Assembly: GCF_000143415.4 (NCBI RefSeq)
Contig: NW_003314449.1
Coordinates: forward strand, 1 to 64,000
DNA length: 64,000 nucleotides
From: Selaginella moellendorffii
Lineage: Eukaryota; Plantae; Lycopodiophyta
Reading direction: 5' to 3'
Below the pieces are notes generated by a model. The model had not been told where the DNA came from. It did not search any database and saw nothing but the letters and a program-made list of their open reading frames with translations. The position numbers and the translations under genes were made by a program. Positions 1-64,000 of this stretch are shown here, piece by piece (the stretch's first letter is position 1; the number at the start of each line of letters is the position of its first letter).

Positions 1-278
1 CGTGAATGGAGATACTCCATATTTCTAGTTAAAAATCCCAGCCAGAGTTACAGAGCATGGGTGAGAATCTCGTACCTCCCAGCTGGATTGAACTTTTCCG
101 GATCAGGGTGGATCCATATGTACTTGTCTTAGCCACGCTTCCAAATCACTTGAACATCACTTGAGAGAAGGAGACTCACTATTAAACTCGAGGTCTAACA
201 AGGCTCTTCTAAAGACCATTGGGGATATTTTTTGCAAGTTGCAGTGTTTCATTGAGAGTAACTGAGAATCAAACGAAA

Positions 279-1005
279 CAAATCTCGCCATGTAAGATTG
301 TACTGCCTGAGCAAAACCAGGCTTGTACGAGAAGAGCAGCCCACAGAAAAGCTTCCCATCGATGGACGCTTCTAATATGTATCTGTAGTTGAATATGTCG
401 CTTACTCTAGCCTCGAACATCTTCTCGCCTAGCAGCTGAAGATGAGCTTGAAACTCTGTAGCATGAGTTTGACAGGGAAAAATTGGAGAGGTCCAAGTTT
501 TTCTGCAGATACCTTTGTGAGATGAAACCAAGCTCTTGTCCGCATCCCGTTGCTTGTCTAGCACGAATGGCGTGGCACGATACTCTTGCCGCCTTCTCTT
601 AAGTTCCTTACGCATGGATAGCTTTGGTTCTGATGGATCTTTCCCCCTCAGCATCTCTTCACAGAAAAACGGCAACCATATTGTCAAGAATGGCAGCAAT
701 GTCATTTAAAGAAGAAGCCAACCTGTGTCAAGGAAATACATGTCATCCAGAGCTTCAAGCTCTTCGTTATATCCCCCATAGAAGAATCATATGCCTCACT
801 CTGCGTCCACGGAATCTCCTGCAAGGGAGAAACGTGGAGAAGGCCCGGGACCAGAGGGATTCGAAGTTGCCCAAACACCAGTTGCTACAAAATACGTAAA
901 AGCCCCATGAGAGACTCACGTACTTTCCATGGCTGATTGTTGTGTGCCTGGCTCTTAGCATCAGCTCCGCACCAGTCGTCTTTACCTCCCGCCATGCCAT
1001 TGTTT
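279..1005 (-). pseudogene. Kelch-repeat protein C-terminal fragment (mirror of 10984-11710)
   Basis: Reverse-complement copy of 10984-11710. Confidence 0.7.
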
Positions 1006-2240
1006 CTGGAAACGCAAATGAATTCGCAAGTTTAAAACCAGCACAATGTATGTACCTGTGTCCAGAATATAAAATCATTTTACACACGTTTGTAAAGCAT
1101 TTCAAATTTATAATAGGCATCTGGGCTGTAAATCTCGCCTGAAACTTCTGTCCAAGGGATTCTCAAAGGTTGATGTAAACGCAACCTGCGTGTTTCCTGG
1201 CTCTCACCATTTTCCAAAGAGGAAGTCATTTCGTTCTGAAACCATGTACTATAAAGATAACCCTAACCAACTTTTATCTTGCAATACTTTACTTTGTCAC
1301 AAATATCTTAAATCATTTTCCTTTGTTACATTGGGCAATAAGATATTATTCAGCAAGTTGGGTTGTGCTGCAGCACAGATTGCTTGTGTTCTTTAGCCGT
1401 GATGTACCTGCAAAGCTCAAGAGCTCACTCATTATCAAAAAGTTATGAAGTCATGCTCTGTCCAAGTTCTCTCACCTTTAAATAACGGTTGAGCAGCATT
1501 GTGAACTATGATTAGATCATTCTATGGGCTTTCGTTTGTTTGTGAAGCATTCATCTGTATGCAAACTCGGGATGCAAGCACCTGAAAAGATTGGATTTTC
1601 AATTAGTTTCAGATGATGAAAAGCCAAGTTTACATTGCCGAGTTCACACCCCATTATCGAAGGAGTTGATTCCCCAGATAAATCCCTGCACCATGACCTA
1701 GTGCTCATACAAAGCTAGAAGCTGGTCAACTGTACATGGCTTTAGAGTTGGTAGCAACATGCTCAAGACTGGACGATTGCTGGTGAATTCTTACAGACTT
1801 TCACCTAACATGCTAGATAACCGTAGAGCAGCAAGGAAAGAACATTCAAGAAGCCTTTCAAGATCCTACTCTTTATTTTGTAGGAAATTCAGCACTTGGC
1901 TCTCCAAATTTGCAGCATGCCAGGACTGCATTGCAATGTGTTGGGATTTCTCCTATCCAAGATGTGTGCAAGTATGCACATATTTTGAGGAGATTTAGAA
2001 GGTAGTAGGTAGACACTGCTTGATTCTTATTATAATGAGGCTTATAACATTAACTTTGGCCAATCTTGCTAAACAATAGACTATGGCCGGTTTAGTAAAA
2101 GGCTGATAAAACGTGTATGGTTGTAAAACTCAGTTCTCATGAGATTCTTACAACTTGCTTCTGAAAGTCTTTATGTTTTGCCTTTGTGCTTCGCAAATCT
2201 TCCTCAACTTGCTTGAGCTGTATTAATAGGAACGACACAT

Positions 2241-2936
2241 ACCTGGTTTCATAGGGTGAGAACAACATAAGGGTCACCAATCATGAAGTCCCTCACTGTA
2301 AGGTTACCTCTAGAATTGAAGCATTGAACAGAAGAATCTTCTTGCCTTGAAAGAATGTCGACTCTTGACAAGAGGAAGCCAAATGCATGGCTTTACGAAT
2401 TTTTGTCTTTCATACTTGCTTCTGAGAAAACATTGATGGTTGAAAAATAAATATAGAAAACAGTTTTGCATCTCCTGAACCTTACAAATTCTAATTGCTC
2501 TTGATTGGATGATTCTGGCATGGGTCTTTTGCCAAGATTTAGGAACAAAGGCCTCGTATGCAGCATTTGCAGCTGCATTGCCACCAATAAACAGCATAAG
2601 CTCAACCCCTTTGTCTGTCCAGTCGTTGGAATTTATGGACATAAACTGTTGAAAAGGGACATAAAATTGGGAAGAGAGATTATTTACATTTACCTTTGAT
2701 ACAGAAGCTCCCATGCTTCAATGAACAGCATAGCATTTGTCACAGATTATAACTCCATGTTTGTAGAGCTGGAGAAACAACAGAAGATGCAGCAAGATGG
2801 AAATGAAAATGACTTACGCCCATTGGGGACCCTGCAACCTGCAACCCTGCACATAACTGGTTGTCTGGTTGCAAGATAAATGTCTGAAATTTAGTCGTGC
2901 TTCTCTCCATTTGCTAGGGTATCAAAGATCCACTCC
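2241..2936 (-). pseudogene. ArfGAP + C2-domain (AGD11/12/13, ZAC-like) pseudogene (mirror of 9053-9748)
   Basis: Reverse-complement copy of 9053-9748. Confidence 0.85.
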
Positions 2937-3367
2937 TGAAAAACAAAGATCGGTGGACAGACCTTCTAGCAAAAAAAAGAAGAATAAAAGAAAAAGCATT
3001 GCATTGAAAACCTTACCTTTAAACAAAGGAAATTCCGAGTTGATGAGCTTAACCTTTACTCCAATCCTGCCAATACGCTCTGAGACACATAGATACACTG
3101 CAAAAAAAGAGCATTCTCAACTCAGAGGGAAAAGAAAGAACTGTCTTTCAGAGATCCAGTAAACTGCTTTCACAGACTTACAAGTGTATTATACAGGTGC
3201 TCCGACTGAATGGTAGAATGCTTTTCAAGTCGATCTGGGTGGAAATCTTGAGCGCCTGGCAGCCTTTGGACAGCACACTATTGTGATCAGATGGTCTGTT
3301 CACGATTCCACAAGTGCTGTGGAAAGTCAGAGGTCTCTTTGACGGCATATGAGCACAAGGTATATAA

Positions 3368-3460
3368 CGTAAGGACCAATGCAATCATGCAGCGAACCTC
3401 ATGGTGTGCAGCCGCGCGTAAGGACCAATGCAATCATGCAGCGAACCTGATGGTGTGCAG
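3368..3460. repeat. 49-bp-period tandem duplication (mirror at 8529-8621)
   Basis: cgtaaggaccaatgcaatcatgcagcgaacct(c/g)atggtgtgcag starts at 3368 and again at 3417. Confidence 0.9.
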
Positions 3461-3625
3461 TAAGCTCTCCTGGAAAAATGCATTGAAAAAAACTGGTTTA
3501 CCCTAAAAAAAAAAAAGTTTCAACCTCAACTGTTTTTTTGCCATGTGTCTTCATCTCCACCATTAAACTCGAAAAGAATCTCGATTGAATATGTCACCCT
3601 TGCTCTTTTAAATATAGAAGGATGA

Positions 3626-5135
3626 CTAGAAAGGAATCTAGCTCTNNNNNNNNNNNNNNNNNNNNNNNNNNNNNNNNNNNNNNNNNNNNNNNNNNNNNNN
3701 NNNNNNNNNNNNNNNNNNNNNNNNNNNNNNNNNNNNNNNNNNNNNATTGTCACATTGGTGACATGAGTTTCTTTGTACACAATGCTTTTCCATATAGACA
3801 TTATGGTTCTGGAGCACACCTTGTCCCTCTCATTGTTCGGTGGACATTGTAATTTGTTTCTTTGATATTCTCCTTGAAAGTGCAACCGTGGCCAAAAACT
3901 GGTCTTGACAAATAGATAACCATATTCTGTAATGTTTGTCCCTGAGATTTGCAAATTGTTATGGAGAACACAAGCCTTATTAGGATTGGTGTCGTTTGAA
4001 GATAAATGGCATATCTTTGCCAGTTGGTTTTAAAGAGATTCTTGGTAGGACTTTTTTTTTTCCTTTCATACCATTATGTAGAATTTCAGCTTCTATAACA
4101 TTTGGTAGTGCCTTCATTATAATTAGTTTAGTGCCACTACAAAGGCCTTTTTTAGTGTCAATGTTGCATAAAACATCTGATTTTTTTGTGTATCTTGTGT
4201 GGAGGCATTCCAGATGGTGTTACTAAGTTTAAGAATTCTATAGCATAATCCAACATCTCTTCGTCCAAATCTGTTTCTAATGATGTCAATGTTTTTGTAT
4301 GTTATTGTTCTGCCAGTCATTCTCAAAAGGACTTGGTCATTTACTTGTAGAGAGAGATCATTTAAAGTCATGACAATAGCTTTCTCCAATAGGTTGTATG
4401 TGTTTTCCAAACACATTTTCTATCATTTGTTCTCTAGTGGTGAAAGTTAGAGGTAATTTTATAACTTCCTGGTTGAATCCTTAGAGGCTAGGTAGGTTAT
4501 CATGTTTGAGCCTCCCAAGCCATCTGGACCATTCCTTTTCCTCAGAGTTCACCCTCATATTTAATGAGAACTTTACAAGATATTGGTGAGGATTTCACAC
4601 TGTTTTGGACAATTTTTGTGTGATGGGCTTTTTAAAAACAGGTAATGTCAGTCTGAAATCTACTCCTGTTACTAATGTGATGCCACCAAAATCTGTATCA
4701 CAGTTTGTTATGTCATGCAAGACCCTCTTGACAGCTTTAAAAGCATGAATGGGTACCATGCTTATCTTGTCCCATATGAGCAGTTCAGCTCTCCTTATGA
4801 CCTCGGGAGGTGCTGAATTTTCTTGCAGGTCCGGGGTGCATGTTTCTGTGATTGGTACCAGTAGCTTAAATGTTGAATAAGCCATTCTACCTCCTATAAA
4901 AAGAGTACTCTGTCCATGTGACTACTAAGACTTCTATGTCACAGGCAGTGGCATATTTTATCAGTATGTTAAAAGGGTATGATTTCCCTGTGCCTCTGAC
5001 TCCATCAACAAAGAATAATCTTTTTATTTCTTTTTTGTTCTGTATTGCATTCAAGACATTGTTAAAAATGTAAAGCTGTTCCATGTTCAGTCTGGTTTTA
5101 GTAATTCAGCTTCGTCAGGAATGCATGGCTGAGGT
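3626..5135 (-). mobile_element. Helitron 3' fragment: decayed PIF1-like helicase plus 3' terminus
   Basis: Peptides FFVDGVRGTGKS (Walker A), LLIWDKISM and DFGGITLVTGVDFRLTLPV, homologous to 16863-18355. Minus strand ends ...agctagattcctttCTAG|T at 3626. Confidence 0.92.
3646..3745. other. Assembly gap (100 N)
   Basis: N run. Its flanks match both sides of the Helitron 3' terminus seen at 18295-18355, which implies only about 17-20 bp are missing if the join is real. Confidence 0.99.
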
Positions 5136-5929
5136 AACCTTATCTGCGTAACATGTATCAATGTAACTTGAGAAAGAGAGGAGTTGGCTGTGGTGGCTCT
5201 CCGAGATTTAGCTGCAGCTTCTACTTTTGCTGGCCTTTCAGACACTTTGGACGGATGTTAGTGAAGACTAATAAGGTGCATCCAAAATTCAATAAATTGT
5301 ACTTTGGAAGGGCTTGAATTTTGCTCGTTTGTTCCCGAGTGTTTTCTTTGTCAACTTAGGAACACACAGGGTATCAAAATGGTCGCTTTGGAGATATGTT
5401 TGCCTAGGGTACGTCATCTGTTTGCAATCCAGGCCCTAGAAGTTTGTGATACCCCCATGTAAAAAAGTAGATGTAGGCATAGAAAAAGTGCTGAACAAGT
5501 AAATTACAAGTGTAAATTAGCAGCAAATTAGTAAATTACAATTAAAGTCCAGTAAATTAGCAACCAGTCGACTGGTAGACAAAAATGACGTGGCATTGGC
5601 GACACTTTAGTTGGCAAATTTTGGTCCCAAGCTATCAACTTGAACACTAGTTGAAAGGAAGCATTAGACCTTAATTTGCAGCTGCTAAGTTTACTGCAGC
5701 CATTGAACTGCAGCAAAACATATGTAAAACATAACCTAGCACCAGCTAACAAAAAGCAAACTTTACCTGTGCATCTGCAAGTCGTATTGCTTCTAAACTG
5801 TTTCGTGCTACATGAGATTTAAACCCCAGAACACAGCGTTCTCATATATGTATTCTCAAGAACAATTTTAAAAATTATTTATCACCTTCTGGTCATTTTG
5901 AGATTTAAAATCTTTAAAGAATACATGAT

Positions 5930-7338
5930 TTAATATTTGGGATCTGTTCCAAGGTTATCGACCCATTCCTGCTCAATTTCTAATTGGAATTCGGAAGGTA
6001 TATCATTTTTCAAGCGAGCATATACCATGTAAGCATACGCGTTGAAGAGCCACTTATCAAACCCAATTTTACTGAAGATGGAGGTGTCTTTCAAGTTAAA
6101 AACAAGTGGCCAACTTGTTCTTGCGGGATCAAAAGTGGTTTGACGTGTTAAATATGCAGCGGCCAACGGGGGAAGTTCCCAGTACGTGTCAAGTATGGAC
6201 TCGAGGAGATGAAAGTTCTTCACATGTTGCTCGTAAGAGATGGGAGCATTGGTTTTCCCAAAGTTGTCGTAAGCACGACCTTGCTTTCCCCACCATGCTC
6301 CTCCTCGACTGCAGAGATCTGATATGTTTACTGCATTTTCCCACATTTTCTTCCTCAAATTTCTGGTTCGAGCTTCCTGACTGTTTCTGGAGCAAGTATG
6401 TCCTCCCCCTAGCGGTTGTAAAAGGAAAATGATTTCGAAACAGGAACTATGCAAACATACCATTGCTTACTTGGTCACAAACTTGTCGGAGTGAATATTG
6501 ATCACCATGTCCAGTGTCACAATTGTCATTAAACACTAAATGTTTAAATCCTGCCCGGCTTGCCTGGCTCACTCTGAAGAAATAACTAAATATCCATCAG
6601 TTTCTATTACAAAGCACTGGGAAAAGATTAAAACCTTTTGAGATGATTTTGGTGGTCATCAAAAAGCACTAGAATTTTTCTCCTATCAGCATCTTGCTGA
6701 AGGTGTCTATCCCAACGTACATATCCAAAATCCACAAATTTCTCTCCAGTAAGGTACTCGCAGTTGGAGTCAACATATGCTCCAAGGCCATCTTCTAAAT
6801 GTGACAAAGGGTGTTCGGGACTAATTGAAATAATTCTCGCGTCAGGCATTGCTTGGCGTAAAACCCAAGTTGTGTGACCCCTCAGACCACCACTCTCGAT
6901 AATAATCTCTGGTTCAAGTTGACGAGCCAGAAACCAAAGTCCAAATGAGTGATCTAGCCTCATTCCAAGCACATTTCTCTTGATAGGTCTTTTGCTATAA
7001 GTTGACAGAAACTCGTGGAGTCCTGCGAGAAGGTGGGCTTCGCCCCACTCGACTTGTTTGGTGGAACTGTCAAGAATCAAATGATCAATTTTTAGGGACA
7101 TTTGATAACTAATGCAGAACAATTACTTGCAACGAGGTACACCGAGAAACCCAAACTCGTCGGTAGATTCGGCAAGTGGATGAAGAAAAGGATGGTGCCC
7201 AGGATACAAGTAGTAGAATTTACTCGTCCAGGAATCCACGTGTTTCCACTCCAGAATCCACTCTGAAAAGAGCATTATTATGCAGCCTAGAAGCAGCCCC
7301 CCGAGACATAGTAATCCCGATTTTGTTCTCATTCCCAT
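5930..7338 (-). CDS. Conserved plant protein of unknown function (AT3G16200-like; N-terminal membrane anchor, possible SAM-methyltransferase-like fold). Exons 7338-7127, 7066-6635, 6573-6461, 6408-5930
   Basis: GT-AG introns of 60, 61 and 52 nt join the ORFs in frame (GVPRC|NSTKQVEW...DDHQNHLKR|VSQASRAGFKHLVF...CDQVSN|GGGHTC). Motifs GMRLDHSFGLWFLAR, IIESGGLRGHTTWVLRQAMPD, FDDHQN and YWELPP recalled from this family. No internal stops. Confidence 0.88.
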
Positions 7339-7640
7339 GAAAAGTTAGTTAAAAGCGGACATTAGAAATATTTGGAAACGGAAAGCATGGGAAAAAGAGG
7401 TTAGGGGTTTGTAGAGTCTTTCCAAGTGCCAAATCACGTTGACGTTAAGGAAAAGATGGACAAGAAAAAGTTTTCATTCCCAAAGCTTCCGCTCTCCCAA
7501 AGTAAGACACATGAAGTCAGAAACCTACAGAACACTAAAGATGCTGAAGATATAGAAGATAAATGACTGCTCGACCACATCTAAACCCTGAGAAGCATTT
7601 CAAACATCTTTCTTGCAACTGTAACTTCTGTTGTTTTCCA

Positions 7641-7960
7641 GCTCTACAAACGCTGGTGTTATAATCTGTGATAGATGTTCTGCTGTTCATCGAAGCATGG
7701 GAGCCTCTGGATGAAGGTGACAGAAATGACTCTCTTTCCAGATTTTGCCATCAAATTCCACCGACTGGATTGGTGGAATTTGGAAATACAGCCGCAAGTG
7801 CTGCTTATGAGGCCTTTGTTCCTTGCACGTGCAAAAGACCTATGCCCGGATTCATCAAATCAAGAGAGAACAAGCTTCTTTCATATACGGGATATTTTTC
7901 TTCAGAAGCAAGAATTTGTACAGCCATCTGTGCGTTTATAGTGAAGGCAAGATGATTCTT
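7641..7960 (+). pseudogene. Second, more diverged ArfGAP fragment
   Basis: STNAGVIICDRCSAVHRSMG and EFGNTAASAAYEAFVP..KRPMP; aligns to 9220-9660 with deletions and stops. Confidence 0.75.
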
Positions 7961-9052
7961 CCGCTCTTTTAGTCATGAAATTTGATACGAAATAGGATCT
8001 CCTTCTTATCCATCACATTGAGAAAGTTATTGCAAATCCTCAGCCCTTGGTCCAAAGTCTGCCTGGTCTCCTGTGCTGAAGTCAAGTAGGAGAAGATGAG
8101 CCAAGGCAAAATGTTTACCGAAGATTTCCAGTACCAGCGTGGTGCCAACTTGTTTGAGCTGATGCTACTTGTGTCGAGGAGCTCACCTCCACTTTTCTCA
8201 GCGGTCCAGCATCGGCATCTCAGACCGAGATTGCAGCTAGGGAGAATGCTGGAGCCTATGGGGTCATTTTGAGATCATTCCATCATCTATGATGATATGA
8301 TGACGGTCATATGATTATCAAGCATCAGTGGCTATTCCGCCTCGCTTTTCGTTCCATAAGAAATCATCCTTCTATATTTAAAAGAGCAAGGGTGACATAT
8401 TCAATCGAGATTCTTTTCGAGTTTAATGGTGGAGATGAAGACACATGGCAAAAAAACAGTTGAGGTTGAAACTTTTTTTTTTTTAGGGTAAACCAGTTTT
8501 TTTCAATGCATTTTTCCAGGAGAGCTTACTGCACACCATCAGGTTCGCTGCATGATTGCATTGGTCCTTACGCGCGGCTGCACACCATGAGGTTCGCTGC
8601 ATGATTGCATTGGTCCTTACGTTATATACCTTGTGCTCATATGCCGTCAAAGAGACCTCTGACTTTCCACAGCACTTGTGGAATCGTGAACAGACCATCT
8701 GATCACAATAGTGTGCTGTCCAAAGGCTGCCAGGCGCTCAAGATTTCCACCCAGATCGACTTGAAAAGCATTCTACCATTCAGTCGGAGCACCTGTATAA
8801 TACACTTGTAAGTCTGTGAAAGCAGTTTACTGGATCTCTGAAAGACAGTTCTTTCTTTTCCCTCTGAGTTGAGAATGCTCTTTTTTTGCAGTGTATCTAT
8901 GTGTCTCAGAGCGTATTGGCAGGATTGGAGTAAAGGTTAAGCTCATCAACTCGGAATTTCCTTTGTTTAAAGGTAAGGTTTTCAATGCAATGCTTTTTCT
9001 TTTATTCTTCTTTTTTTTGCTAGAAGGTCTGTCCACCGATCTTTGTTTTTCA

Positions 9053-9748
9053 GGAGTGGATCTTTGATACCCTAGCAAATGGAGAGAAGCACGACTAAAT
9101 TTCAGACATTTATCTTGCAACCAGACAACCAGTTATGTGCAGGGTTGCAGGTTGCAGGGTCCCCAATGGGCGTAAGTCATTTTCATTTCCATCTTGCTGC
9201 ATCTTCTGTTGTTTCTCCAGCTCTACAAACATGGAGTTATAATCTGTGACAAATGCTATGCTGTTCATTGAAGCATGGGAGCTTCTGTATCAAAGGTAAA
9301 TGTAAATAATCTCTCTTCCCAATTTTATGTCCCTTTTCAACAGTTTATGTCCATAAATTCCAACGACTGGACAGACAAAGGGGTTGAGCTTATGCTGTTT
9401 ATTGGTGGCAATGCAGCTGCAAATGCTGCATACGAGGCCTTTGTTCCTAAATCTTGGCAAAAGACCCATGCCAGAATCATCCAATCAAGAGCAATTAGAA
9501 TTTGTAAGGTTCAGGAGATGCAAAACTGTTTTCTATATTTATTTTTCAACCATCAATGTTTTCTCAGAAGCAAGTATGAAAGACAAAAATTCGTAAAGCC
9601 ATGCATTTGGCTTCCTCTTGTCAAGAGTCGACATTCTTTCAAGGCAAGAAGATTCTTCTGTTCAATACTTCAATTCTAGAGGTAACCTTACAGTGAGGGA
9701 CTTCATGATTGGTGACCCTTATGTTGTTCTCACCCTATGAAACCAGGT
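9053..9748 (+). pseudogene. ArfGAP + C2-domain (AGD11/12/13, ZAC-like) pseudogene
   Basis: Exon peptides LQPDNQLCA..QGPQWA / STN.GVIICDKCYAVH*SMGASVSK / DWTDKGVELMLFIGGNAAANAAYEAFVP..PMPESSNQEQLEFVR / SKYERQKFVKP / NLTVRDFMIGDPYVVLTL* (ArfGAP zinc finger then C2 start), with frameshifts and stops. Confidence 0.85.
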
Positions 9749-10983
9749 ATGTGTCGTTCCTATTAATACAGCTCAAGCAAGTTGAGGAAGATTTGCGAAG
9801 CACAAAGGCAAAACATAAAGACTTTCAGAAGCAAGTTGTAAGAATCTCATGAGAACTGAGTTTTACAACCATACACGTTTTATCAGCCTTTTACTAAACC
9901 GGCCATAGTCTATTGTTTAGCAAGATTGGCCAAAGTTAATGTTATAAGCCTCATTATAATAAGAATCAAGCAGTGTCTACCTACTACCTTCTAAATCTCC
10001 TCAAAATATGTGCATACTTGCACACATCTTGGATAGGAGAAATCCCAACACATTGCAATGCAGTCCTGGCATGCTGCAAATTTGGAGAGCCAAGTGCTGA
10101 ATTTCCTACAAAATAAAGAGTAGGATCTTGAAAGGCTTCTTGAATGTTCTTTCCTTGCTGCTCTACGGTTATCTAGCATGTTAGGTGAAAGTCTGTAAGA
10201 ATTCACCAGCAATCGTCCAGTCTTGAGCATGTTGCTACCAACTCTAAAGCCATGTACAGTTGACCAGCTTCTAGCTTTGTATGAGCACTAGGTCATGGTG
10301 CAGGGATTTATCTGGGGAATCAACTCCTTCGATAATGGGGTGTGAACTCGGCAATGTAAACTTGGCTTTTCATCATCTGAAACTAATTGAAAATCCAATC
10401 TTTTCAGGTGCTTGCATCCCGAGTTTGCATACAGATGAATGCTTCACAAACAAACGAAAGCCCATAGAATGATCTAATCATAGTTCACAATGCTGCTCAA
10501 CCGTTATTTAAAGGTGAGAGAACTTGGACAGAGCATGACTTCATAACTTTTTGATAATGAGTGAGCTCTTGAGCTTTGCAGGTACATCACGGCTAAAGAA
10601 CACAAGCAATCTGTGCTGCAGCACAACCCAACTTGCTGAATAATATCTTATTGCCCAATGTAACAAAGGAAAATGATTTAAGATATTTGTGACAAAGTAA
10701 AGTATTGCAAGATAAAAGTTGGTTAGGGTTATCTTTATAGTACATGGTTTCAGAACGAAATGACTTCCTCTTTGGAAAATGGTGAGAGCCAGGAAACACG
10801 CAGGTTGCGTTTACATCAACCTTTGAGAATCCCTTGGACAGAAGTTTCAGGCGAGATTTACAGCCCAGATGCCTATTATAAATTTGAAATGCTTTACAAA
10901 CGTGTGTAAAATGATTTTATATTCTGGACACAGGTACATACATTGTGCTGGTTTTAAACTTGCGAATTCATTTGCGTTTCCAG

Positions 10984-11710
10984 AAACAATGGCATGGCGG
11001 GAGGTAAAGACGACTGGTGCGGAGCTGATGCTAAGAGCCAGGCACACAACAATCAGCCATGGAAAGTACGTGAGTCTCTCATGGGGCTTTTACGTATTTT
11101 GTAGCAACTGGTGTTTGGGCAACTTCGAATCCCTCTGGTCCCGGGCCTTCTCCACGTTTCTCCCTTGCAGGAGATTCCGTGGACGCAGAGTGAGGCATAT
11201 GATTCTTCTATGGGGGATATAACGAAGAGCTTGAAGCTCTGGATGACATGTATTTCCTTGACACAGGTTGGCTTCTTCTTTAAATGACATTGCTGCCATT
11301 CTTGACAATATGGTTGCCGTTTTTCTGTGAAGAGATGCTGAGGGGGAAAGATCCATCAGAACCAAAGCTATCCATGCGTAAGGAACTTAAGAGAAGGTGG
11401 CAAGAGTATCGTGCCACGCCATTCGTGCTAGACAAGCAACGGGATGCGGACAAGAGCTTGGTTTCATCTCACAAAGGTATCTGCAGAAAAACTTGGACCT
11501 CTCCAATTTTTCCCTGTCAAACTCATGCTACAGAGTTTCAAGCTCATCTTCAGCTGCTAGGCGAGAAGATGTTCGAGGCTAGAGTAAGCGACATATTCAA
11601 CTACAGATACATATTAGAAGCGTCCATCGATGGGAAGCTTTTCTGTGGGCTGCTCTTCTCGTACAAGCCTGGTTTTGCTCAGGCAGTACAATCTTACATG
11701 GCGAGATTTG
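10984..11710 (+). pseudogene. Kelch-repeat protein (AT1G74150/AT1G18610-like) C-terminal fragment
   Basis: TMAWREVKTTG..RARHTTISHGKY; TGVWATSNPSGPGPSPRFSLAGDSVDAE*GI*FFYGGYNEELEALDDMYFLDT (Kelch blade with 2 stops); KLSMRKELK; KMFEARVSDIFNYRYILEASIDGKLFCGLLFSYKP tail. Confidence 0.7.
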
Positions 11711-12891
11711 TTTCGTTTGATTCTCAGTTACTCTCAATGAAACACTGCAACTTGCAAAAAATATCCCCAATGGTCTTTAGAAGAGCCTTGTTAGACCTCG
11801 AGTTTAATAGTGAGTCTCCTTCTCTCAAGTGATGTTCAAGTGATTTGGAAGCGTGGCTAAGACAAGTACATATGGATCCACCCTGATCCGGAAAAGTTCA
11901 ATCCAGCTGGGAGGTACGAGATTCTCACCCATGCTCTGTAACTCTGGCTGGGATTTTTAACTAGAAATATGGAGTATCTCCATTCACGTTCACACCCTTT
12001 GGGATGGGAAATCGAACTTACAAACTTGCCAAGCTTCAAATCTTCATTGTCGTCCATTACTTCGTTATTACAGGTAAAGATCTATTATTTGTGCCATTAT
12101 TCCTTTATCTGGGGTTTGAGGTGGACTGCCTTGGATCCCAACAGCAAAGTTTCTTACTTGCCACATCCAAGACCACGAGACTTCTATTCTGTAAGAGTTT
12201 CAAAACTTCTGTAGTTATAAAAGAAAAAAGTACTTTACTGAATTGTACCTCATACAATATGATACCTTATGCATTCTCATGCCTCCACTATTCTAATTTG
12301 TCCCTGTCACTTATTGACTTATCACAAGGAGCGAATCCTTCTTTGAAGTCACTGCCTCAACAGGATGAAACTCAAAGACAAGAAGATACTCAAAGGCAGG
12401 CTTGCCAAGTACATTGTAGAGGCTGTTTGTAAGTCCCAAATGTTTCTCATCACAGGTCTTTGGAGGACATGCATAGCTTTTATGACCATGGACCAAATGT
12501 TGAGAACAGCAGCATCATCAAGAAGAGTTGCAGTCTAGCATTTAATTTGTCTCACTTCTGGCACAAGACAATAAGGTTGTTAAAAATAAGGTCTTCATTT
12601 ATTTTTTAACTAAGTCCTGTTTGCACAGCAATACAATGCATCAGGAGCTTGCTGGAAACTATGATTTACAGAGTTTCCAAGAAGGTATGAGATTCACGCT
12701 GATTACAGCAAGTAACTATCAGGTACACTTTTAGTGTTTTCTCTCATGAATCGTGATCTCCCTTATCTTGAGTTTAGAGAAGCCTGCAAGCATCACCAGA
12801 TTCTAAGAACTCAGCCAACTATGTGTGTCTTTGGAGGCTGCCATTATAAGTACTTTTTCTTTAAATTTTATATAACCTTCACTGCTAATGG

Positions 12892-13490
12892 AAAGCCAAG
12901 TTTACATTGCCGAGTTCACACCCCATTATCGAAGGAGTTGATTCCCCAGATAAATCCCTGCACCACGACCCAGTGCTCATACAAAGCTAGAAGCTGGTCA
13001 ACTGTACATGACTTTAGAGTTGGTAGCAACATGCTCAAGACTGGACGATTGCTGGTGAATTCTTACAGACTTTCATCTAACATGCTAGATAACCATAGAG
13101 CAGCAAGGAAAGAACATTCAAGAAGCCTTTCAAGATCCTACTCTTTATTTTGTAGGAAATTCAGCACTTGGCTCTCCAAATTTGCAGCATGCCGGGACTG
13201 CATTGCAATCTGTTGGGATTTCTCCTATCCAAGATGTGTGCAAGTATGCACAGATTTTGAAGATTTTGAAGGAGATTTAGAAGGTAGTAGGTAGACACTG
13301 CTTGATTCTTATTATAATGAGGCTTATAACATTAACTTTGGCCAATCTTGCTAAACAATAGACTATGGCCGGTTTAGTAAAGGGCCGATAAAACGTGTTT
13401 GGTTGTAAAACTCAGTTCTCTTGAGATTCTTACAACTTGCTTCTGAAAGTCTTTATGTTTTGCCTTTGTGCTTCGCAAATCTTCCTCAAC
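12892..13490. repeat. Third, slightly diverged copy of 1619-2208 (inverted relative to about 9781-10370)
   Basis: The same [15 protein letters not shown].. translation; a few SNPs and a small insertion near 13255. Confidence 0.93.
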
Positions 13491-14498
13491 AAATCAGAAT
13501 AATTTTAAAAATCATTTTTAATCTTCAAGATTAGCATTTTCCACAACATCCATGTTAAATATAATATAAATCCCAGCTGAAATTATGTTTCTCTTTTCTA
13601 ATTTACCTTGAAAATGAGTACCATCCAAAGCGAGGGGTGGAAAACTGGAAGCCAATCCGTCTTGAAGGCATTGTGCTGCAATTTAGTCCGGACTTTGCTA
13701 AAGAAATATTCGAATACAATCCATTCGATGATGCCGAAGATATGCTTGACATATGTATGAAGAAAGAATTGTTGTAGATTAGACTTTATAGAACAAAAGT
13801 AATATTAGTCTATGAAAAAGTGTTATTAGTATTTGAAAAGAAAAGACCAGTTTGACATAAAAGGATCAAAATCATCAGGTTCCAACTGTCATGCATGCAT
13901 AGTGTTCCATCAAAGAGCAACAGGCTGCTGAGGACTACCTTGTCCAACTCTTTGAAGCCATCAATTTATGTGCCCTTCATGGCAAAAGAGTCACAATAAG
14001 TAAGTATTCAAATAACACACACAAAAAGATTATAGAATTTATCAACCAGCTCGAAAATTATACATTTAGCCTGTCGGCTTAGAGGAACCTTGGAGCATTT
14101 CATTTGATACTACATGTCTTTTTCTTGCAAATTCACTTAGAGTTTACCATACAGCTTATACTTATTGATTAGAATCCTCAAATTTTCTTAGAAAATTGCT
14201 GCTACTTTCAGGCATAAATCACTGTTAATTTCAGGCATCCTCAACCACATATTTTTGGGAAATTAAATGTTCAAAATAAAACCACTGGAGCGTGTCAAAA
14301 ATATGATCTCTGTTGGATCACTGGTATAACTACCCATTCTCTTGCTGTCAATGTACTTGTGACCGGAAATTAAAAAAACAAATTAGGTGTTAAACCCATG
14401 CTACTGATTCTTGGGTATGGGGTCATGATGAATGAAAGAGATACAATGAACAAAGGCATTGATCATGGTGTCTAATCCCAGAATAATATATATATATA

Positions 14499-14556
<58 letters not shown>

Positions 14557-15105
14557 TTATAAATCGAAATTCATGAGATCCTTTTTTGTTACTGATTAAT
14601 TTATGAGTAAAGTGTGTTTTTCACATTTTATCAACTCTACTTCATGATTCTCTTGTATTAGAAATTATATTTTTGAAACCTAGATATTAAAGAACATAAT
14701 ACTAAAAATTATAAAATTTAATGTAATATACTACTATCCATGAATAATTAAAAAGAAATTCTATATTGCAAGAACTACTGGTTTCTTCTAGCTCTAAGAA
14801 ATTTTTCACTTTATTAATACTATAGAATACCATTATCTAGATAAAATATAAAATCTATTTTCAAGGTAAATTAGAAAAGAGAAACATAATTTCAGCTGGG
14901 ATTTATATTATATTTAACATGGATGTTGTGGAAAATGCTAATCTTGAAGATTAAAAATGATTTTTAAAATTATTCTGATTTGTTGAGGAAGATTTGCGAA
15001 GCACAAAGGCAAAACATAATGACTTTCAGAAGCAAGTTGTAAGAATCTCAAGAGAACTGAGTTTTACAACCAAACACGTTTTATCGGCCCTTTACTAAAC
15101 CGGCC
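13367..15105. repeat. 249-bp inverted repeat (13367-13615 / 14857-15105) around a 1.24-kb AT-rich spacer
   Basis: ggccggtttagtaaagggccg...accttgaaaat is the reverse complement of attttcaaggt...ctttactaaaccggcc, with about 1 mismatch. Confidence 0.93.
14486..14553. repeat. (TA)n microsatellite
   Basis: About 33 TA units with one interruption. Confidence 0.97.
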
Positions 15106-15118
15106 TTTACTAATATGG

Positions 15119-15180
15119 CTAGCAAGGAATCCAGCTCCGCTGGAATAGATAGAACATCTGTTATATAGGTGACATGAATC
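15119..15180 (-). mobile_element. Isolated Helitron 3' terminus
   Basis: Reverse complement of gattcatgtcacc..ccagcggagctggattccttgCTAG, the same as the end at 18295-18355. Confidence 0.8.
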
Positions 15181-15750
15181 CTAAAGAATTAGTTGTTTGT
15201 TTTCATCATCCAGTAGTGAAGTTATGAATTCTATACTCGTTACTAATATGAACTCCAAGGCTTCATGCAATGCCTGCTTGGTTTCAATCAAAACTTGTCT
15301 GGGTAAGCTATGACAATCTGAAAACGTTAAATCTATTAACCACTTAAGTAACACAAGTTCAGGAAATATGATTAGAACCTCAAAAATGAACAAATATTAA
15401 TTTACAGAATCATTAAAGGATATTTTTATATCAGAAAACTAATTTACACTTACATAATTTTATATCTACTTCCCATCAGAGCTGGGATCCTTGATTTTAT
15501 TTTCTGCTAGAATCCCTGCTAATATTTTTTCATTTATTTTTAAATAATTACAAATTAAAATAAAATTAATTATCTATAAACTTGAATTCTCTTATAAAAG
15601 GCTTTGTGATTATTATTACTCTTATAGATTTTATAGATGCTCATGATAAATCTTAGAAGCATACAATATACACTAATTTATTCTATGTTGCACTATTAAC
15701 TATAACTTTTCTATCCCAGTAAATTGTTTTCAAAGCCTTATTTTGGTCCA

Positions 15751-15777
15751 AGCCAGCGGAGCTGGATTCCTTGCTAG
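15751..15777 (+). mobile_element. Isolated Helitron 3' terminus (hairpin + CTAG|T)
   Basis: CCAGC-gga-GCTGG hairpin followed by attccttgCTAGt. Confidence 0.8.
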
Positions 15778-15924
15778 TGGAACATATATGGCTATTTCCC
15801 TTATCCATAAATGATATGCTAAAATCACTCTTGTGCAAGAGAAAATCTGTTCTTGATTCTTGGTAGTCTAAACTGGATAATCTATGCAAATTGTGGAACT
15901 AAGATTCATTATTCCTCTCAAGGA

Positions 15925-18355
15925 GTGAGTAAATACAGAGCACACATAAATGTCAAGGTGTGTTCCACTGTAAAAAGTGTCAAGTATATATTCAAATACA
16001 TATACAAGGGACATGATTGTCAGAGGTATCTTCAAAGGGATGAGAACTCAACACCTGAACAAGTACAAGACTGGGATGAAATAGAGGCTTTTAGAAACTA
16101 CCGCTATGTCTCCACATCAGAAGGAATATGGAGGATCTATGGATATGACTTACATGGGAGATCACATTTTATTGGGAGACTGGACATCCATCTGAAAAAC
16201 CTTCAAAATATTTATTTCAATGATGGTGAGGAAGAGATTGCATCACAAAGAGGCTGTAAAACCAAATTGACAGAATGGTTTGAACTAAACAAGATTGATG
16301 AATTTGCAAGGACACTCTTGTACCACGAGATTCCTGAGTGGTATACATGGAATTCAAGAAACAGAAAGTGGACACCATGCCAAGGTGGTCAGTAGAATGT
16401 ACACTGTATCACCACATGACTCTGAACGTTTCTACCTATGTATGCTCCTGCTCTACAAAAAAAGGTGCTACAAGTTTTAGTGATTTAAAGGTATTAAACG
16501 GTGTTGGATATGACACATACTGTTCTACCACACAAGAAATGGGACTTCTACAGGATGATTATGAGTGGGAGAAATGTTTAGAAGAGTCGTTGACATTTCA
16601 GATGCCTGCAAAAGTAAGGTATCTATTCAGTGTCATGTGTTTGTTTTGTGAGCTCATTGATCCCAAAAAACTATGGGATAAATTCAAGGAAGGCTTGTGT
16701 GAAGACTTGGTCTGAAATCACAACAACTATGAAGCAGCAATGCAACATGGATTGCATGAAATGTGAATATTACTCTAGGAACATGGCAAGAAACTGTCTG
16801 ACTACAAGTTACCAGATCCAGAGTTTATAGGAGATAATGAAACAACAACTGAAACAAGTTGTGTGCCATGCACACCTGACGAAGCTGAATTACTAAAAAC
16901 CAGATTGAACATGGAACAGCTTCACATATTTAACAACTTTTTAAATGCAATAAAAAACAAAAAAGAAACAAGCAGATTATTCTTTGTTGATGGTGTGGGA
17001 AGCACAGGGAAATCATACCTTTTTAACACACTGATAAAATATGTCACTGCTTATGGCATGAAAGTCTTAGCAGTCACATGGACAGGAATAGCGAGTACTC
17101 TTCTTATAGGAGGCTGAACAGCTTATTCAACATTTAAGCTTCCGGTACCAATCACAGAAACATGTACCTCAGACCTACGAGAGAATTCAGCACCTGCCGA
17201 GGTCATAAGAAAAGCTTACCTGCTCATATGGGACGAAATAAGCATGGTACCCATTCACACTTTTAAAGCTGTTGAGAGGGTCTTGCATGACATAAAAAAC
17301 TGTGATACCGAATTCGGTGGCATCACATTAGTAACAGGAGGAGATTTCAGACAGACATTACCTGTTCTAAAAAGAGCCTGTCGCACACAAATTGTCCAAA
17401 ACAGCGTGAAAATCCTCATCAATATGGTGGAAACTTGTAAAGTTCTCATTACATACAAACATGAGGATGAACTCTGAAGAAAAGGAATGGTCTAGATGGC
17501 TTGTAAAGCTTGGAAATTGTAACCTACCTAGCCTCCAAGGATTCAACCAGGAAGTTATAAAATTACCTCTAACATCGACATCCAGAGAACAAATGATAGC
17601 TAATGTGTTTGGAAAGCATATACAACCAAATGACCCAAACCTATCACAGATAGCTATTCTCACGACTTTAAATGATATCTCTCTACAAATGAACAACTAA
17701 GTTCTTTCGAGAATGACTGGCAGAACAATAACATACAGAAGCATTGATATTGTAGAAACAGATTTGGAAGAAGAGATGTTGGACTATCTTGTAGAATTCT
17801 TAAACTCAGTAACACCATCTGGAATGCCTCCACACAAGCTACAGATAGAAATTGGATGTATCGTAATGTTGTTATGCAACATTGACACTAAAATGGCCTT
17901 TGTAATGGCACTAAACCAATTATAACCAAGGCACTACCAAATGTTATAGAAGCTGAGATTCTACATAATGGTATGTAAGGAAAAAAAGTCCTCCTACCAA
18001 GAATCTCTTTAAAACCAACTGACAGAGACATGCCATTTATCCTCAAATGATGACAATTCCCAGTAAGGATTGTGTTCTCCATAACAATTTGCAAATCTTA
18101 TGGACAAACATTACAGAATGTGGGTATCTACTTGCCAAGACCAGTTTTTGGCCACGGTCAACTTTATGTTGCACTTTCAAGGGGAACATCAAAGAAACAA
18201 ATTACAATGTTTATTGAATAATGTGAAGGACAAGGTGTGCTCCAGAACCATAATGTCTATATGAAAAACATTGTGTACAAAGAAATTCTTTAAGATTCAT
18301 GTCACCAATGTAACAGATGTCCTATTTATCCCAGCGGAGTTGGATTCCCTACTAG
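15925..18355 (+). mobile_element. Helitron RepHel C-terminal remnant (5'-truncated, many stops and frameshifts) with intact 3' end
   Basis: AHINVKVCSTVKSVKYIFKYIYKGHD, RYVSTSEGIWRI, FVDGVGSTGKSYL, WTGIASTLL, GGDFRQTLPV, PSGMPPHKL and VFGHGQLYVALSR; subterminal hairpin cccagcggagttgg, then CTAG|T at 18352-18356. Confidence 0.95.
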
Positions 18356-19469
18356 TGATAAATTAAACGAGGAACACCCACATAGTGAATGTTAATGGAT
18401 TGTGCGAAAGGAAATATATTTCCAAGGATGGATTCCCAAATGCGCTAATTTGGTAAAGGTAAAAGCTCCAAAATAAATGGAGTAGTAAAATAGTCAAATG
18501 ATAGGGCCATAGATAACCCTAGCACGAATTATGGATAAATAGAGCTTAGTGCCAAAGGTGGTATGAAATAAAAAAGAGGATTATAGTGCCCTACAATAAA
18601 GAACCTTTTAATATAGGGAAGTGGGATTTGCATAACTGGTGCAATGCAAGATATCATACACACTTAGGAAATTGACTAGAGATGTCAATATTAAAGTTTC
18701 AAAGGGCAATAGTTATGTTGGTAGAGGCCAAGGCTACTCCTAAATAAGTAGTCAAATTGAAATCAAGACAATGTCTCTAACACATTTAGTATAAACTAAA
18801 CGAACAAAACGAGAAGAACCATCATAAGTGGTGTAATGAGTCTCTAAGTTGGAGAAACGATGCTACTTAGAGGATGGATAAGGCATGGTGAGCCTTCAAT
18901 GATTGAGTCTTTAATCTACACCATCCAAAATGCCATGTGGCAAATTTTAACGCAAAGGGGTTAATAATGGTTTTGGAAAACGTTTTGTTGTGATGAATGA
19001 ATATTAAGTTGCAAAATGGCCTTGTAGTTTTTACTCTTGCTTTTGAAATAATACTAATGGAGTCATATGGACTGGCACCGGCCTCTTACCAATCACTCAT
19101 GAGAGATTCACTTTCCAATAAGGTGTCACATATAGGATTATACAGTAGGACGGTTTAGAGTGCTGGGGCGGCACTCTTGTAGGCTGGAGATCTGGTTTCC
19201 ACGAGAAACAATGGAACTAATGTGCTACGACGCTGCCTTGAAGTGGCAAGAGGGAAGCTGGAGCTCTAGATCAAGGAAGTGAAGGGATGGCTGATGAAAC
19301 TCGCGAGTGGTAAGGGGGAAATTAGTCCTTCGACTTACAACACTGCCTAGGTCACCTGAATCCTGTCCAACTCTGACTCCTCTCTAAGGGTAATACATGC
19401 TAGTGTTACTTTATAAAATGGTTTATCATTTGATGAGGACATCGAAATTCGTCTATGAGTGGTGGAGTT

Positions 19470-21020
19470 ATGAGACACAAATCCCAAAGCCCCAAAAAGT
19501 GAAGCCAAAAGGGTGCCATATGGTAGTGGCTGAAACGGAAGCCAAATGAGAGTAACACATTTAGACTAAAAGCTCCGACTTAAAAAGTTGAGAGTGGGAG
19601 TGGAATTCCAAATGAAGTGGTTGAGGGATGAGCACTAAACAATCAGTGAATAAGTCTCTAAAAAGGGACACAAAAAGGACTGACACATGACAAGAGTCAT
19701 GACACATAGAAGTGTCAGGAATGAGTCTGAAAAAGAGTTTGAGAAACAGTCCAAAAACGAGTTTGATATGGAGTCCGATATGGACCTAAGATGGTGTCCA
19801 AGATGGAGCTAGATATGGACTTGAGATGGAGTCCGAGAGGGACCCAAGATGAGTCCCAGATGGACTCGAGATGGAGTCCGAGGTTGAGGCTGAGAAAGAG
19901 ACTGAGACTGAGAGCGAGACCAAGTCTAAGACTGAGTCTGAGTCTGGGTTCGAGTCTGACCGAGTCTGACTCCAAGTCTGAGACCGAGTTTGAGTCCGTG
20001 TCCAAGTCTAAGGTTGAAAGCCTAAAGTGATCGTCTCCTAGACCCTAGGGGGCTTTGTTGAGCTCTAAAAGTATAATTGGGGGAGGACTCCAGTAGAGCC
20101 AATTTGGCTAAGAAAGGCTAATGTAACCAAAGAAAGATTATACCCATGTGTTGGGTGATGATATAATGACTAAAGAGTCCAAGGCTAGAGTGAATACAAA
20201 CAGACAAACATGGTAGCTTGGTGAAGTGTTTAAGTGCCAACTCTATCTCCCCCGAGAGATTGAATGGTCAATGCTCCCAATCCAAGTATGGGTGGCACTA
20301 CCTACTTAGATATCTGACATGGCTCATTAGAACCTCATTCTAGCCACATGTTTAAAACACTGAAGGGCAGAAGGTGGGGAGAGTACTAATGAGGCTTGTG
20401 TAGGGCTATGGTGTTTCAAAATGTCATCTCAAAGTCCCGAATTGTGGAAAGGAAGAGTAGTCCTCTGGTGTAGTGACCAATATAATCATATAGTGAGGAA
20501 GTCCTAGAGGTTAGTGGGACTTAGTGGTTGAGCCTTTGGGCCTTGACCTAATGGTAGTGTTAGCAAGCACGGCCCTGGATGGAGAAGGACTTGGTGGGAA
20601 CGGAAAAAAGGGATATTGGGGAAAGGTGTTCCCCATGTCTAAGGGTGTCTAAAGGTGTTCCCCATCCTAAGGATGCTAAGATGTGGTCAAGGGATGGCCA
20701 TTCATCGATGGATGGCTCAGTTTTTGAGAGATGGGATTGTGATGTAGATGGTCTTGGACTAGCAATGTGCTAAAGGTGAATAGGCATGGCCTTAATGTAA
20801 TGGGTTGATATATTAGTCGTACCTTTGAGTGTCAAGCATGGGATCAGACACGTGGAGCACTTGGACCAAGTGCAAAGGTTGAATAATATAGATGCCATTC
20901 ATGGGGCTAACATTTTCTCAAGTCAAAAATAAGACTTTGGAGTTCATGAGTGAGACTCTTCTAAGTGGTCAAAGGTGTGATTAAGTGGCTAAAGTAGAAT
21001 GGAAAAATTAATTACATACA
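19470..21020 (+). mobile_element. Old decayed LTR of the same family as 56007-57833
   Basis: Collinear similarity from tatgagacacaaatccc.. through the gagatggagtcc/gagtct repeats to gtagaatggaaaa..taca. No TSD recognisable. Confidence 0.85.
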
Positions 21021-22519
21021 TCTAAGTGTTGTTGGAAGTGTGTAGTTAATTGGTCTTTATAATAGTCAAAGTAGCATTGTTCCATTTTCTTGAGTCTTAA
21101 GATTTCTTTGTTTAGCAATAAGTTAGTGGATTTATAGTCTAATGATTTTGATCCCAATTGCAACTAGCATTCATAAAAGCTTATTATGAAAGACTAATAT
21201 AATTGGTATAAAACTTCTTGTTTATGTGTTCTCAAGAAATTAATGAAAGTGTTAAAGAAAATATAACCTTAATAAATCCAAGTTAGGCTTTGGACTTTTG
21301 TGAAATGGTGAAACCAAATATGGTCTTTCTTATGTATACTCCCATTTTTCTTGGCTATTCTTTTTGTTGACTTGTTTATTAGCATTTTCTTTGTCTTTAA
21401 TCTTTAAAACAATGTTTTTGTGATGTAGTAATCACACCATCTCTTTAGGTAGCATTTGGTATAGGGTTTGATACAGTTTTGAAAGCCATAAAAGAGACAA
21501 CTTTCATATCTTTATAATTGTGTTTTTTTAATAGTTTTCTATATTTGTTAAAATCTTTCTTCAGTGTCGAAAAATCTTTCTTGAGTTCATTTAGTCTTGA
21601 GTGTTAAGAACTTTTCTTGAGTATCAAAAAATTCTCTTGACTGTCAAAACCTTGACTCTTCATCTACCTCTTGCTAAATCAATTGTAACTGCTTTAAATT
21701 TAGAGAAGAGTTGTGGAGCAAAGCCTTGCCATCTATAATCAAATTGTGTTGTTCTTTTTTTGTTGAAATTTTTTGTGATATTTAAGATTTCTTCATTTTC
21801 TTGCTTTCCTTTTTTTCTACTTTTCTTGAAAATTTTCACCAGAAATCCATTTCATCTTGCAATGCCTCATATCCCACCATAGTTTCCAATGAAAACTTGT
21901 AGAAAAATATGCTAAAATACCTATGCTATAAAAGAAATAAAGAGGAAAAGAGAATAAGAGAGAAAGAGGGAGGGAAAAGAAGAGTTGATATTTTTGATCC
22001 CCAAGAAGGCTAAAGGTTTGCCTTCCAGACCAAGCTCCCCACATTCACTTCTTGGTTGCCCCACCACTCTTGGGCTCTTCCTCGCAGCCTAAACTATTTG
22101 AGGGATCTATCATGGACGTTGAAGGGGATGGCTTCCAGCCAATCCTCCCTCGGACAGTAGGAATGGCAGTCAAGTGGATTCTGCCTAAGTGGGAAAGAAG
22201 TCCTATAGAGGCGGGAAACTGATTGATGTGCTGCAGGAGCACAACCTTCCTATAGGTTGTCACCATTGATGACTACCAGACACACATGAAGAGTGCCATC
22301 ATTGAGTGGACAGGCTTTGCAAAATACACTATCCAAGGCTTCTTTTGGACAAAGTAAAGGGGGAAGATGACTGTAGTGTGGACCATCTCCACAGAATGGA
22401 GGGTGAGACCCCGCAATACCTCACTTTTTTGGAAGTACATGGCTTCATGAAAACACTCACGATTGTCACTTGGAACTATTGAGAACTCAACTAGACCATC
22501 AATCAACTCAACAAAAGGG

Positions 22520-24048
22520 CACAACTCAAGTCTCACATCTACGAGATTAGCTTAGAAGGAGGCATTGACATCTTGTGTCTACAAGAGGACAAAATGACTG
22601 AGGCCCTAGACTACAACTTTGGTATGAGGGGACGGCTCTAGTGGAACCCAGCCATGCAAGCGGTGGCCAAATCAGGAGGTGGCATAGCAGTGATAGTCTC
22701 AACCAAATGGTCTACTCAGGTATGAAACCACATTGTCCTGGTTCCGGGAAAGGTTCAACTACTCATCCTTCATCTCCATTTTGGACTGGTAGGGATAATT
22801 AATGTCTATGCACCAATGACAAAAGGGAGACATGTAGAATTCTGGCTAAGCATGCTGCAATCTACCCAAGGGCAAGCAGATGAATGGCTGGTCCTAGGAG
22901 ACTTCAACATGGTTGAGGACATATACGATCATAGGGGAATGCAGGAAACAATTCAGCCACGTGAGTGGGAGTAGTGGAGTCAGCTCGTGGATGTTCTAGA
23001 GATCATGGACCTCCAACATGCAGCAGGGTTCATACCTCATGCTCATCCCTTTATGAGGTGGTAGATAGTGACCTCACAGTCGAGACTAAGCCAAATTTAT
23101 GCCTCAACTCACATACGACAAGATGGTGGAAGCCTTAAGATATGGCTTAGTTTCACCTCCTCAAATCATGACCCCCTCCGCTGTGTGATCAAGCTTCAAA
23201 GGATCAAGCAGTCTAGTGATCAATCACAAGAGCAACACTGTGAAACTCAGTGGCAATCGGGCTAATATATGACAGCCTCACACAGGACAAGATGGGACTG
23301 ATCCCAATGCTCCTGTCTTGCTCCTAGAAGCTCCGAGCATGCTAGAAGGATCTCAAAGGAGCAGTGATGAAGGATGTGAGACTGGCTAGGCAGAAGGTGG
23401 CAGTAGTGCACAAGATGTTGCTGAACACACAAAATGAGAACAAGTGGCAAGTAGTACTGGATGAATAGGAAGCCAAGCTACATGATCTGGAGTATGCAGC
23501 GTGGAGCAAGGGCGTCTAGGCTATGGAAGATGGATGGGTCCTAAACAAATGCCTTCTCAACAAGGCTTTCTTTAGGGGAATTAGGCCAGTGACTGACTCT
23601 CCTCCCATCCTGGGACTAAAGCACAGCAATGGGAGGGTTGTTGAGGACCAACAAGGGATGCAACAGCTCGCCTAGGAGTTCTACCAAGTGTTATACACGG
23701 CCTAGTAGTGGACTCTAGAAAGGGAAAATGTGGCAATGGAAGTGCTTGCATCCCTTCCCCGGCGTGTCGCCCATGAGTGGTATGACTCACTGAGGATAGA
23801 CTTCACACTGGAGGAGCTTTGGGAAGCACTCAAGAAGCTCAACAACAACAAACAGCTAGGTATTGATGGCCTCTTGCCCATTTTCTTTGAAGAGCATTGG
23901 GAGACTATAGGCCATTGCTGCTACAAGCGTGGTGGGATGCTCAACGTGATGGTTGCCTCATGAGATTCTCGAGGGCTAGATTGCACTTATCCCAAAGAGG
24001 GGGGACTTGCAAGAGTTGAGAAACTGGAGGCCGATCTCCATTCTCCTT
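22520..24048 (+). mobile_element. Decayed non-LTR retrotransposon (L1/Tx1-like) ORF2 remnant
   Basis: APE endonuclease motifs IDILCLQE, INVYAP and WLVLGDFN; RT-proximal LKKLNNNKQLGIDGL and IPKRGDLQELRNWRPISI; many stops. Confidence 0.85.
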
Positions 24049-24203
24049 TAGTCACTTAACCACACCTCCAAGAGGAGTCTCATTCATAACCTCCATAAGT
24101 CTAATTTAGAACTTGGGGCTTGCTAGCCCCAAGAATGGCATCCATGCCACTTAAGCTTTTGCACTTGGTCTAAATGCTCCATGTTTTCGATCCCATGACC
24201 AAC

Positions 24204-25129
24204 TGTCGTGAATGTGACTTCGGGTATCGAAAGATACTTGTCGGCCAGTCCTTACGGGCACTCTTTCCTTACTGCCACGACAGCAGGAGGTCGGTACTGC
24301 TGGTTCCCTTCAATAGCCCCTCTTGTCCAAGTGTTAGCTTACTGGGCTTAGCATCTGTACTTAGCCAGATGAACATAAGGTAGGAACTCCTATGTGTTTC
24401 TAGCTGAGCATTCTCGGCCTGGCTCTTAGTTCTCTTTTGCTCTGTCTTGCACTGGCTTGGCAAGAACCCTCGCGTATTGAGCTAGTCCCTCAATATCGCT
24501 GGATGATAGCTTACCGTGTCTGCCAAACACCCTCGCTATCATGCCCTTAGTGTTGGTCTCATTTCGGTCCCATATGCTAATTATGGAAAGTGTCTAGATT
24601 CGCTCATTTGGCATATCTACAGAATGTAGAGATCGGCCTGAACACAATGGTGTTCATCTCGTGTCCAAATTCACAATCTAAGGCCATTCCATATTTAGTA
24701 AGTTTCGGACTTGTCCCAGAGATTAACTCCTGGTACTAAGGGAGGTTTGGGGTGAAAGCCCAAAGCATGTGTCCCTCAAGGGGGGGGGAGGGGGGGGGGG
24801 CTGTGGGGGGTTCCAAATGTATAGTAGGGATAGTGGTTGGAATGCATGTCCAACCACCTGAGACATTAGTTTGGCTCCCGCTGGGCTGTGTTGCTCCTTG
24901 TTCTGCGTCCGGCTTGGGTCTAAGCCCAAGCTCCACGCTGCTTTAGTCGGTGGAGTACCCTCCTCCTCGCGTTAGGCCACCGGTATGCCAAAATTGTGCC
25001 AGACTCCGTTTGACACCATTTTGTGTGCAGGTGCTAGATACGGGGAGCTGGTGCTCGTGGGATTGTACCGGACCCTCGTTTCGTAGCGCAACGGGCTTGG
25101 AGTTCGGCTCCAAATTCAGGTGCGCTACA
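24204..25129 (+). repeat. 5' LTR (926 bp)
   Basis: tgtcgtgaatg...tgcgctaca; about 97% identical to the 3' LTR by manual count; long G tract at 24780-24800. Confidence 0.97.
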
Positions 25130-25143
25130 TTTAGTATTAGAGA
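25130..25143 (+). promoter_or_regulatory. Primer-binding site (degenerate tRNA-iMet type)
   Basis: tttagtattagaga directly after the LTR. The related copy at 45249-45262 (-) reads tttggtattagaga, close to the canonical TGGTATCAGAGC. Confidence 0.7.
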
Positions 25144-25320
25144 AATTGTCTTAGCGATTTCTATCCAACTTTTGTCGGATTTTCTGACTCAAGTTGCATA
25201 CGCAGAGACTTTTCTAGTAGATCCAAAGCGACCTGTGTAGGATTAGTTGGATAGCACCATTCGGTAAGAACGTTGTACGCATGTTCAGTTACTGATAGAG
25301 GCATGCATGCAGCTAGCAGG

Positions 25321-28300
25321 ATGGCGAAGAGGAACCGTGCTGATGACACTAAAACCTCTAGACGGGCGAATCGAGAGGAGGAAACTCCTGCTAGAGATGC
25401 TGCGGAAGGGGTTGAGGTTGAGTCGGAAGAGGATGAGCCAAATGCTGCAGCACTGCAGCGCACGGCTCATGAAGTCGAGATCGAGAATTAGCGAAAGGAA
25501 ATTCACAAATTGAAGAAGGAGAACAAGAAGAGGAAGAAAGAAGCTGAAGCAGCTAAACCAGCCAAGCCTAAGCAACCAGACTCCTCCTCTAGTTCTGAGG
25601 ACGATGAAGTTCTGCAGCCGCCCCCGGTTGCACGAGTTTCAAAGTTCAAGCCTCCAAAACCACCCAATTTCAGAGGCATGCGGGACTATCAAGTTTTGGA
25701 AAACTGGGTCTACGATATGGAAAACTATTTCATAACAGCAGACATAGATGATCGTACGAAAGTTGCGTGCGCACAATCCTTTCTCACCGATCATGCCAAA
25801 ACTTGGTGGCGCCAGGTGTGTGCTGAAAAAGGGCAGACTAGAAGTTTGACCAAGATGCGGTCTCGTATCCGTAAGGAATACTTGCCGGATGATCTTGGTC
25901 TGAGACTTTGCGCAGAGCTGCGGCGGTTAAAGCAGCGAGGGGACCTTATGCATTATGTTAATGCGTTTGCTCAGAAGAGCATTAGGATTGCAAATATGAG
26001 TGACGAAGATGCTCGGAGTTATTTCCTGGAGGGTTTAAGTTCACTTTCTAGAAATGAGATTTTGAAGTTTAAGCCGAAGACGTACCTGGAGTGTAAAGAG
26101 GCAGCGCAGCAAGTTGCCTTTAGTCACTCGCTCATAGAACAATATCAAAAATCGTATGCTGGTAACTCGGACAAGAATAAAAATTCTGGGAATAAACAAG
26201 GTGACCGGAAACAGAGAGTGGAAGGCAGGTTCCGCCCTGGAGGCTCACAAGCAACAGTTAACAAAGGTGGTGGTGGTTGGAGACCACCAGCAGCTTCTTC
26301 TGGTCCTAGGCCCTCTGTTCTTCCTCCTGGTGGGTACAAGCAGCAGCAACCTGCAAAACCTGCTCCTAGCGGAACGGGTAGTGTGGGTCATTGCTTCCAT
26401 TGTGGAGAGTCGGGACATAGGTCCTCGGAATGTCCCAACAAGCATAAGACAAGGTCTCGGGTTAATGTCATGAGGGAAGACGGTGGTGGTGAAGCTGAAG
26501 GGGTTGACGAGTTGGTCAATGTAGACTATGAGGAAGAAGAGGTGAGTAACTTTCGTTGCTTTCGTCAAGCTTTTCTTGCAGTCAATGCAAACACTGATCC
26601 GTTGATGTATCTGGTAGGCTTTGTCCGTGGACACCGAATCCGAGTGATTATTGACACGGGAGCTACGCACAGCGTGATATCCGAAGACTTAGTTAAGTTG
26701 TTAGGATTGAATGCTGAGCAAATGTCACCTATGCACTTCCGGTTTGCGGAAGGTGGGCAAGTAGCCAGAAAGTTTGTTAGTGATGTTCCAATAAAGATAT
26801 CCAAGTGGAAAGAAAGAGTGGACTTGGTAGTGTTGAAGATACCAGATTTTCAGATGGTGTTTGGTATGGATTTCTTCAACAAGTATATAAAAGGGATTTA
26901 TGGTGCTGGACAAAGTCATATCACGTTGAAGTCAGAAGGACATCCTGATGTATCCTTTCGGTTGCAAAAGCGTTCCTCAAAAGGTTGGGATGCAAAGTTC
27001 CTGACTGCGAGGGCCTCTCAAAAAGCAGCTAAGAGGGGATGTCAGACCTTTTGGGTTCAAGTGATGGAAGCTAAGGGTATTGGAGACTCAGTTCGAATCG
27101 GCGACGGGGTAGATCCTGTACCAAAGAAGATAGTGGAGTTGTTGGTGAGGAATCAGGATATCTTCCCGAAGGATTTGCCGCCAGGGCTACCACCTAGCCG
27201 TGAGGTTGATCATCGGATTGAGGTTATTCCGGGTTCTAAACCACCTACGAAAGCTCCATATCGGTTGAACATCAAGAAGATGGCTGAACTCAAGAAGCAA
27301 CTCACGGAGCTTCTTGAAAAAGGTCATATCCGACCAAGCAAGTCACCTTATGGAGCACGAATCCTTTTCGTTATGAAAAAAGATGGAACCATAAGGATGT
27401 GTATTGACTATCGGGCACTCAACAAGATCACAGTTAAAAACAGTTATCCTTTGCCTCGCATTGATGACTTGTTTGACCAACTCTTAAAGGCTAAGTATTT
27501 TACACAACTTGATTTGCGGTCCGGGTATCATCAGATACGGGTGGCAGATCAGGATGTGGAGAAGACAGCCTTTAAGACTCGGTACGGATCTTATGAGTTC
27601 CTTGTCATGCCATTCGGGTTATGCAATGCTCCGGCAACATTCAGCACTATGATGGATAGAATATTCGGAGATTACTTGGATGCATTTGTTGTCCTGTATA
27701 TCGACGATGTTCTAGTCTTTAGTGAAACGTTGGAGGATCATTTGAAACACTTAGAGCTGGTGTTTCAGAAGTTGCGCAAACACAAACTGTATGCTAAGGA
27801 AAGTAAATGCGCTTTTGGTCAATTGCGCGTAAACTTTCTCGGACATATAGTTGGTGGTGGCGTGATTGAGGTCGATCCAAAGAAGGTGGAAGCGGTGAAG
27901 TCCTGGGAAGTCCCGACCACTGTATCAGATGTTCGTTCCTTTCTCAGTTTGGCGGGATACTATCGCAAGTTTGTCCGCAATTTTTCAAGAATTGCTCTTC
28001 CGTTGACTGAGTTGATGAAGAGAAGTATTCCGTTTCATTGGACACCAGCTTGCCAGCGTGCTTTTGCACGGTTGAAGGAGATCTTGACTACGGTTCCTGT
28101 TCTCAGGATCCCAGATCTTGATAAACCCTTCGAAGTGCATTGTGATGCATCTGGCTATGCTATTGGTGCCATGTTGCAGCAAGATTGTGACAAAGCGGTT
28201 GGTGTTACGCTAAGGCGACATGGTTGTCCCATTGCGTTCTATTCCAAGAAATTGGATGAGACCCAACAAAGATGGCCAACGCATGAGAAAGAGATGTTTG

Positions 28301-30036
28301 CTATAGTGTTGGCCCTGGAACACTGGAGACACTACTTGGGTGGACATACCAAGGTTTATACAGATAGTAACACACTAAGCTACTTTGCTATGCAACCTAA
28401 GCTTACGCCGAAGCAGGCTCATTGGCAAGAGAAGCTTGCTAGATATGATATTGAAATCATATATAAACCTGGTAAAGACAATATTGTTCCGGATGCGTTG
28501 AGTCGTCAAGCTCAATTCCGGGCAATATCGGCAATCAGTTCGGACTGGTTGGAGGACGTTCGGGCTTCGTATGGAAGAGATCCATTGGCAAAGACAATCT
28601 TACGCCGTGCGGAGTTGTCGAAGCAGAGCCCTGGTAGCGAAGCAGCGAAAGTTGCTAGTCGCACTAATGTAAAGTTTCACTTTTCAGTTCGGGATAGGCT
28701 TATATTCTATAAGCAAGAAAGATTGTATCTTCCCTCTAAGGATCTGCAGCAATTATTTTTGCGGGAACATCATGATGTTCCAGCAGCGGGACATGGTGGA
28801 CAACGAAAGACTCTGGCTTCATTGAAAAAGGGATTTTTCTGGTCTAGTATGGAAGATGATGTAGCGGACTATGTCCGTTCCTGTCCTGTATGCCAGCAAT
28901 GTAAGCGCAGAACTAAGAAGCAGGCTGGAAATTTGCAGTGCATTCCAGCACCGGCATGGCCATTTCAGAGTGTGACACTTGATTTCGTCACTTGCTTGCC
29001 GAAATCTAAGTGTTATGATACTTTGATGGTGGTTGTGGATCGGTTGTCGAAGATTGCACACTTCATTCCAACTGTGGGAACAGTGAATGCGAAACAAGGA
29101 GCAAAGCTCTTTTTCCATGAAGTAGTGCGGGTTCGTGGTCTTCCTGAAGAGATGATCTCGGATAGGGATTCGAGGTTTACGGGGAAGTTTTGAGGCACAC
29201 TATTCCAGTTGTTCGGTACCAAGTTAAAGTTTAGTACGGCTTATCATCCTCAGACTGATGGGCAGACCGAACGCGTGAATGCTCAAGTTGAGGATTATCT
29301 GTGGTACTATGTCGCAGCGGACCAACGCGACTGGGTTGAGCATTTGGATACAGCAGAAATATGTTATAACAACACATTTCACAGCGCTATCGGCTGTTCT
29401 CCATGGGAGATCCTGCAAGGAAATGCTCGTGGGGTTCCTCAACAGATCGTTGTACCAAAACCAATGACTGAAGTGTTGGTCCCAGCCGTTGAAACTTACG
29501 CGGAGCAGCTACGCCAAGGTTGGTCTAGAGCTACTGAGGCGATGGGCAAAGCTCAGGATAGGTATCGATGTGATAAGGATCAGCATCGTTGGGATGTATC
29601 CTATCAAGTGGGAGATCAGGTGTGGCTATCTTCCCGAAACTTGAACATTAAGGGTTCTCTGTCTCGGAAGCTCTTGCCGAGATATATTGGAACTTATCGG
29701 GTGTTAAAATGCGTTGGTGATGTATCCTATAAGTTGGATCTTCCAGATGAGTTATCTCAGTTACATGATGTGTTTCATGTCAGTTTACTGGCACCATATC
29801 ATGCTGCTTTGGAACGCTCTACGGATATGCGTCCTCCGCCAGTAATCGTGGATGGTGAACCTGAGTATGAAGCTAAATCTATCTTGGATTCTCGGTTTCG
29901 GAGACGGGCTCATGCGAAGGAATACCTAGTTAAGTGGAAAGGTTACCCGACTTGTGAATTAACTTGGGAACCTCTTAGTAATCTTACCCATGCTCGTGAG
30001 CTTGTCACGGAGTATGAGAATAGTAATAAAGCCTAG
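25321..30036 (+). pseudogene. gag-pol: Single-frame gag-pol polyprotein with in-frame stops at 25489 and 29191
   Basis: ORFs 25273, 25510 and 29209 share one frame. CCHC knuckle [14 protein letters not shown], protease IIDTGA, RT YIDD, RNase H CDASG, integrase HHCC and DDE, chromodomain EYEAKSILDSR..YLVKWKGYPTCELTWEP. Confidence 0.95.
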
Positions 30037-30632
30037 CTTTTGTAAATCTTGTAATAAATCTTGCAAATTAATAAAGTAAAATATTTCTATCACTCAAAGT
30101 GTCGTTTCTCTCGATCATTTGTACTTGGGTCAGTTTTGGCAAGCTGACTTCGGCACTTCGGTGCATGGGTCCAATCCATAACCATGGGGATACCTATTAT
30201 AGACTGATCACAAGTCCCCGCCTCTCTCTTGATGACTCCTTTTCAAAAAAGGGGCGTGGTCGTGTAAACAACTTAATCTGCCAGTTTATAATAGTTGTCT
30301 AAATCTTCCCGACGGGGTTGATTTCTTGCTCAGGGGCAGTTGGGCCTCTGGCCTTCTCCCTATATCCTTGCGGGCAGGGATGTATCATTCCTTTGTAAGC
30401 TGAGTGGTACTCGGAGCAGCAAGGGTGGCTAACTCCATTGGTCATTTCCTTGTCGGCGACGGCCGGAGGGTGTCTGGGTCTTAACGTCTTTGGACGTAGA
30501 GGAGAGGTCGTTCCATAACTCATTTAAGTCGGTGTATTTCCCACATAGTGTGCTTTCCGTTAACTTTCGAAGTTGTTTCCTTGACGGTTTGCTAGACTCG
30601 GGTATGCATCGACGAGGACGTCGATCTTCCCC

Positions 30633-30645
30633 AAGGGGGGGAGAG
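30633..30645 (+). promoter_or_regulatory. Polypurine tract
   Basis: aaggggggga gag directly before the 3' LTR. Confidence 0.9.
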
Positions 30646-31569
30646 TGTCGCGAATGTGACTTCGGGTATCGAAAGATACTTGTCGGCTAGTCCTTACGGG
30701 CACTCTTTCCTTACTGCCACGACAGCAGGAGGTCGGTACTACTGGTTCCCTTCAATAGCCCCTCTTGTCCAAGTGTTAGCTTACTGGGCTTAGCATCTGT
30801 ACTTAGCCAGATGAACATAAGGTAGGAACTCCTATGTGTTTCTAGCTGAGCATTCTCGGCCTGGCTCTTAGTTCTCTTTTGCTCTGTCTTGCACTGGCTT
30901 GGCAAGAACCCTCGCGTATTGAGCTAGTCCCTCAATATCGCTGGATGATAGCTTATCGTGTCTGCCAAACACCCTTGCTATCATGCCCTTAGTGTTGGTC
31001 TCATTTCGGTCCCATATGCTAATTATGGAAAGTGTCTAGATTCGCTCATTTGGCATATCTACAGAATGTAGAGATTGGCCTGAACACAATGGTTTTCGTC
31101 CCGTGTCCAAATTCACAATCTAAGGCCATTCCATTTTTAGTAAGTTTCGGACTTTTCCCAGAGACTAACTCCTGGTATTAAGGGAGGCTTGGGGTGAAAG
31201 CCCAAAGCGTGTGTCCCTCAAGGGGGGGGGGGGGGGGGGGCTGTGGGGGGTTCCAAATGTATAGTAGGGATAGTGGTTGGAATGCATATCCGACCACCTG
31301 AGACATTAGTTTGGCTCCTGCTAGGCTGTGTCGCTCCTTGTTCTGCGTCCGGCTTGGGTCTAAGCCCAAGCTCCACGCTGCTTTAGTCGGTGGAGTACCC
31401 TCCTCCTCGCGTTAGGCCACCGGTATGCCAAAATTGTGCCAGACTCCGTTTGACACCATTTTGCATGCAGGTGCTGGATACAGGGAGCTGGTGCTCGTGG
31501 GATTGTACCGGACCCTCATTTTGTAGCGCAACGGGCTTGGAGTTCGGCTCCAAACTCAGGTGCGCTACA
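30646..31569 (+). repeat. 3' LTR (924 bp)
   Basis: tgtcgcgaatg...tgcgctaca followed by TSD ccaac. Confidence 0.97.
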
Positions 31570-32100
31570 CCAACACCCAAAGGTAGCACTAACATATTAG
31601 TCTATTACACTAAGGCTATGCTTATGCATATTTGTCACACCGGTGATCTAACACCACCTATATCACAGTCCCATCTCTCAAAGACTGGGCCATCTATCCA
31701 TAAATGGTCATCCCAGATTCACTCCTTAGCATCCTTAAGATGCCTGTAGACATAGGGAATAACCTTCCCTAATATCCCTCTTTCAATCCCTACCAAGTTC
31801 CTTTCTATCCATGGCTATGTTCACTAACACTACCACTAGATCAAGGCTCATAGGCCCGACCATTAAGTCCCCTTGTTCTCTAAGACTTCCTCACCATATG
31901 ACTGCATCCTTGGTCACTACACCAGAGGACTACTCCTCTTTCTTTCCACTATCCAAGACTTTGGGACAACATTTTGGAACACTATGGCCCTACGCGGGCC
32001 TCATGGGTACTATCCCCACCTTCTGCCTTTAGGTGCTTTATCCAAGGGGCTAGAGCGAAGTTCTGCTAAGCCATGCTAGGTATCCAAGTAGGTAGTTACC
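31570..32100 (-). mobile_element. Fragment of the 56007-type LTR, interrupted by the chromovirus (other part 24050-24203)
   Basis: Reverse-complement similarity to about 57120-57650; the 24050-24203 part matches about 57650-57800. Confidence 0.8.
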
Positions 32101-32677
32101 ACTCGGCAGTATAAATAGGATAGACGAACAGGAAAACGGATCCCCATCCCACTCACTTGTACTCGCGCTGTACTGTGTTTTTCTGATATTCAATTGAGCT
32201 GTGAGATTGCTTCCTACACTGTGTCTGGGGATCAACATTGTGTCATGCATTCTTCTTTCTCTCTTCTTTATTCTACTTCTTTACTTCTCAAGCTGACCCT
32301 CTGTTTGTCATGTTTGTAGATTCTGTGGCCTGTGCCATCCTTACCCACCTTCGACTTGTTAGCGGCCTGTCCTTCATCTTTCAGGATAGTTGGTGTTTTC
32401 AACCAGCCAATTGGTCTCCCCTACATCCTATCATTGCTAGGGTTTCATCTCTAGCTGGCGACCAAGGCATTTCTGTTCATCTCACTATTCTCGTACCCCA
32501 TCTCATCTGTTTTCCCCTACCCACTATTCATCCATCCCTTTCTTACCATCCTATATTTTCTTAATCTTCCTGTCAGTGACATCACTCCTTTCCATGCCTT
32601 TGGTGAATAGGAATTTATTTCAATCATCACATGGTGACCACACTGGGATGGTTGTCATAGAATCTACGATTGCTTGA

Positions 32678-32701
32678 AAGCTCTATTTCGTTAAAGTGGG
32701 A
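32678..32701 (+). repeat. Left TIR (24 bp)
   Basis: aagctctatttcgttaaagtggga. Confidence 0.93.
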
Positions 32702-33293
32702 TTTATTCAGTAAAATGGGACTAGGTACAAATTTTCAAGTATTTGAAAATGACGTGAAATTATATGTTTTTTGTCCAGGGGCTAGACATATCTGGGGCAT
32801 GGTGACTAGTGCGGTGACTTTGTGTCCAGACTGAGTCCATCTGGTTGTATAATAAATCTCATTGTCAAGGTGAACAAGCCGAATCTGAAGCTAAAGAAGA
32901 GCGATGGCATGCGCGCACACACTATTTGTTTGTTCATTGAGCGTGTGGTGAGCTTTCCAAGATGAACGTCATTCCTATTATCCAGACATATAACTTAATG
33001 GTGAGAACATTTAGATATTATTCAATGTTATCTTTTTCTAACGAATCTAATTGTGAAGGTGTAGCAAGAGGCATTGCTAGTCTGGAGAAGTCATTTAACT
33101 CATTTGACCCTTAGTGTATTTTCATGAAACTAAATAACATTCATATTATTAAGGAATTTCTCTAGTACCTTTTTTTTACGACATAGAGGCTTGCATTTCT
33201 TTCAAAGGTGATTTAGTAAAAGGCCTTAGGGCACATGCCATTCTATTTCTCAGACCGGTATTAAGATATACTAGTGCAAAGGGCCACATGCCA

Positions 33294-36200
33294 TCACGCC
33301 TCCTCTGATTCAGATTCGGATTGTTCACCTTGAAATAAAATACATTAGAAACTTAGTAAAGGAATATCAATGAATCTCACCTTGAACCCGGGTTATGAAT
33401 GCTCTTGCTGCATCTCTTGCATGGTCTGGAAAGGTGATGGTGGCACTCTGCTTCCGCATCCAACCATGCACAACATTATCCACTGATATGCTCATGCTGG
33501 GATCCCTTGGATTCAGCACCCATCTCTTTTCTAGGCAATCCTTCGTATATCCAGAACTTGGCTTGAACCACTCCACAGTTACATTGAAGGAGTTAGTTTC
33601 CGCGTCCTCCTCTGCATCAGTGATGCAGCGCCCCACCCATATCATTTGTTTTTTATTACTGGGTCTGACAAGCACGACCATTCCTTTGCAGACCTGTACT
33701 GGATTGAATGCTGAATCCGGCTTCTTGTTCCTCGGCCCACAATAGTGATCCTCAACATCGTTATCTGTCACTGCATTTCCAGAGGACATTGTTCCGCTAC
33801 TATCTGGTGCTCTGGGTTCTAGCCAAAAGGACTCTTCCAATTCTTCATATACAACCGGCCCATTTTGGATAGCAGATATAATCTTCTCCCAGTATTCGAG
33901 CAAAGGCTTGCACCTCTTAAAATAGGATTCTCCACCAAACACCAACCCCCTCTTCCAGAAGGCAATATGCTGTCTAATCCCGGCCACTATACTTTCCTGG
34001 TCTTTGAGTCCATCCGGGTGCATCGGCCGTGGGGAACCCTGAGGAATCATAGGTTCCCCAGTTATGGGATCTCTCTTGAAGAGTTCAATGCCGTCCACTG
34101 GCAGCCACACTGTATCCCATTCTCTCATCTTGTACCTCATCACTGGAGCACCGTCACGCATGCTGAAATGAAACTGAAGAGGCTTGGAGTGGCCAATCAG
34201 CATTTTGGATCCGTCCCTGATGTAGCCTCTTACAAACCCCTTAAAGTCTGGAACCTCTGTCACAAGTGCAGCTTCAACAGTGCCTTTGATGCAATTTTGG
34301 AATTCATCGTAGAGTTGTGGGAGGGTGAGGACATTGGATCGCCGGAGGGACTCTGCCAGGTGACTGAACATGGCATCGACGTCTTCATGAGTGTGCCCAA
34401 CCATGAGAAAGCCAAGTGTAACCGTTTCAAATATGCCTTTGGCAACAAGCATCACCAAGTACGCGAAGACGTACATGTTTTTGTTCTCACTGCCAGCATT
34501 GTCTGTTTGGAGCAGAAGATGGGGTGGAAGGCCACATCGGCCGCAAGAACTTCCTTGAGATTCTGCTTCGTTTGGATGAGGCTGTGCATTCACCGGGCGA
34601 CCAGCCTCGTCGGAATGGCATGAGGCCTCACGTGATAACCCTACAATCTGACGGCCAAAATATTCACTGGGATGGCATGGGGCCCCACGCGATACTGCAA
34701 GCCTTTGCTCCTCCTCCAGCTGAACCCTGTATGGGGTTCGATCGACAAGGGCCTTATGCAAGGGTTGGCCGTTCAGCTCAGTCTGCGCACTTTGCAGTGA
34801 CCTTAAGTGTTTTGCTAGGGACGCAATCATCATGTTTGCACCCCCGCCACCCCATAGAGGTACAAAGAAGTTCCCATAGTTCTGGGCACCATGCCCATGA
34901 GCGATTATGCCAAACAGAGACACAGGCAGTTGCATGGATGAAGAGATTGCCTTGGGGGCAGGATTGAGTCGAGGTAAGCACGTCTTTTTCTGATCCATTT
35001 TGTCGTGGATGATGCAGAGGTAAGAGTCAGGTCTCTCCATGGAGAGAATCCTGTTATGATAATATGCAGTCCTGCAGCTTCTCTGCTTGATGTTGTGGTC
35101 GAGCCGCCTTCTAACCAACGTCTCTCGCTCTTGAGCGCTGCAAGAATTCTTCGACAAAGCCATTTTGATAGCAGTGCACTCGTCACACTTTGAAAAGCTG
35201 GAGTACTTTCCTATACTCACATCCCTGAACCTGTTGCTCCACAATCTACTAAATCTAGATTGGCTCAGCTTCCTGTAGCCATTACTCTGGAGTTCCCGAT
35301 TCACATCTTCCAATATGGCCCCCTTGGTATACATGGAAGGGAGAACTCGTTGGGTGTCTCGTGTTCCATCTTCCAAGAGGCGGGTTTTATGTGGTTGCTG
35401 CTCGCTACATGTCTCGACAAACCTCTTGAAGATTGCCTCTCCATATACAACATGACCCCTGGTTTTGTGCGTACCGTCGTTCCCATGGACTGCCTGTTGA
35501 ACCCTTTGTTCCTCGAACTCAGTTTTGATTCTGTAGAATGTGGTTCGAGGGACTCCATAAATGATTCTCCATGCCTTCATGCAGACCAAACCCCTCTGGA
35601 AGACCATGCCCCCCACCTGATGTTCTGAAGCATCAACAGATGACCGTAATGCCTCATACACAAAATTGCGAGCTGCCTTCCAGAACAATGTCTTGTATCT
35701 TGCTCTCTCCTCTTCAATAGCATCCCAATCAGCATGTTGACAGCACCTCCTCTTGCAACAAGCAACTGTCGAAACCATTCGAACCTCCATCGCCATTTTC
35801 TGCCTTTTCGGTTCGTTGCTCAGATCCCTTTGGCTGCGCTGTAGGAAGGTGTACTTTCTTTTCCCATGAAGAGATGTTCTGTCATCAGTTGTAGTGGTGT
35901 TTGATTGTGAATCCTTCACATTCTCAAACACTAAATGCCTCAATTTCCACCGCACAATGCTTCCAATAGTCAGACTGTTTTCTTCTGTGTCAACAACCTC
36001 TAAAATCGCAACTCCAATATCATCCCAGCCCAATTCTTGATTAGCAACTGCATCTCTTGGATCGACAACTGTGGCTAAGCCCTCAGCTACCACCTCCCCC
36101 TCGGGGTTGTTTAGAAACACCTTTGCCTGAATCCATGTAGCACGGTTCTTAAGATCCACGGAGGGAACATGCGTCGCACTTGCGCTGTCCCCAACATCTG

Positions 36201-36435
36201 CTTTCTTCTGCACATTTTTCAAGGCAACAACAACATTTACCCCGACGACCATCTCTCCTCGTTCAATAGCGACCACATTCCCATCGAAGACAGTCTCTAC
36301 TGATACAGCAGCATTGCCTTCCCCAAGCCTTTGACAGTGTATAACAAAGTTCCGATCCATAGACACAAGGGTCCCTTTTGCAACTCTCTTCCCACCATTC
36401 AAAATGTAAACCTTTTCCCCAACCCTGAAGGCCAT
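33294..36435 (-). CDS. Intact transposase of about 1030 aa (Sola-related / DUF7869-type DDD core), with two N-terminal Tnp1/En-Spm-like modules and a C-terminal SH3/BAH-like beta domain
   Basis: 1022-aa open ORF 33367-36435. Motifs CCKRRC, VCMKAWRIIYGV..HGN, FSKCDEC, IIHDKMDQ, LQTDNAGSENKN and FLMVGHTHEDVDAMFS. A probable terminal 52-nt intron (33380-33329) adds GEQSESESEEA*. Confidence 0.9.
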
Positions 36436-37730
36436 TCTGAAAGTGCAGAAAAGAAGTTAAGACCATACAAAAAATGATTGGAGAATGGCCTAAATCATAA
36501 CATACCAAACAACCTCAATAGCATGAGGCCACATGCCATTATTCAAACATGCTATTGACACCCACATGAAATTTCGCATTCACAAAATTGGCATGAGGCC
36601 TCATGCCATCTTGATATACACACAGCTGCAGGCAAGTAAAAACATACATGACAATACGCTAGCCATGAAATTGCAAGGGCCCAAGATGGCATGTGGCCTC
36701 ATGCCATTTCTAAATGTGGTCCTAAACCATTCCATGGTGAACATACCAGGAAGCACAAGTGCCGAATATCAAGAGGAAGCGGTAGCCACACCAAAGACAG
36801 TGCCGCTCGCAACACCGCAACTACTCGTAGCGCCGCTCACAACACCGCAACTGCTCGTAGCGCCGCTCGCACAAACTGCCACTCGCATAAACTGCCGCTC
36901 GCAATGGCGCTCGCAATGCCGCAACCGCTTGTAGACGCATAAACCACAGCTCACAACGCCGCTTACACAAGCAGCGCTCACTGCGCTCAGCGGAACCAAG
37001 AACACGGCACACAAAAATGATAGACCTAGGAATGAGTTCGAGAATTCAAAAATAACACACGCTTGAATGTCACATCAAATCCTCTGACAAACCAAATCTT
37101 ATGATTCCTCTGACAAATTTCAAACTGAGTAGCTTCTAGACTTTGCTGTCGGAGGTTGAACTTTGTCACATCATGTCCTTGCCTCGATCCAGCTGTGCCA
37201 TGTCAGTGATTCGAACTTTGCCATGCCATGTCAGCGATCCGCGCCAAGATTATTCGCTGTGTAAAGGAATAATTATGCTGTGTGTGTACGTCCATTTATG
37301 GCAATATAAGGCCACACGCCATTCAAAGAATAATGCTAGTCGAGCATTTTTTGGTGCATTTTTGGGTTCAAAATTGCATGAGCCCACACGCTATAAAGTT
37401 TACCTGTACCAAAAATAGAAACAGCTTTATTTACTTGGGAATTTAAGTGGTTGAGGCATTTTTAAACTTACAAACACATGCCCTACTTACATTCCTTTGG
37501 TTGCTTAAAATTCAAAAATATTATAAACCTTTTTTTTTGCATTTTCAATGTTTTCAATTATGGTTTTTGATTTTCGCAGGACCAGCCTAGTAATCTATTT
37601 GCATCCCGTCATGTTTATAGCTAGCTTTCGTTTGTCCCCTTCGCTGGCCTGAGATACATCTGCTCGGAATCTGCCTCTTACAGCATTTGCCCAGAAAGGG
37701 CATCTTTCTTCACGCAGCATTTGCCACATG

Positions 37731-37762
37731 TTTAGGGTTAGGGTTTAGGGTTTAGGGTTTAG
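37731..37762 (+). promoter_or_regulatory. Interstitial telomeric / telobox tract (TTTAGGG)~4 between the divergent genes; copy at 53838-53863
   Basis: tttagggttagggtttagggtttagggtttag. Confidence 0.85.
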
Positions 37763-39245
37763 CAATTCAGTAGCTTGATAAACATGCAAATACAGAACTT
37801 GATGCAAAATCCTTTGATATGTCACAATGCCCCTAGGACCATAAACACATTTCAATAGAGAGGGTCCTTTCATTTCATAACTCCTTACGTAGATCTTGGT
37901 GAAACCAGAGTTAGTGAAGTTGGTTTCTTGTGATCCCGCATCTGATTGTGATGTCCCTTTGCAGTGTCGATGGAAAGGTCAATGCACACCAAACTGTAGA
38001 ATCTTGGAGCAAAATAACGGTCGGATCTATGGCAAATGCCCCTGAAACATTGTAAGGCTCGTGTGGTCTCATGTGGTGTCCGATCGAGATGCTTCTTTGC
38101 AGGGTCATCAAGAAGGACATTGTATACCGTTCTGTAAAATATAGTTGCGATCTAACGGTTGGATCTCCAGGAAACTCAAAACAATCTCGCGCGTGTCAGA
38201 ATATTCTAGGAATATACTCCTATGTGCTCTTGAAAATGGCATGCGGCCCCACGCCATTCAAGAGATAATGCCAGATGACGCCGAGCATTTTTTGGTGCAT
38301 TTTTTGGGATCAAAATTGCATGAGCCCACACGCTTGAACGTCACATCAAATCCTCTGACAATTTATTTAGCTGAACATCTAGCATTTTTGGAAATACAAG
38401 ATGCTTTGGAATATCCAATCATGCATAATATAAATATAGCGAGGGTATTAAATGATATCCCAATCATGATCTTTCTTTTGGATTTCGCGTGCATGCAGTC
38501 CGAGGAATGATGACGTTGCGGATTTCTTTTGGATTTCACGCATGCATGCGCCGATCCAGAAATTAATGGTGGCGCCCAAGTCCAAGGAATGATGACATGG
38601 CGGGATTACCAACCGTCGTGACATTTCGCACGTGTGAGGTTAGGTTTTGCATTTTGCTTCGTACTCGCGCTCGCACACTCGCGCTCGCATCGCGCTCCCA
38701 CTCGCGCTCCCACTTCTCTACAGGTTTCTCGTGTGCATCGGCGTCCACTCGCGCTTGCATCACACTCGCGCTCGCATCGCGCTCGTGTGCATCGGCGTCC
38801 ATTTCAAGACACACCCAGTTTGTAACTTCGCCGCCAACTCCGCCGCCCACTCCGCCACCCACACGCAGCCCACTTGGCGTCCCGGGAGATTTCAGCGCCA
38901 CTCTCCAACTGTAAGTGGCAGAGTAGCCTTGCTGCTATGATCCGCTGCACACACAGTGCACATTCGCCAGCAAGTCCGGTTGTCACGCCTCCATTCGGCT
39001 TCAAATGGTAAGTCTTTAGGCCAAGTAGAAAATGGCATGAGGCTACATGCCATTCAGTAGCAACATTGGCATGCACCGATTGGGCTCTCGAGTGCAGTCC
39101 GGTTACAGATGGCGTGTAGCCTCACGCCATCTTAGGATGCAGCCTCAAGACATCTGATACAGTGGTGAATGGCGTGTGGCCTCACGTTATTTCCAGCTAC
39201 TAGCTTTTCATCTGTCAGCTCTAATTGTTGTGCATTTCTGAACAG

Positions 39246-42200
39246 GCAAGGAATTGCGTTCTTCTTCCAGCCACTGTCAATGTGGATGCAGAGAAGGGGG
39301 AGGAGCTCACCAGTTGGACTTTCGGGATGGAAGGCGAGGATCTGAGGCTGTACAACACAGATGGTGGGAGAAAAGAATGCATGGGGATCCTCATCCAAGT
39401 GACAGACACTCCATGCAGTTCCATGCAAGAATATGGACTGGCACTTTTGGTAGAGACAGCGTCTGCCTTCAAGATCCACCTTGCACATCCTAGCGGCTTC
39501 CCGGAGGGGGGCAGCGGCTATGAGGAATTCCTAGAGGGAGCTAGGGAGAGGTTGTCCAGGAGGCCCACAATTTCAAAGACGCTACGGGTCTATGAAGATC
39601 ACATGGAATCCACGGACCTCACCTACGGCGATGTTCAAAAACTATATTCCAACATTGAGCCGTTGAGAGTGACTCCAGTTCGCGAAGCAAAGGGGAAGGG
39701 GGTCGATCTGGAAACTACCTCGAAGCAGAAAAGGGTGGTCAAGCTCAAGCCGACGTCCGACTCTCCTGCTCCAAAAAAGAAGCTACTCAGTGATGCCATT
39801 GCCTCGGGTTCGAACACTACACCCACCAAAAAGAAGAGCCGCAAAGAGCAGAAAGAGCAAGAAGAGGCAGCAAAAATCGTCGCAGATAATAGTACTTGTT
39901 ACTATTCCAACAAAGTATATACAATCGACGTGAGCCGTATCGACATCCAAAGCAAATACAACCACAGGCTAGTATCTGATGAGTGGGTGGAGAAATTGAA
40001 GCAGAAGATGCTGGCAAGTCCAGTAACACCCGACATCGCAGACGTGATCCCCTACTACCAAAAAATGAAGGGCGAGATGAGGTTTCCAGACTTGATCAAT
40101 AGGAAGGTGTTGGACGATCAGAACATCCGGTTCTATGCCGTCTCCGGGCAGCATTCTAGCTTGGCGATGCAAGAGATAGTTGTGGATATTATGGTGGGCG
40201 AGGAGGTGAAGAAAGTCTTCAAGACAAGAGTTGTTCGCCTGATAAAAGGCAACTCGCCCCTCCGATCTATCATATACATCTCCCATGCGCAGAATGTCAA
40301 GCAAGAAACGTGCTACAAATCGGGTCTGCACGAGACATTGGCACGAACACGGAAGCTCTGGGTTCAACTGAAGAAGCCACAAAAACCAGGACAAGGACGT
40401 GCACTAGCAACTAGCGCCTGGCAGGTAAGCCTCGTTGTATGTGGCATAGCATGTGGCCTCACGCCATTTCCATTGCAGGAATTCTCGAGTCTTCTCTCGA
40501 AAACACTGGGGGTCAATGACACACTCAGCATCCATAACATTCTACTCGCGACAAAAGTTGTTTTTGACAAATGGGTAGATGTGCTGAGGAGGTACCATGA
40601 CGGGGAGTTGCCAAACTCAATGGGTGTGGAGGACGGCCGGAAGCCCAATGATTTGAAGCTCAACGCCTTGCATTTCTCGCGGTCTCTAGACGACGACGAC
40701 CTTCTGACAGTGGCTAATGCTCTTCTACGTGGTGAGGTAGTCTTCAACAAGACCAAAATGACTCCCGGCCATATTGTGACATACGAGGACTTGTGCACGA
40801 CTCTGAGAGCTCGTGCGCTATTGAAGGATTGGATCTTCGAGCAAGTGGCCGTGGAGAGGGTGAGCATCGACACCACGCAAGAGATGATGGAAGCGCTGGA
40901 GTTGTCAAATGAAGACATCGACGAGTACGTGAAGGGGGCCCCCAAGTTCATCGATCTGCTGCGGGATGCCACGAAAAGTAAAGCTGAGAAGTTGGATCAG
41001 TATCCAAATTTCATTAATATTGATGTCGACCGCCGGCTTTAGAAACAGCTCGACCCCGCAGCAGAGGCCTATCGAGAACCTTACCGGGTATACTTGAATT
41101 CAGATGAGGATCAAAGGTGGAGGAGCATCGTTTCCCGCGGAGATGAGCAGGTCAAGAACATCTTTTGTGTGATGGACTTCACAAACGAGGAGATCACTCA
41201 TGCAGACGAAGTCAGCTCCATCATTGACTTAATGGTGGGACTTGCGGAGGTGGAATCTTCAGTCCACTATATGATCTACGACTCCGAATCCTATCACAAG
41301 TTCTGGAAGGCCTTGAACGAGGTGAAGGCTCGGTTGAAAGGCAAGGAGATGCGGGAGATCCATGGGATAATGGCTAAGAAGAAGATACCGACGAATGTCC
41401 GCATCTTCACACTCGCCCTTGTTATTGGTCCTGCAGCAGAGTGGGACTGGAGTGACTTCCCAGCTTCGTTCGACAAGGCCAATCGAATTGATTTGAGGGA
41501 GGTCAATTTACCCGTGCCTGAGGAACTGAAGACGGCTATGGAGCTTTCGAATCCAAAGAAAGCTCCAGGTGCAGCATGGGAAATGCTCAGCTGGGTCTTC
41601 AACGCAATAGCGGGTGGGTCACCTGCTTCCGACTCCAAGGGCAAATGCATTGTCGAGTACAACTGCGGCGGACTATTCTTTCGAGCCGCACTACTCAAGG
41701 GTGTCCCGTGTGTTGCGGTGACAAACTCCATTGAAGAGGTGACTTCAATGGAGCATATAATTACAGTTGCCAAAGAAAAACAGTATCTTCTCTGCGAACC
41801 TGGTGAGTATGCACTTTAAGTTTAAATGTTATCTCACAAGCTCTGTATGCAGGAGCGTGGCCACCCCCAGATGCTGAAATGGCGTTAACAGCTACTATTG
41901 AAGATACCCATGTTGGGCCGAGCTCACAACCTGCACAAGGTAAGGTCACATGCATATGGATCCGCCAGTGGACTCTACTTGGCTGCAAGAGTCATCAGAG
42001 CTGGTGGAGGCTACTATCCATATCAACGCCAAGCAAGCTGACCACGCTCCACTTGATGCTGCCCATACCACTGAGTCAATCTTGTCCACGTATCCAACTG
42101 ACGGTGACCAGGCGCCATTGGACCCACATGAGGCCGCCCCAGCCGCCGAGCCGGTCGTATCCTCATTTCCAACGGACTCAACGTGTGCCCAATCGTTTGA

Positions 42201-43400
42201 CTACGCGCCGTTGGAACCTCCCTACACCGCCCCTGCTGCCTGTTCGGTCATGTCCACTTTGCCAACGGAGGCACCAGCTGAAATGGCGTGTGATCACACG
42301 CCATCGGAACCACCCCATGCCACTGTTGAGCCAGTTGTACCAGAGTCTACAGCTGAAATGGCATGTGCCCACACGCCATCGGATGCGATTGACCCCACAT
42401 TGCAGAGGAGAGTATTTCCGCCCTTCACGTTTCCTCGACCAAAACCCTCTCAACGACCATCGGGAGCAACATTCGCTAATATTGTAGATGGTAAAATTGA
42501 CTTGTACCATTTTTTATGCTGACGCATTTCATTTCAGAGTCACGGCGAAGGTACTGTATCGTTTTTGATCTGAACGGTGTCCTTTTCTCCCATGAGCGTG
42601 GCTCGTCCTCGAATGTCATTGCACCCTCCAAAGCCTGCGGTCGCAAGTTGGTCAAAAGAGACAGATTCACATTAATCACACAGGAGAAACTGCGGGATCT
42701 AATAATGACCATGCGACACTTAAAACAGAGGGCCGGGTTCAATTTGCAATTGGGAGTTTGGACATCCATGATGCGCCACAATGCATTAACATTGCTACAG
42801 ATGATGCACGATCAGACGCGAGTAATATTACCATTTGACTTTCTCCTAACGCAGGAGGATTGCTTGACTATGGTCCATGTGAGGGGTAGCAAGCCCATCT
42901 TCATCAAGCCAGAGGCTGTAGTGATGAACCGGACTGCTAGCTCAAGTGAAATCCTCATCATCGATGACTCGCCGATTAAAACTGCAGCGAACACGCACAC
43001 ATATGCAGTGCACCCCATCTCTTGCAGTATGGAAACTAGGGAGAAGAAACCGTATGTTCTGGGGGACCTTGCAAAACGGCTTGGAGCGATGGTGATAGAG
43101 AACCGGCCAGTCCAGGAGGTGGCTGCAGAAATCAACCAAATGGCAGATGGAACGGTATATCAGAAGCCATTTGATCGGACAGACACCAGTCATCATTTAT
43201 GGCATGTATATTGTCTAGCCAAGCACTATCCGCATCTCCATAATCTGCTCAACCGGATGGGTTCTTCGACCACTGAACATGAGCGTGGACGTATTAGAGA
43301 AGAGATGGCATTACTATTGGGTTTAAATCCTGATAGTGTGGAGAGTGATGAAATTCCAAGATTATTGTATAGGCGTTGGAGGCAAAAAATAACAGTCTGA
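39246..43400 (+). pseudogene. Spliced transposon cargo gene: ParB/Srx-like, degenerate N4/N6 DNA-methyltransferase-like, low-complexity linker and FCP1/NIF-like HAD phosphatase domains; one premature stop (41040) and a 1.24-kb deletion
   Basis: ORFs 39225-41042 and 41094-41819 share a frame (TAG at 41040 is CAG in copy 2). Motifs IDVSRI..NHRLVSDEWV..FYAVSGQHS, IFCVMDFT..GKCIVEYNCGG..AALLKG, and FDLNGVL..VWTSM..IIDDSPIK. Short GT-AG introns at about 40424-40478, 41803-41852 and 42491-42537. True start codon not determined. Confidence 0.75.
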
Positions 43401-43818
43401 GATGGCATGTATTTATTTAAAAATGTAACTTATTATGGTATGGGGTTCCATGCCATTGTATTAATATTAAAAGACAATTCTTTGAGAGGATTTGCATTAT
43501 ACTAGAAGTGTTACAGCATGTTATTGGAAGTCTACGAAGTTGTTTTATTAATAATGGGAAAGTAAAGATTGAATGGGGACTTGGGCTCCACCTAGACTCG
43601 GAGCAACTGAGCCAATATTAAAAGGATGGAAAGAAATTGGACGACGATGACAAGGAGAAGAGAGAGGTGAAGCAGTGGCAGGGGGAGGAGAAGTGATTGA
43701 GTAGACATTTCCTTGTTTAAAATAAAATGGCATGTGCCTCAATGCAGTTGAATTTTGTTATATTTATATACTATATAAAGGTTTGGAAACCTTATTTTAC
43801 AAGTGGGATAATGACAAT

Positions 43819-43842
43819 TCCCACTTTAACGAAATAGAGCTT
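43819..43842 (-). repeat. Right TIR (24 bp)
   Basis: tcccactttaacgaaatagagctt followed by ttga. Confidence 0.93.
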
Positions 43843-44229
43843 TTGAGAGTTCATTCCCTATTTCTTCTCATTTTTTGTTCTTTCCAGATTTTTCCCCATT
43901 TTTCCTATTCTATTGAGTTTTTCATCATTTTCTTGATAGTTGTAAAAAATCTCCTAAACCAGCGTGAGATTAGCTGATCAGCAGAGTAGAGAGTACCACT
44001 CAACGGAGTTATGAGGAGTGTGGGGCTACCCTATCAGACGAATTTTTATTGTGGAAAATGCCATTCTAATGGGACAAAGGAGTTCTGTAGACGGCTGGAG
44101 GATTACCTCGAGAGAAAACCGAGAGGACAAGAGTGGAATGGAAGACCATTCTTGTGCAACAACTGTGTCAAAGGAATAGCCACCTTCGCAAACTTATGCT
44201 GGAAATGTTGGTAGTAATTAGCCATTCTA

Positions 44230-44960
44230 AGGAAACTGCATAACTCGACCATTGTAGTTGGTGTAGGCTAGTTCTCCACCACAGCCACCTTCCTTGGATC
44301 CATTTTGACACCCTTAAATGTCACAATATGGCCTACATATTCCACCTCTGACTTTGTAAATTCACATTTGCTCTTCTTCACATAAAGTTTGCAGTCACGA
44401 AGTAACAAAAAAACCTTGCACAAATGCACTTTATGCTCCTCCATATTTTTGCTGAAAACAAGAATATTGTCCAAGAAATCTCCATAAACTCATGAAGATA
44501 ACACACAAATACCTCCATCATCAACCGAGTAAATGTGGCTAGTGCATTTGTCAAACCAAACAACATAACTATAAATTCAAAATGCCTGATGCTTTTGTTG
44601 AATGCCATTTTGGAGATAGATGCATCATCCATTGCAATTTGATGATATACACTCCTCAGATCAATCTTGGTAAACACACGTGCTTCACCAAGCTTGTCTA
44701 AGATGTCATCCACACATGGCATCAGCATTTTATCCTTCACTATCTTCTTGTTCAAGACACGGTCGTCAATACACATTTTCATTGAATCGTCTTTCTTCTT
44801 CACAAGCAAGACCATAGCACCAAATAGAGACTTACTTGGTTGAATAAATCCAAACTCAAGTAACTCCTTGACTTGTTTTGCTCCTTTGCATAACTTAACT
44901 AAAATAGACGCCGATAAATTGGCTGTGTCCCTGGCTCCAACATAATCCCATGCTCCACAA
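44230..44960 (-). mobile_element. Decayed Ty3/gypsy RT fragment
   Basis: VLLVKKKDDSMKMCIDDRVLNK, FTKIDLRSVYHQI, MLFGLTNALATF and KKSKCEF. Confidence 0.88.
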
Positions 44961-45262
44961 GCTACCTCTACTCAGCATTTCGATGCTTGTGTAGAGGGGC
45001 TGGAAGTGTTGGTTGGCAAAACCACACTTGTGGAGACTTTTTATTTTGCGGATATCCATCGTGTGGATCTCATTCTTGGGATCCCATGGTTGGTGAAGGT
45101 GGATCCAGGGATAAAGTGGAGTATTAAGTGTGTCTCGCTAGAGTACAATGGCGTTAAAGATGTGTACCCACTCGGATCATCGTTTTTATCTCTACATATG
45201 CAATAAGACTAGTTGCCCAATCTCATTAGATAGCTCGCCGAGACTCATTCTCTAATACCAAA

Positions 45263-46400
45263 TGTAGCGCACGTGGTTTTTACCCTTTATCCTATGGTGA
45301 TTTACTATAGGATAACCATGGAAGCAGAACCTAAACCCTCCATATGCCACATGTCATATGCCATGTGTCACATGCCACATGTCCAAAAGACAATGGTGTG
45401 GAACCCGAGTTTTAGGGCCTTGGGCCAAAACAAAAGAACGGTGCCAAACTCCCAAGCATGGAGCCAGGGAGTGACGAAACTGAACCATGGAGCAACTCTT
45501 AAGCATACAACCCAAGGAGCAAAGGGACAGGAGCCCAGAGTGACTTGGAACAGTCCTAGAGCAACTAGCATCCCAATGCCAGGACCAACACGCAAAACGG
45601 AGCCAAATAGAGTCTGGTGCTATTTTGGTATATTAGTAGCGTAACGCGAGAATATGGGTACTCCACCAACTAGCATGGTGTGGAACTTAGGCTTAGACCG
45701 AAGTCGGACGTAGAACAAGCACAAGCATGCAAGCGAAAGCTAGACTATGCCTCAGATGGTCGGCCATGCCCGACCTACCCACTATCCCTACTATACATTT
45801 GGAACCCTCGATAACCCCCCCTGTTGAGGAACACACACTTTGGGCTTTCACCCCAAGCCTCCCGTAGTACCAGGAGTTAGTCTCTGGGACAAGCTCAAAA
45901 CTTACTAAATATGGAATGTCCCTAGATTGCAAATTTGGACATGGGACGAACACCACGGTGTTCAAGTTAATCTCTACATTCCGTAGATATACCAAATAAG
46001 CAAATCTAGACACTTTCCATAAATAATATTTGGGACCAAAATGAGACTAACACAAAGGGTATGATAGTAAGGGTGTTTGGCAAATACGGTAAGCTATCAT
46101 TTAGCAAATATTGAGGGACCAATCTCAATATTGCGAGGGTTCCCAACACTAGCAAGTGTAAGTTAACGAATGAATTTCTCTAATTAGGTCAAGTATGCTT
46201 GACTAATAGCACTTAGGAATTCCATCCTTATGCTCATCTAGTCAAGTGCACACACGAGGACCAATTTCTCAACTAGCTTAGGCAAAGATTAATAACGGGT
46301 CTAGCAATATTAACCTCTTGCTGTCATGGCTGTAAGGAAAGAGTGTCCGTAAGGACTGGCCGACAGGTAACTTTCGATACCCGAAGTCACATTCGCGACA
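45263..46400 (-). mobile_element. Diverged 5' LTR (1138 bp) of a relative of the 24204 chromovirus, with PBS at 45249-45262
   Basis: Reverse complement of tgtcgcgaatgtgacttcggg...gtgcgctaca followed by tttggtattagaga. Confidence 0.88.
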
Positions 46401-46997
46401 AAACAAAAGTTGATGGTCAAGGACTTTCATGCTTATGCATGAAACCATGTTACATTGGTTAGATGACTTGCTAAGCAAGAGTGACAAGTTAGAGGAACAA
46501 ATCCCCTAGTTGAAGGTGCTAACTTCAAAAGGGGTGGCCCATGGGGCCAAGCATGAAGCTCTATTTCGTTAAAATGGGAATTGTCATTATCCCACTTGTA
46601 AAATAAGGTTTCCAAACCTTTATATAGTATATAAATATAACAAAATTCAACTGTATTGATTCACATGCCATTTTATTTTAAACAAGGAAATGTCTACTCA
46701 ATCACTTCTCCTCCCCCTGCCACTGCTTCACCTCTCTCTTCTCCTTGTCATCATTGTCCAATTTCTTTCCATCCTTTTAATATTGGCTCAGTTGCTCCGA
46801 GTCTAGGTGGAGCCCAAGTCCCCATTCAATCTTTACTTTCCCCTTATTAATAAAACAACTTCGTAGACTCCCAATAACATGCTATAACACTTCTAGTATA
46901 ATGTAAATCCTCTCAAAGAATTGTCTTTTAATATTAATACAATGGCATGGAACCCCATACCATAATAAGTTACATTTTTAAATAAATACATGCCATC

Positions 46998-49900
46998 TCA
47001 GACTGTTATTTTTTGCCTCCAACGCCTATACAATAATCTTGGAATTTCATCACTCTCCACACTATCAGGATTTAAACCCAATAGTAATGCCATCTCTTCT
47101 CTAATACGTCCACACTCATGTTCAGTGGTCGAAAAACCTATCCGGTTGAGCAGATTATGGAGATGCGGATAGTGCTTAGCTAGACAATATACATGCCATA
47201 AATGATGACTAGTGTCTGTCCGATCAAATGGCTTCTGATATACCGTTCCATCTGCCATTTGGTTGATTTCTGCAGCCACCTCCTGGACTGGCCGATTCTC
47301 TATCACCATCTCTCCAAGCCGTTTTGCAAGGTCCCCCAGAACATACGGTTTCTTCTCCCTAGTTTCCATACTACAAGAGATGGGTGCACTGCATATGTGT
47401 GCATGTTCGCTGCAGTTTTAATCGGCAAGTCATCGATGATGAGGATTTCACTTGAGCTAGCAGTCCGGTTCATCACTACAGCCTCTGGCTTGACAAAGAT
47501 GGGCTTGCTACCCCTCACATAGACCATAGTCAAGCAATCCTCCTGCATTAGGAGAAAGTCAAATGGTAATATTACTCGCGTCTGATCGTACATCATCTGT
47601 AGCAACGTTAATGCATTGTGGCGCATCATGGATGTCCAAACTCCCAATTGCAAATTGAACCCAGCCCTCTGTTTTAAGTGTCGCATGGTCATTATTAGAT
47701 CCCACAGTTTCTCCCGTGTGATTAATGTGAATCTGTCTCTTTTGACCAACTTGCGACCGCAGGCTTTGGAGGGTGCAGTGACATTCGAGGACGAGCCACG
47801 CTCATGGGAGAAAAGGACACCGTTCAGATCAAAAACGATACAGTACCTTCGCCGTGACTCTGAAATGGAATGCGTCAGCATAAAAATGGTACAAGTCAAT
47901 TTTACCATCTACAATATTAGCGAATGGTGCTCCCGATGGTCGTTGAGAGGGTTTTGGTCGAGGAAACGTGAAGGGCGGAAATACTCTCCTCTGCAATGTG
48001 GGGTCAATCGCATCCGATGGCGTGTGGGCACATGCCATTTCAGCTGTAGACTCTGGTACAACTGGCTCAACAGTGGCATGGGGTGGTTCCAATGGCGTGT
48101 GATCACACGCCATTTCAGCTAGTGCCTCCGTTGGCAAAGTGGACATGACCGAACAGGCAGTAGGGGCGGTGTAGGGAGGTTTCAACGGCGCGTATCAGAC
48201 GATTGGGCACACGTTGAGTCCGTTGGAAATGAGGATACGACCGGCTCAGTGGCTGGGGCGGCCTCATGCGGGTCCAATGGCGCCTGGTCACCGTCAGTTG
48301 GATACGTGGACAAGACTGACTCAGTGGTATGGGCAGCATCAAGTGGAGCGTGGTCAGCTTGCTTGGCGTTGATATAGATAGTAGCCTCCACCAGCTCTGA
48401 TGACTCTTGCAGCCAAGTAGAGTCCACTGGCGGATCCATATGCATGTCCAAATATCTCCCTTCGATTGAGATGGTATCCTCCCGTGCTACTAAAAACAAA
48501 CTCATTAGCACATTGAATCCACTATACTGTATTTACCATCAACTGCTATTGAGGAACTAGGACCGATATCACTTGGGCACACTGCTGATTCTGAAGGATT
48601 GGACATACGTTTCGACCCTTGCTTGGCACTATCCTTCCTCGACACTAAAGGCTAGAGTTTGTAAATTCAACTGAATAATCTCTACTTACCATTTGCTCTG
48701 CGACCTACATGGACAATGTTAGAAATGGTAAAAGGTTAGGAATGGATGTATTATTATTTACCTGATGGTTTGTCTTGTATGACCTTCCTCCGCTACTCTT
48801 TGGCCCCAAAGAGCAGCGGAGGAAGGTCATATAAGACAAACCATCAGGTAAATAATACCACCTCATGATCGTCACCATTGTGAGGACCATCCAAGTCCTC
48901 TTTGTCCTCCTTTTCTTCGTCCTCCTCTTCTTTGTCCTCCTCTTCGTCCTTCTGCTCTTCCTGCTCATTATCTTTCTCTGGCTCCTCATCCCCCTCTTGC
49001 ATTTCTTCCATAGGCTGCTCAGGTTGGATGGCTTGTTCTTCCAGGACCATCTTGGGAAAATCATCTGGCCGAGTCTCCATCTCAAAATACAAGACATCCA
49101 TAGCCTGTTTTAGTGCGTGACTTAGGACCGTATCCTCACCCGACTGTCTTAACATGGTTTCTGCACGTTCTTGCACCCTTCGAAGACGACGAGATGAGTA
49201 AAACGTGGCCCTGACTTGAAAAGCATCCCTCATCCATTGTACCTCTCCATTGAGATTGGGGAAGGGGAGTCCGCCATAGGAATCTGAGTCAGGAGGTGGT
49301 GACTGGCTGCTTTCACTCAGCCCTTGATCTGCAATGAATGGCATGAGCACACACGCCATAACCGCGAGGCATTACCTATCATCTTTTCGTTGCCCTTCTT
49401 CCTTTTCGAATCAACCGCCTCTGATCCCGACGACTGTCCAACATGTTTTTGCTTTTTATGACCACTATCAGTTTGAGCTTGGCTGGTGCTTGCCTGTTTT
49501 TCTTTTCAAGAAGTGTCTCCTGCAAGGAATGGCATGAGACCACACGCCATTGCAAATATAATTTGTACCTCCTTTTTTCCTATTGCTTGTCTGTTTGTCC
49601 TTCTTCGACGCGCCACCAGTGCGCTTTTCAGTCCTCGTGTCTGAATATTCACAACGATCTATAATCAAAATGGCGTGAGGCCTCACGTGACCTTACCTTG
49701 TGCAGGTTGTGAGCTCGGCCCAACATGGGTATCTTCAACAGTAGCTGTTAACGCCATTTCAGCATCTGGGGGTGGCCACGCTCCTGCATACAGAGCTTGT
49801 GAGATAACATTTAAACTTAAAGTGCGTACTCACTAGGTTCGCAGAGAAGATACTGTTTTTCTTTGGCAACTGTAATTATATGCTCTATTGAAGTCACCTC

Positions 49901-52390
49901 TTCAATGGAGTTTGTCACCACAACACACGGGACACCCTTGAGTAGTGCGGCTCGAAAGAATAGTCCGCCGCAGTTGTACTCAACAACGCATTTGCCCTTG
50001 GAGTCGGAAGCAGGTGACCCACCCGCTATTGCGTTGAAGACCCAGCTGAGCATTTCCCATGCTGCACCTGGAGCTTTCTTTGGATTCGAAAGCTCCATAG
50101 CCATCTTTAGTTCCTCAGGCACGGGTAAATTGACCTCCCTCGGATCAATTCGATTGGCCTTGTCGAACAAAGCTGGGAAGTCACTCCAGTCCCACTCTGC
50201 TGCAGGACCAATAACAAGGGCGAGTGTGAAGATGCGGACATTCGTCGGTATCTTCTTCTTAGCCATTATCCCATGGATCTCCCGCATCTCCTTGCCTTTC
50301 AATCGAGCCTTCACCTCGTTCAAGGCCTTCCAGAAATTGTGATAGGATTCGGAGTCGTAGATCATATAGTGGACTGAAGATTCCACCTCCGCAAGTCCCA
50401 CCATTAAGTCAATGATGGAGCTGACTTCGTCTGCATGAGTGATCTCCTCGTTTGTGAAGTCCATCACACAAAAGATGTTCTTGACCTGCTCATCTCTGCG
50501 GGAAATGATGCTCCTCCACCTTTGATCCTCATCCGAATTCATGTATACCTGGTAAGGTTCTCGATAGGCCTCTGCTACGGGGTCGAGCTGTTTCTGAAGC
50601 CGGCGGTCGACATCCCTCTTAATGAAATTTGGATACTGATCCAACTTCTCAGCTTTACTTTTCGTGGCATCCCGCAGCAGATCGATGAACTTGGGGGCCC
50701 CCTTCACATACTCGTCGATGTCTTCATTTGACAAATCCAGCGCTTCCATCATCTCTTACGTGGTGTCGATGCTCACCCTCTCCACGGCCACTTGCTCAAA
50801 GATCCAATCCTTCAATAGCGCACGAGCTCTCAAAGTCGTGCACAAGTCCTCGTATGTCACAATATGGCCGGGAGTCATTTTGGTCTTGTTGAAGACTACC
50901 TCACCACGTAGAAGAGCATTAGCCACTGTCAGAAGGTCGTCGTCGTCTAGAGACCGCGAGAAACGCAAGGCATTGAGCTTCAAATCATTGGGCTTCCGGC
51001 CATCCTCCACACCCATTGAGTTTAGTAACTCTCTGTCATGGTATCTCCTCAGCACATCTACCCATTTGTCAAAAACAACTTTTGTCGTGAGTAGAATGTT
51101 ATGGATGCTGAGTGTGTCATTGACCCCCAGTGTTTTCGAGAGAAGACTCGAGAATTCTTGCAATGGAAATGGCATGAGGCCACATGCTATGCAACATGCA
51201 ACGAGGCTTACCTGCCAGGCGCTAGTTGCTAGTGCACGTCTTTGTCCTGGTTTTTGTGGCTTCTTCAGTTGAACCCAGAGCTTCCGTGTTCGTGCCAATG
51301 TCTAGTGCAGACCCGATTTGTAGCACATTTCTTGCTTGACATTCTGCGTGTGGGAGATGTATATGATAGATCGGAGGGGTGAGTTGCCTTTTATCAGGCG
51401 GACAACTCTTGTCTTGAAGACTTTCTTCACCTCATCGCCCATCATAATATCCACAACTATCTCTTGCATCGCCAAGCTAGAATGCTACCCGGAGACGGCA
51501 TAGAACCGGATGTTCTGATCTTCCAACACCTTCCTATTGATCAAGTCTGGAAACCTCATCTCGCCCTTCATTGTTCGGTAGTAGGGGATCACGTCTACGA
51601 TGTCGGGTGTTATTGGACTTGCCAGCATCTTCTGCTTCAGTTTCTCCACCCACTCATCAGATACTAGCCTATGGTTGTATTTGCTTTGGATGTCGATACG
51701 GCTCACATCAATTGTATATACTTTGTTGGAATAGTAACAAGTACTATTATCTGCGATGATTTTTGCTGCCTCTTCTTGCTCTTTCTGCTCTTTGCGGCTC
51801 TTCTTTTTGGTGGGTGTAGTGTTCGAACCCGAGGCAATGGCATCACTGAGTAGCTTATTTTTTGGAGCAGGAGAGTCGGACGTTGGCTTGAGCTTGACCA
51901 CTCTTTTCTGCTTCTGGGTAGTTTCCAGATCGACCCCCTTCCCCTTCGCTTCGCGAACTGGAGGCACTCTCAACGGCTCAATGTTGGAATATAGTTTTTG
52001 AACATCGCCGTAGGTGAGGTCCGTGGATTCCATGTGATCTTCATAAACCCGCAACGTTTTTGAAATTGTGGGCCTCCTGGACAACCTCTCCCTAGCTCCC
52101 TCTAGGAATTCCTCATAGCCGCTGCCCCCTTCCGGGAAGCCGCTAGGATGTGCAAGGTGGATCTTGAAGGCAGACGCTGTCTCTACCACAAGTGCCAGTC
52201 CATATTCTTGCATGGAACTGCATGGAGTATCTGTCACTTGGATGAGGATCCCCGTGCATTCTTTTCTCCCACCATCTGTGTTGTACAGCCTTAGATCCTC
52301 GCCTTCCATCCCAAAAGTCCAACTGGTGAGCTCCTCCCCCTTCTCTGCATCCACATTGATAGTGGCTGTAAGAAGAACGCAATTCCTCGC
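46998..52390 (-). pseudogene. Cargo gene copy 2, retaining extra Lys-rich and acidic exons
   Basis: ORFs 51485-52411, 50756-51298, 49817-50752, 48844-49359, 48182-48511, 47303-47908 and 46998-47369. Its stops are at different sites from those of copy 1. Confidence 0.85.
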
Positions 52391-55300
52391 CTGTTCAGAA
52401 ATGCACAACAATTAGAGCTGACAGATGAAAAGCTAGCAGCTGGAAATAACGTGAGGCCACACGCCATTCACCACTGCATCAAATGTCTTGAGGCTGCATC
52501 CTAAGATGGCGTGAGGCTACACGCCATCTGTAACCGGACTGCACTCGAGAGCCTAATCGGTGCATGCCAATGTTGCTACTGAATGGCATGTGGCCTCATG
52601 CCATTTTCTACTTGGCCTAAAAGACTTACCATTTGAAGCCGAATGGAGGAGTGACAATCGAGGCCGGACTCGCTGGCGAATGTGCACTATGTGTGCAGCG
52701 GATCTTAGCAACAAGGCTACTCTGCCACTTACAGTTGGAGAGTGGCACTGAAATCTCCCGGGACGCCAAGTGGGCTGCGTGTGAGTGGCAGAGTGGGCGG
52801 CGGAGTTGGCGGCAAAGTTACAAACTAGGTGTGTCTTGAAGTGGACGCCGATGCACACAAGCGCGATGCGAGCGCGAGTGTGATGCAAGCGCGAGTGGAC
52901 ACCGATGCACACGAGAAACCTGTAGAGAAGGTAGATGAGCGCGAGTGGGAGCGCGATGCGAGCGCGAGTACGAAGCGAAATGCAAAACCTAACCTCACAC
53001 GCGCGAAATGTCATGACGGTTGGTAATCCCGCAATGTCATCATTCCTCGGACTTGGGCGCCACCATTAATTTCTGGTTTGCCGCGCGCATGCATGCACGT
53101 GAAATCCAAAAGAAATCCGCAACGTCATCATTCCTCGGATTGCATGCACGCGAAATCCAAAAAAAAGATCATGCTTGGGATATCATTTAATACCCTCGCT
53201 ATATTTATACCATGCATGATTGGATATTCCAAAGCATCTTGTATTTCCAAAAATGCCAGATGTTCAGCTAAATAAAGAATGGTATACAAATCCCAAAAAA
53301 TGCACCAAAAAATGCTCGGCGTCATCTGGCATTACCTCTTGAATGGCGTGGGGCCGCATGCCATTTTCAGGGGCACATAGGAGTATATTCCTAGAATATT
53401 CTGACACGCGCGAGATTTTTTTGAGTTTTCTGGAGATCCAACCGTTAGATCGCAACTAGATTTTACAGAATGGTATACAATGTCTTTCTTGATGACCCTG
53501 CAAAGAAGCATCTCGATCGGACAACATATGAGACCACACGAGCCTTACAATATTTCAGGGGCATTTGCCATAGATCCGACTGTTATTTTGCTCCAAGATT
53601 CTACAGTTTTGTGTGCATTGACCTTTCCATCGACACTGCAAAGGGACATCACAATCAGATGCGGGATCACAAGAAACCAACTTCACTAACTCTGGTTTCA
53701 CCAAGATCTACGTAAGGAGTTATGAAATGAAAGGACCCTCTCTATTGAAATGTGTTTATGGTCCTAGGGGCATTGTGATATATCAAAGGATTTTGCATCA
53801 AGTTCTGTATTTGCATGTTTATCAAGCTACTGAATTGCTAAACCCTAAACCCTAAACCCTAAACATGTGGCAAATGCTGCGTGAAGAAAGATGCCCTTTC
53901 TGGGCAAATGCTATAAGAGGCAGATGCCAAGCAGATGTATCTCAGGCTAGCGAAGGGGACAAACGGAAGCTAGCTATAAACATGACGGGATGCAAATAGA
54001 TTACTAGGCTGGTCCTGCGAAAATCAAAAACCATAATTGAAAACATTGAAAATGCAAAAAAAAAGGTTTATAATATTTTTGAATTTTAAGCAACCAAAGG
54101 AATGTAAGTAGGGCATGTGTTTGTAAGTTTAAAAATGCCTCAACCACTTAAATTCCCAAGTAAATAAAGCTGTTTCTATTTTTGGTACAGGTAAACTTTA
54201 TAGCGTGTGGGCTCATGCAATTTTGAACCCAAAAATGCACCAAAAAATGCTCGACTAGCATTATTCTTTGAATGGCGTGTGGCCTTATATTGCCATAAAT
54301 GGACATACACACACAGCATAATTATTCCTTTACACGGCGAATAATCTTGGCACGGATCGCTGACACGGCATGGCAAAGTTCGAATCACTGACATGGCACA
54401 GCTGGATCGAGGCAAGGACATGATGTGACAAAGTTCAACGTCCGACAGCAAAGTCTAGAAGCTACTCAGTTTGAAATTTGTCAGAGGAATCATAAGATCT
54501 TGTTTGTCAGAGGATTTGATGTGACGTTCAAGCGTGTGTTATTTTTGAATTCTCGAACTCATTCCTAGGTCTATCATTTTTGTGCGCCGTGTTCTTGGTT
54601 CCGCTGAGCGTAGTGAGCGCTGCTTGTGTAAGCGGCGTTGTGAGCTGTGGTTTATGCGTCTACAAGCGGTTGTGGCATTGCGAGCACCATTGCGAGCGGC
54701 AGTTTATGCGAGTGGCAGTTTGTGCGAGCGGCGCTACGAGCAGTTGCGGTGTTGCGAGCGGCGCTACGAGTAGTTGTGGTGTTGCGAGAGGCACTGTCTT
54801 TGGTGTGGCTATCGCTTCCTCTTGATATTCGGCACTTGTGCTTCCTGGTATGTTCACCATGGAATGGTTTAGGACCACATTTAGAAATGGCATGAGGCCA
54901 CATGCCATCTTGGGCCCTTGCAATTTCATGGCTAGCGTATTGTCATGTATGTTTTTACTTGCCTGCAGCTGTGTGTATATCAAGATGGCATGAGGCCTCA
55001 TGCCAATTTTGTGAATGCGAAATTTCACGTGGGTGTCAATAGCATGTTTGAATAATGGCATGTGGCCTCATGCTATTGAGGTTGTTTGGTATGTTATGAT
55101 TTAGGCCATTCTCCAATCATTTTTTGTATGGTCTTAACTTCTTTTCTGCACTTTCAGAATGGCCTTCAGGGTTGGGGAAAAGGTTTACATTTTGAATGGT
55201 GGGAAGAGAGTTGCAAAAGGGACCCTTGTGTCTATAGATCGGAACTTTGTTATACACTATCAAAGGCTTAGGGAAAGCAATGCTGCTGTATCAATAGAGA

Positions 55301-56006
55301 CTGTCTTCGATGGGAATGTGGTCGCTATTGAACGAGGAGACATGGTCGTCGGGGTAAATGTTGTTGTTGCCTTGAAAAATCTTCAGAAGAAAGCAGATGT
55401 TGGGGACAGCGCAAGTGCGACGCATGTTCCCTCCGTAGATCTTAAGAACCGTGCTACATGGATTCAGGCAAAGGTGTTTCTAAACAACCCCGAGGGGGAG
55501 GTGGTAGCTGAGGGCTTAGCCACAGTTGTCGATCCAAGAGATGCGGTTGCTAATCAAGAATTGGGCTGGGATGATATTGGAGTTGTGATTTTAGAGGTTG
55601 TTGACACAGAAGAAAACAGTCTGACTATTGGAAGCATTGTGCGGTAGAAATTGAGGCACTTAGTGTTTGAGAATGTGAAGGATTCACAATCAAACACCAC
55701 TACAACTGATGACAAAACATCTCTTCATGGGAAAAGAAAATACACCTTCCTAAAGCGCAGCCAAAGGTATCTGAGCAACGAACTGAAAAGGCAGAAAATG
55801 GCGATGGAGGTTCGAATGGTCTCGACAGTTGCTTGTTGCAAGAGGAGGTGCTGTCAACATGCTGATTGGGATGCTATTGAAGAGGAGAGAGCAAGATACA
55901 AGACATTGTCCTGGAAGGCAGCTCGCAATTTTGTGTATGAAGCATTACGGTCATCTGTTGATGCTTCAGAACATCAAGTGGGGGGCATGGTCTTCCAGAG
56001 GGGTTT

Positions 56007-57833
56007 TGTGAGACACAAAATCCCTAGGCCCCAGGGTGGAGCCGGAAGGGCGCCACATGGTAGTGGCCGAAGCGAGAGCCAAACGAGCGTAACACGTTTG
56101 GACCAAAAGCTCCGACTTGAAAAGTGAAGAGCGGGAGTGGAACTCCCAACGAATTGCTCGAGGAACAAGCACGAAGCGAGCAAAAGGCAAGGCTCCAAAA
56201 AGGGACCCAAAAGGACCAACACATGACACGTGGGAGTGTCCGAGATGGACTCGAGATGGAGTCCGAGATGGAGTCCGAGATGGACCCGAGATGGAGTCCG
56301 AGATGGAGTCCGAGATGGAGTCCGAGGTGGACCCGAGATGGACCCTAGTTGGAGTCCAAAGTGGAGTCCGAGATGGACCCGAGATGGAGTCCGAGATGGA
56401 GTCCGAGATGGAGTCCGAGGTGGACCCAAGATGGACCCGAAATGGAGTCCGAGATGGAGTCCGAGATGGACCCAAGATGGAGTCCGAGATGGAGTCCGAG
56501 ATGGAGTCCGAGGTGGACCCGAGATGGACCCGAAATGGAGTCTGAGATGGAGTCCGAGATGGACCCGAGATGGAGTCCGAGATGGAGTCCGAGATGGACC
56601 CGAGATGGACCCGAGATGGAGTTCGAGATGGAGTCCGAGATGGAGTCCGAGATGGAGTCCGAAGTCGAGACCGAGACCGGAACCGAGACCGGGACCGAGA
56701 CCGAGACCGAGACCGAGATCGGGACCGAGACCGAGACCGAGGCCGAGGCCAAGACCGAGCCCGAGCCCGAGTCCGAGTCCGAATCTGAGTCCGAGTCCGA
56801 GTCCGAGTCCGAGTCCGAGTCCGAGTCCGGAGCCTGAGAGGGTGAAAGCCCAAAGCGTTCGTCTCCCAGACCCTGGGGGGTTTGGTGAGCTCCAAAAGTA
56901 TAGTAGGGGGAGGACTGCAGTGGAGCCAGTTTGGCCAGGAAAGGCCAGTTTGGCCCAGGAAGGCCAGACCCAGTGTTGGGTGATGAACTGACCACTGGGA
57001 AGTCCAAGACTAGAGTGAATACGGACCGACAAGCGGGGTAGCTTGGTGAAGTGTTCAAGAGCCGGCTCTAGTTCCCCCGGGAGATCGACTGGCCGATGCT
57101 CCCAGTCCAAGTGTGGGTGGCACTACCTACTTGGATACCAAGCGTGGCTCAATGGAACCTCGCTCTAAGCCCATGGCTAGAGCACCTAAAGGCGATAGGT
57201 GGGGAGAGTACCCAGGTGGCTCGCGTAAGGCCACGGTGTTCCGAAATGTTGTCCCAAAGGCCCAGACTGTGGAAAGGAAGAGGAGCAGTCCTCTGGGGTA
57301 GTGACCAAGGACACAGTCATGTGGTGAGGAAGTCCCAGAGGACCGTGGGACTTAGTGGTCGGGCCTGTGGGCCTCGATCCAGTGGCAGTGTTGGCAAACA
57401 CGGCCAGGGGCAGAAAGGGACTTGGTAGGAACTGACAAAGGGACTTTGGGGAAGGCAATTCCCCAGGTCTGTGGGCATCCTAAGGATGCTAAGGAGTGGA
57501 CCTAGGATGACCACTTGTGGACACATGGCCCAGTCTTGGAGAGACGAGGTGGTGATGCAAGTGGTGTTGAACCACTAGTGCAGCAAAGGTGAATGGGCAT
57601 GGCCTTAGCGTAACGGGCCGAGATGTCAGTGGTACCTTTGGGTGTTGGTCTCAGGACCGGACACGTGGAGCACTTGGACCAGGTGCAAGTGTGGAGTGGC
57701 ATGGATGCCATTCTTGGGGCTAGCAAGTCCCAAGTCCTGAATTGGACTGATGGAGGTTGTGAATGAGACTCCTCCAAGTGGTCGGAGGTGTGGTTAAGTG
57801 ACTAAAGTAGAATGGAAAATTTAGTCATTTACA
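56007..57833 (+). mobile_element. Solo LTR (1827 bp), TSD GGTTT
   Basis: tgtgagacac...catttaca flanked by ggttt at 56002-56006 and 57834-57838. The empty site is visible in copy 1 (cagaggggtttggtctgcatg). Confidence 0.95.
56241..56830. repeat. Tandem array of 11-12-bp GAGATGGAGTCC/GAGATGGACCC units grading into 6-bp GAGACC/GAGTCC units
   Basis: Directly visible; it produces the spurious R/S-, SE- and GL-rich ORFs. Confidence 0.95.
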
Positions 57834-58009
57834 GGTTTGGTTTGCATGAAGGCATGGAGAATCATTTATGGAGTTCCTTGAACCACATTCTACAGAATCA
57901 AAACTGAGTTTGAGGAACAAAGGGTTCAACAGGCAGTCCATGGGAACGACGGTACTCACAGGGTTAGAAGGTGGCTTGACCACAACATCGAGCAGAGAAG
58001 GTAGGTAGC

Positions 58010-60700
58010 TTTGTTAAAATCCTTATTGACACGGGTGCTTCGGATACTTTTGTGGCTGCAGACATAGTCCGGCAAGCCGGACTAATGGTGCGGTGGCTAG
58101 GCGAACCAAGGACTATAGAGTTTGTTCAAGGTAGCCAAAGCACCGATGAGGTACTTCGACAAGCGAGAGTCGAAGTGGGGACTTGGAAGGTGGACATGGA
58201 TTTCACCGTGTTGGACATGGCAGAATTTGACGTGATCTTCGGAATGGACTGGTTCAATCGATTCGTGGTAGCCCTGCATGGACAAGGTAGAAACCTTGTG
58301 GTACTGGCGAATGCCCAAGGAAGAAGATCTAGGGTGGAGGCCCAAGATCTAAAGGTAGGGCAAAGCAAGGCCAAAGATTCCTGCTTAAACCTAGTGTCCA
58401 CGAGAGGACAACTCACTAAAGGAACTAAGGTGGCCTTTTTGTGCTTACTCTCGGTGAAGAGTGACAAAAAGACAGGAATGGAAGAAGTACCTTTAGTGAT
58501 CTAGCGGGTGTTGGACCAATTCCAAGATACCATGCCGGAGGAGCTACCGGCGGGGCTACCCCCAGCACGACCAATAGAACATAAGATTGAGCTAGTCGAG
58601 GGTGCTGAGGCAGTGGTTCGTCCCCCTTATCGTTTGAACGAAAAAGAACTCAAGGAGCTCAAGTGCCAACTAGAGGAGTTGGTGGACAAAGGGTATGTTA
58701 GGTTGAGCAAGTCACCGTATGGGGCGCCGGTGTTATTTGTGAAAAAGAAAGATGGATCTATGCGCATGTGCATAGACTACCGGTTGCTCAACAAGTATAC
58801 AAAGAAGAACAAGTACCCTTTGTCAAGGATTGAGGACCTGTTCGATAGGTTGGGAAAGGCAAAATACTTCTCGAGGATTGACCTAAGGTCAGGATACTAC
58901 CAGATCAGGGTAACCGAGGAAGATGGAGAAAAGACAACCTGTCAAACGAGATATGGGAGCTTTGAGTTTCTGGTGATGCCCTTCGGGCTATGTAATGCGC
59001 CGGCAACGTTTTCGGCGCTAATGAACCACATCTTTGTACCCTATCTGGATCACTTCGTGGTCGTCTATATCGACGACATCCTGATCCATAGCGAGACGCT
59101 AGAGGAGCATGCCGAACACTTGGCGAAGGTGTTTGAGAAACTAAGGGAACACAAACTGTATGCTAAAGAGAGCAAATGTGACTTTGCTCAACAAGAGGTA
59201 AAGTTTCTCGGGCATGTGGTGGGCCAGGACGGGCTCAAGGTGGACCTGGAGAAGGTCCAAGCGATCCAGGAATGGGAGCGACCATCCAATGTACATGAGT
59301 TGAGGGCATTCCTGGGCTATGCAACTACTATCGAAAGTTTATCAGACACTATTCGAGAGTAGCCCTGCCTTAACAGACCAAACAGGAAAAGGGAAGATGG
59401 TGTGGACAGCGGAATGCAAGGCGGCATTCGTCCACCTGAAAGGGAAGTTGAGGAAGGCTCCCGTATTGGCATTACTAGACTTTGGTAAGGACTTTGAGGT
59501 AGAAACGGATACTTCGGACTTTGCGTTGGGCACAGTTTTGAAGCAAGACAACCATCCGGTAGCGTTCTTCTCGAAGAAGCTGGACAAGGCTCAACGAAAG
59601 TGGCCTGCCCATGAGAAGGAATTGTTTGCGGTGGTCAAGGCGCTCAAGGAGTGGCGACACTACCTTGGGAGACACTTCAAGGTTTACACGGACAATGTGG
59701 CAACGAAACACTTCTTGTCACAGCCCGACCTAAGAGGGAAACAAGGTCGGTGGGCCAATGCCTTGGCTGAGTTTGATTGCGAGATTCTGTACAAGCTTGG
59801 GAAGAGCAACATCGTGGCGGATGCGCTAAGTCGAAAAGCGAGCTTGAGGTTGGCAATATCCAGCGCAACAGCAACCTTCTGGGACGATGTGTCGACAGCA
59901 TATGAGAACGATGGTCTAGCACAAAAAGTGTTGCTGAGGAATCTAGAGGCGCGGGAAGCTCACCAGAGTGGTGAGCTGCCAACGGAAGAGAAAACGGGCT
60001 ATGCGGAACGCAACGGACTCATCTATTACAAGCAAACGAGGGTGTATGTTCCAGAAGGGGAACTAAGGAAGGTGGCCTTAGAAGAGTGTCATGACGGACC
60101 GCTTGCGGGACACGGCGGAGTGCCCAAGATGATGGGCTTACTCAAAAGGAAGTACCATTGGCCAGATATGGCTAAGGACGTCCAAGACTATGTAAAGACA
60201 TGTCTAACATGTCAGCAGGTAAAAGCCGTGACTAAGGCTAGTGGGGGCTTGTTGCAAAGCATCCCAATTCCAGATCGCCCGTGGAAATGTCTTACGATGG
60301 ACTTCATCACGGGACTCCCCCCAAGCGAGGGGTTTGATGTGATATTCGTGGTGGTGGACCGATTTTCGAAAATGGCACATTTCATACCCACCACAACGGA
60401 GGTGGATGCGGAAGGTGTGGCGAAGCTGTTCTTCGAGTGGTTCGAGTGCGGGGAAGACCGGAAGAGATCATCTCAGATCGAGATAAGATCTTCACCAGTA
60501 GGTTCTGGAGGACTCTCCTAGAACAGTATCGCACCAAGTTGAAATTCAGCACAGCCTATCACCCACAGACAGGTATGGGGTATTAAGTCAAGTTGTTGGC
60601 ACTAACACTTCTTGACAGACGGACAAATAGAAAGGGTGAATAGGCAGCTGGAGGATTATTTGCGATGCTATGTCTCGGGAGACCAAACCGATTGGGTAAG
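58010..60700 (+). mobile_element. pol: Ty3/gypsy pol (second family): PR-RT-RH-IN with stops and frameshifts
   Basis: [58 protein letters not shown] and STAYHPQT. Confidence 0.93.
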
Positions 60701-60719
60701 TCATTTGGGACTACTATAC

Positions 60720-62671
60720 AAAAGCATGCTGACAAGCTGGTGTCTATGAAACAAAATACTACTCTTCGTCAACTCAGTCGACGGAAGAGTAATTCTTGCA
60801 AAATTAAACTTGCGATAGTATCCCACCAAACCGAGAAAGGAATGAACATCTGATACAATGGTTAGGACTTCCCAGGACTTCACCACTTCCACCTTCTTTA
60901 GATCCACCTCAATTACGCCACCACCAACTATATGTCCGAGAAAGTTTACATGCAATTGTCCAAAAGCACATTTACTTTTCTTAGTATATAGTTTGTGTTC
61001 GCGCAACTTCTAAAACACCAGCTCCAAATGTTTCAAATGATCCTCCAACATTTCGTTGAAGACTAGAGCATTGTCGATGTATAGGACAGCAAATGTGTCC
61101 AAATAATCTCTAAATATTCTATCCATCATAGTGTTGAACGTTGCCAGAGCATTGCATAACCCAAACGGCATAACAAGGAACTCATAAGATCCATATCGAG
61201 TCTTAAAGGTTGTCTTCTCCACATCCTAATCTACAACCATATCTGATGATACTTGGACCACAAATCAAATCATGTAAAATACTTAGCCTTTAAGAGTTGG
61301 TCAAACAAGTCATTAATGCTAGGCAAAGGATAATTGTTTTTAACCGTGATCTTGTTGAGTGCCCCATAGTCAATACACATCCTCATGGTTCCATCCTTTT
61401 TCATAACAAAAAGGACCGGCACTCCATAAGGTGACATGCTTGGTCGGATATGACCTTTATCAAAAAGCTTTGTGAGTTGCTTCTTGAGTTCAGCCATCTC
61501 CTTGATGTTCAAACAATACAGAGCTTTTGTAGGTGGTTTAGAACCTGGAATAACCTCAATCCGATGATCAATCTCACGGCTAGGAGGTAGCCCTGGTGGT
61601 AAATCCTTAGGAAAGATATCCTGATTCCTTGCCAACAACTCCAATATCTTTGTTGGTACAGCATGAACTCCATCACCAATTTGAATTGAGTTACCAACAC
61701 TCTTAGCTTCCATCATTTGAACCCAAAAGGTCCGATATCCCCTCTTAGCTACATTTTGAGCAGCCCTCGCAGTTAAGAACTTTGCATCCCAATCCTTTGA
61801 GGAACGCCTTTGCAACTGGGAGGATACATCAAGACATCTTTCTAAATTCAACGTGATACAACTTTGTCCAGCACCATAAATCCCTTTTATATATTTTTTG
61901 AAGAAATCCATACCAAATACCATCTAAAAATCTGGTGTCATCAACACTACCAAGTCCACTCTTTCTTTCCTCTTGGATATTTTTATTGGAACATCACTCA
62001 CAAACCTTCTGGCTACTTGCCCACCTTCCACAAATAGGAAGTGCATAGGTGATATTTGAACTTTGAAACTCATGCAACTGGGGGCAGCTGCAAAACTTCA
62101 TCATCCTCAGACCCTGAAGAGGAGTCCGATTGCTTAGGTTTAGCGGGTTTAGCTACCTCAGCTTCTTTCTTCCTCTTCTTGTTCTCCTTCAATTTGCAAA
62201 CTTCCCTTGGACACGGGACAAACACCATTGTGTTGAGGCCAATCTCTACATTCTGTCGATATGCCAAATGAGCAATTCTAGACACTTTCTATAAATAGCA
62301 TTTGGGACCAAAATAAGACTAACACAAAGGGTATGATAGCGAGAGTGTTTGTCAAACATAGTAAGCTATCATATAATGATATTGAGGGACTAAACTCAAT
62401 ATTGAAGGGGTTCCCAACACTAGCAAGTGCAAGTCAACAAATGAGTTTCTCTAACTAGGTCAAGTATGCTTGACAAATAGCATGTAGGATTTCCTTCCTT
62501 ATGCTCATCTAGTCAAGTGCACACACGAGGACCAGTTTCTCAACTACTTTGGGTGGAGACCATAAAAGGGACCAACAGTACCGACCTCCTGCCATCGTGG
62601 TAGTAAGAAAAGAGTGTCCGTAAAGATAGGCTAACAAGTATCTTTTGATACCCAAAGTCACATTCACGACA
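60720..62671 (-). mobile_element. Internally deleted copy of the 24204 chromovirus family (LTR part, gag fragment, PR-RT)
   Basis: Reverse-complement similarity to about 26730-28070 and 25505-25650, and an LTR ending at ..cacattcacgaca (62671). Confidence 0.88.
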
Positions 62672-62674
62672 AAG

Positions 62675-63095
62675 ATTTACAGGGAAGTTTTGGGGCACAC
62701 TATTCCAATTGTTCAATACCAAGTTGAAGTTTAGTATAGCTTATCATCTTCAAACTAATGGGTAGACTGAACACATGAATGCCCAAGTTGAGGATTATCT
62801 GCAGTACTATGTTGCGGCAGACCAATGCGACTAGGTTGAGCATTTAGACACGGCAGAATTTGTTATAACAACACATTTGAGAGTGCTATTGGCTGTTCTC
62901 CATGGGAGATGCTACAAGGGAATGCTTGTGGGTACCTCAACAGATTGTTGTACCGAAACCAATGTCTAAAGTTTTAGTTCCAGCCATTAAGACTTATGCA
63001 GAGTAGCTACGCCAAGGTTGGTTTAGAGCTACTAAGGCGATAGGCAAAGCTCAAGATAGGTATTGATGTGATAAGGATTACCATCATCGGGATGT
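62675..63095 (+). mobile_element. Integrase fragment of the 24204 family
   Basis: Similar to 29175-29600 (FTGKFWGTLFQLF..KLKFS.AYH). Confidence 0.88.
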
Positions 63096-64000
63096 AGTGT
63101 TCCTCTCGAAGAAGTTGGATAAGGCTCAGCAAAAGTGTCCTGCCCACAAGAAGAAACTCTTTGTGGTGGTCAGGGCACTCAAGGAGTGGCAACACTACCT
63201 TAGGAGACACTTCAAAATTTACACAAATATTGTGGCAACAAAACACTTCTTGTCACAGCCCAACCTAAGAGGGAAATAGGGTTAGTGGGCCAATGCTTTG
63301 GCCGAGTTTGACTTTAGTCAACAAAAGGTAAAGTTTTTCGGGCATGTGGTGGGCAAGGATAGGCTCAAGGTGGACCCTGAAAAGGTGTAAGAAATCCAGG
63401 AATAGGAATGACTATCGAATGTACATGAGTTAAGGGTGTAAGCAACCAAAGGGAACGACTTGAGAGACGGTCCATGGGGTTCAAATATAGAGGGAAAGGG
63501 CCCATGAACAAGAGTGCACCCCCTTTTCCAATCGGTTAAGGGTCTTGGGATATTTGGGGTTAAGCGTCCTTGGGTTTGAATAGTACTGGGCTGGGTGACC
63601 TCCCGGGAAGTCTAAACTTAGGAGTTTACAAAGGGCATTTCTAGGGCTATGAAATTACTACTGAAAGTCTATCAAACACTATTCGAGAGTAACCCTACCT
63701 TTAATAGACCAAATGGGAAAAGGGAAGATGGTATGAACAACGGAATGCAAAGCGGCATTTGTCCACCTCAAAGAGAAGTTTAGGAAGGCTCCTATGCTGG
63801 CATTACTAGACTTTGGTAAAGACTTTGAGGTATAAACAGATGTCTAAGACTTTGCATTGGGTACAGTTTTGAAGCAAGATAACCATCCAACAGCGTTTTT
63901 CTCTAAAAAGTTACACAAGGCTCAATGAAAATAGCCTGCCCACGAGAAGGAATTGTTTGTGATGGTCAAGGTGCTCAAGGAGTGGCGACACTACCTTGGG
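63096..64000 (+). mobile_element. Shuffled RT/RNase H fragments of the 58010 family
   Basis: Matches to about 59560-59775, 59190-59310 and 59335-59670. Confidence 0.85.
63437..63630 (+). mobile_element. Cassandra-type TRIM solo LTR (194 bp) with a 5S rRNA-derived segment, TSD AAGGG
   Basis: tgtaagc...gtttaca flanked by aaggg (63432-63436 and 63631-63635). 63559-63612 gttaagcgtccttgggtttgaatagtactgggctgggtgacctcccgggaagtc matches the A-box to C-box region of plant 5S rRNA. Confidence 0.9.

What the first reader, a model, noticed from the sequence alone, without database searches (positions are those of the whole stretch)
32678..43842. Two-gene Sola-like DNA transposon with a ParB / methyltransferase-like / phosphatase cargo gene and its own palindromic sites: candidate new transposon self-regulation system
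Seen: perfect 24-bp TIRs, a 4-bp TSD (TTGA), an intact transposase, a divergent multi-exon cargo gene, about 20 copies of a 22-bp palindrome found only inside the element, and a second copy confirming the terminus. Known: 4-bp TSDs with a D-D-D core (HDKMD / QTDN..NKN / GHTHEDVD) fit Sola-type transposases. ParB proteins load on palindromic parS sites. Arabidopsis VANDAL elements encode VANC proteins that bind short motifs in their own non-coding regions to counter silencing. Inference: this element encodes a trans-acting chromatin or transcription factor plus matching cis sites, a functional analogue of VANC built from different, bacterial-type domains.
Basis: partly seen in the sequence, partly recalled or inferred. 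Interest (0 to 1): 0.93.

Follow-up and report, generated by a model that had tools for sequence, protein, structure and literature searches.

The report
Sola1 transposon with ParB-like gene
This is a real 11-kb Sola1-type DNA transposon from a plant-like genome; its second gene (ParB-like, methyltransferase-like and phosphatase-like parts) is a kind already reported in algal transposons, but its private, position-conserved palindromes make the proposed self-recognition by the transposon directly testable.

Summary
The element spans 32678-43842, with perfect 24-bp TIRs and a TTGA duplication. It has a full-length 1022-aa transposase ORF and a divergent second gene. Seventeen copies of a 22-bp palindrome occur only inside the element, and an inverted, damaged second copy lies at 46556-58000.

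The transposase is Sola1-type: its core is 52% identical to the published Ectocarpus Sola1-1 transposase. The second gene folds as ParB/Srx, then a beta-class DNA-methyltransferase-like domain lacking the DPPY motif. Short introns link it to a NIF/HAD phosphatase-like domain with DxN instead of DxD.

It is not a chance capture. Two elements in the liverwort Riccia sorocarpa, with proteins about 23-27% identical, share the layout, 4-bp duplications and a related terminal motif. They carry a different palindrome at matching positions.

It is not a new kind of system. A Sola1 element with an opposite-strand ParB-methyltransferase gene, and the idea that such proteins bind their own transposon, were published in 2025.

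Both cargo copies here are broken. Palindrome binding and any anti-silencing role remain untested. Verdict: new variant of a known kind, moderate interest.

The parts
32674..32677 (.). Left target-site duplication TTGA
   Evidence: Read directly. It is identical to 43843-43846.
32678..32701 (+). Left terminal inverted repeat, 24 bp, AAGCTCTATTTCGTTAAAGTGGGA
   Evidence: Perfect match to the right TIR, with 0 expected by chance.
32704..32720 (+). Subterminal motif TATTCAGTAAAATGGGA. It matches the Riccia TIR core at all 17 positions, allowing A or G at one, and is a candidate transposase-binding motif.
   Evidence: Binding is inferred, not tested.
33367..36435 (-). Sola1-type transposase ORF, 1022 aa. 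It has an N-terminal CCx3CC and HTH-like region. Catalytic candidates are D477/D480 (HDKMD), D644 (QTDN) and D684/D686 (HTHEDVD). Palindromes at 34615 and 34672 lie in its variable linker.
   Evidence: PF25273 DUF7869 at E 1e-41. Full-length alignment to P0002-P0004 with invariant columns. 52% identity to the Sola1-1_Ec32 core.
36518..36707 (.). Three palindromes (36518, 36588, 36686), 83-251 bp upstream of the transposase ATG
37373..38257 (.). Two palindromes (37373, 38236) in the central intergenic region, which also holds an internal direct duplication (37056-37392 versus 38245-38361)
39032..39190 (.). Three palindromes (39032, 39109, 39169) upstream of the cargo ORF
39225..40424 (+). Cargo gene, first open stretch. 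It holds an N-terminal conserved region and the ParB/Srx-fold 'SGQHS' domain (about 39825-40400). The first ATG is at 39327 and the true start is undetermined.
   Evidence: Homologue alignment A1. AlphaFold2 model with pLDDT 79.8. Foldseek hits to ParB/Noc/Srx/KorB.
40425..40478 (+). Putative 54-nt in-frame intron (GTAAG...CAG) holding palindrome 40446-40467
   Evidence: Sequence. It equals the 18-aa gap against Riccia P0027. Riccia elements have palindromes at the same place.
40479..41039 (+). Cargo gene, conserved helical middle domain of unknown fold. By its position it is a candidate DNA-binding part.
   Evidence: Alignment A4. A sequence profile of it found no relative among solved structures.
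41040..41042 (+). In-frame stop codon in copy 1. Copy 2 has Gln here.
41043..41802 (+). Beta-class N6A/N4C DNA-methyltransferase-like domain. The motif IV position reads MDFTN, not DPPY. The SAM-loop region reads VEYNCGG.
   Evidence: Foldseek top 40 are all beta-class DNA methyltransferases, from a model with pLDDT 50.5. Homologues hit PF01555 weakly. Alignment A2.
41803..41852 (+). Putative 50-nt intron (GTGAGT...CAG), followed by exon 41853-41939 and a donor at 41940
   Evidence: The frame continues into the AGAWPPPDAE... ORF.
41948..41952 (.). Junction of a 1.2-kb internal deletion relative to copy 2 (48447-49684). The lost part holds three more palindromes and an acidic ORF.
41944..42490 (+). 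Pro-rich open frame with a 75-bp tandem duplication carrying palindromes 42283 and 42358
42491..42537 (+). Putative 47-nt intron (GTAAAA...CAG) joining the Pro-rich frame in frame to the NIF-like exon
   Evidence: This is an inference from splice signals and phase.
42538..43400 (+). NIF/FCP1-like HAD domain exon. Motif I reads FDLNGVLF (DxN instead of DxD).
   Evidence: PF03031 at E 4.9e-5, 23.5 bits against a cut-off of 21.8. The relative P0030 shares DMNGVLF. Riccia L009 has NIF at the same place at E 7e-11.
43435..43748 (.). Right subterminal palindromes (43435, and a degenerate one at 43727)
32904..33241 (.). Left subterminal degenerate palindromes (32904, 33220), located 3' of the transposase gene
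43819..43842 (-). Right terminal inverted repeat
43843..43846 (.). Right target-site duplication TTGA
46556..58000 (-). Second, inverted copy, 96-97.6% identical. Its cargo end is complete and includes the 1.2 kb missing from copy 1. The transposase is cut after about 280 codons by a 1.8-kb insert at 56006-57834, much of it minisatellite (56238-56829). Remnants run to 58000, and Gypsy sequence follows.

Best explanation
The feature is an 11,165-bp DNA transposon of the Sola1 superfamily in a plant-like, probably bryophyte-type, genome.

Shown here:
- The element has TIRs, a 4-bp duplication and a full-length Sola1 transposase ORF.
- It carries a divergently oriented second gene with this order: N-terminal region, ParB/Srx-fold domain, helical middle domain, beta-class DNA-methyltransferase-like domain, linker, NIF/HAD-like domain.
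- This second gene is an ancestral part of this transposon lineage, not a captured host gene.
- Each lineage carries its own 20-24-bp palindrome. It is repeated 9-27 times in each stretch of element sequence examined and lies at matching positions: upstream of each gene, in the transposase linker, between the ParB-like and middle domains, between the methyltransferase-like and NIF-like parts, and 3' of the transposase gene. The window element also has them at its right subterminus.

Inferred:
- The transposase recognises the terminal motif, which is conserved between lineages.
- The fast-changing palindromes are the binding or loading sites of a dimer of the ParB-like accessory protein. This would resemble the plasmid RK2 KorB protein with its dispersed palindromic OB operators, or ParB with parS.
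- From these sites the protein would control the two divergent promoters. It might also coat and mark the element's DNA or chromatin, helping expression or transposition.
- In this lineage the canonical catalytic or nucleotide-binding motifs are altered in all three domains: GERR becomes GQHS, DPPY becomes DFTN, and DxD becomes DxN. The protein more likely acts as a binder or scaffold than as an active methylase or phosphatase.
- The two copies in this window are decaying. Only copy 1 keeps an intact transposase ORF.
For: Identity as Sola1:
- TIRs and duplication.
- DUF7869 at E 1e-41.
- 52% identity, E 6e-17, to the Sola1-1_Ec32 catalytic core. That published element also has a 4-bp duplication biased to end in A and termini starting with AA.

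Accessory-gene folds:
- The ParB/Srx model has pLDDT 79.8, and every leading Foldseek match is ParB, Noc, Srx, KorB or PadC, with the best at E 6e-5.
- The methyltransferase-like model's top 40 matches are all beta-class N6A/N4C methyltransferases, with the best at E 6e-6. PF01555 hits are weak in Riccia homologues.
- NIF PF03031 is found in the window and at E 7e-11 at the same position in Riccia L009.

Conserved unit:
- Riccia L004 and L009 have transposase remnants on the minus strand and ParB-like, middle, methyltransferase-like and NIF-like parts on the plus strand.
- They have 4-bp duplications (CTAA, ATAT), and their TIR core equals window 32704-32720.
- Ectocarpus Sola1-1 has an opposite-strand ParB/methyltransferase gene.

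Private palindromes:
- Window: 29 hits against 0.12 expected.
- L004: 23 hits against 0.01 expected.
- L009: 27 matches to the same core.
- L007: 9 hits against 0 expected.
- L002: 3 sites upstream of a transposase gene.
- The transposase-less Selaginella relative has none.
- Positions are syntenic between the window and Riccia.
- The window and L007 palindromes share the 8-mer CCTCACGC.

Other:
- dN/dS of the cargo ORF between the two copies is 0.37, against 0.65 for a non-coding control frame.
Against: - No binding data exist. Nothing here says which element protein, if any, binds the palindromes.
- The ParB/Srx fold is the nucleotide-binding module, not the DNA reader. No helix-turn-helix was demonstrated, and the middle domain matched nothing.
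- The phosphate-loop arginines of ParB are absent (SGQHS).
- The methyltransferase-like model has low confidence (pLDDT 50.5), and the window protein has no Pfam methyltransferase hit.
- The transposase has its own Cys-rich and HTH-like N-terminus and could bind the palindromes.
- Palindromes are not more conserved than the rest between the two copies: 5 substitutions in 286 bp against 2.7% overall.
- Both cargo copies here are broken, so nothing can be said about activity in this genome.
- The introns and the link of NIF to the same transcript rest on splice signals only.
- Sola1 membership rests on one literature-labelled sequence. Repbase was not available.
Confidence: 0.55

Rival explanations
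1. The palindromes are transposase-binding sites, either internal or subterminal enhancers of synapsis. The ParB/methyltransferase/NIF-like protein would have an unrelated job, for example a leftover of a phage-type ParB-methylase module acting on DNA generally.
For: The transposase has a conserved CCx3CC motif and an HTH-like N-terminal region. Contig L002 shows three palindromes just upstream of a transposase gene with no cargo gene visible in its 4.4 kb. Subterminal repeats bound by element proteins are common in DNA transposons (general knowledge).
Against: The palindrome is unrelated to the TIR. The terminal motif is conserved between the window and Riccia while the palindromes differ completely. 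That pattern fits two separate recognition systems. Palindromes lie all along the element, not mainly at the ends. L007 keeps 9 palindromes around a cargo gene with no transposase within 10 kb.
Confidence: 0.2
2. The accessory protein would be a VANC-like anti-silencing factor that binds the palindromes and removes or blocks repressive marks on its own element.
For: The gene and its candidate sites are in the same element, and each lineage has its own palindrome sequence, as VANC motifs are lineage-specific in VANDAL elements (general knowledge). Chromatin- and DNA-modification-type domains are present. The same idea is voiced in the literature for algal elements.
Against: No homology to VANC is known or claimed, and none was tested here. 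The element is not of the Mutator superfamily. The catalytic motifs of the methyltransferase-like and HAD-like domains are altered in this element. The two copies differ mainly by transitions, 36% of substitutions in CpG context, as expected of methylated, silenced DNA. No methylation or expression data exist.
Confidence: 0.12
3. The palindromes are not protein-recognition sites of the element. They would be hairpin-forming or host-factor sites, such as promoter elements, splicing or termination signals, or small-RNA sources, that spread within the element by duplication or conversion.
For: Some lie in duplicated blocks: the 75-bp tandem at 42268-42383 and the 37.3/38.2-kb duplication. One lies in a putative intron. 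Some centres resemble GGNCCCAC-type plant promoter motifs (recalled from memory, not tested).
Against: Four lineages have unrelated palindrome sequences at matching positions. Host-factor sites would be expected to stay the same. No copy lies outside the elements in 64 kb.
Confidence: 0.1
4. The second gene is a chance capture of a host or bacterial gene by one element, in the manner of Pack-type cargo.
For: The domains are of bacterial or phage type.
Against: The same multi-domain gene, orientation and order occur in both window copies and in two Riccia sorocarpa elements with about 23-27% protein identity. By published description it also occurs in Ectocarpus Sola1-1.
Confidence: 0.02

Closest known systems
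Sola1-1_Ec32, a giant Sola1 transposon of the brown alga Ectocarpus (Genome Biol 2025, PMC12477816)
   Same: The transposase core is homologous (52% identity over 50 aa). Both have a 4-bp duplication ending in A and termini starting with AA. Both carry a second gene on the opposite strand encoding a ParB-like domain plus an N6A/N4C-type DNA methyltransferase domain. The authors propose that the protein binds and modifies its own transposon.
   Different: The Ectocarpus element is 21.5 kb with 282-bp imperfect TIRs. No palindrome family and no NIF-like domain were reported, and its methyltransferase is described as predicted active. The window element is 11.2 kb with 24-bp TIRs, a methyltransferase-like domain without DPPY, an added NIF/HAD-like domain and 17 dispersed palindromes.
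Plavaka accessory gene PAG3 in red algae (Petroll et al. 2025, bioRxiv 10.1101/2025.02.11.637652)
   Same: It is an accessory protein with an N-terminal ParB-like domain encoded by a DNA transposon. Arrays of inverted repeats lie in the same element, with the same self-binding hypothesis.
   Different: It belongs to a different superfamily (Plavaka/CMC). Its partner domain is a 2OG oxygenase, not methyltransferase-like plus HAD-like. Its repeats form tandem arrays next to the gene rather than sites spread along the element.
KorB with its OB operators on plasmid RK2, and ParB with parS in general
   Same: KorB has the ParB-family fold and was among the Foldseek matches. One element-encoded protein has a set of palindromic sites spread over the replicon, many near promoters. 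Specificity is private to each replicon lineage.
   Different: These are bacterial proteins with a proven HTH, a CTP-binding GERR-type loop and a clamp mechanism. Here the arginines are missing, no HTH is shown and the host is a eukaryote. This is an analogy of mechanism, not membership.
Phage and prophage ParB-N6_N4 methyltransferase fusion proteins (PNAS 2025, PMC12704722; Iyer et al. 2016, PMC4738411)
   Same: They share the domain order, ParB-fold followed by a beta-class (PF01555-type) methyltransferase, and are the likely evolutionary source.
   Different: The prokaryotic versions keep their catalytic motifs and have no NIF domain. They are not embedded in a cut-and-paste transposon.
Two-gene plant DNA transposons with a site-binding accessory protein: En/Spm TnpA, PIF/Harbinger Myb-like protein, VANDAL VANC
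   Same: The transposase is paired with a second element-encoded protein that recognises short repeated motifs inside its own element.
   Different: The transposases and accessory proteins are unrelated. Their motifs are mostly subterminal (TnpA, Myb-like) or short non-palindromic repeats (VANC).

Membership tests
Sola1 superfamily of DNA transposons | Transposase homologous to Sola1 DDD transposases | tested here: met
   The window transposase at aa 641-690 is 52% identical (E 6e-17) to the catalytic core of Sola1-1_Ec32. That sequence was classified by its authors by best blastp to Repbase Sola1-1_PPa. Invariant D477/D480, D644 and D684/D686 are seen across four homologues.
Sola1 superfamily of DNA transposons | 4-bp target-site duplication | tested here: met
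   TTGA flanks the window element. The related Riccia elements have ATAT and CTAA.
Sola1 superfamily of DNA transposons | Terminal inverted repeats with group-typical termini | tested here: inconclusive
   Perfect 24-bp TIRs are present. They start AAGCT, against AACCG in Ectocarpus Sola1-1. No Repbase Sola1 termini were available for comparison.
Sola1 superfamily of DNA transposons | Placement inside Sola1, not Sola2 or Sola3, in a transposase phylogeny | not testable with these tools
   Repbase and Dfam sequences are not held. Only one labelled Sola1 and one Sola2 protein were seen in a paper supplement.
ParB/Srx (ParB-CTPase) fold proteins | ParB/Srx three-dimensional fold | tested here: met
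   The AlphaFold2 model has pLDDT 79.8. Foldseek against PDB gives Noc at E 6e-5. ParB, Srx, PadC and KorB follow at probability 0.92-1.0 (TM-score up to 0.58 when normalised by target length).
ParB/Srx (ParB-CTPase) fold proteins | Sequence-level match (Pfam ParBc, or PDB ParB by HMM) | tested here: not met
   No Pfam or NCBIfam hit was found. The profile of 16 homologues finds no ParB in PDB sequences.
ParB/Srx (ParB-CTPase) fold proteins | Phosphate-binding loop with conserved arginine(s) (GERR / GxxR) | tested here: not met
   The family motif at the strand-Gly-helix position is SGQHS, with Q and H invariant and no Arg. It is closest to the DGQHR variant, by recalled knowledge.
ParB/Srx (ParB-CTPase) fold proteins | Adjacent helix-turn-helix that reads a palindromic site | tested here: inconclusive
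   A conserved helical middle domain follows. Its sequence profile matched no relevant solved structure, and its members have no relevant Pfam hit.
Beta-class N6A/N4C DNA methyltransferases (Pfam PF01555) | Methyltransferase fold with beta-class motif order | tested here: met
   The Foldseek top 40 are all beta-class enzymes (CcrM at E 6e-6, TTHA0409, M.BceJIV, RsrI, PvuII). Caveat: the model pLDDT is only 50.5.
Beta-class N6A/N4C DNA methyltransferases (Pfam PF01555) | Pfam score above the gathering threshold | tested here: not met
   The window protein has no hit. The Riccia homologues score 17.6 and 19.4 bits against a cut-off of 26.7.
Beta-class N6A/N4C DNA methyltransferases (Pfam PF01555) | Catalytic motif IV (D/N/S)PP(Y/F/W) | tested here: not met
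   At the end of the first long strand the window has MDFTN, Selaginella has ADLRR and Riccia P0020 has ADFAR.
Beta-class N6A/N4C DNA methyltransferases (Pfam PF01555) | SAM-binding motif I (FxGxG) | tested here: inconclusive
   The window has VEYNCGG, Selaginella VEYGCGG and Riccia LDFFSGG. The acidic residue and two glycines are kept and the third glycine is lost.
FCP1/SCP (NIF) HAD phosphatases (Pfam PF03031) | Pfam score above the gathering threshold | tested here: met
   The window scores 23.5 bits against 21.8. Riccia L009 scores 42.5 bits.
FCP1/SCP (NIF) HAD phosphatases (Pfam PF03031) | Catalytic DxDx(T/V) motif | tested here: not met
   Both window copies read FDLNGVLF, with Asn in place of the second Asp. 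The relative P0030 reads FDMNGVLF. Riccia L009 keeps LDVD, in a different frame segment.
VANDAL/VANC anti-silencing system | Mutator-superfamily element encoding a VANC-family protein | tested here: not met
   The transposase is Sola1-type. The accessory domains are ParB-like, methyltransferase-like and NIF-like. Only a functional analogy was ever claimed.
VANDAL/VANC anti-silencing system | Sequence-specific binding to own motifs with loss of DNA methylation | not testable with these tools
   This needs binding and methylome experiments.

The most novel reading that the evidence does not exclude
Each lineage of these plant Sola1 transposons would carry a private recognition code. The code pairs a ParB-fold accessory protein with its own 20-24-bp palindrome, kept at the same positions along the element, even inside introns and coding linkers, while its sequence turns over. 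This would be a eukaryotic counterpart of plasmid ParB-parS or KorB-OB systems. The element would use it to regulate, mark or assemble only itself, and the code would diverge to avoid cross-talk between lineages or with the host.
Probability: 0.35. Interest if true: 0.8.

Novelty: new variant of a known kind. Interest (0 to 1): 0.55.

Why it matters
ParB-domain accessory genes in eukaryotic transposons have been noted only in passing, in algae, and no target site has been defined for them. This work adds three things to that picture:
- The gene is a conserved, ancestral part of a Sola1 lineage in land plants.
- It is a three-part protein that includes a NIF/HAD-like domain.
- Every lineage examined has its own palindrome at matching positions, while the terminal motif stays conserved.

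Together these give a concrete protein-site pair to test by EMSA or DAP-seq, and natural specificity variants to swap. If binding is confirmed, it would show a plasmid-style self-recognition module working in eukaryotic chromatin. It would also be a new way for a transposon to control itself. If binding is not confirmed, the element remains an ordinary, decaying Sola1 copy.

Tried and rejected
- A word-based homologue search with the 605-aa cargo ORF found nothing.
- phmmer of the three cargo pieces against PDB sequences found nothing relevant.
- Profiles of the ParB-like domain and of the middle domain against PDB sequences gave only spurious hits.
- NCBIfam gave nothing for any element protein.
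- Rfam at gathering thresholds found nothing in the window.
- No paper mentions DUF7869. Bao et al. 2009 and Yuan & Wessler 2011 are not held, so Sola motifs could not be checked against the original descriptions. One literature search was wasted on an ambiguous term.
- A search for an empty insertion site within the window failed.
- An exact-sequence look-up of the NIF ORF in public assemblies failed.
- A candidate 20-bp inverted repeat in L004 (108/16305) was rejected as the element end. It has no matching duplication, and the L004/L009 comparison places the ends elsewhere.
- Hits P0008, P0010 and P0016 of the exhaustive search were set aside as low-complexity or RTX-repeat artefacts.
- The test for extra conservation of palindromes between the two copies had too little power: 5 substitutions in 286 bp.
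- Pairwise scores could not say whether the window cargo is closer to the Riccia lineage that shares its half-site.

Full report

Yes. The sequence AAGCTCTATTTCGTTAAAGTGGGA occurs perfectly at 32678-32701 (+) and 43819-43842 (-). It occurs with one mismatch at 46556-46579, and no match is expected by chance. TTGA lies directly outside both ends, so the element is 11,165 bp.

The minus strand holds a 1022-aa ORF at 33367-36435. The motif ATGGCRYG-N6-CRYGCCAT, with up to 2 mismatches, occurs 29 times in the 64-kb window against 0.12 expected. All hits fall within 32904-43456 or 46942-55076. Two more degenerate copies bring copy 1 to 17. The consensus is the perfect palindrome aATGGCRTGwGGCCwCAYGCCATt.

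A second copy lies inverted at 46556-58000 and is 96-97.6% identical. A third, internally deleted copy from a public read assembly (L001) ends at exactly the same base next to different flanking DNA. A fourth transposase copy, 97% identical, is in UniParc.

**2. State of the two copies**

Copy 1 keeps a transposase ORF that aligns end to end with 1060-1144-aa homologues. Its second gene is damaged in two ways:
- It has an in-frame stop at 41040-41042, where copy 2 reads Gln.
- It lacks 1.2 kb that copy 2 keeps at 48447-49684. That segment carries three more palindromes, so it is genuine element sequence.

Copy 2 has other stops and a frameshift in the second gene. Its transposase is cut after about 280 codons by a 1.8-kb insert that is largely minisatellite, followed by short remnants and a Gypsy element.

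The copies differ at 2.7% of aligned sites. Of these differences, 81% are transitions and 36% are transitions in CpG context. That is the usual decay pattern of methylated repeats. The window is not human: it holds Ty3/Gypsy elements, and the closest relatives of the cargo are plant proteins.

**3. The transposase**

Pfam gives DUF7869 at E 1e-41. No paper mentions that name.

A curated Ectocarpus repeat library in the supplement of PMC12477816 contains the protein Sola1-1_Ec32. Its authors classified it by best blastp hit to Repbase Sola1-1_PPa. They describe the element as having a 4-bp duplication biased towards ending in A and AACCG...CGGTT termini. Its catalytic core, VQVDN..ENKN..TVTL.FMMVGHTH..ID..FS, is 52% identical to window transposase residues 641-690 at E 6e-17.

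A phylogeny against Repbase could not be made.

**4. The second gene**

The region 39225-41816 is one reading frame of 864 codons, broken in copy 1 only by the stop at 41040. Sequence searches against Pfam, NCBIfam and PDB find nothing. An exhaustive HMMER search found 25 weak relatives at E 1e-9 to 1e-3. These share a conserved block with an invariant SGQHS-type motif.

- **ParB-like domain.** An AlphaFold2 model of this block has pLDDT 79.8. Its Foldseek matches are Noc, ParB, sulfiredoxin, PadC and KorB (best E 6e-5, probability about 1). The ParB/Srx fold is therefore supported. The motif sits at the strand-Gly-helix position of the ParB GERR loop but has no arginine.
- **Methyltransferase-like domain.** The next 258 residues gave only a low-confidence model (pLDDT 50.5). 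Even so, its 40 best Foldseek matches are all beta-class N6-adenine/N4-cytosine DNA methyltransferases, with CcrM at E 6e-6. Two Riccia homologues give weak PF01555 hits. The NPKKAP...VEYNCGG stretch resembles, by eye against the recalled consensus, the HPxxKP...DPFxGSG region of that class. The catalytic (D/N/S)PP(Y/F/W) motif is not present. The window reads MDFTN, Selaginella reads ADLRR and Riccia reads ADFAR.
- **NIF-like domain.** An ORF at 42501-43400 hits the NIF/FCP1 phosphatase family just above threshold. Its motif reads DLNGV rather than DxDxT. A relative in a compact algal-like genome shares this trait.

**5. Gene structure**

Three short intervals have canonical GT...AG ends and keep the frames consistent:
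- 40425-40478 is 54 nt and in frame. It matches exactly an 18-residue gap against the Riccia protein.
- 41803-41852 is 50 nt.
- 42491-42537 is 47 nt. It joins the Pro-rich frame 41944-42490 in phase to the NIF-like exon.

This supports a multi-exon gene and makes it likely that the NIF-like part belongs to the same protein. There is no RNA evidence, and the true start codon is unknown.

**6. Not a chance capture**

Two hits of the exhaustive search are annotated proteins of the liverwort Riccia sorocarpa, and one is from Selaginella moellendorffii.

In Riccia loci L004 and L009 the same layout is found:
- A transposase homologue lies on the minus strand. It is 27% identical to the window transposase over its N-terminal half in L004. 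L009 shows only fragments in several frames, and the catalytic core is missing from both copies.
- The ParB-like, middle and methyltransferase-like parts lie in the same order on the plus strand.
- In L009 a NIF domain follows at E 7e-11.

Comparing the two Riccia copies fixes their ends at L009 324-17119 and L004 334-16001, with 4-bp duplications ATAT and CTAA. Their TIR core TATTCAGTAAAATAGGA recurs as TATTCAGTAAAATGGGA at window 32704-32720, just inside the left TIR.

The cargo proteins are only about 23% identical. The two-gene unit is therefore old and conserved. The Selaginella relative lies among ordinary host genes. It lacks most of the ParB-like domain, any transposase and any palindrome family, so it is a relic or a domesticated fragment.

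**7. The palindromes across lineages**

Each lineage has its own palindrome:

| Locus | Palindrome | Hits | Expected by chance |
|---|---|---|---|
| Window | ATGGCRTGWGGCCWCAYGCCAT | 29 | 0.12 |
| L004 (Riccia) | CATGRGGACGCGTCCYCATG | 23 | 0.01 |
| L009 (Riccia) | same core as L004 | 27 | not computed |
| L007 (second Riccia cargo lineage) | AACCTCAYGC-N4-GCRTGAGGTT | 9 | 0 |
| L002 (transposase contig) | AGGCTCAAACTCAAGTTTGAGCCT | 3 sites upstream of the ORF | 0 |

The positions correspond between the window and Riccia:
- A cluster lies upstream of the transposase start.
- A cluster lies upstream of the cargo gene.
- Copies lie in or next to the variable linker between the first and second catalytic Asp of the transposase.
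- Copies lie between the ParB-like and middle domains, which in the window is the 54-nt intron.
- Copies lie between the methyltransferase-like and NIF-like parts.
- Copies lie 3' of the transposase gene.

The window and L007 palindromes share the 8-mer CCTCACGC but with the arms in opposite order. By my rough estimate the chance of this is about 4e-4.

In short, the palindrome sequence turns over while its positions are kept, and the terminal motif stays the same. This argues for two recognition systems in the element. It is my main reason to assign the palindromes to the accessory protein rather than to the transposase. This is an inference.

**8. What is already known**

The Ectocarpus paper describes, in Sola1-1_Ec32, a gene on the strand opposite the transposase. 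[quoted passage not shown] The Bostrychia preprint describes Plavaka accessory gene PAG3, which pairs a ParB-like domain with a 2OG oxygenase. It has tandem arrays of inverted repeats next to it, and the authors raise the same idea. ParB-fold/N6_N4-methyltransferase fusions are common in phages.

As far as I could find, the following points are not in those papers:
- the land-plant occurrence;
- the NIF-like third domain;
- the altered motifs;
- the dispersed, lineage-private, position-conserved palindromes;
- the conserved terminal motif.

The Ectocarpus paper mentions no palindromes.

**9. Mechanism and confidence**

| Claim | Confidence |
|---|---|
| It is a Sola1 element whose second gene is an ancestral ParB-like/methyltransferase-like/NIF-like accessory gene | about 0.85 |
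| The accessory protein binds the palindromes in a KorB/ParB-like manner and thereby controls the two divergent genes or marks the element | about 0.45 |
| It specifically counters silencing like VANC | about 0.1-0.15 |

Several points limit these claims:
- There are no binding data and no demonstrated HTH.
- The loop arginines are missing.
- The methyltransferase model has low confidence.
- The transposase has a DNA-binding-like N-terminus of its own.
- Both cargo copies here are broken.
- A weak sign of past constraint exists: dN/dS between copies is 0.37 for the cargo ORF, against 0.65 for a non-coding control frame.

**10. Verdict**

This is a new variant of a known kind with moderate interest. 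Its value lies in a well-defined, testable protein-site pair with natural specificity variants.

Noticed in passing
L006:10001-11425 (Selaginella moellendorffii GL377575.1; proteins EFJ30523.1 / XP_024528744.1, second haplotype EFJ23012.1): This is a relative of the cargo protein that keeps only the middle and methyltransferase-like parts. It sits among ordinary host genes (ArfGap, VQ, SCAR) with no transposase and no palindrome family. It may be a domesticated or relic transposon gene.
   Followed up: partly
window 36686-36707 etc. versus L007:502-525 etc.: The window palindrome (GCGTGAGG.CCTCACGC) and the palindrome of a second Riccia cargo lineage (CCTCACGC-N4-GCGTGAGG) share the 8-mer CCTCACGC, but with the arms in opposite order (everted versus inverted).
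   Followed up: partly
window 40425-40478: A 54-nt in-frame putative intron consists largely of one palindrome copy. Riccia elements have their own palindromes at the same point of the gene, between the ParB-like and middle domains.
   Followed up: partly
window 32704-32720; L009:331-347; L001:2174-2190: The subterminal motif TATTCAGTAAAATGGGA at the window element's left end matches the Riccia TIR core at all 17 positions, allowing A or G at one. It is absent from the right end of copy 1.
   Followed up: partly
L002:254-920: A 34%-identical Sola1 transposase contig from a metagenome assembly has three copies of yet another 24-bp palindrome (AGGCTCAAACTCAAGTTTGAGCCT), 200-850 bp upstream of the ORF.
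   Followed up: partly
window 56006-57834: Copy 2's transposase is interrupted by a GC-rich insert. It holds a 12/35/93-bp minisatellite (56238-56662) and a CGAGAC hexamer array (56666-56829), which create long artificial ORFs on both strands.
   Followed up: partly
window 157-705 (-) and 11284-11832 (+); gap 3646-3745: Two nearly identical 182-aa ORFs (1 aa difference) lie in inverted orientation about 10.6 kb apart, around a 100-N assembly gap. They have no Pfam hit. This is either a large inverted duplication or an assembly artefact.
   Followed up: no
window 25510-30036 (+): A Ty3/Gypsy polyprotein ORF of 1227 aa looks intact (gag, protease, RT, RNase H, integrase zinc domain). A 275-aa ORF continuing the integrase follows. 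Further Gypsy fragments lie at 44378-44815 (-), 58052-60521 (+) and 61270-61923 (-).
   Followed up: no
L008:2146-2793 (P0030): The only relative found for the NIF-like domain is a 215-aa protein in a very gene-dense, apparently intron-poor eukaryotic contig. It shares the unusual DxN (FDMNGVLF) motif.
   Followed up: no
L004:3183-5168 and L009:3771-6899: Both Riccia copies lack the transposase catalytic core (profile positions about 582-768), although they keep the cargo gene and palindromes. They look like non-autonomous derivatives.
   Followed up: partly

Follow-up and report, generated by a model that had tools for sequence, protein, structure and literature searches.

A Sola-like DNA transposon of the spikemoss Selaginella moellendorffii carries a gene for a predicted, catalytically altered ParB-methyltransferase fusion and dispersed palindromes that are candidate binding sites of its product

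Self-targeting by accessory proteins of transposons has been proven for VANDAL elements only, and for algal elements with ParB-methylase cargo it is a proposal. In Arabidopsis, the motifs bound by the VANDAL protein VANC lie within introns and between genes of its own transposon family (PMC5735166). The Ectocarpus element Sola1-1_Ec32 contains, opposite its transposase, a gene coding for a ParB plus an N4C/N6A methyltransferase; the proposal is that this protein binds and modifies the element that encodes it (PMC12477816). The ParB-like accessory gene described for Plavaka PAG2/PAG3 of the red alga Bostrychia lies beside inverted-repeat arrays and was suggested to be self-binding, and Plavaka accessory genes switch between transposon superfamilies (bioRxiv 10.1101/2025.02.11.637652). 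Bacterial ParB, for which the motif GxxRxxA has been defined, binds palindromic parS (PMC13495010). In phage loci, ParB adjoins or is fused with amino-methyltransferases, and DIRS elements contain inactive methylase domains (PMC4738411). Marchantia DN4MT1 keeps TSPPY (bioRxiv 10.1101/2021.02.12.428880), and DUF3723 is an auxiliary family of Starships (PMC11162782). No land-plant paper on such a system was found in the literature, the supplements of PMC12477816, PMC4738411 and PMC12973397 as well as Repbase being outside the search. Transposons of brown and red algae with the design of the spikemoss element described here, which is a variant of it, are already in the literature.

The window analysed is a stretch of 64,000 nucleotides of S. 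moellendorffii (contig NW_003314449.1), whose features are collected in Table 1. Terminal inverted repeats and a 4-bp target duplication, as for a Sola-type cut-and-paste element, are both present in copy 1. This copy is 98-99% identical to 20 fetched genome copies, and intact relatives measure about 12.3 kb. Both ends could be located in 17 of these 20, and 15 of the 17 have a perfect 4-bp duplication. In the 212-Mb genome (G000), the 30-bp right end gave 663 exact matches against none for the reversed control, the transposase family 867 candidates and the methyltransferase-like exon 910 first-look candidates. A named S. moellendorffii protein matches this genome at 98%. Divergence from the family majority was 0.4-1.0% for the 20 best-matching copies and 1.1-2.9% for a second copy set. 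A host gene duplicated by chance is ruled out by the element ends, the target duplications and the copy number. The transposase shows acidic motifs at 35010, 34509 and 34398 and has additional N- and C-terminal regions outside its DUF7869 core. The Sola superfamily as a whole has a 4-bp target duplication, and DUF7869 with a GHTHED motif is presumably linked to Sola transposases. On the basis of the duplication length and the transposase motifs we call the element a Sola-like cut-and-paste DNA transposon. The AWWT target preference of the Sola1 subgroup (PMC3845634) was not seen, only 2 of 16 duplications being AWWT.

Table 1. Positions of the transposon copies, genes, predicted domains and palindromes in the window
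Feature	Position	Strand	Remarks
Target-site duplication TTGA, 4 bp	32674..32677	+	repeated at 43843-43846
Sola-like DNA transposon copy 1, complete	32678..43842	.	11,165 bp; ends and target duplication
Left terminal inverted repeat, 24 bp, start AAGCTC	32678..32701	+	24/24 identical to right end
Dispersed 20-bp palindrome TGGCRTG-N6-CAYGCCA	32905..43747	.	up to 3 mismatches
Palindrome sites (up to 3 mismatches)	32905, 33221, 34616, 34673, 36519, 36589, 36687, 37374, 38237		
Palindrome sites, continued	38316, 39033, 39110, 39170, 40447, 42284, 42359, 43436, 43728		
Transposase, 1,029-codon open frame	33367..36456	-	Pfam DUF7869 E=1e-41; head-to-head with ORF2
ORF2, predicted spliced accessory gene	39005..43400	+	ATG 39005-39007; second gene of the element
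ORF2 window exons	39246-40424, 40479-41802, 41853-41939, remnant 41948-42490, 42538-43397	+	
ParB/sulfiredoxin-fold domain (predicted)	39888..40380	+	SGQHS motif 40131-40157, invariant R (40224), N (40293)
Predicted intron, 54 nt, in-frame	40425..40478	+	one palindrome inside; same intron position in host gene
Helical domain, conserved	40479..41039	+	pLDDT about 60-92; best sequence matches P0001, P0002 here
Premature stop TAG of copy 1 ORF2	41040..41042	+	copy 2 reads CAG there
Beta-class amino-methyltransferase-like domain	41043..41802	+	DFTN replaces DPPY/SPPY; EYNCGG replaces DPFxGxG
Deletion junction	41947..41948	+	1.2 kb lost, predicted exons 5-9 gone in copy 1
HAD/NIF phosphatase-like domain, last ORF2 exon	42538..43040	+	DLNGV replaces DxDxT; Pfam NIF E=5.2e-5, over cut-off
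Right terminal inverted repeat	43819..43842	-	24/24 identical to left end
Transposon copy 2, inverted, older, broken	46556..57960	-	stops in ORF2

Copy 2 is 2.5% distant from the family majority and copy 1 only 0.7%; the transposase of copy 2 is interrupted by an insertion at about 56010-57833, and its left end was not found within the window. Both are copies of one transposon and mutually 96-98% identical, and therefore the agreement of their motifs is not independent evidence. Nor does this agreement extend as far as the original prediction had it, namely that the catalytic motifs are altered identically in the two copies, since ORF2 of copy 2 has stops of its own, one of which replaces the Q of GQHS. 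Likewise, the two domains had been drawn as one continuous stretch (39900..41802), which in copy 1 is split by the premature stop and by the predicted 54-nt intron. ORF2 is broken in both window copies, whereas the 863-864-codon frame is open in 51 of the 150 genome copies listed. The transposon that carries the gene, its palindromes and the damage to both copies had been overlooked by the earlier reader.

ORF2 was modelled on copies picked for an open exon 2-3 frame, one of which (1/20) could not be modelled. The 11-exon GT-AG model, with predicted introns of 38-239 nt, was stop-free over about 1,648 codons in 9 of the 19 modelled copies, and all splice sites were intact in 7 of these 9. The predicted order is an N-terminal region, the ParB-like, helical and methyltransferase-like domains, an acidic linker and a HAD/NIF-like domain. 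In three raw-read RNA runs, all from a single study and each of 9.2 million reads, no reads fell on the ORF2 coding sequence, and one small contig set of uncertain type contained no ORF2 splice joint. A read pile at L116:3516-3555 was rejected as ORF2 expression, being a 40-bp chance match whose reads continue unlike the element.

At the sequence level, neither the ParB nor the methyltransferase domain was matched in Pfam or NCBIfam, or in PDB sequences searched with three profiles. Phage tblastn gave no sequence-level match either, and when profiles were compared with those of seven phage methylases, the similarity was weak (probability 4.7%, E=0.0085). An AlphaFold model was obtained from 19 sequences with a mean pLDDT of 65 (66-93 in the ParB part and 35-70, that is, low confidence, in the methyltransferase part); the fold of a single sequence was uninformative (pLDDT 32.7). 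Model residues 8-171 (window about 39888-40380) match ParB-N/Srx structures, while residues 403-650 (window about 41073-41810) match beta-class amino-methyltransferases. In VIA, the ParB part matched ParB-N 5k5d (Z 8.9, rmsd 3.7, 120 aligned), PadC (Z 8.6, rmsd 3.4, 99 aligned) and KorB (Z 7.9, rmsd 3.1, 94 aligned), and the methyltransferase part CcrM (Z 9.0, rmsd 5.2, 186 aligned), MboIIA (8.6/4.9/178) and M1.HpyAVI (8.5/3.7/158). The top 15 VIA rows comprised 9 amino-methyltransferases, 3 ParB-like proteins and 3 unrelated Rossmann folds (Z 7.7-8.4), two of which (Z 8.4, 8.1) score within 1 Z unit of the amino-methyltransferases. Foldseek gave probabilities of 0.89-0.99 for Noc, ParB, CcrM and sulfiredoxin (0.95-0.99 for Noc, ParB and Srx), all with E above 0.001 and ranked behind two low-probability receptors. 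The Atlas returned DUF3723 (0.95), ParB_N (0.93) and PF01555 (0.88), and viral structure matches to the ORF2 model were mostly ParB proteins. Both the ParB/Srx and the methyltransferase fold were thus found by AlphaFold with Foldseek and VIA, in the order originally predicted and with the second half of the claim resting on the low-confidence part of the model. The modelled ParB/Srx fold is well supported, and a methyltransferase fold of the permuted Rossmann type is moderately supported.

All peptides on which the prediction was built occur where it had placed them (VYTIDV at 39915, FYAVSGQHS at 40131-40157, KNIFCVMDFTN at 41154, PKKAP at 41553 and EYNCGG at 41655). Among 1.84 billion proteins searched there were 18 matches; P0004 and P0005 were discarded as repeat-driven false hits, and the 16 credible homologs come from Selaginella, Riccia, Calypogeia and further records. 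The motifs are conserved in liverwort, spikemoss and other homologs at 20-28% identity. Among 13 aligned ParB-like sequences, which include liverworts and also close relatives, so that not all are independent, the motif reads SGQHS in 11, DGQHT in one and SGAHS in one. The R of GxxRxxA was present in none of the 13, while its G is invariant and its A is kept in at least 90%. Also invariant are its H and, further downstream, an R and an N, this Asn standing, by its inferred position, where N112 of B. subtilis would be. On this alignment GQHS is a conserved family signature and not erosion. In motif IV, the Asp is the only residue common to all six methyltransferase-like sequences (DFTN in the window copy; DLRR, DSAN, DATT, DFAR and DANS in homologs), and the two prolines and the aromatic residue of a DPPY-type motif were found in none of them. 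Motif I (E/D-x-x-x-GG) reads EYNCGG, EYGCGG and DINTGG in the three sequences that reach it, in none of which the SAM-binding motif DPFxGxG was found. With CcrM, MboIIA, RsrI, PvuII, rotifer N4CMT and Marchantia DN4MT1, ORF2 shares the predicted fold and the motif order (catalytic loop, then SAM-binding loop); unlike beta-class amino-methyltransferases, it has neither (D/S/N)PP(Y/F/W) nor FxGxG.

Within the genome, MDFTN was read in 18/19 and 19/19 copies of two sets, and DPPY or FxGxG was restored in no copy checked. Since distant homologs have the same motifs, simple decay of a once-active enzyme within this family is excluded. These comparisons support a conserved pseudo-enzyme, as had been proposed from two copies: liverwort and other homologs have the same losses, and the motifs are altered family-wide and not by decay. 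Changes in ORF2 within this young family were neutral, including those found in at least 3 copies (36 of 101 synonymous versus 31% expected, p=0.2), so that selection on ORF2 is seen across species only, in the distant homologs. Two metagenome scans for homolog loci gave 103 pattern matches, none of them confirmed.

A 20-bp palindrome is dispersed through the element (Table 1). Allowing up to 2 mismatches, 15 sites per window copy were counted versus none in the 43.4 kb outside, the shuffle mean being 0.14, and unbiased dyad clustering recovered the same palindrome (14 members versus 1 in 8 shuffles). In a complete copy, 17 of 21 palindromes are non-coding (p=2e-5), and 7 of the 9 within ORF2 are in introns (p=1e-5). 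The tight form occurs 3,766 times in the 212-Mb genome versus 0 for the control; with about 3.8 in each complete copy, this number agrees with a palindrome nearly confined to the family. Whether a half-site has CG or TG/CA is fixed across about 20 copies. The palindrome is likely to be the binding site of ORF2, for which it is our candidate.

Inserted copies mutate like methylated DNA, with transition rates of 1.95% at CG, 1.32% at CHG, 0.31% at CHH and 0.06% at A/T. Sites less than 100 bp and more than 300 bp from a palindrome did not differ (CG odds ratio 0.94, p=0.69; CHG 1.24, p=0.16), and there is thus no lasting local protection from methylation. Any anti-silencing would have to be brief or limited to few copies.

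Other ParB-methylase genes were met in the same genome. At E up to 1 the PF01555 profile had 148 hits, of which none exceeded the cut-off, and the loci examined make up two families, B and C, in which a SWIM-type Mutator-like transposase stands head-to-head with a ParB-methylase gene. The Mutator label is our inference for both; no MULE Pfam match was obtained. Here the motifs come closer to the canonical form (DGNHR, D(F/L)PDG, DATAGFGS or DCTAGSGS). Family C has a different palindrome, GTCGGTTC, in six copies between its two genes, and dyad clustering found no palindrome cluster in family B. Close kinship of the Sola-borne protein with these Mutator-borne ParB-methylases was rejected (best E 0.033 over 217 frames). 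A host gene, P0001 (E=8.2e-12), occurs in two copies of 97% identity; it retains the helical and pseudo-methylase parts and begins just past the ParB domain, which is absent. Neither palindrome nor element end was found in its fetched flanks, and P0001 was presumably domesticated from the same module.

Compared with Sola1-1_Ec32, the spikemoss element resides in a land plant, has catalytic motifs altered family-wide and carries an extra HAD-like domain. Its palindrome is defined and dispersed, while the word palindrome is absent from the main text of the Ectocarpus paper (PMC12477816); its target duplications are not AWWT, and it is present in at least 663 copies. As in Plavaka PAG2/PAG3, a ParB-like accessory protein goes together with inverted repeats inside the element. 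In the Plavaka description, however, the fusion partner of ParB is a 2OG oxygenase, the methylase belongs to a separate SET fusion, and the repeats are tandem arrays adjoining the gene, whereas the spikemoss palindromes are dispersed through introns. VANDAL elements, too, combine an accessory protein with a family-specific motif that is enriched in non-coding parts of the element, but the VANC motif is a 9-bp non-palindromic tandem, and the text available to us on VANC (PMC5735166) describes no ParB or methyltransferase fold; VANC activity has been demonstrated, and that of ORF2 is putative. With ParB/Noc-parS, ORF2 would share the ParB/Srx fold, the invariant Asn past the motif and palindromic sites, and it differs in reading GQHSxxA instead of GxxRxxA, in the lack of a ParA in the element and in the 20-bp site with its 6-bp spacer.

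We tentatively prefer the reading, to which we grant not quite an even chance, that the ORF2 product binds the palindromes of its own element and has a VANC-like anti-silencing function. The catalytically altered ParB-methyltransferase fusion would likely bind these palindromes as a dimer and, like the VANC anti-silencing proteins, sustain activity of the element for a short period of development. Judging from the invariant G, H, R and N, the ParB fold may bind a nucleotide and gate the dimer. The helical domain, from its position a candidate DNA-recognition part, could read the two half-sites; modelled within the larger protein, it showed no structural look-alike and no helix-turn-helix match. 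The methyltransferase fold would grip DNA or dimerise without methylation activity. Because the family has fixed half-sites with CG as well as with TG/CA, the protein would tolerate 5-methyl-C, so that silenced copies could also be loaded. A protein loaded at numerous points over the 12 kb, and perhaps sliding from them, may exclude silencing or recruit transcription, and the HAD-like tail is a possible effector. A fuller version of this reading strikes us as rather doubtful: here ORF2 would be a eukaryotic ParB-parS system, in which a nucleotide-gated clamp slides from methylation-tolerant intron palindromes and lifts silencing, the dead methyltransferase serving as a reader of methylated DNA that was domesticated by the host.

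It is unlikely that the transposase is the protein that binds the palindromes while ORF2 acts elsewhere, e.g. on RNA polymerase II via its HAD-like domain, without sequence-specific loading. Internal repeats are bound by transposition proteins in CACTA and hAT elements, and the extensions of the transposase on both sides of the DUF7869 core are in line with such a role; however, the sites are not clustered at the ends, most being in ORF2 introns and between the two genes, and an unrelated transposase class with a ParB-methylase also has a palindrome array.

Less probable to us is that ORF2 binds the palindromes to assist transposition structurally, compacting the 12-kb element and joining its ends in the manner of a ParB bridge, with no chromatin role. 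ParB spreads and bridges DNA (PMC13495010), palindromes occur along the entire element, and the missing local protection from methylation-driven mutation would agree with this, but it leaves unexplained both the retained methyltransferase fold and a host gene with helical and pseudo-methylase parts and no ParB.

We consider it decidedly improbable that ORF2 is an active non-canonical enzyme that methylates its own element, or modifies it in another way, through the conserved Asp and the acidic/Gly-Gly motif. The loss of both prolines and of the aromatic residue in 6/6 sequences argues against this, as does rotifer N4CMT, whose activity was abolished by changing SPPY to APPA (PMC8885841), and the residues following the Asp differ in every homolog; on the other hand, the Asp itself is kept in 6/6 and the acidic residue with GG in 3/3, and for the Ectocarpus relative the formation of 4mC or 6mA has been predicted (PMC12477816). 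That the palindromes are RNA hairpins controlling the splicing of short introns, unrelated to ORF2, we hold to be hardly credible despite the intronic location of 7/9 ORF2 sites, given an A-C stem mismatch in 8/21 sites, an inner G-C pair kept in 17/21 that would leave a 2-nt loop, and several sites between the two genes. Because of the stem mismatches and the conserved inner pair, a site in double-stranded DNA seems to us more likely than a hairpin.

For the preferred reading, self-binding of ORF2 with VANC-like anti-silencing, the family is a concrete test system, with a 20-bp site, stop-free copies and, within a single small plant genome, about 660-900 targets. The sister Mutator-like family, whose ParB-methylase and palindrome both differ from those of the Sola-like element, lends itself to specificity swaps, and a host gene from the same module is at hand. 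If the clamp reading were true, eukaryotic chromatin would have in ORF2 a sliding clamp of the ParB type, which could serve as a programmable tool against silencing. Even without a clamp, these proteins still make up a well-defined pseudo-enzyme clade, conserved from liverworts to spikemosses.

In the Sola-like transposon, the predicted final exon of the second gene, ORF2, codes for a HAD/NIF phosphatase-like domain in which DxDxT is replaced by DLNGV. A few telomere-like TTTAGGG units are found between the two genes of the element (window 37729-37762). The insertion in copy 2 contains an 11-12-bp tandem repeat, and a related LTR is present at window 19468-21010. Elsewhere in the window, the LTRs of a young retrotransposon share 96.9% identity and its pol is interrupted by one stop (29191-29193). 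The inverted duplication represents either a very recent event or an assembly artefact.

Coordinates of the features (G000, the assembly searched; C, its contigs; L, fetched loci)
Feature	Position	Remark
HAD/NIF phosphatase-like domain	window 42538-43040	ORF2, final exon
LTR-like insertion	window 56010-57833	splits transposase of Sola-like copy 2
Ty3/chromovirus-type LTR retrotransposon	window 24204-31569	young
3.6-kb inverted duplication	window 1-3625 and 8364-11988	contig start; arms 99.9% identical
Mutator-like ParB-methylase loci L096-L097	G000:C83:620400-631200	
Mutator-like ParB-methylase loci L109/L110	G000:C133, C39	
Host gene P0001/XP_024528744 (L125, L126)	G000:C11:2393860-2395281; C30:1101117-1102538	

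Genes combining ParB and amino-methyltransferase domains are also carried by two putatively Mutator-like transposon families, with motifs closer to the canonical ones (DGNHR; DLPDG/DFPDG; DATAGFGS/DCTAGSGS). The amino-methyltransferase family PF01555 gave about 148 matches in the assembly, all of them weak. The palindrome of family C is a sequence of its own, present in 6 copies. At L086, L108 and L070, the Sola-like element sits within or beside these Mutator-like elements.

The ORF2 homologue P0001 retains the helical and pseudo-methyltransferase domains without the ParB domain, and its GC-AG intron occupies the position of ORF2 intron 2. P0001 is likely a domesticated host gene.
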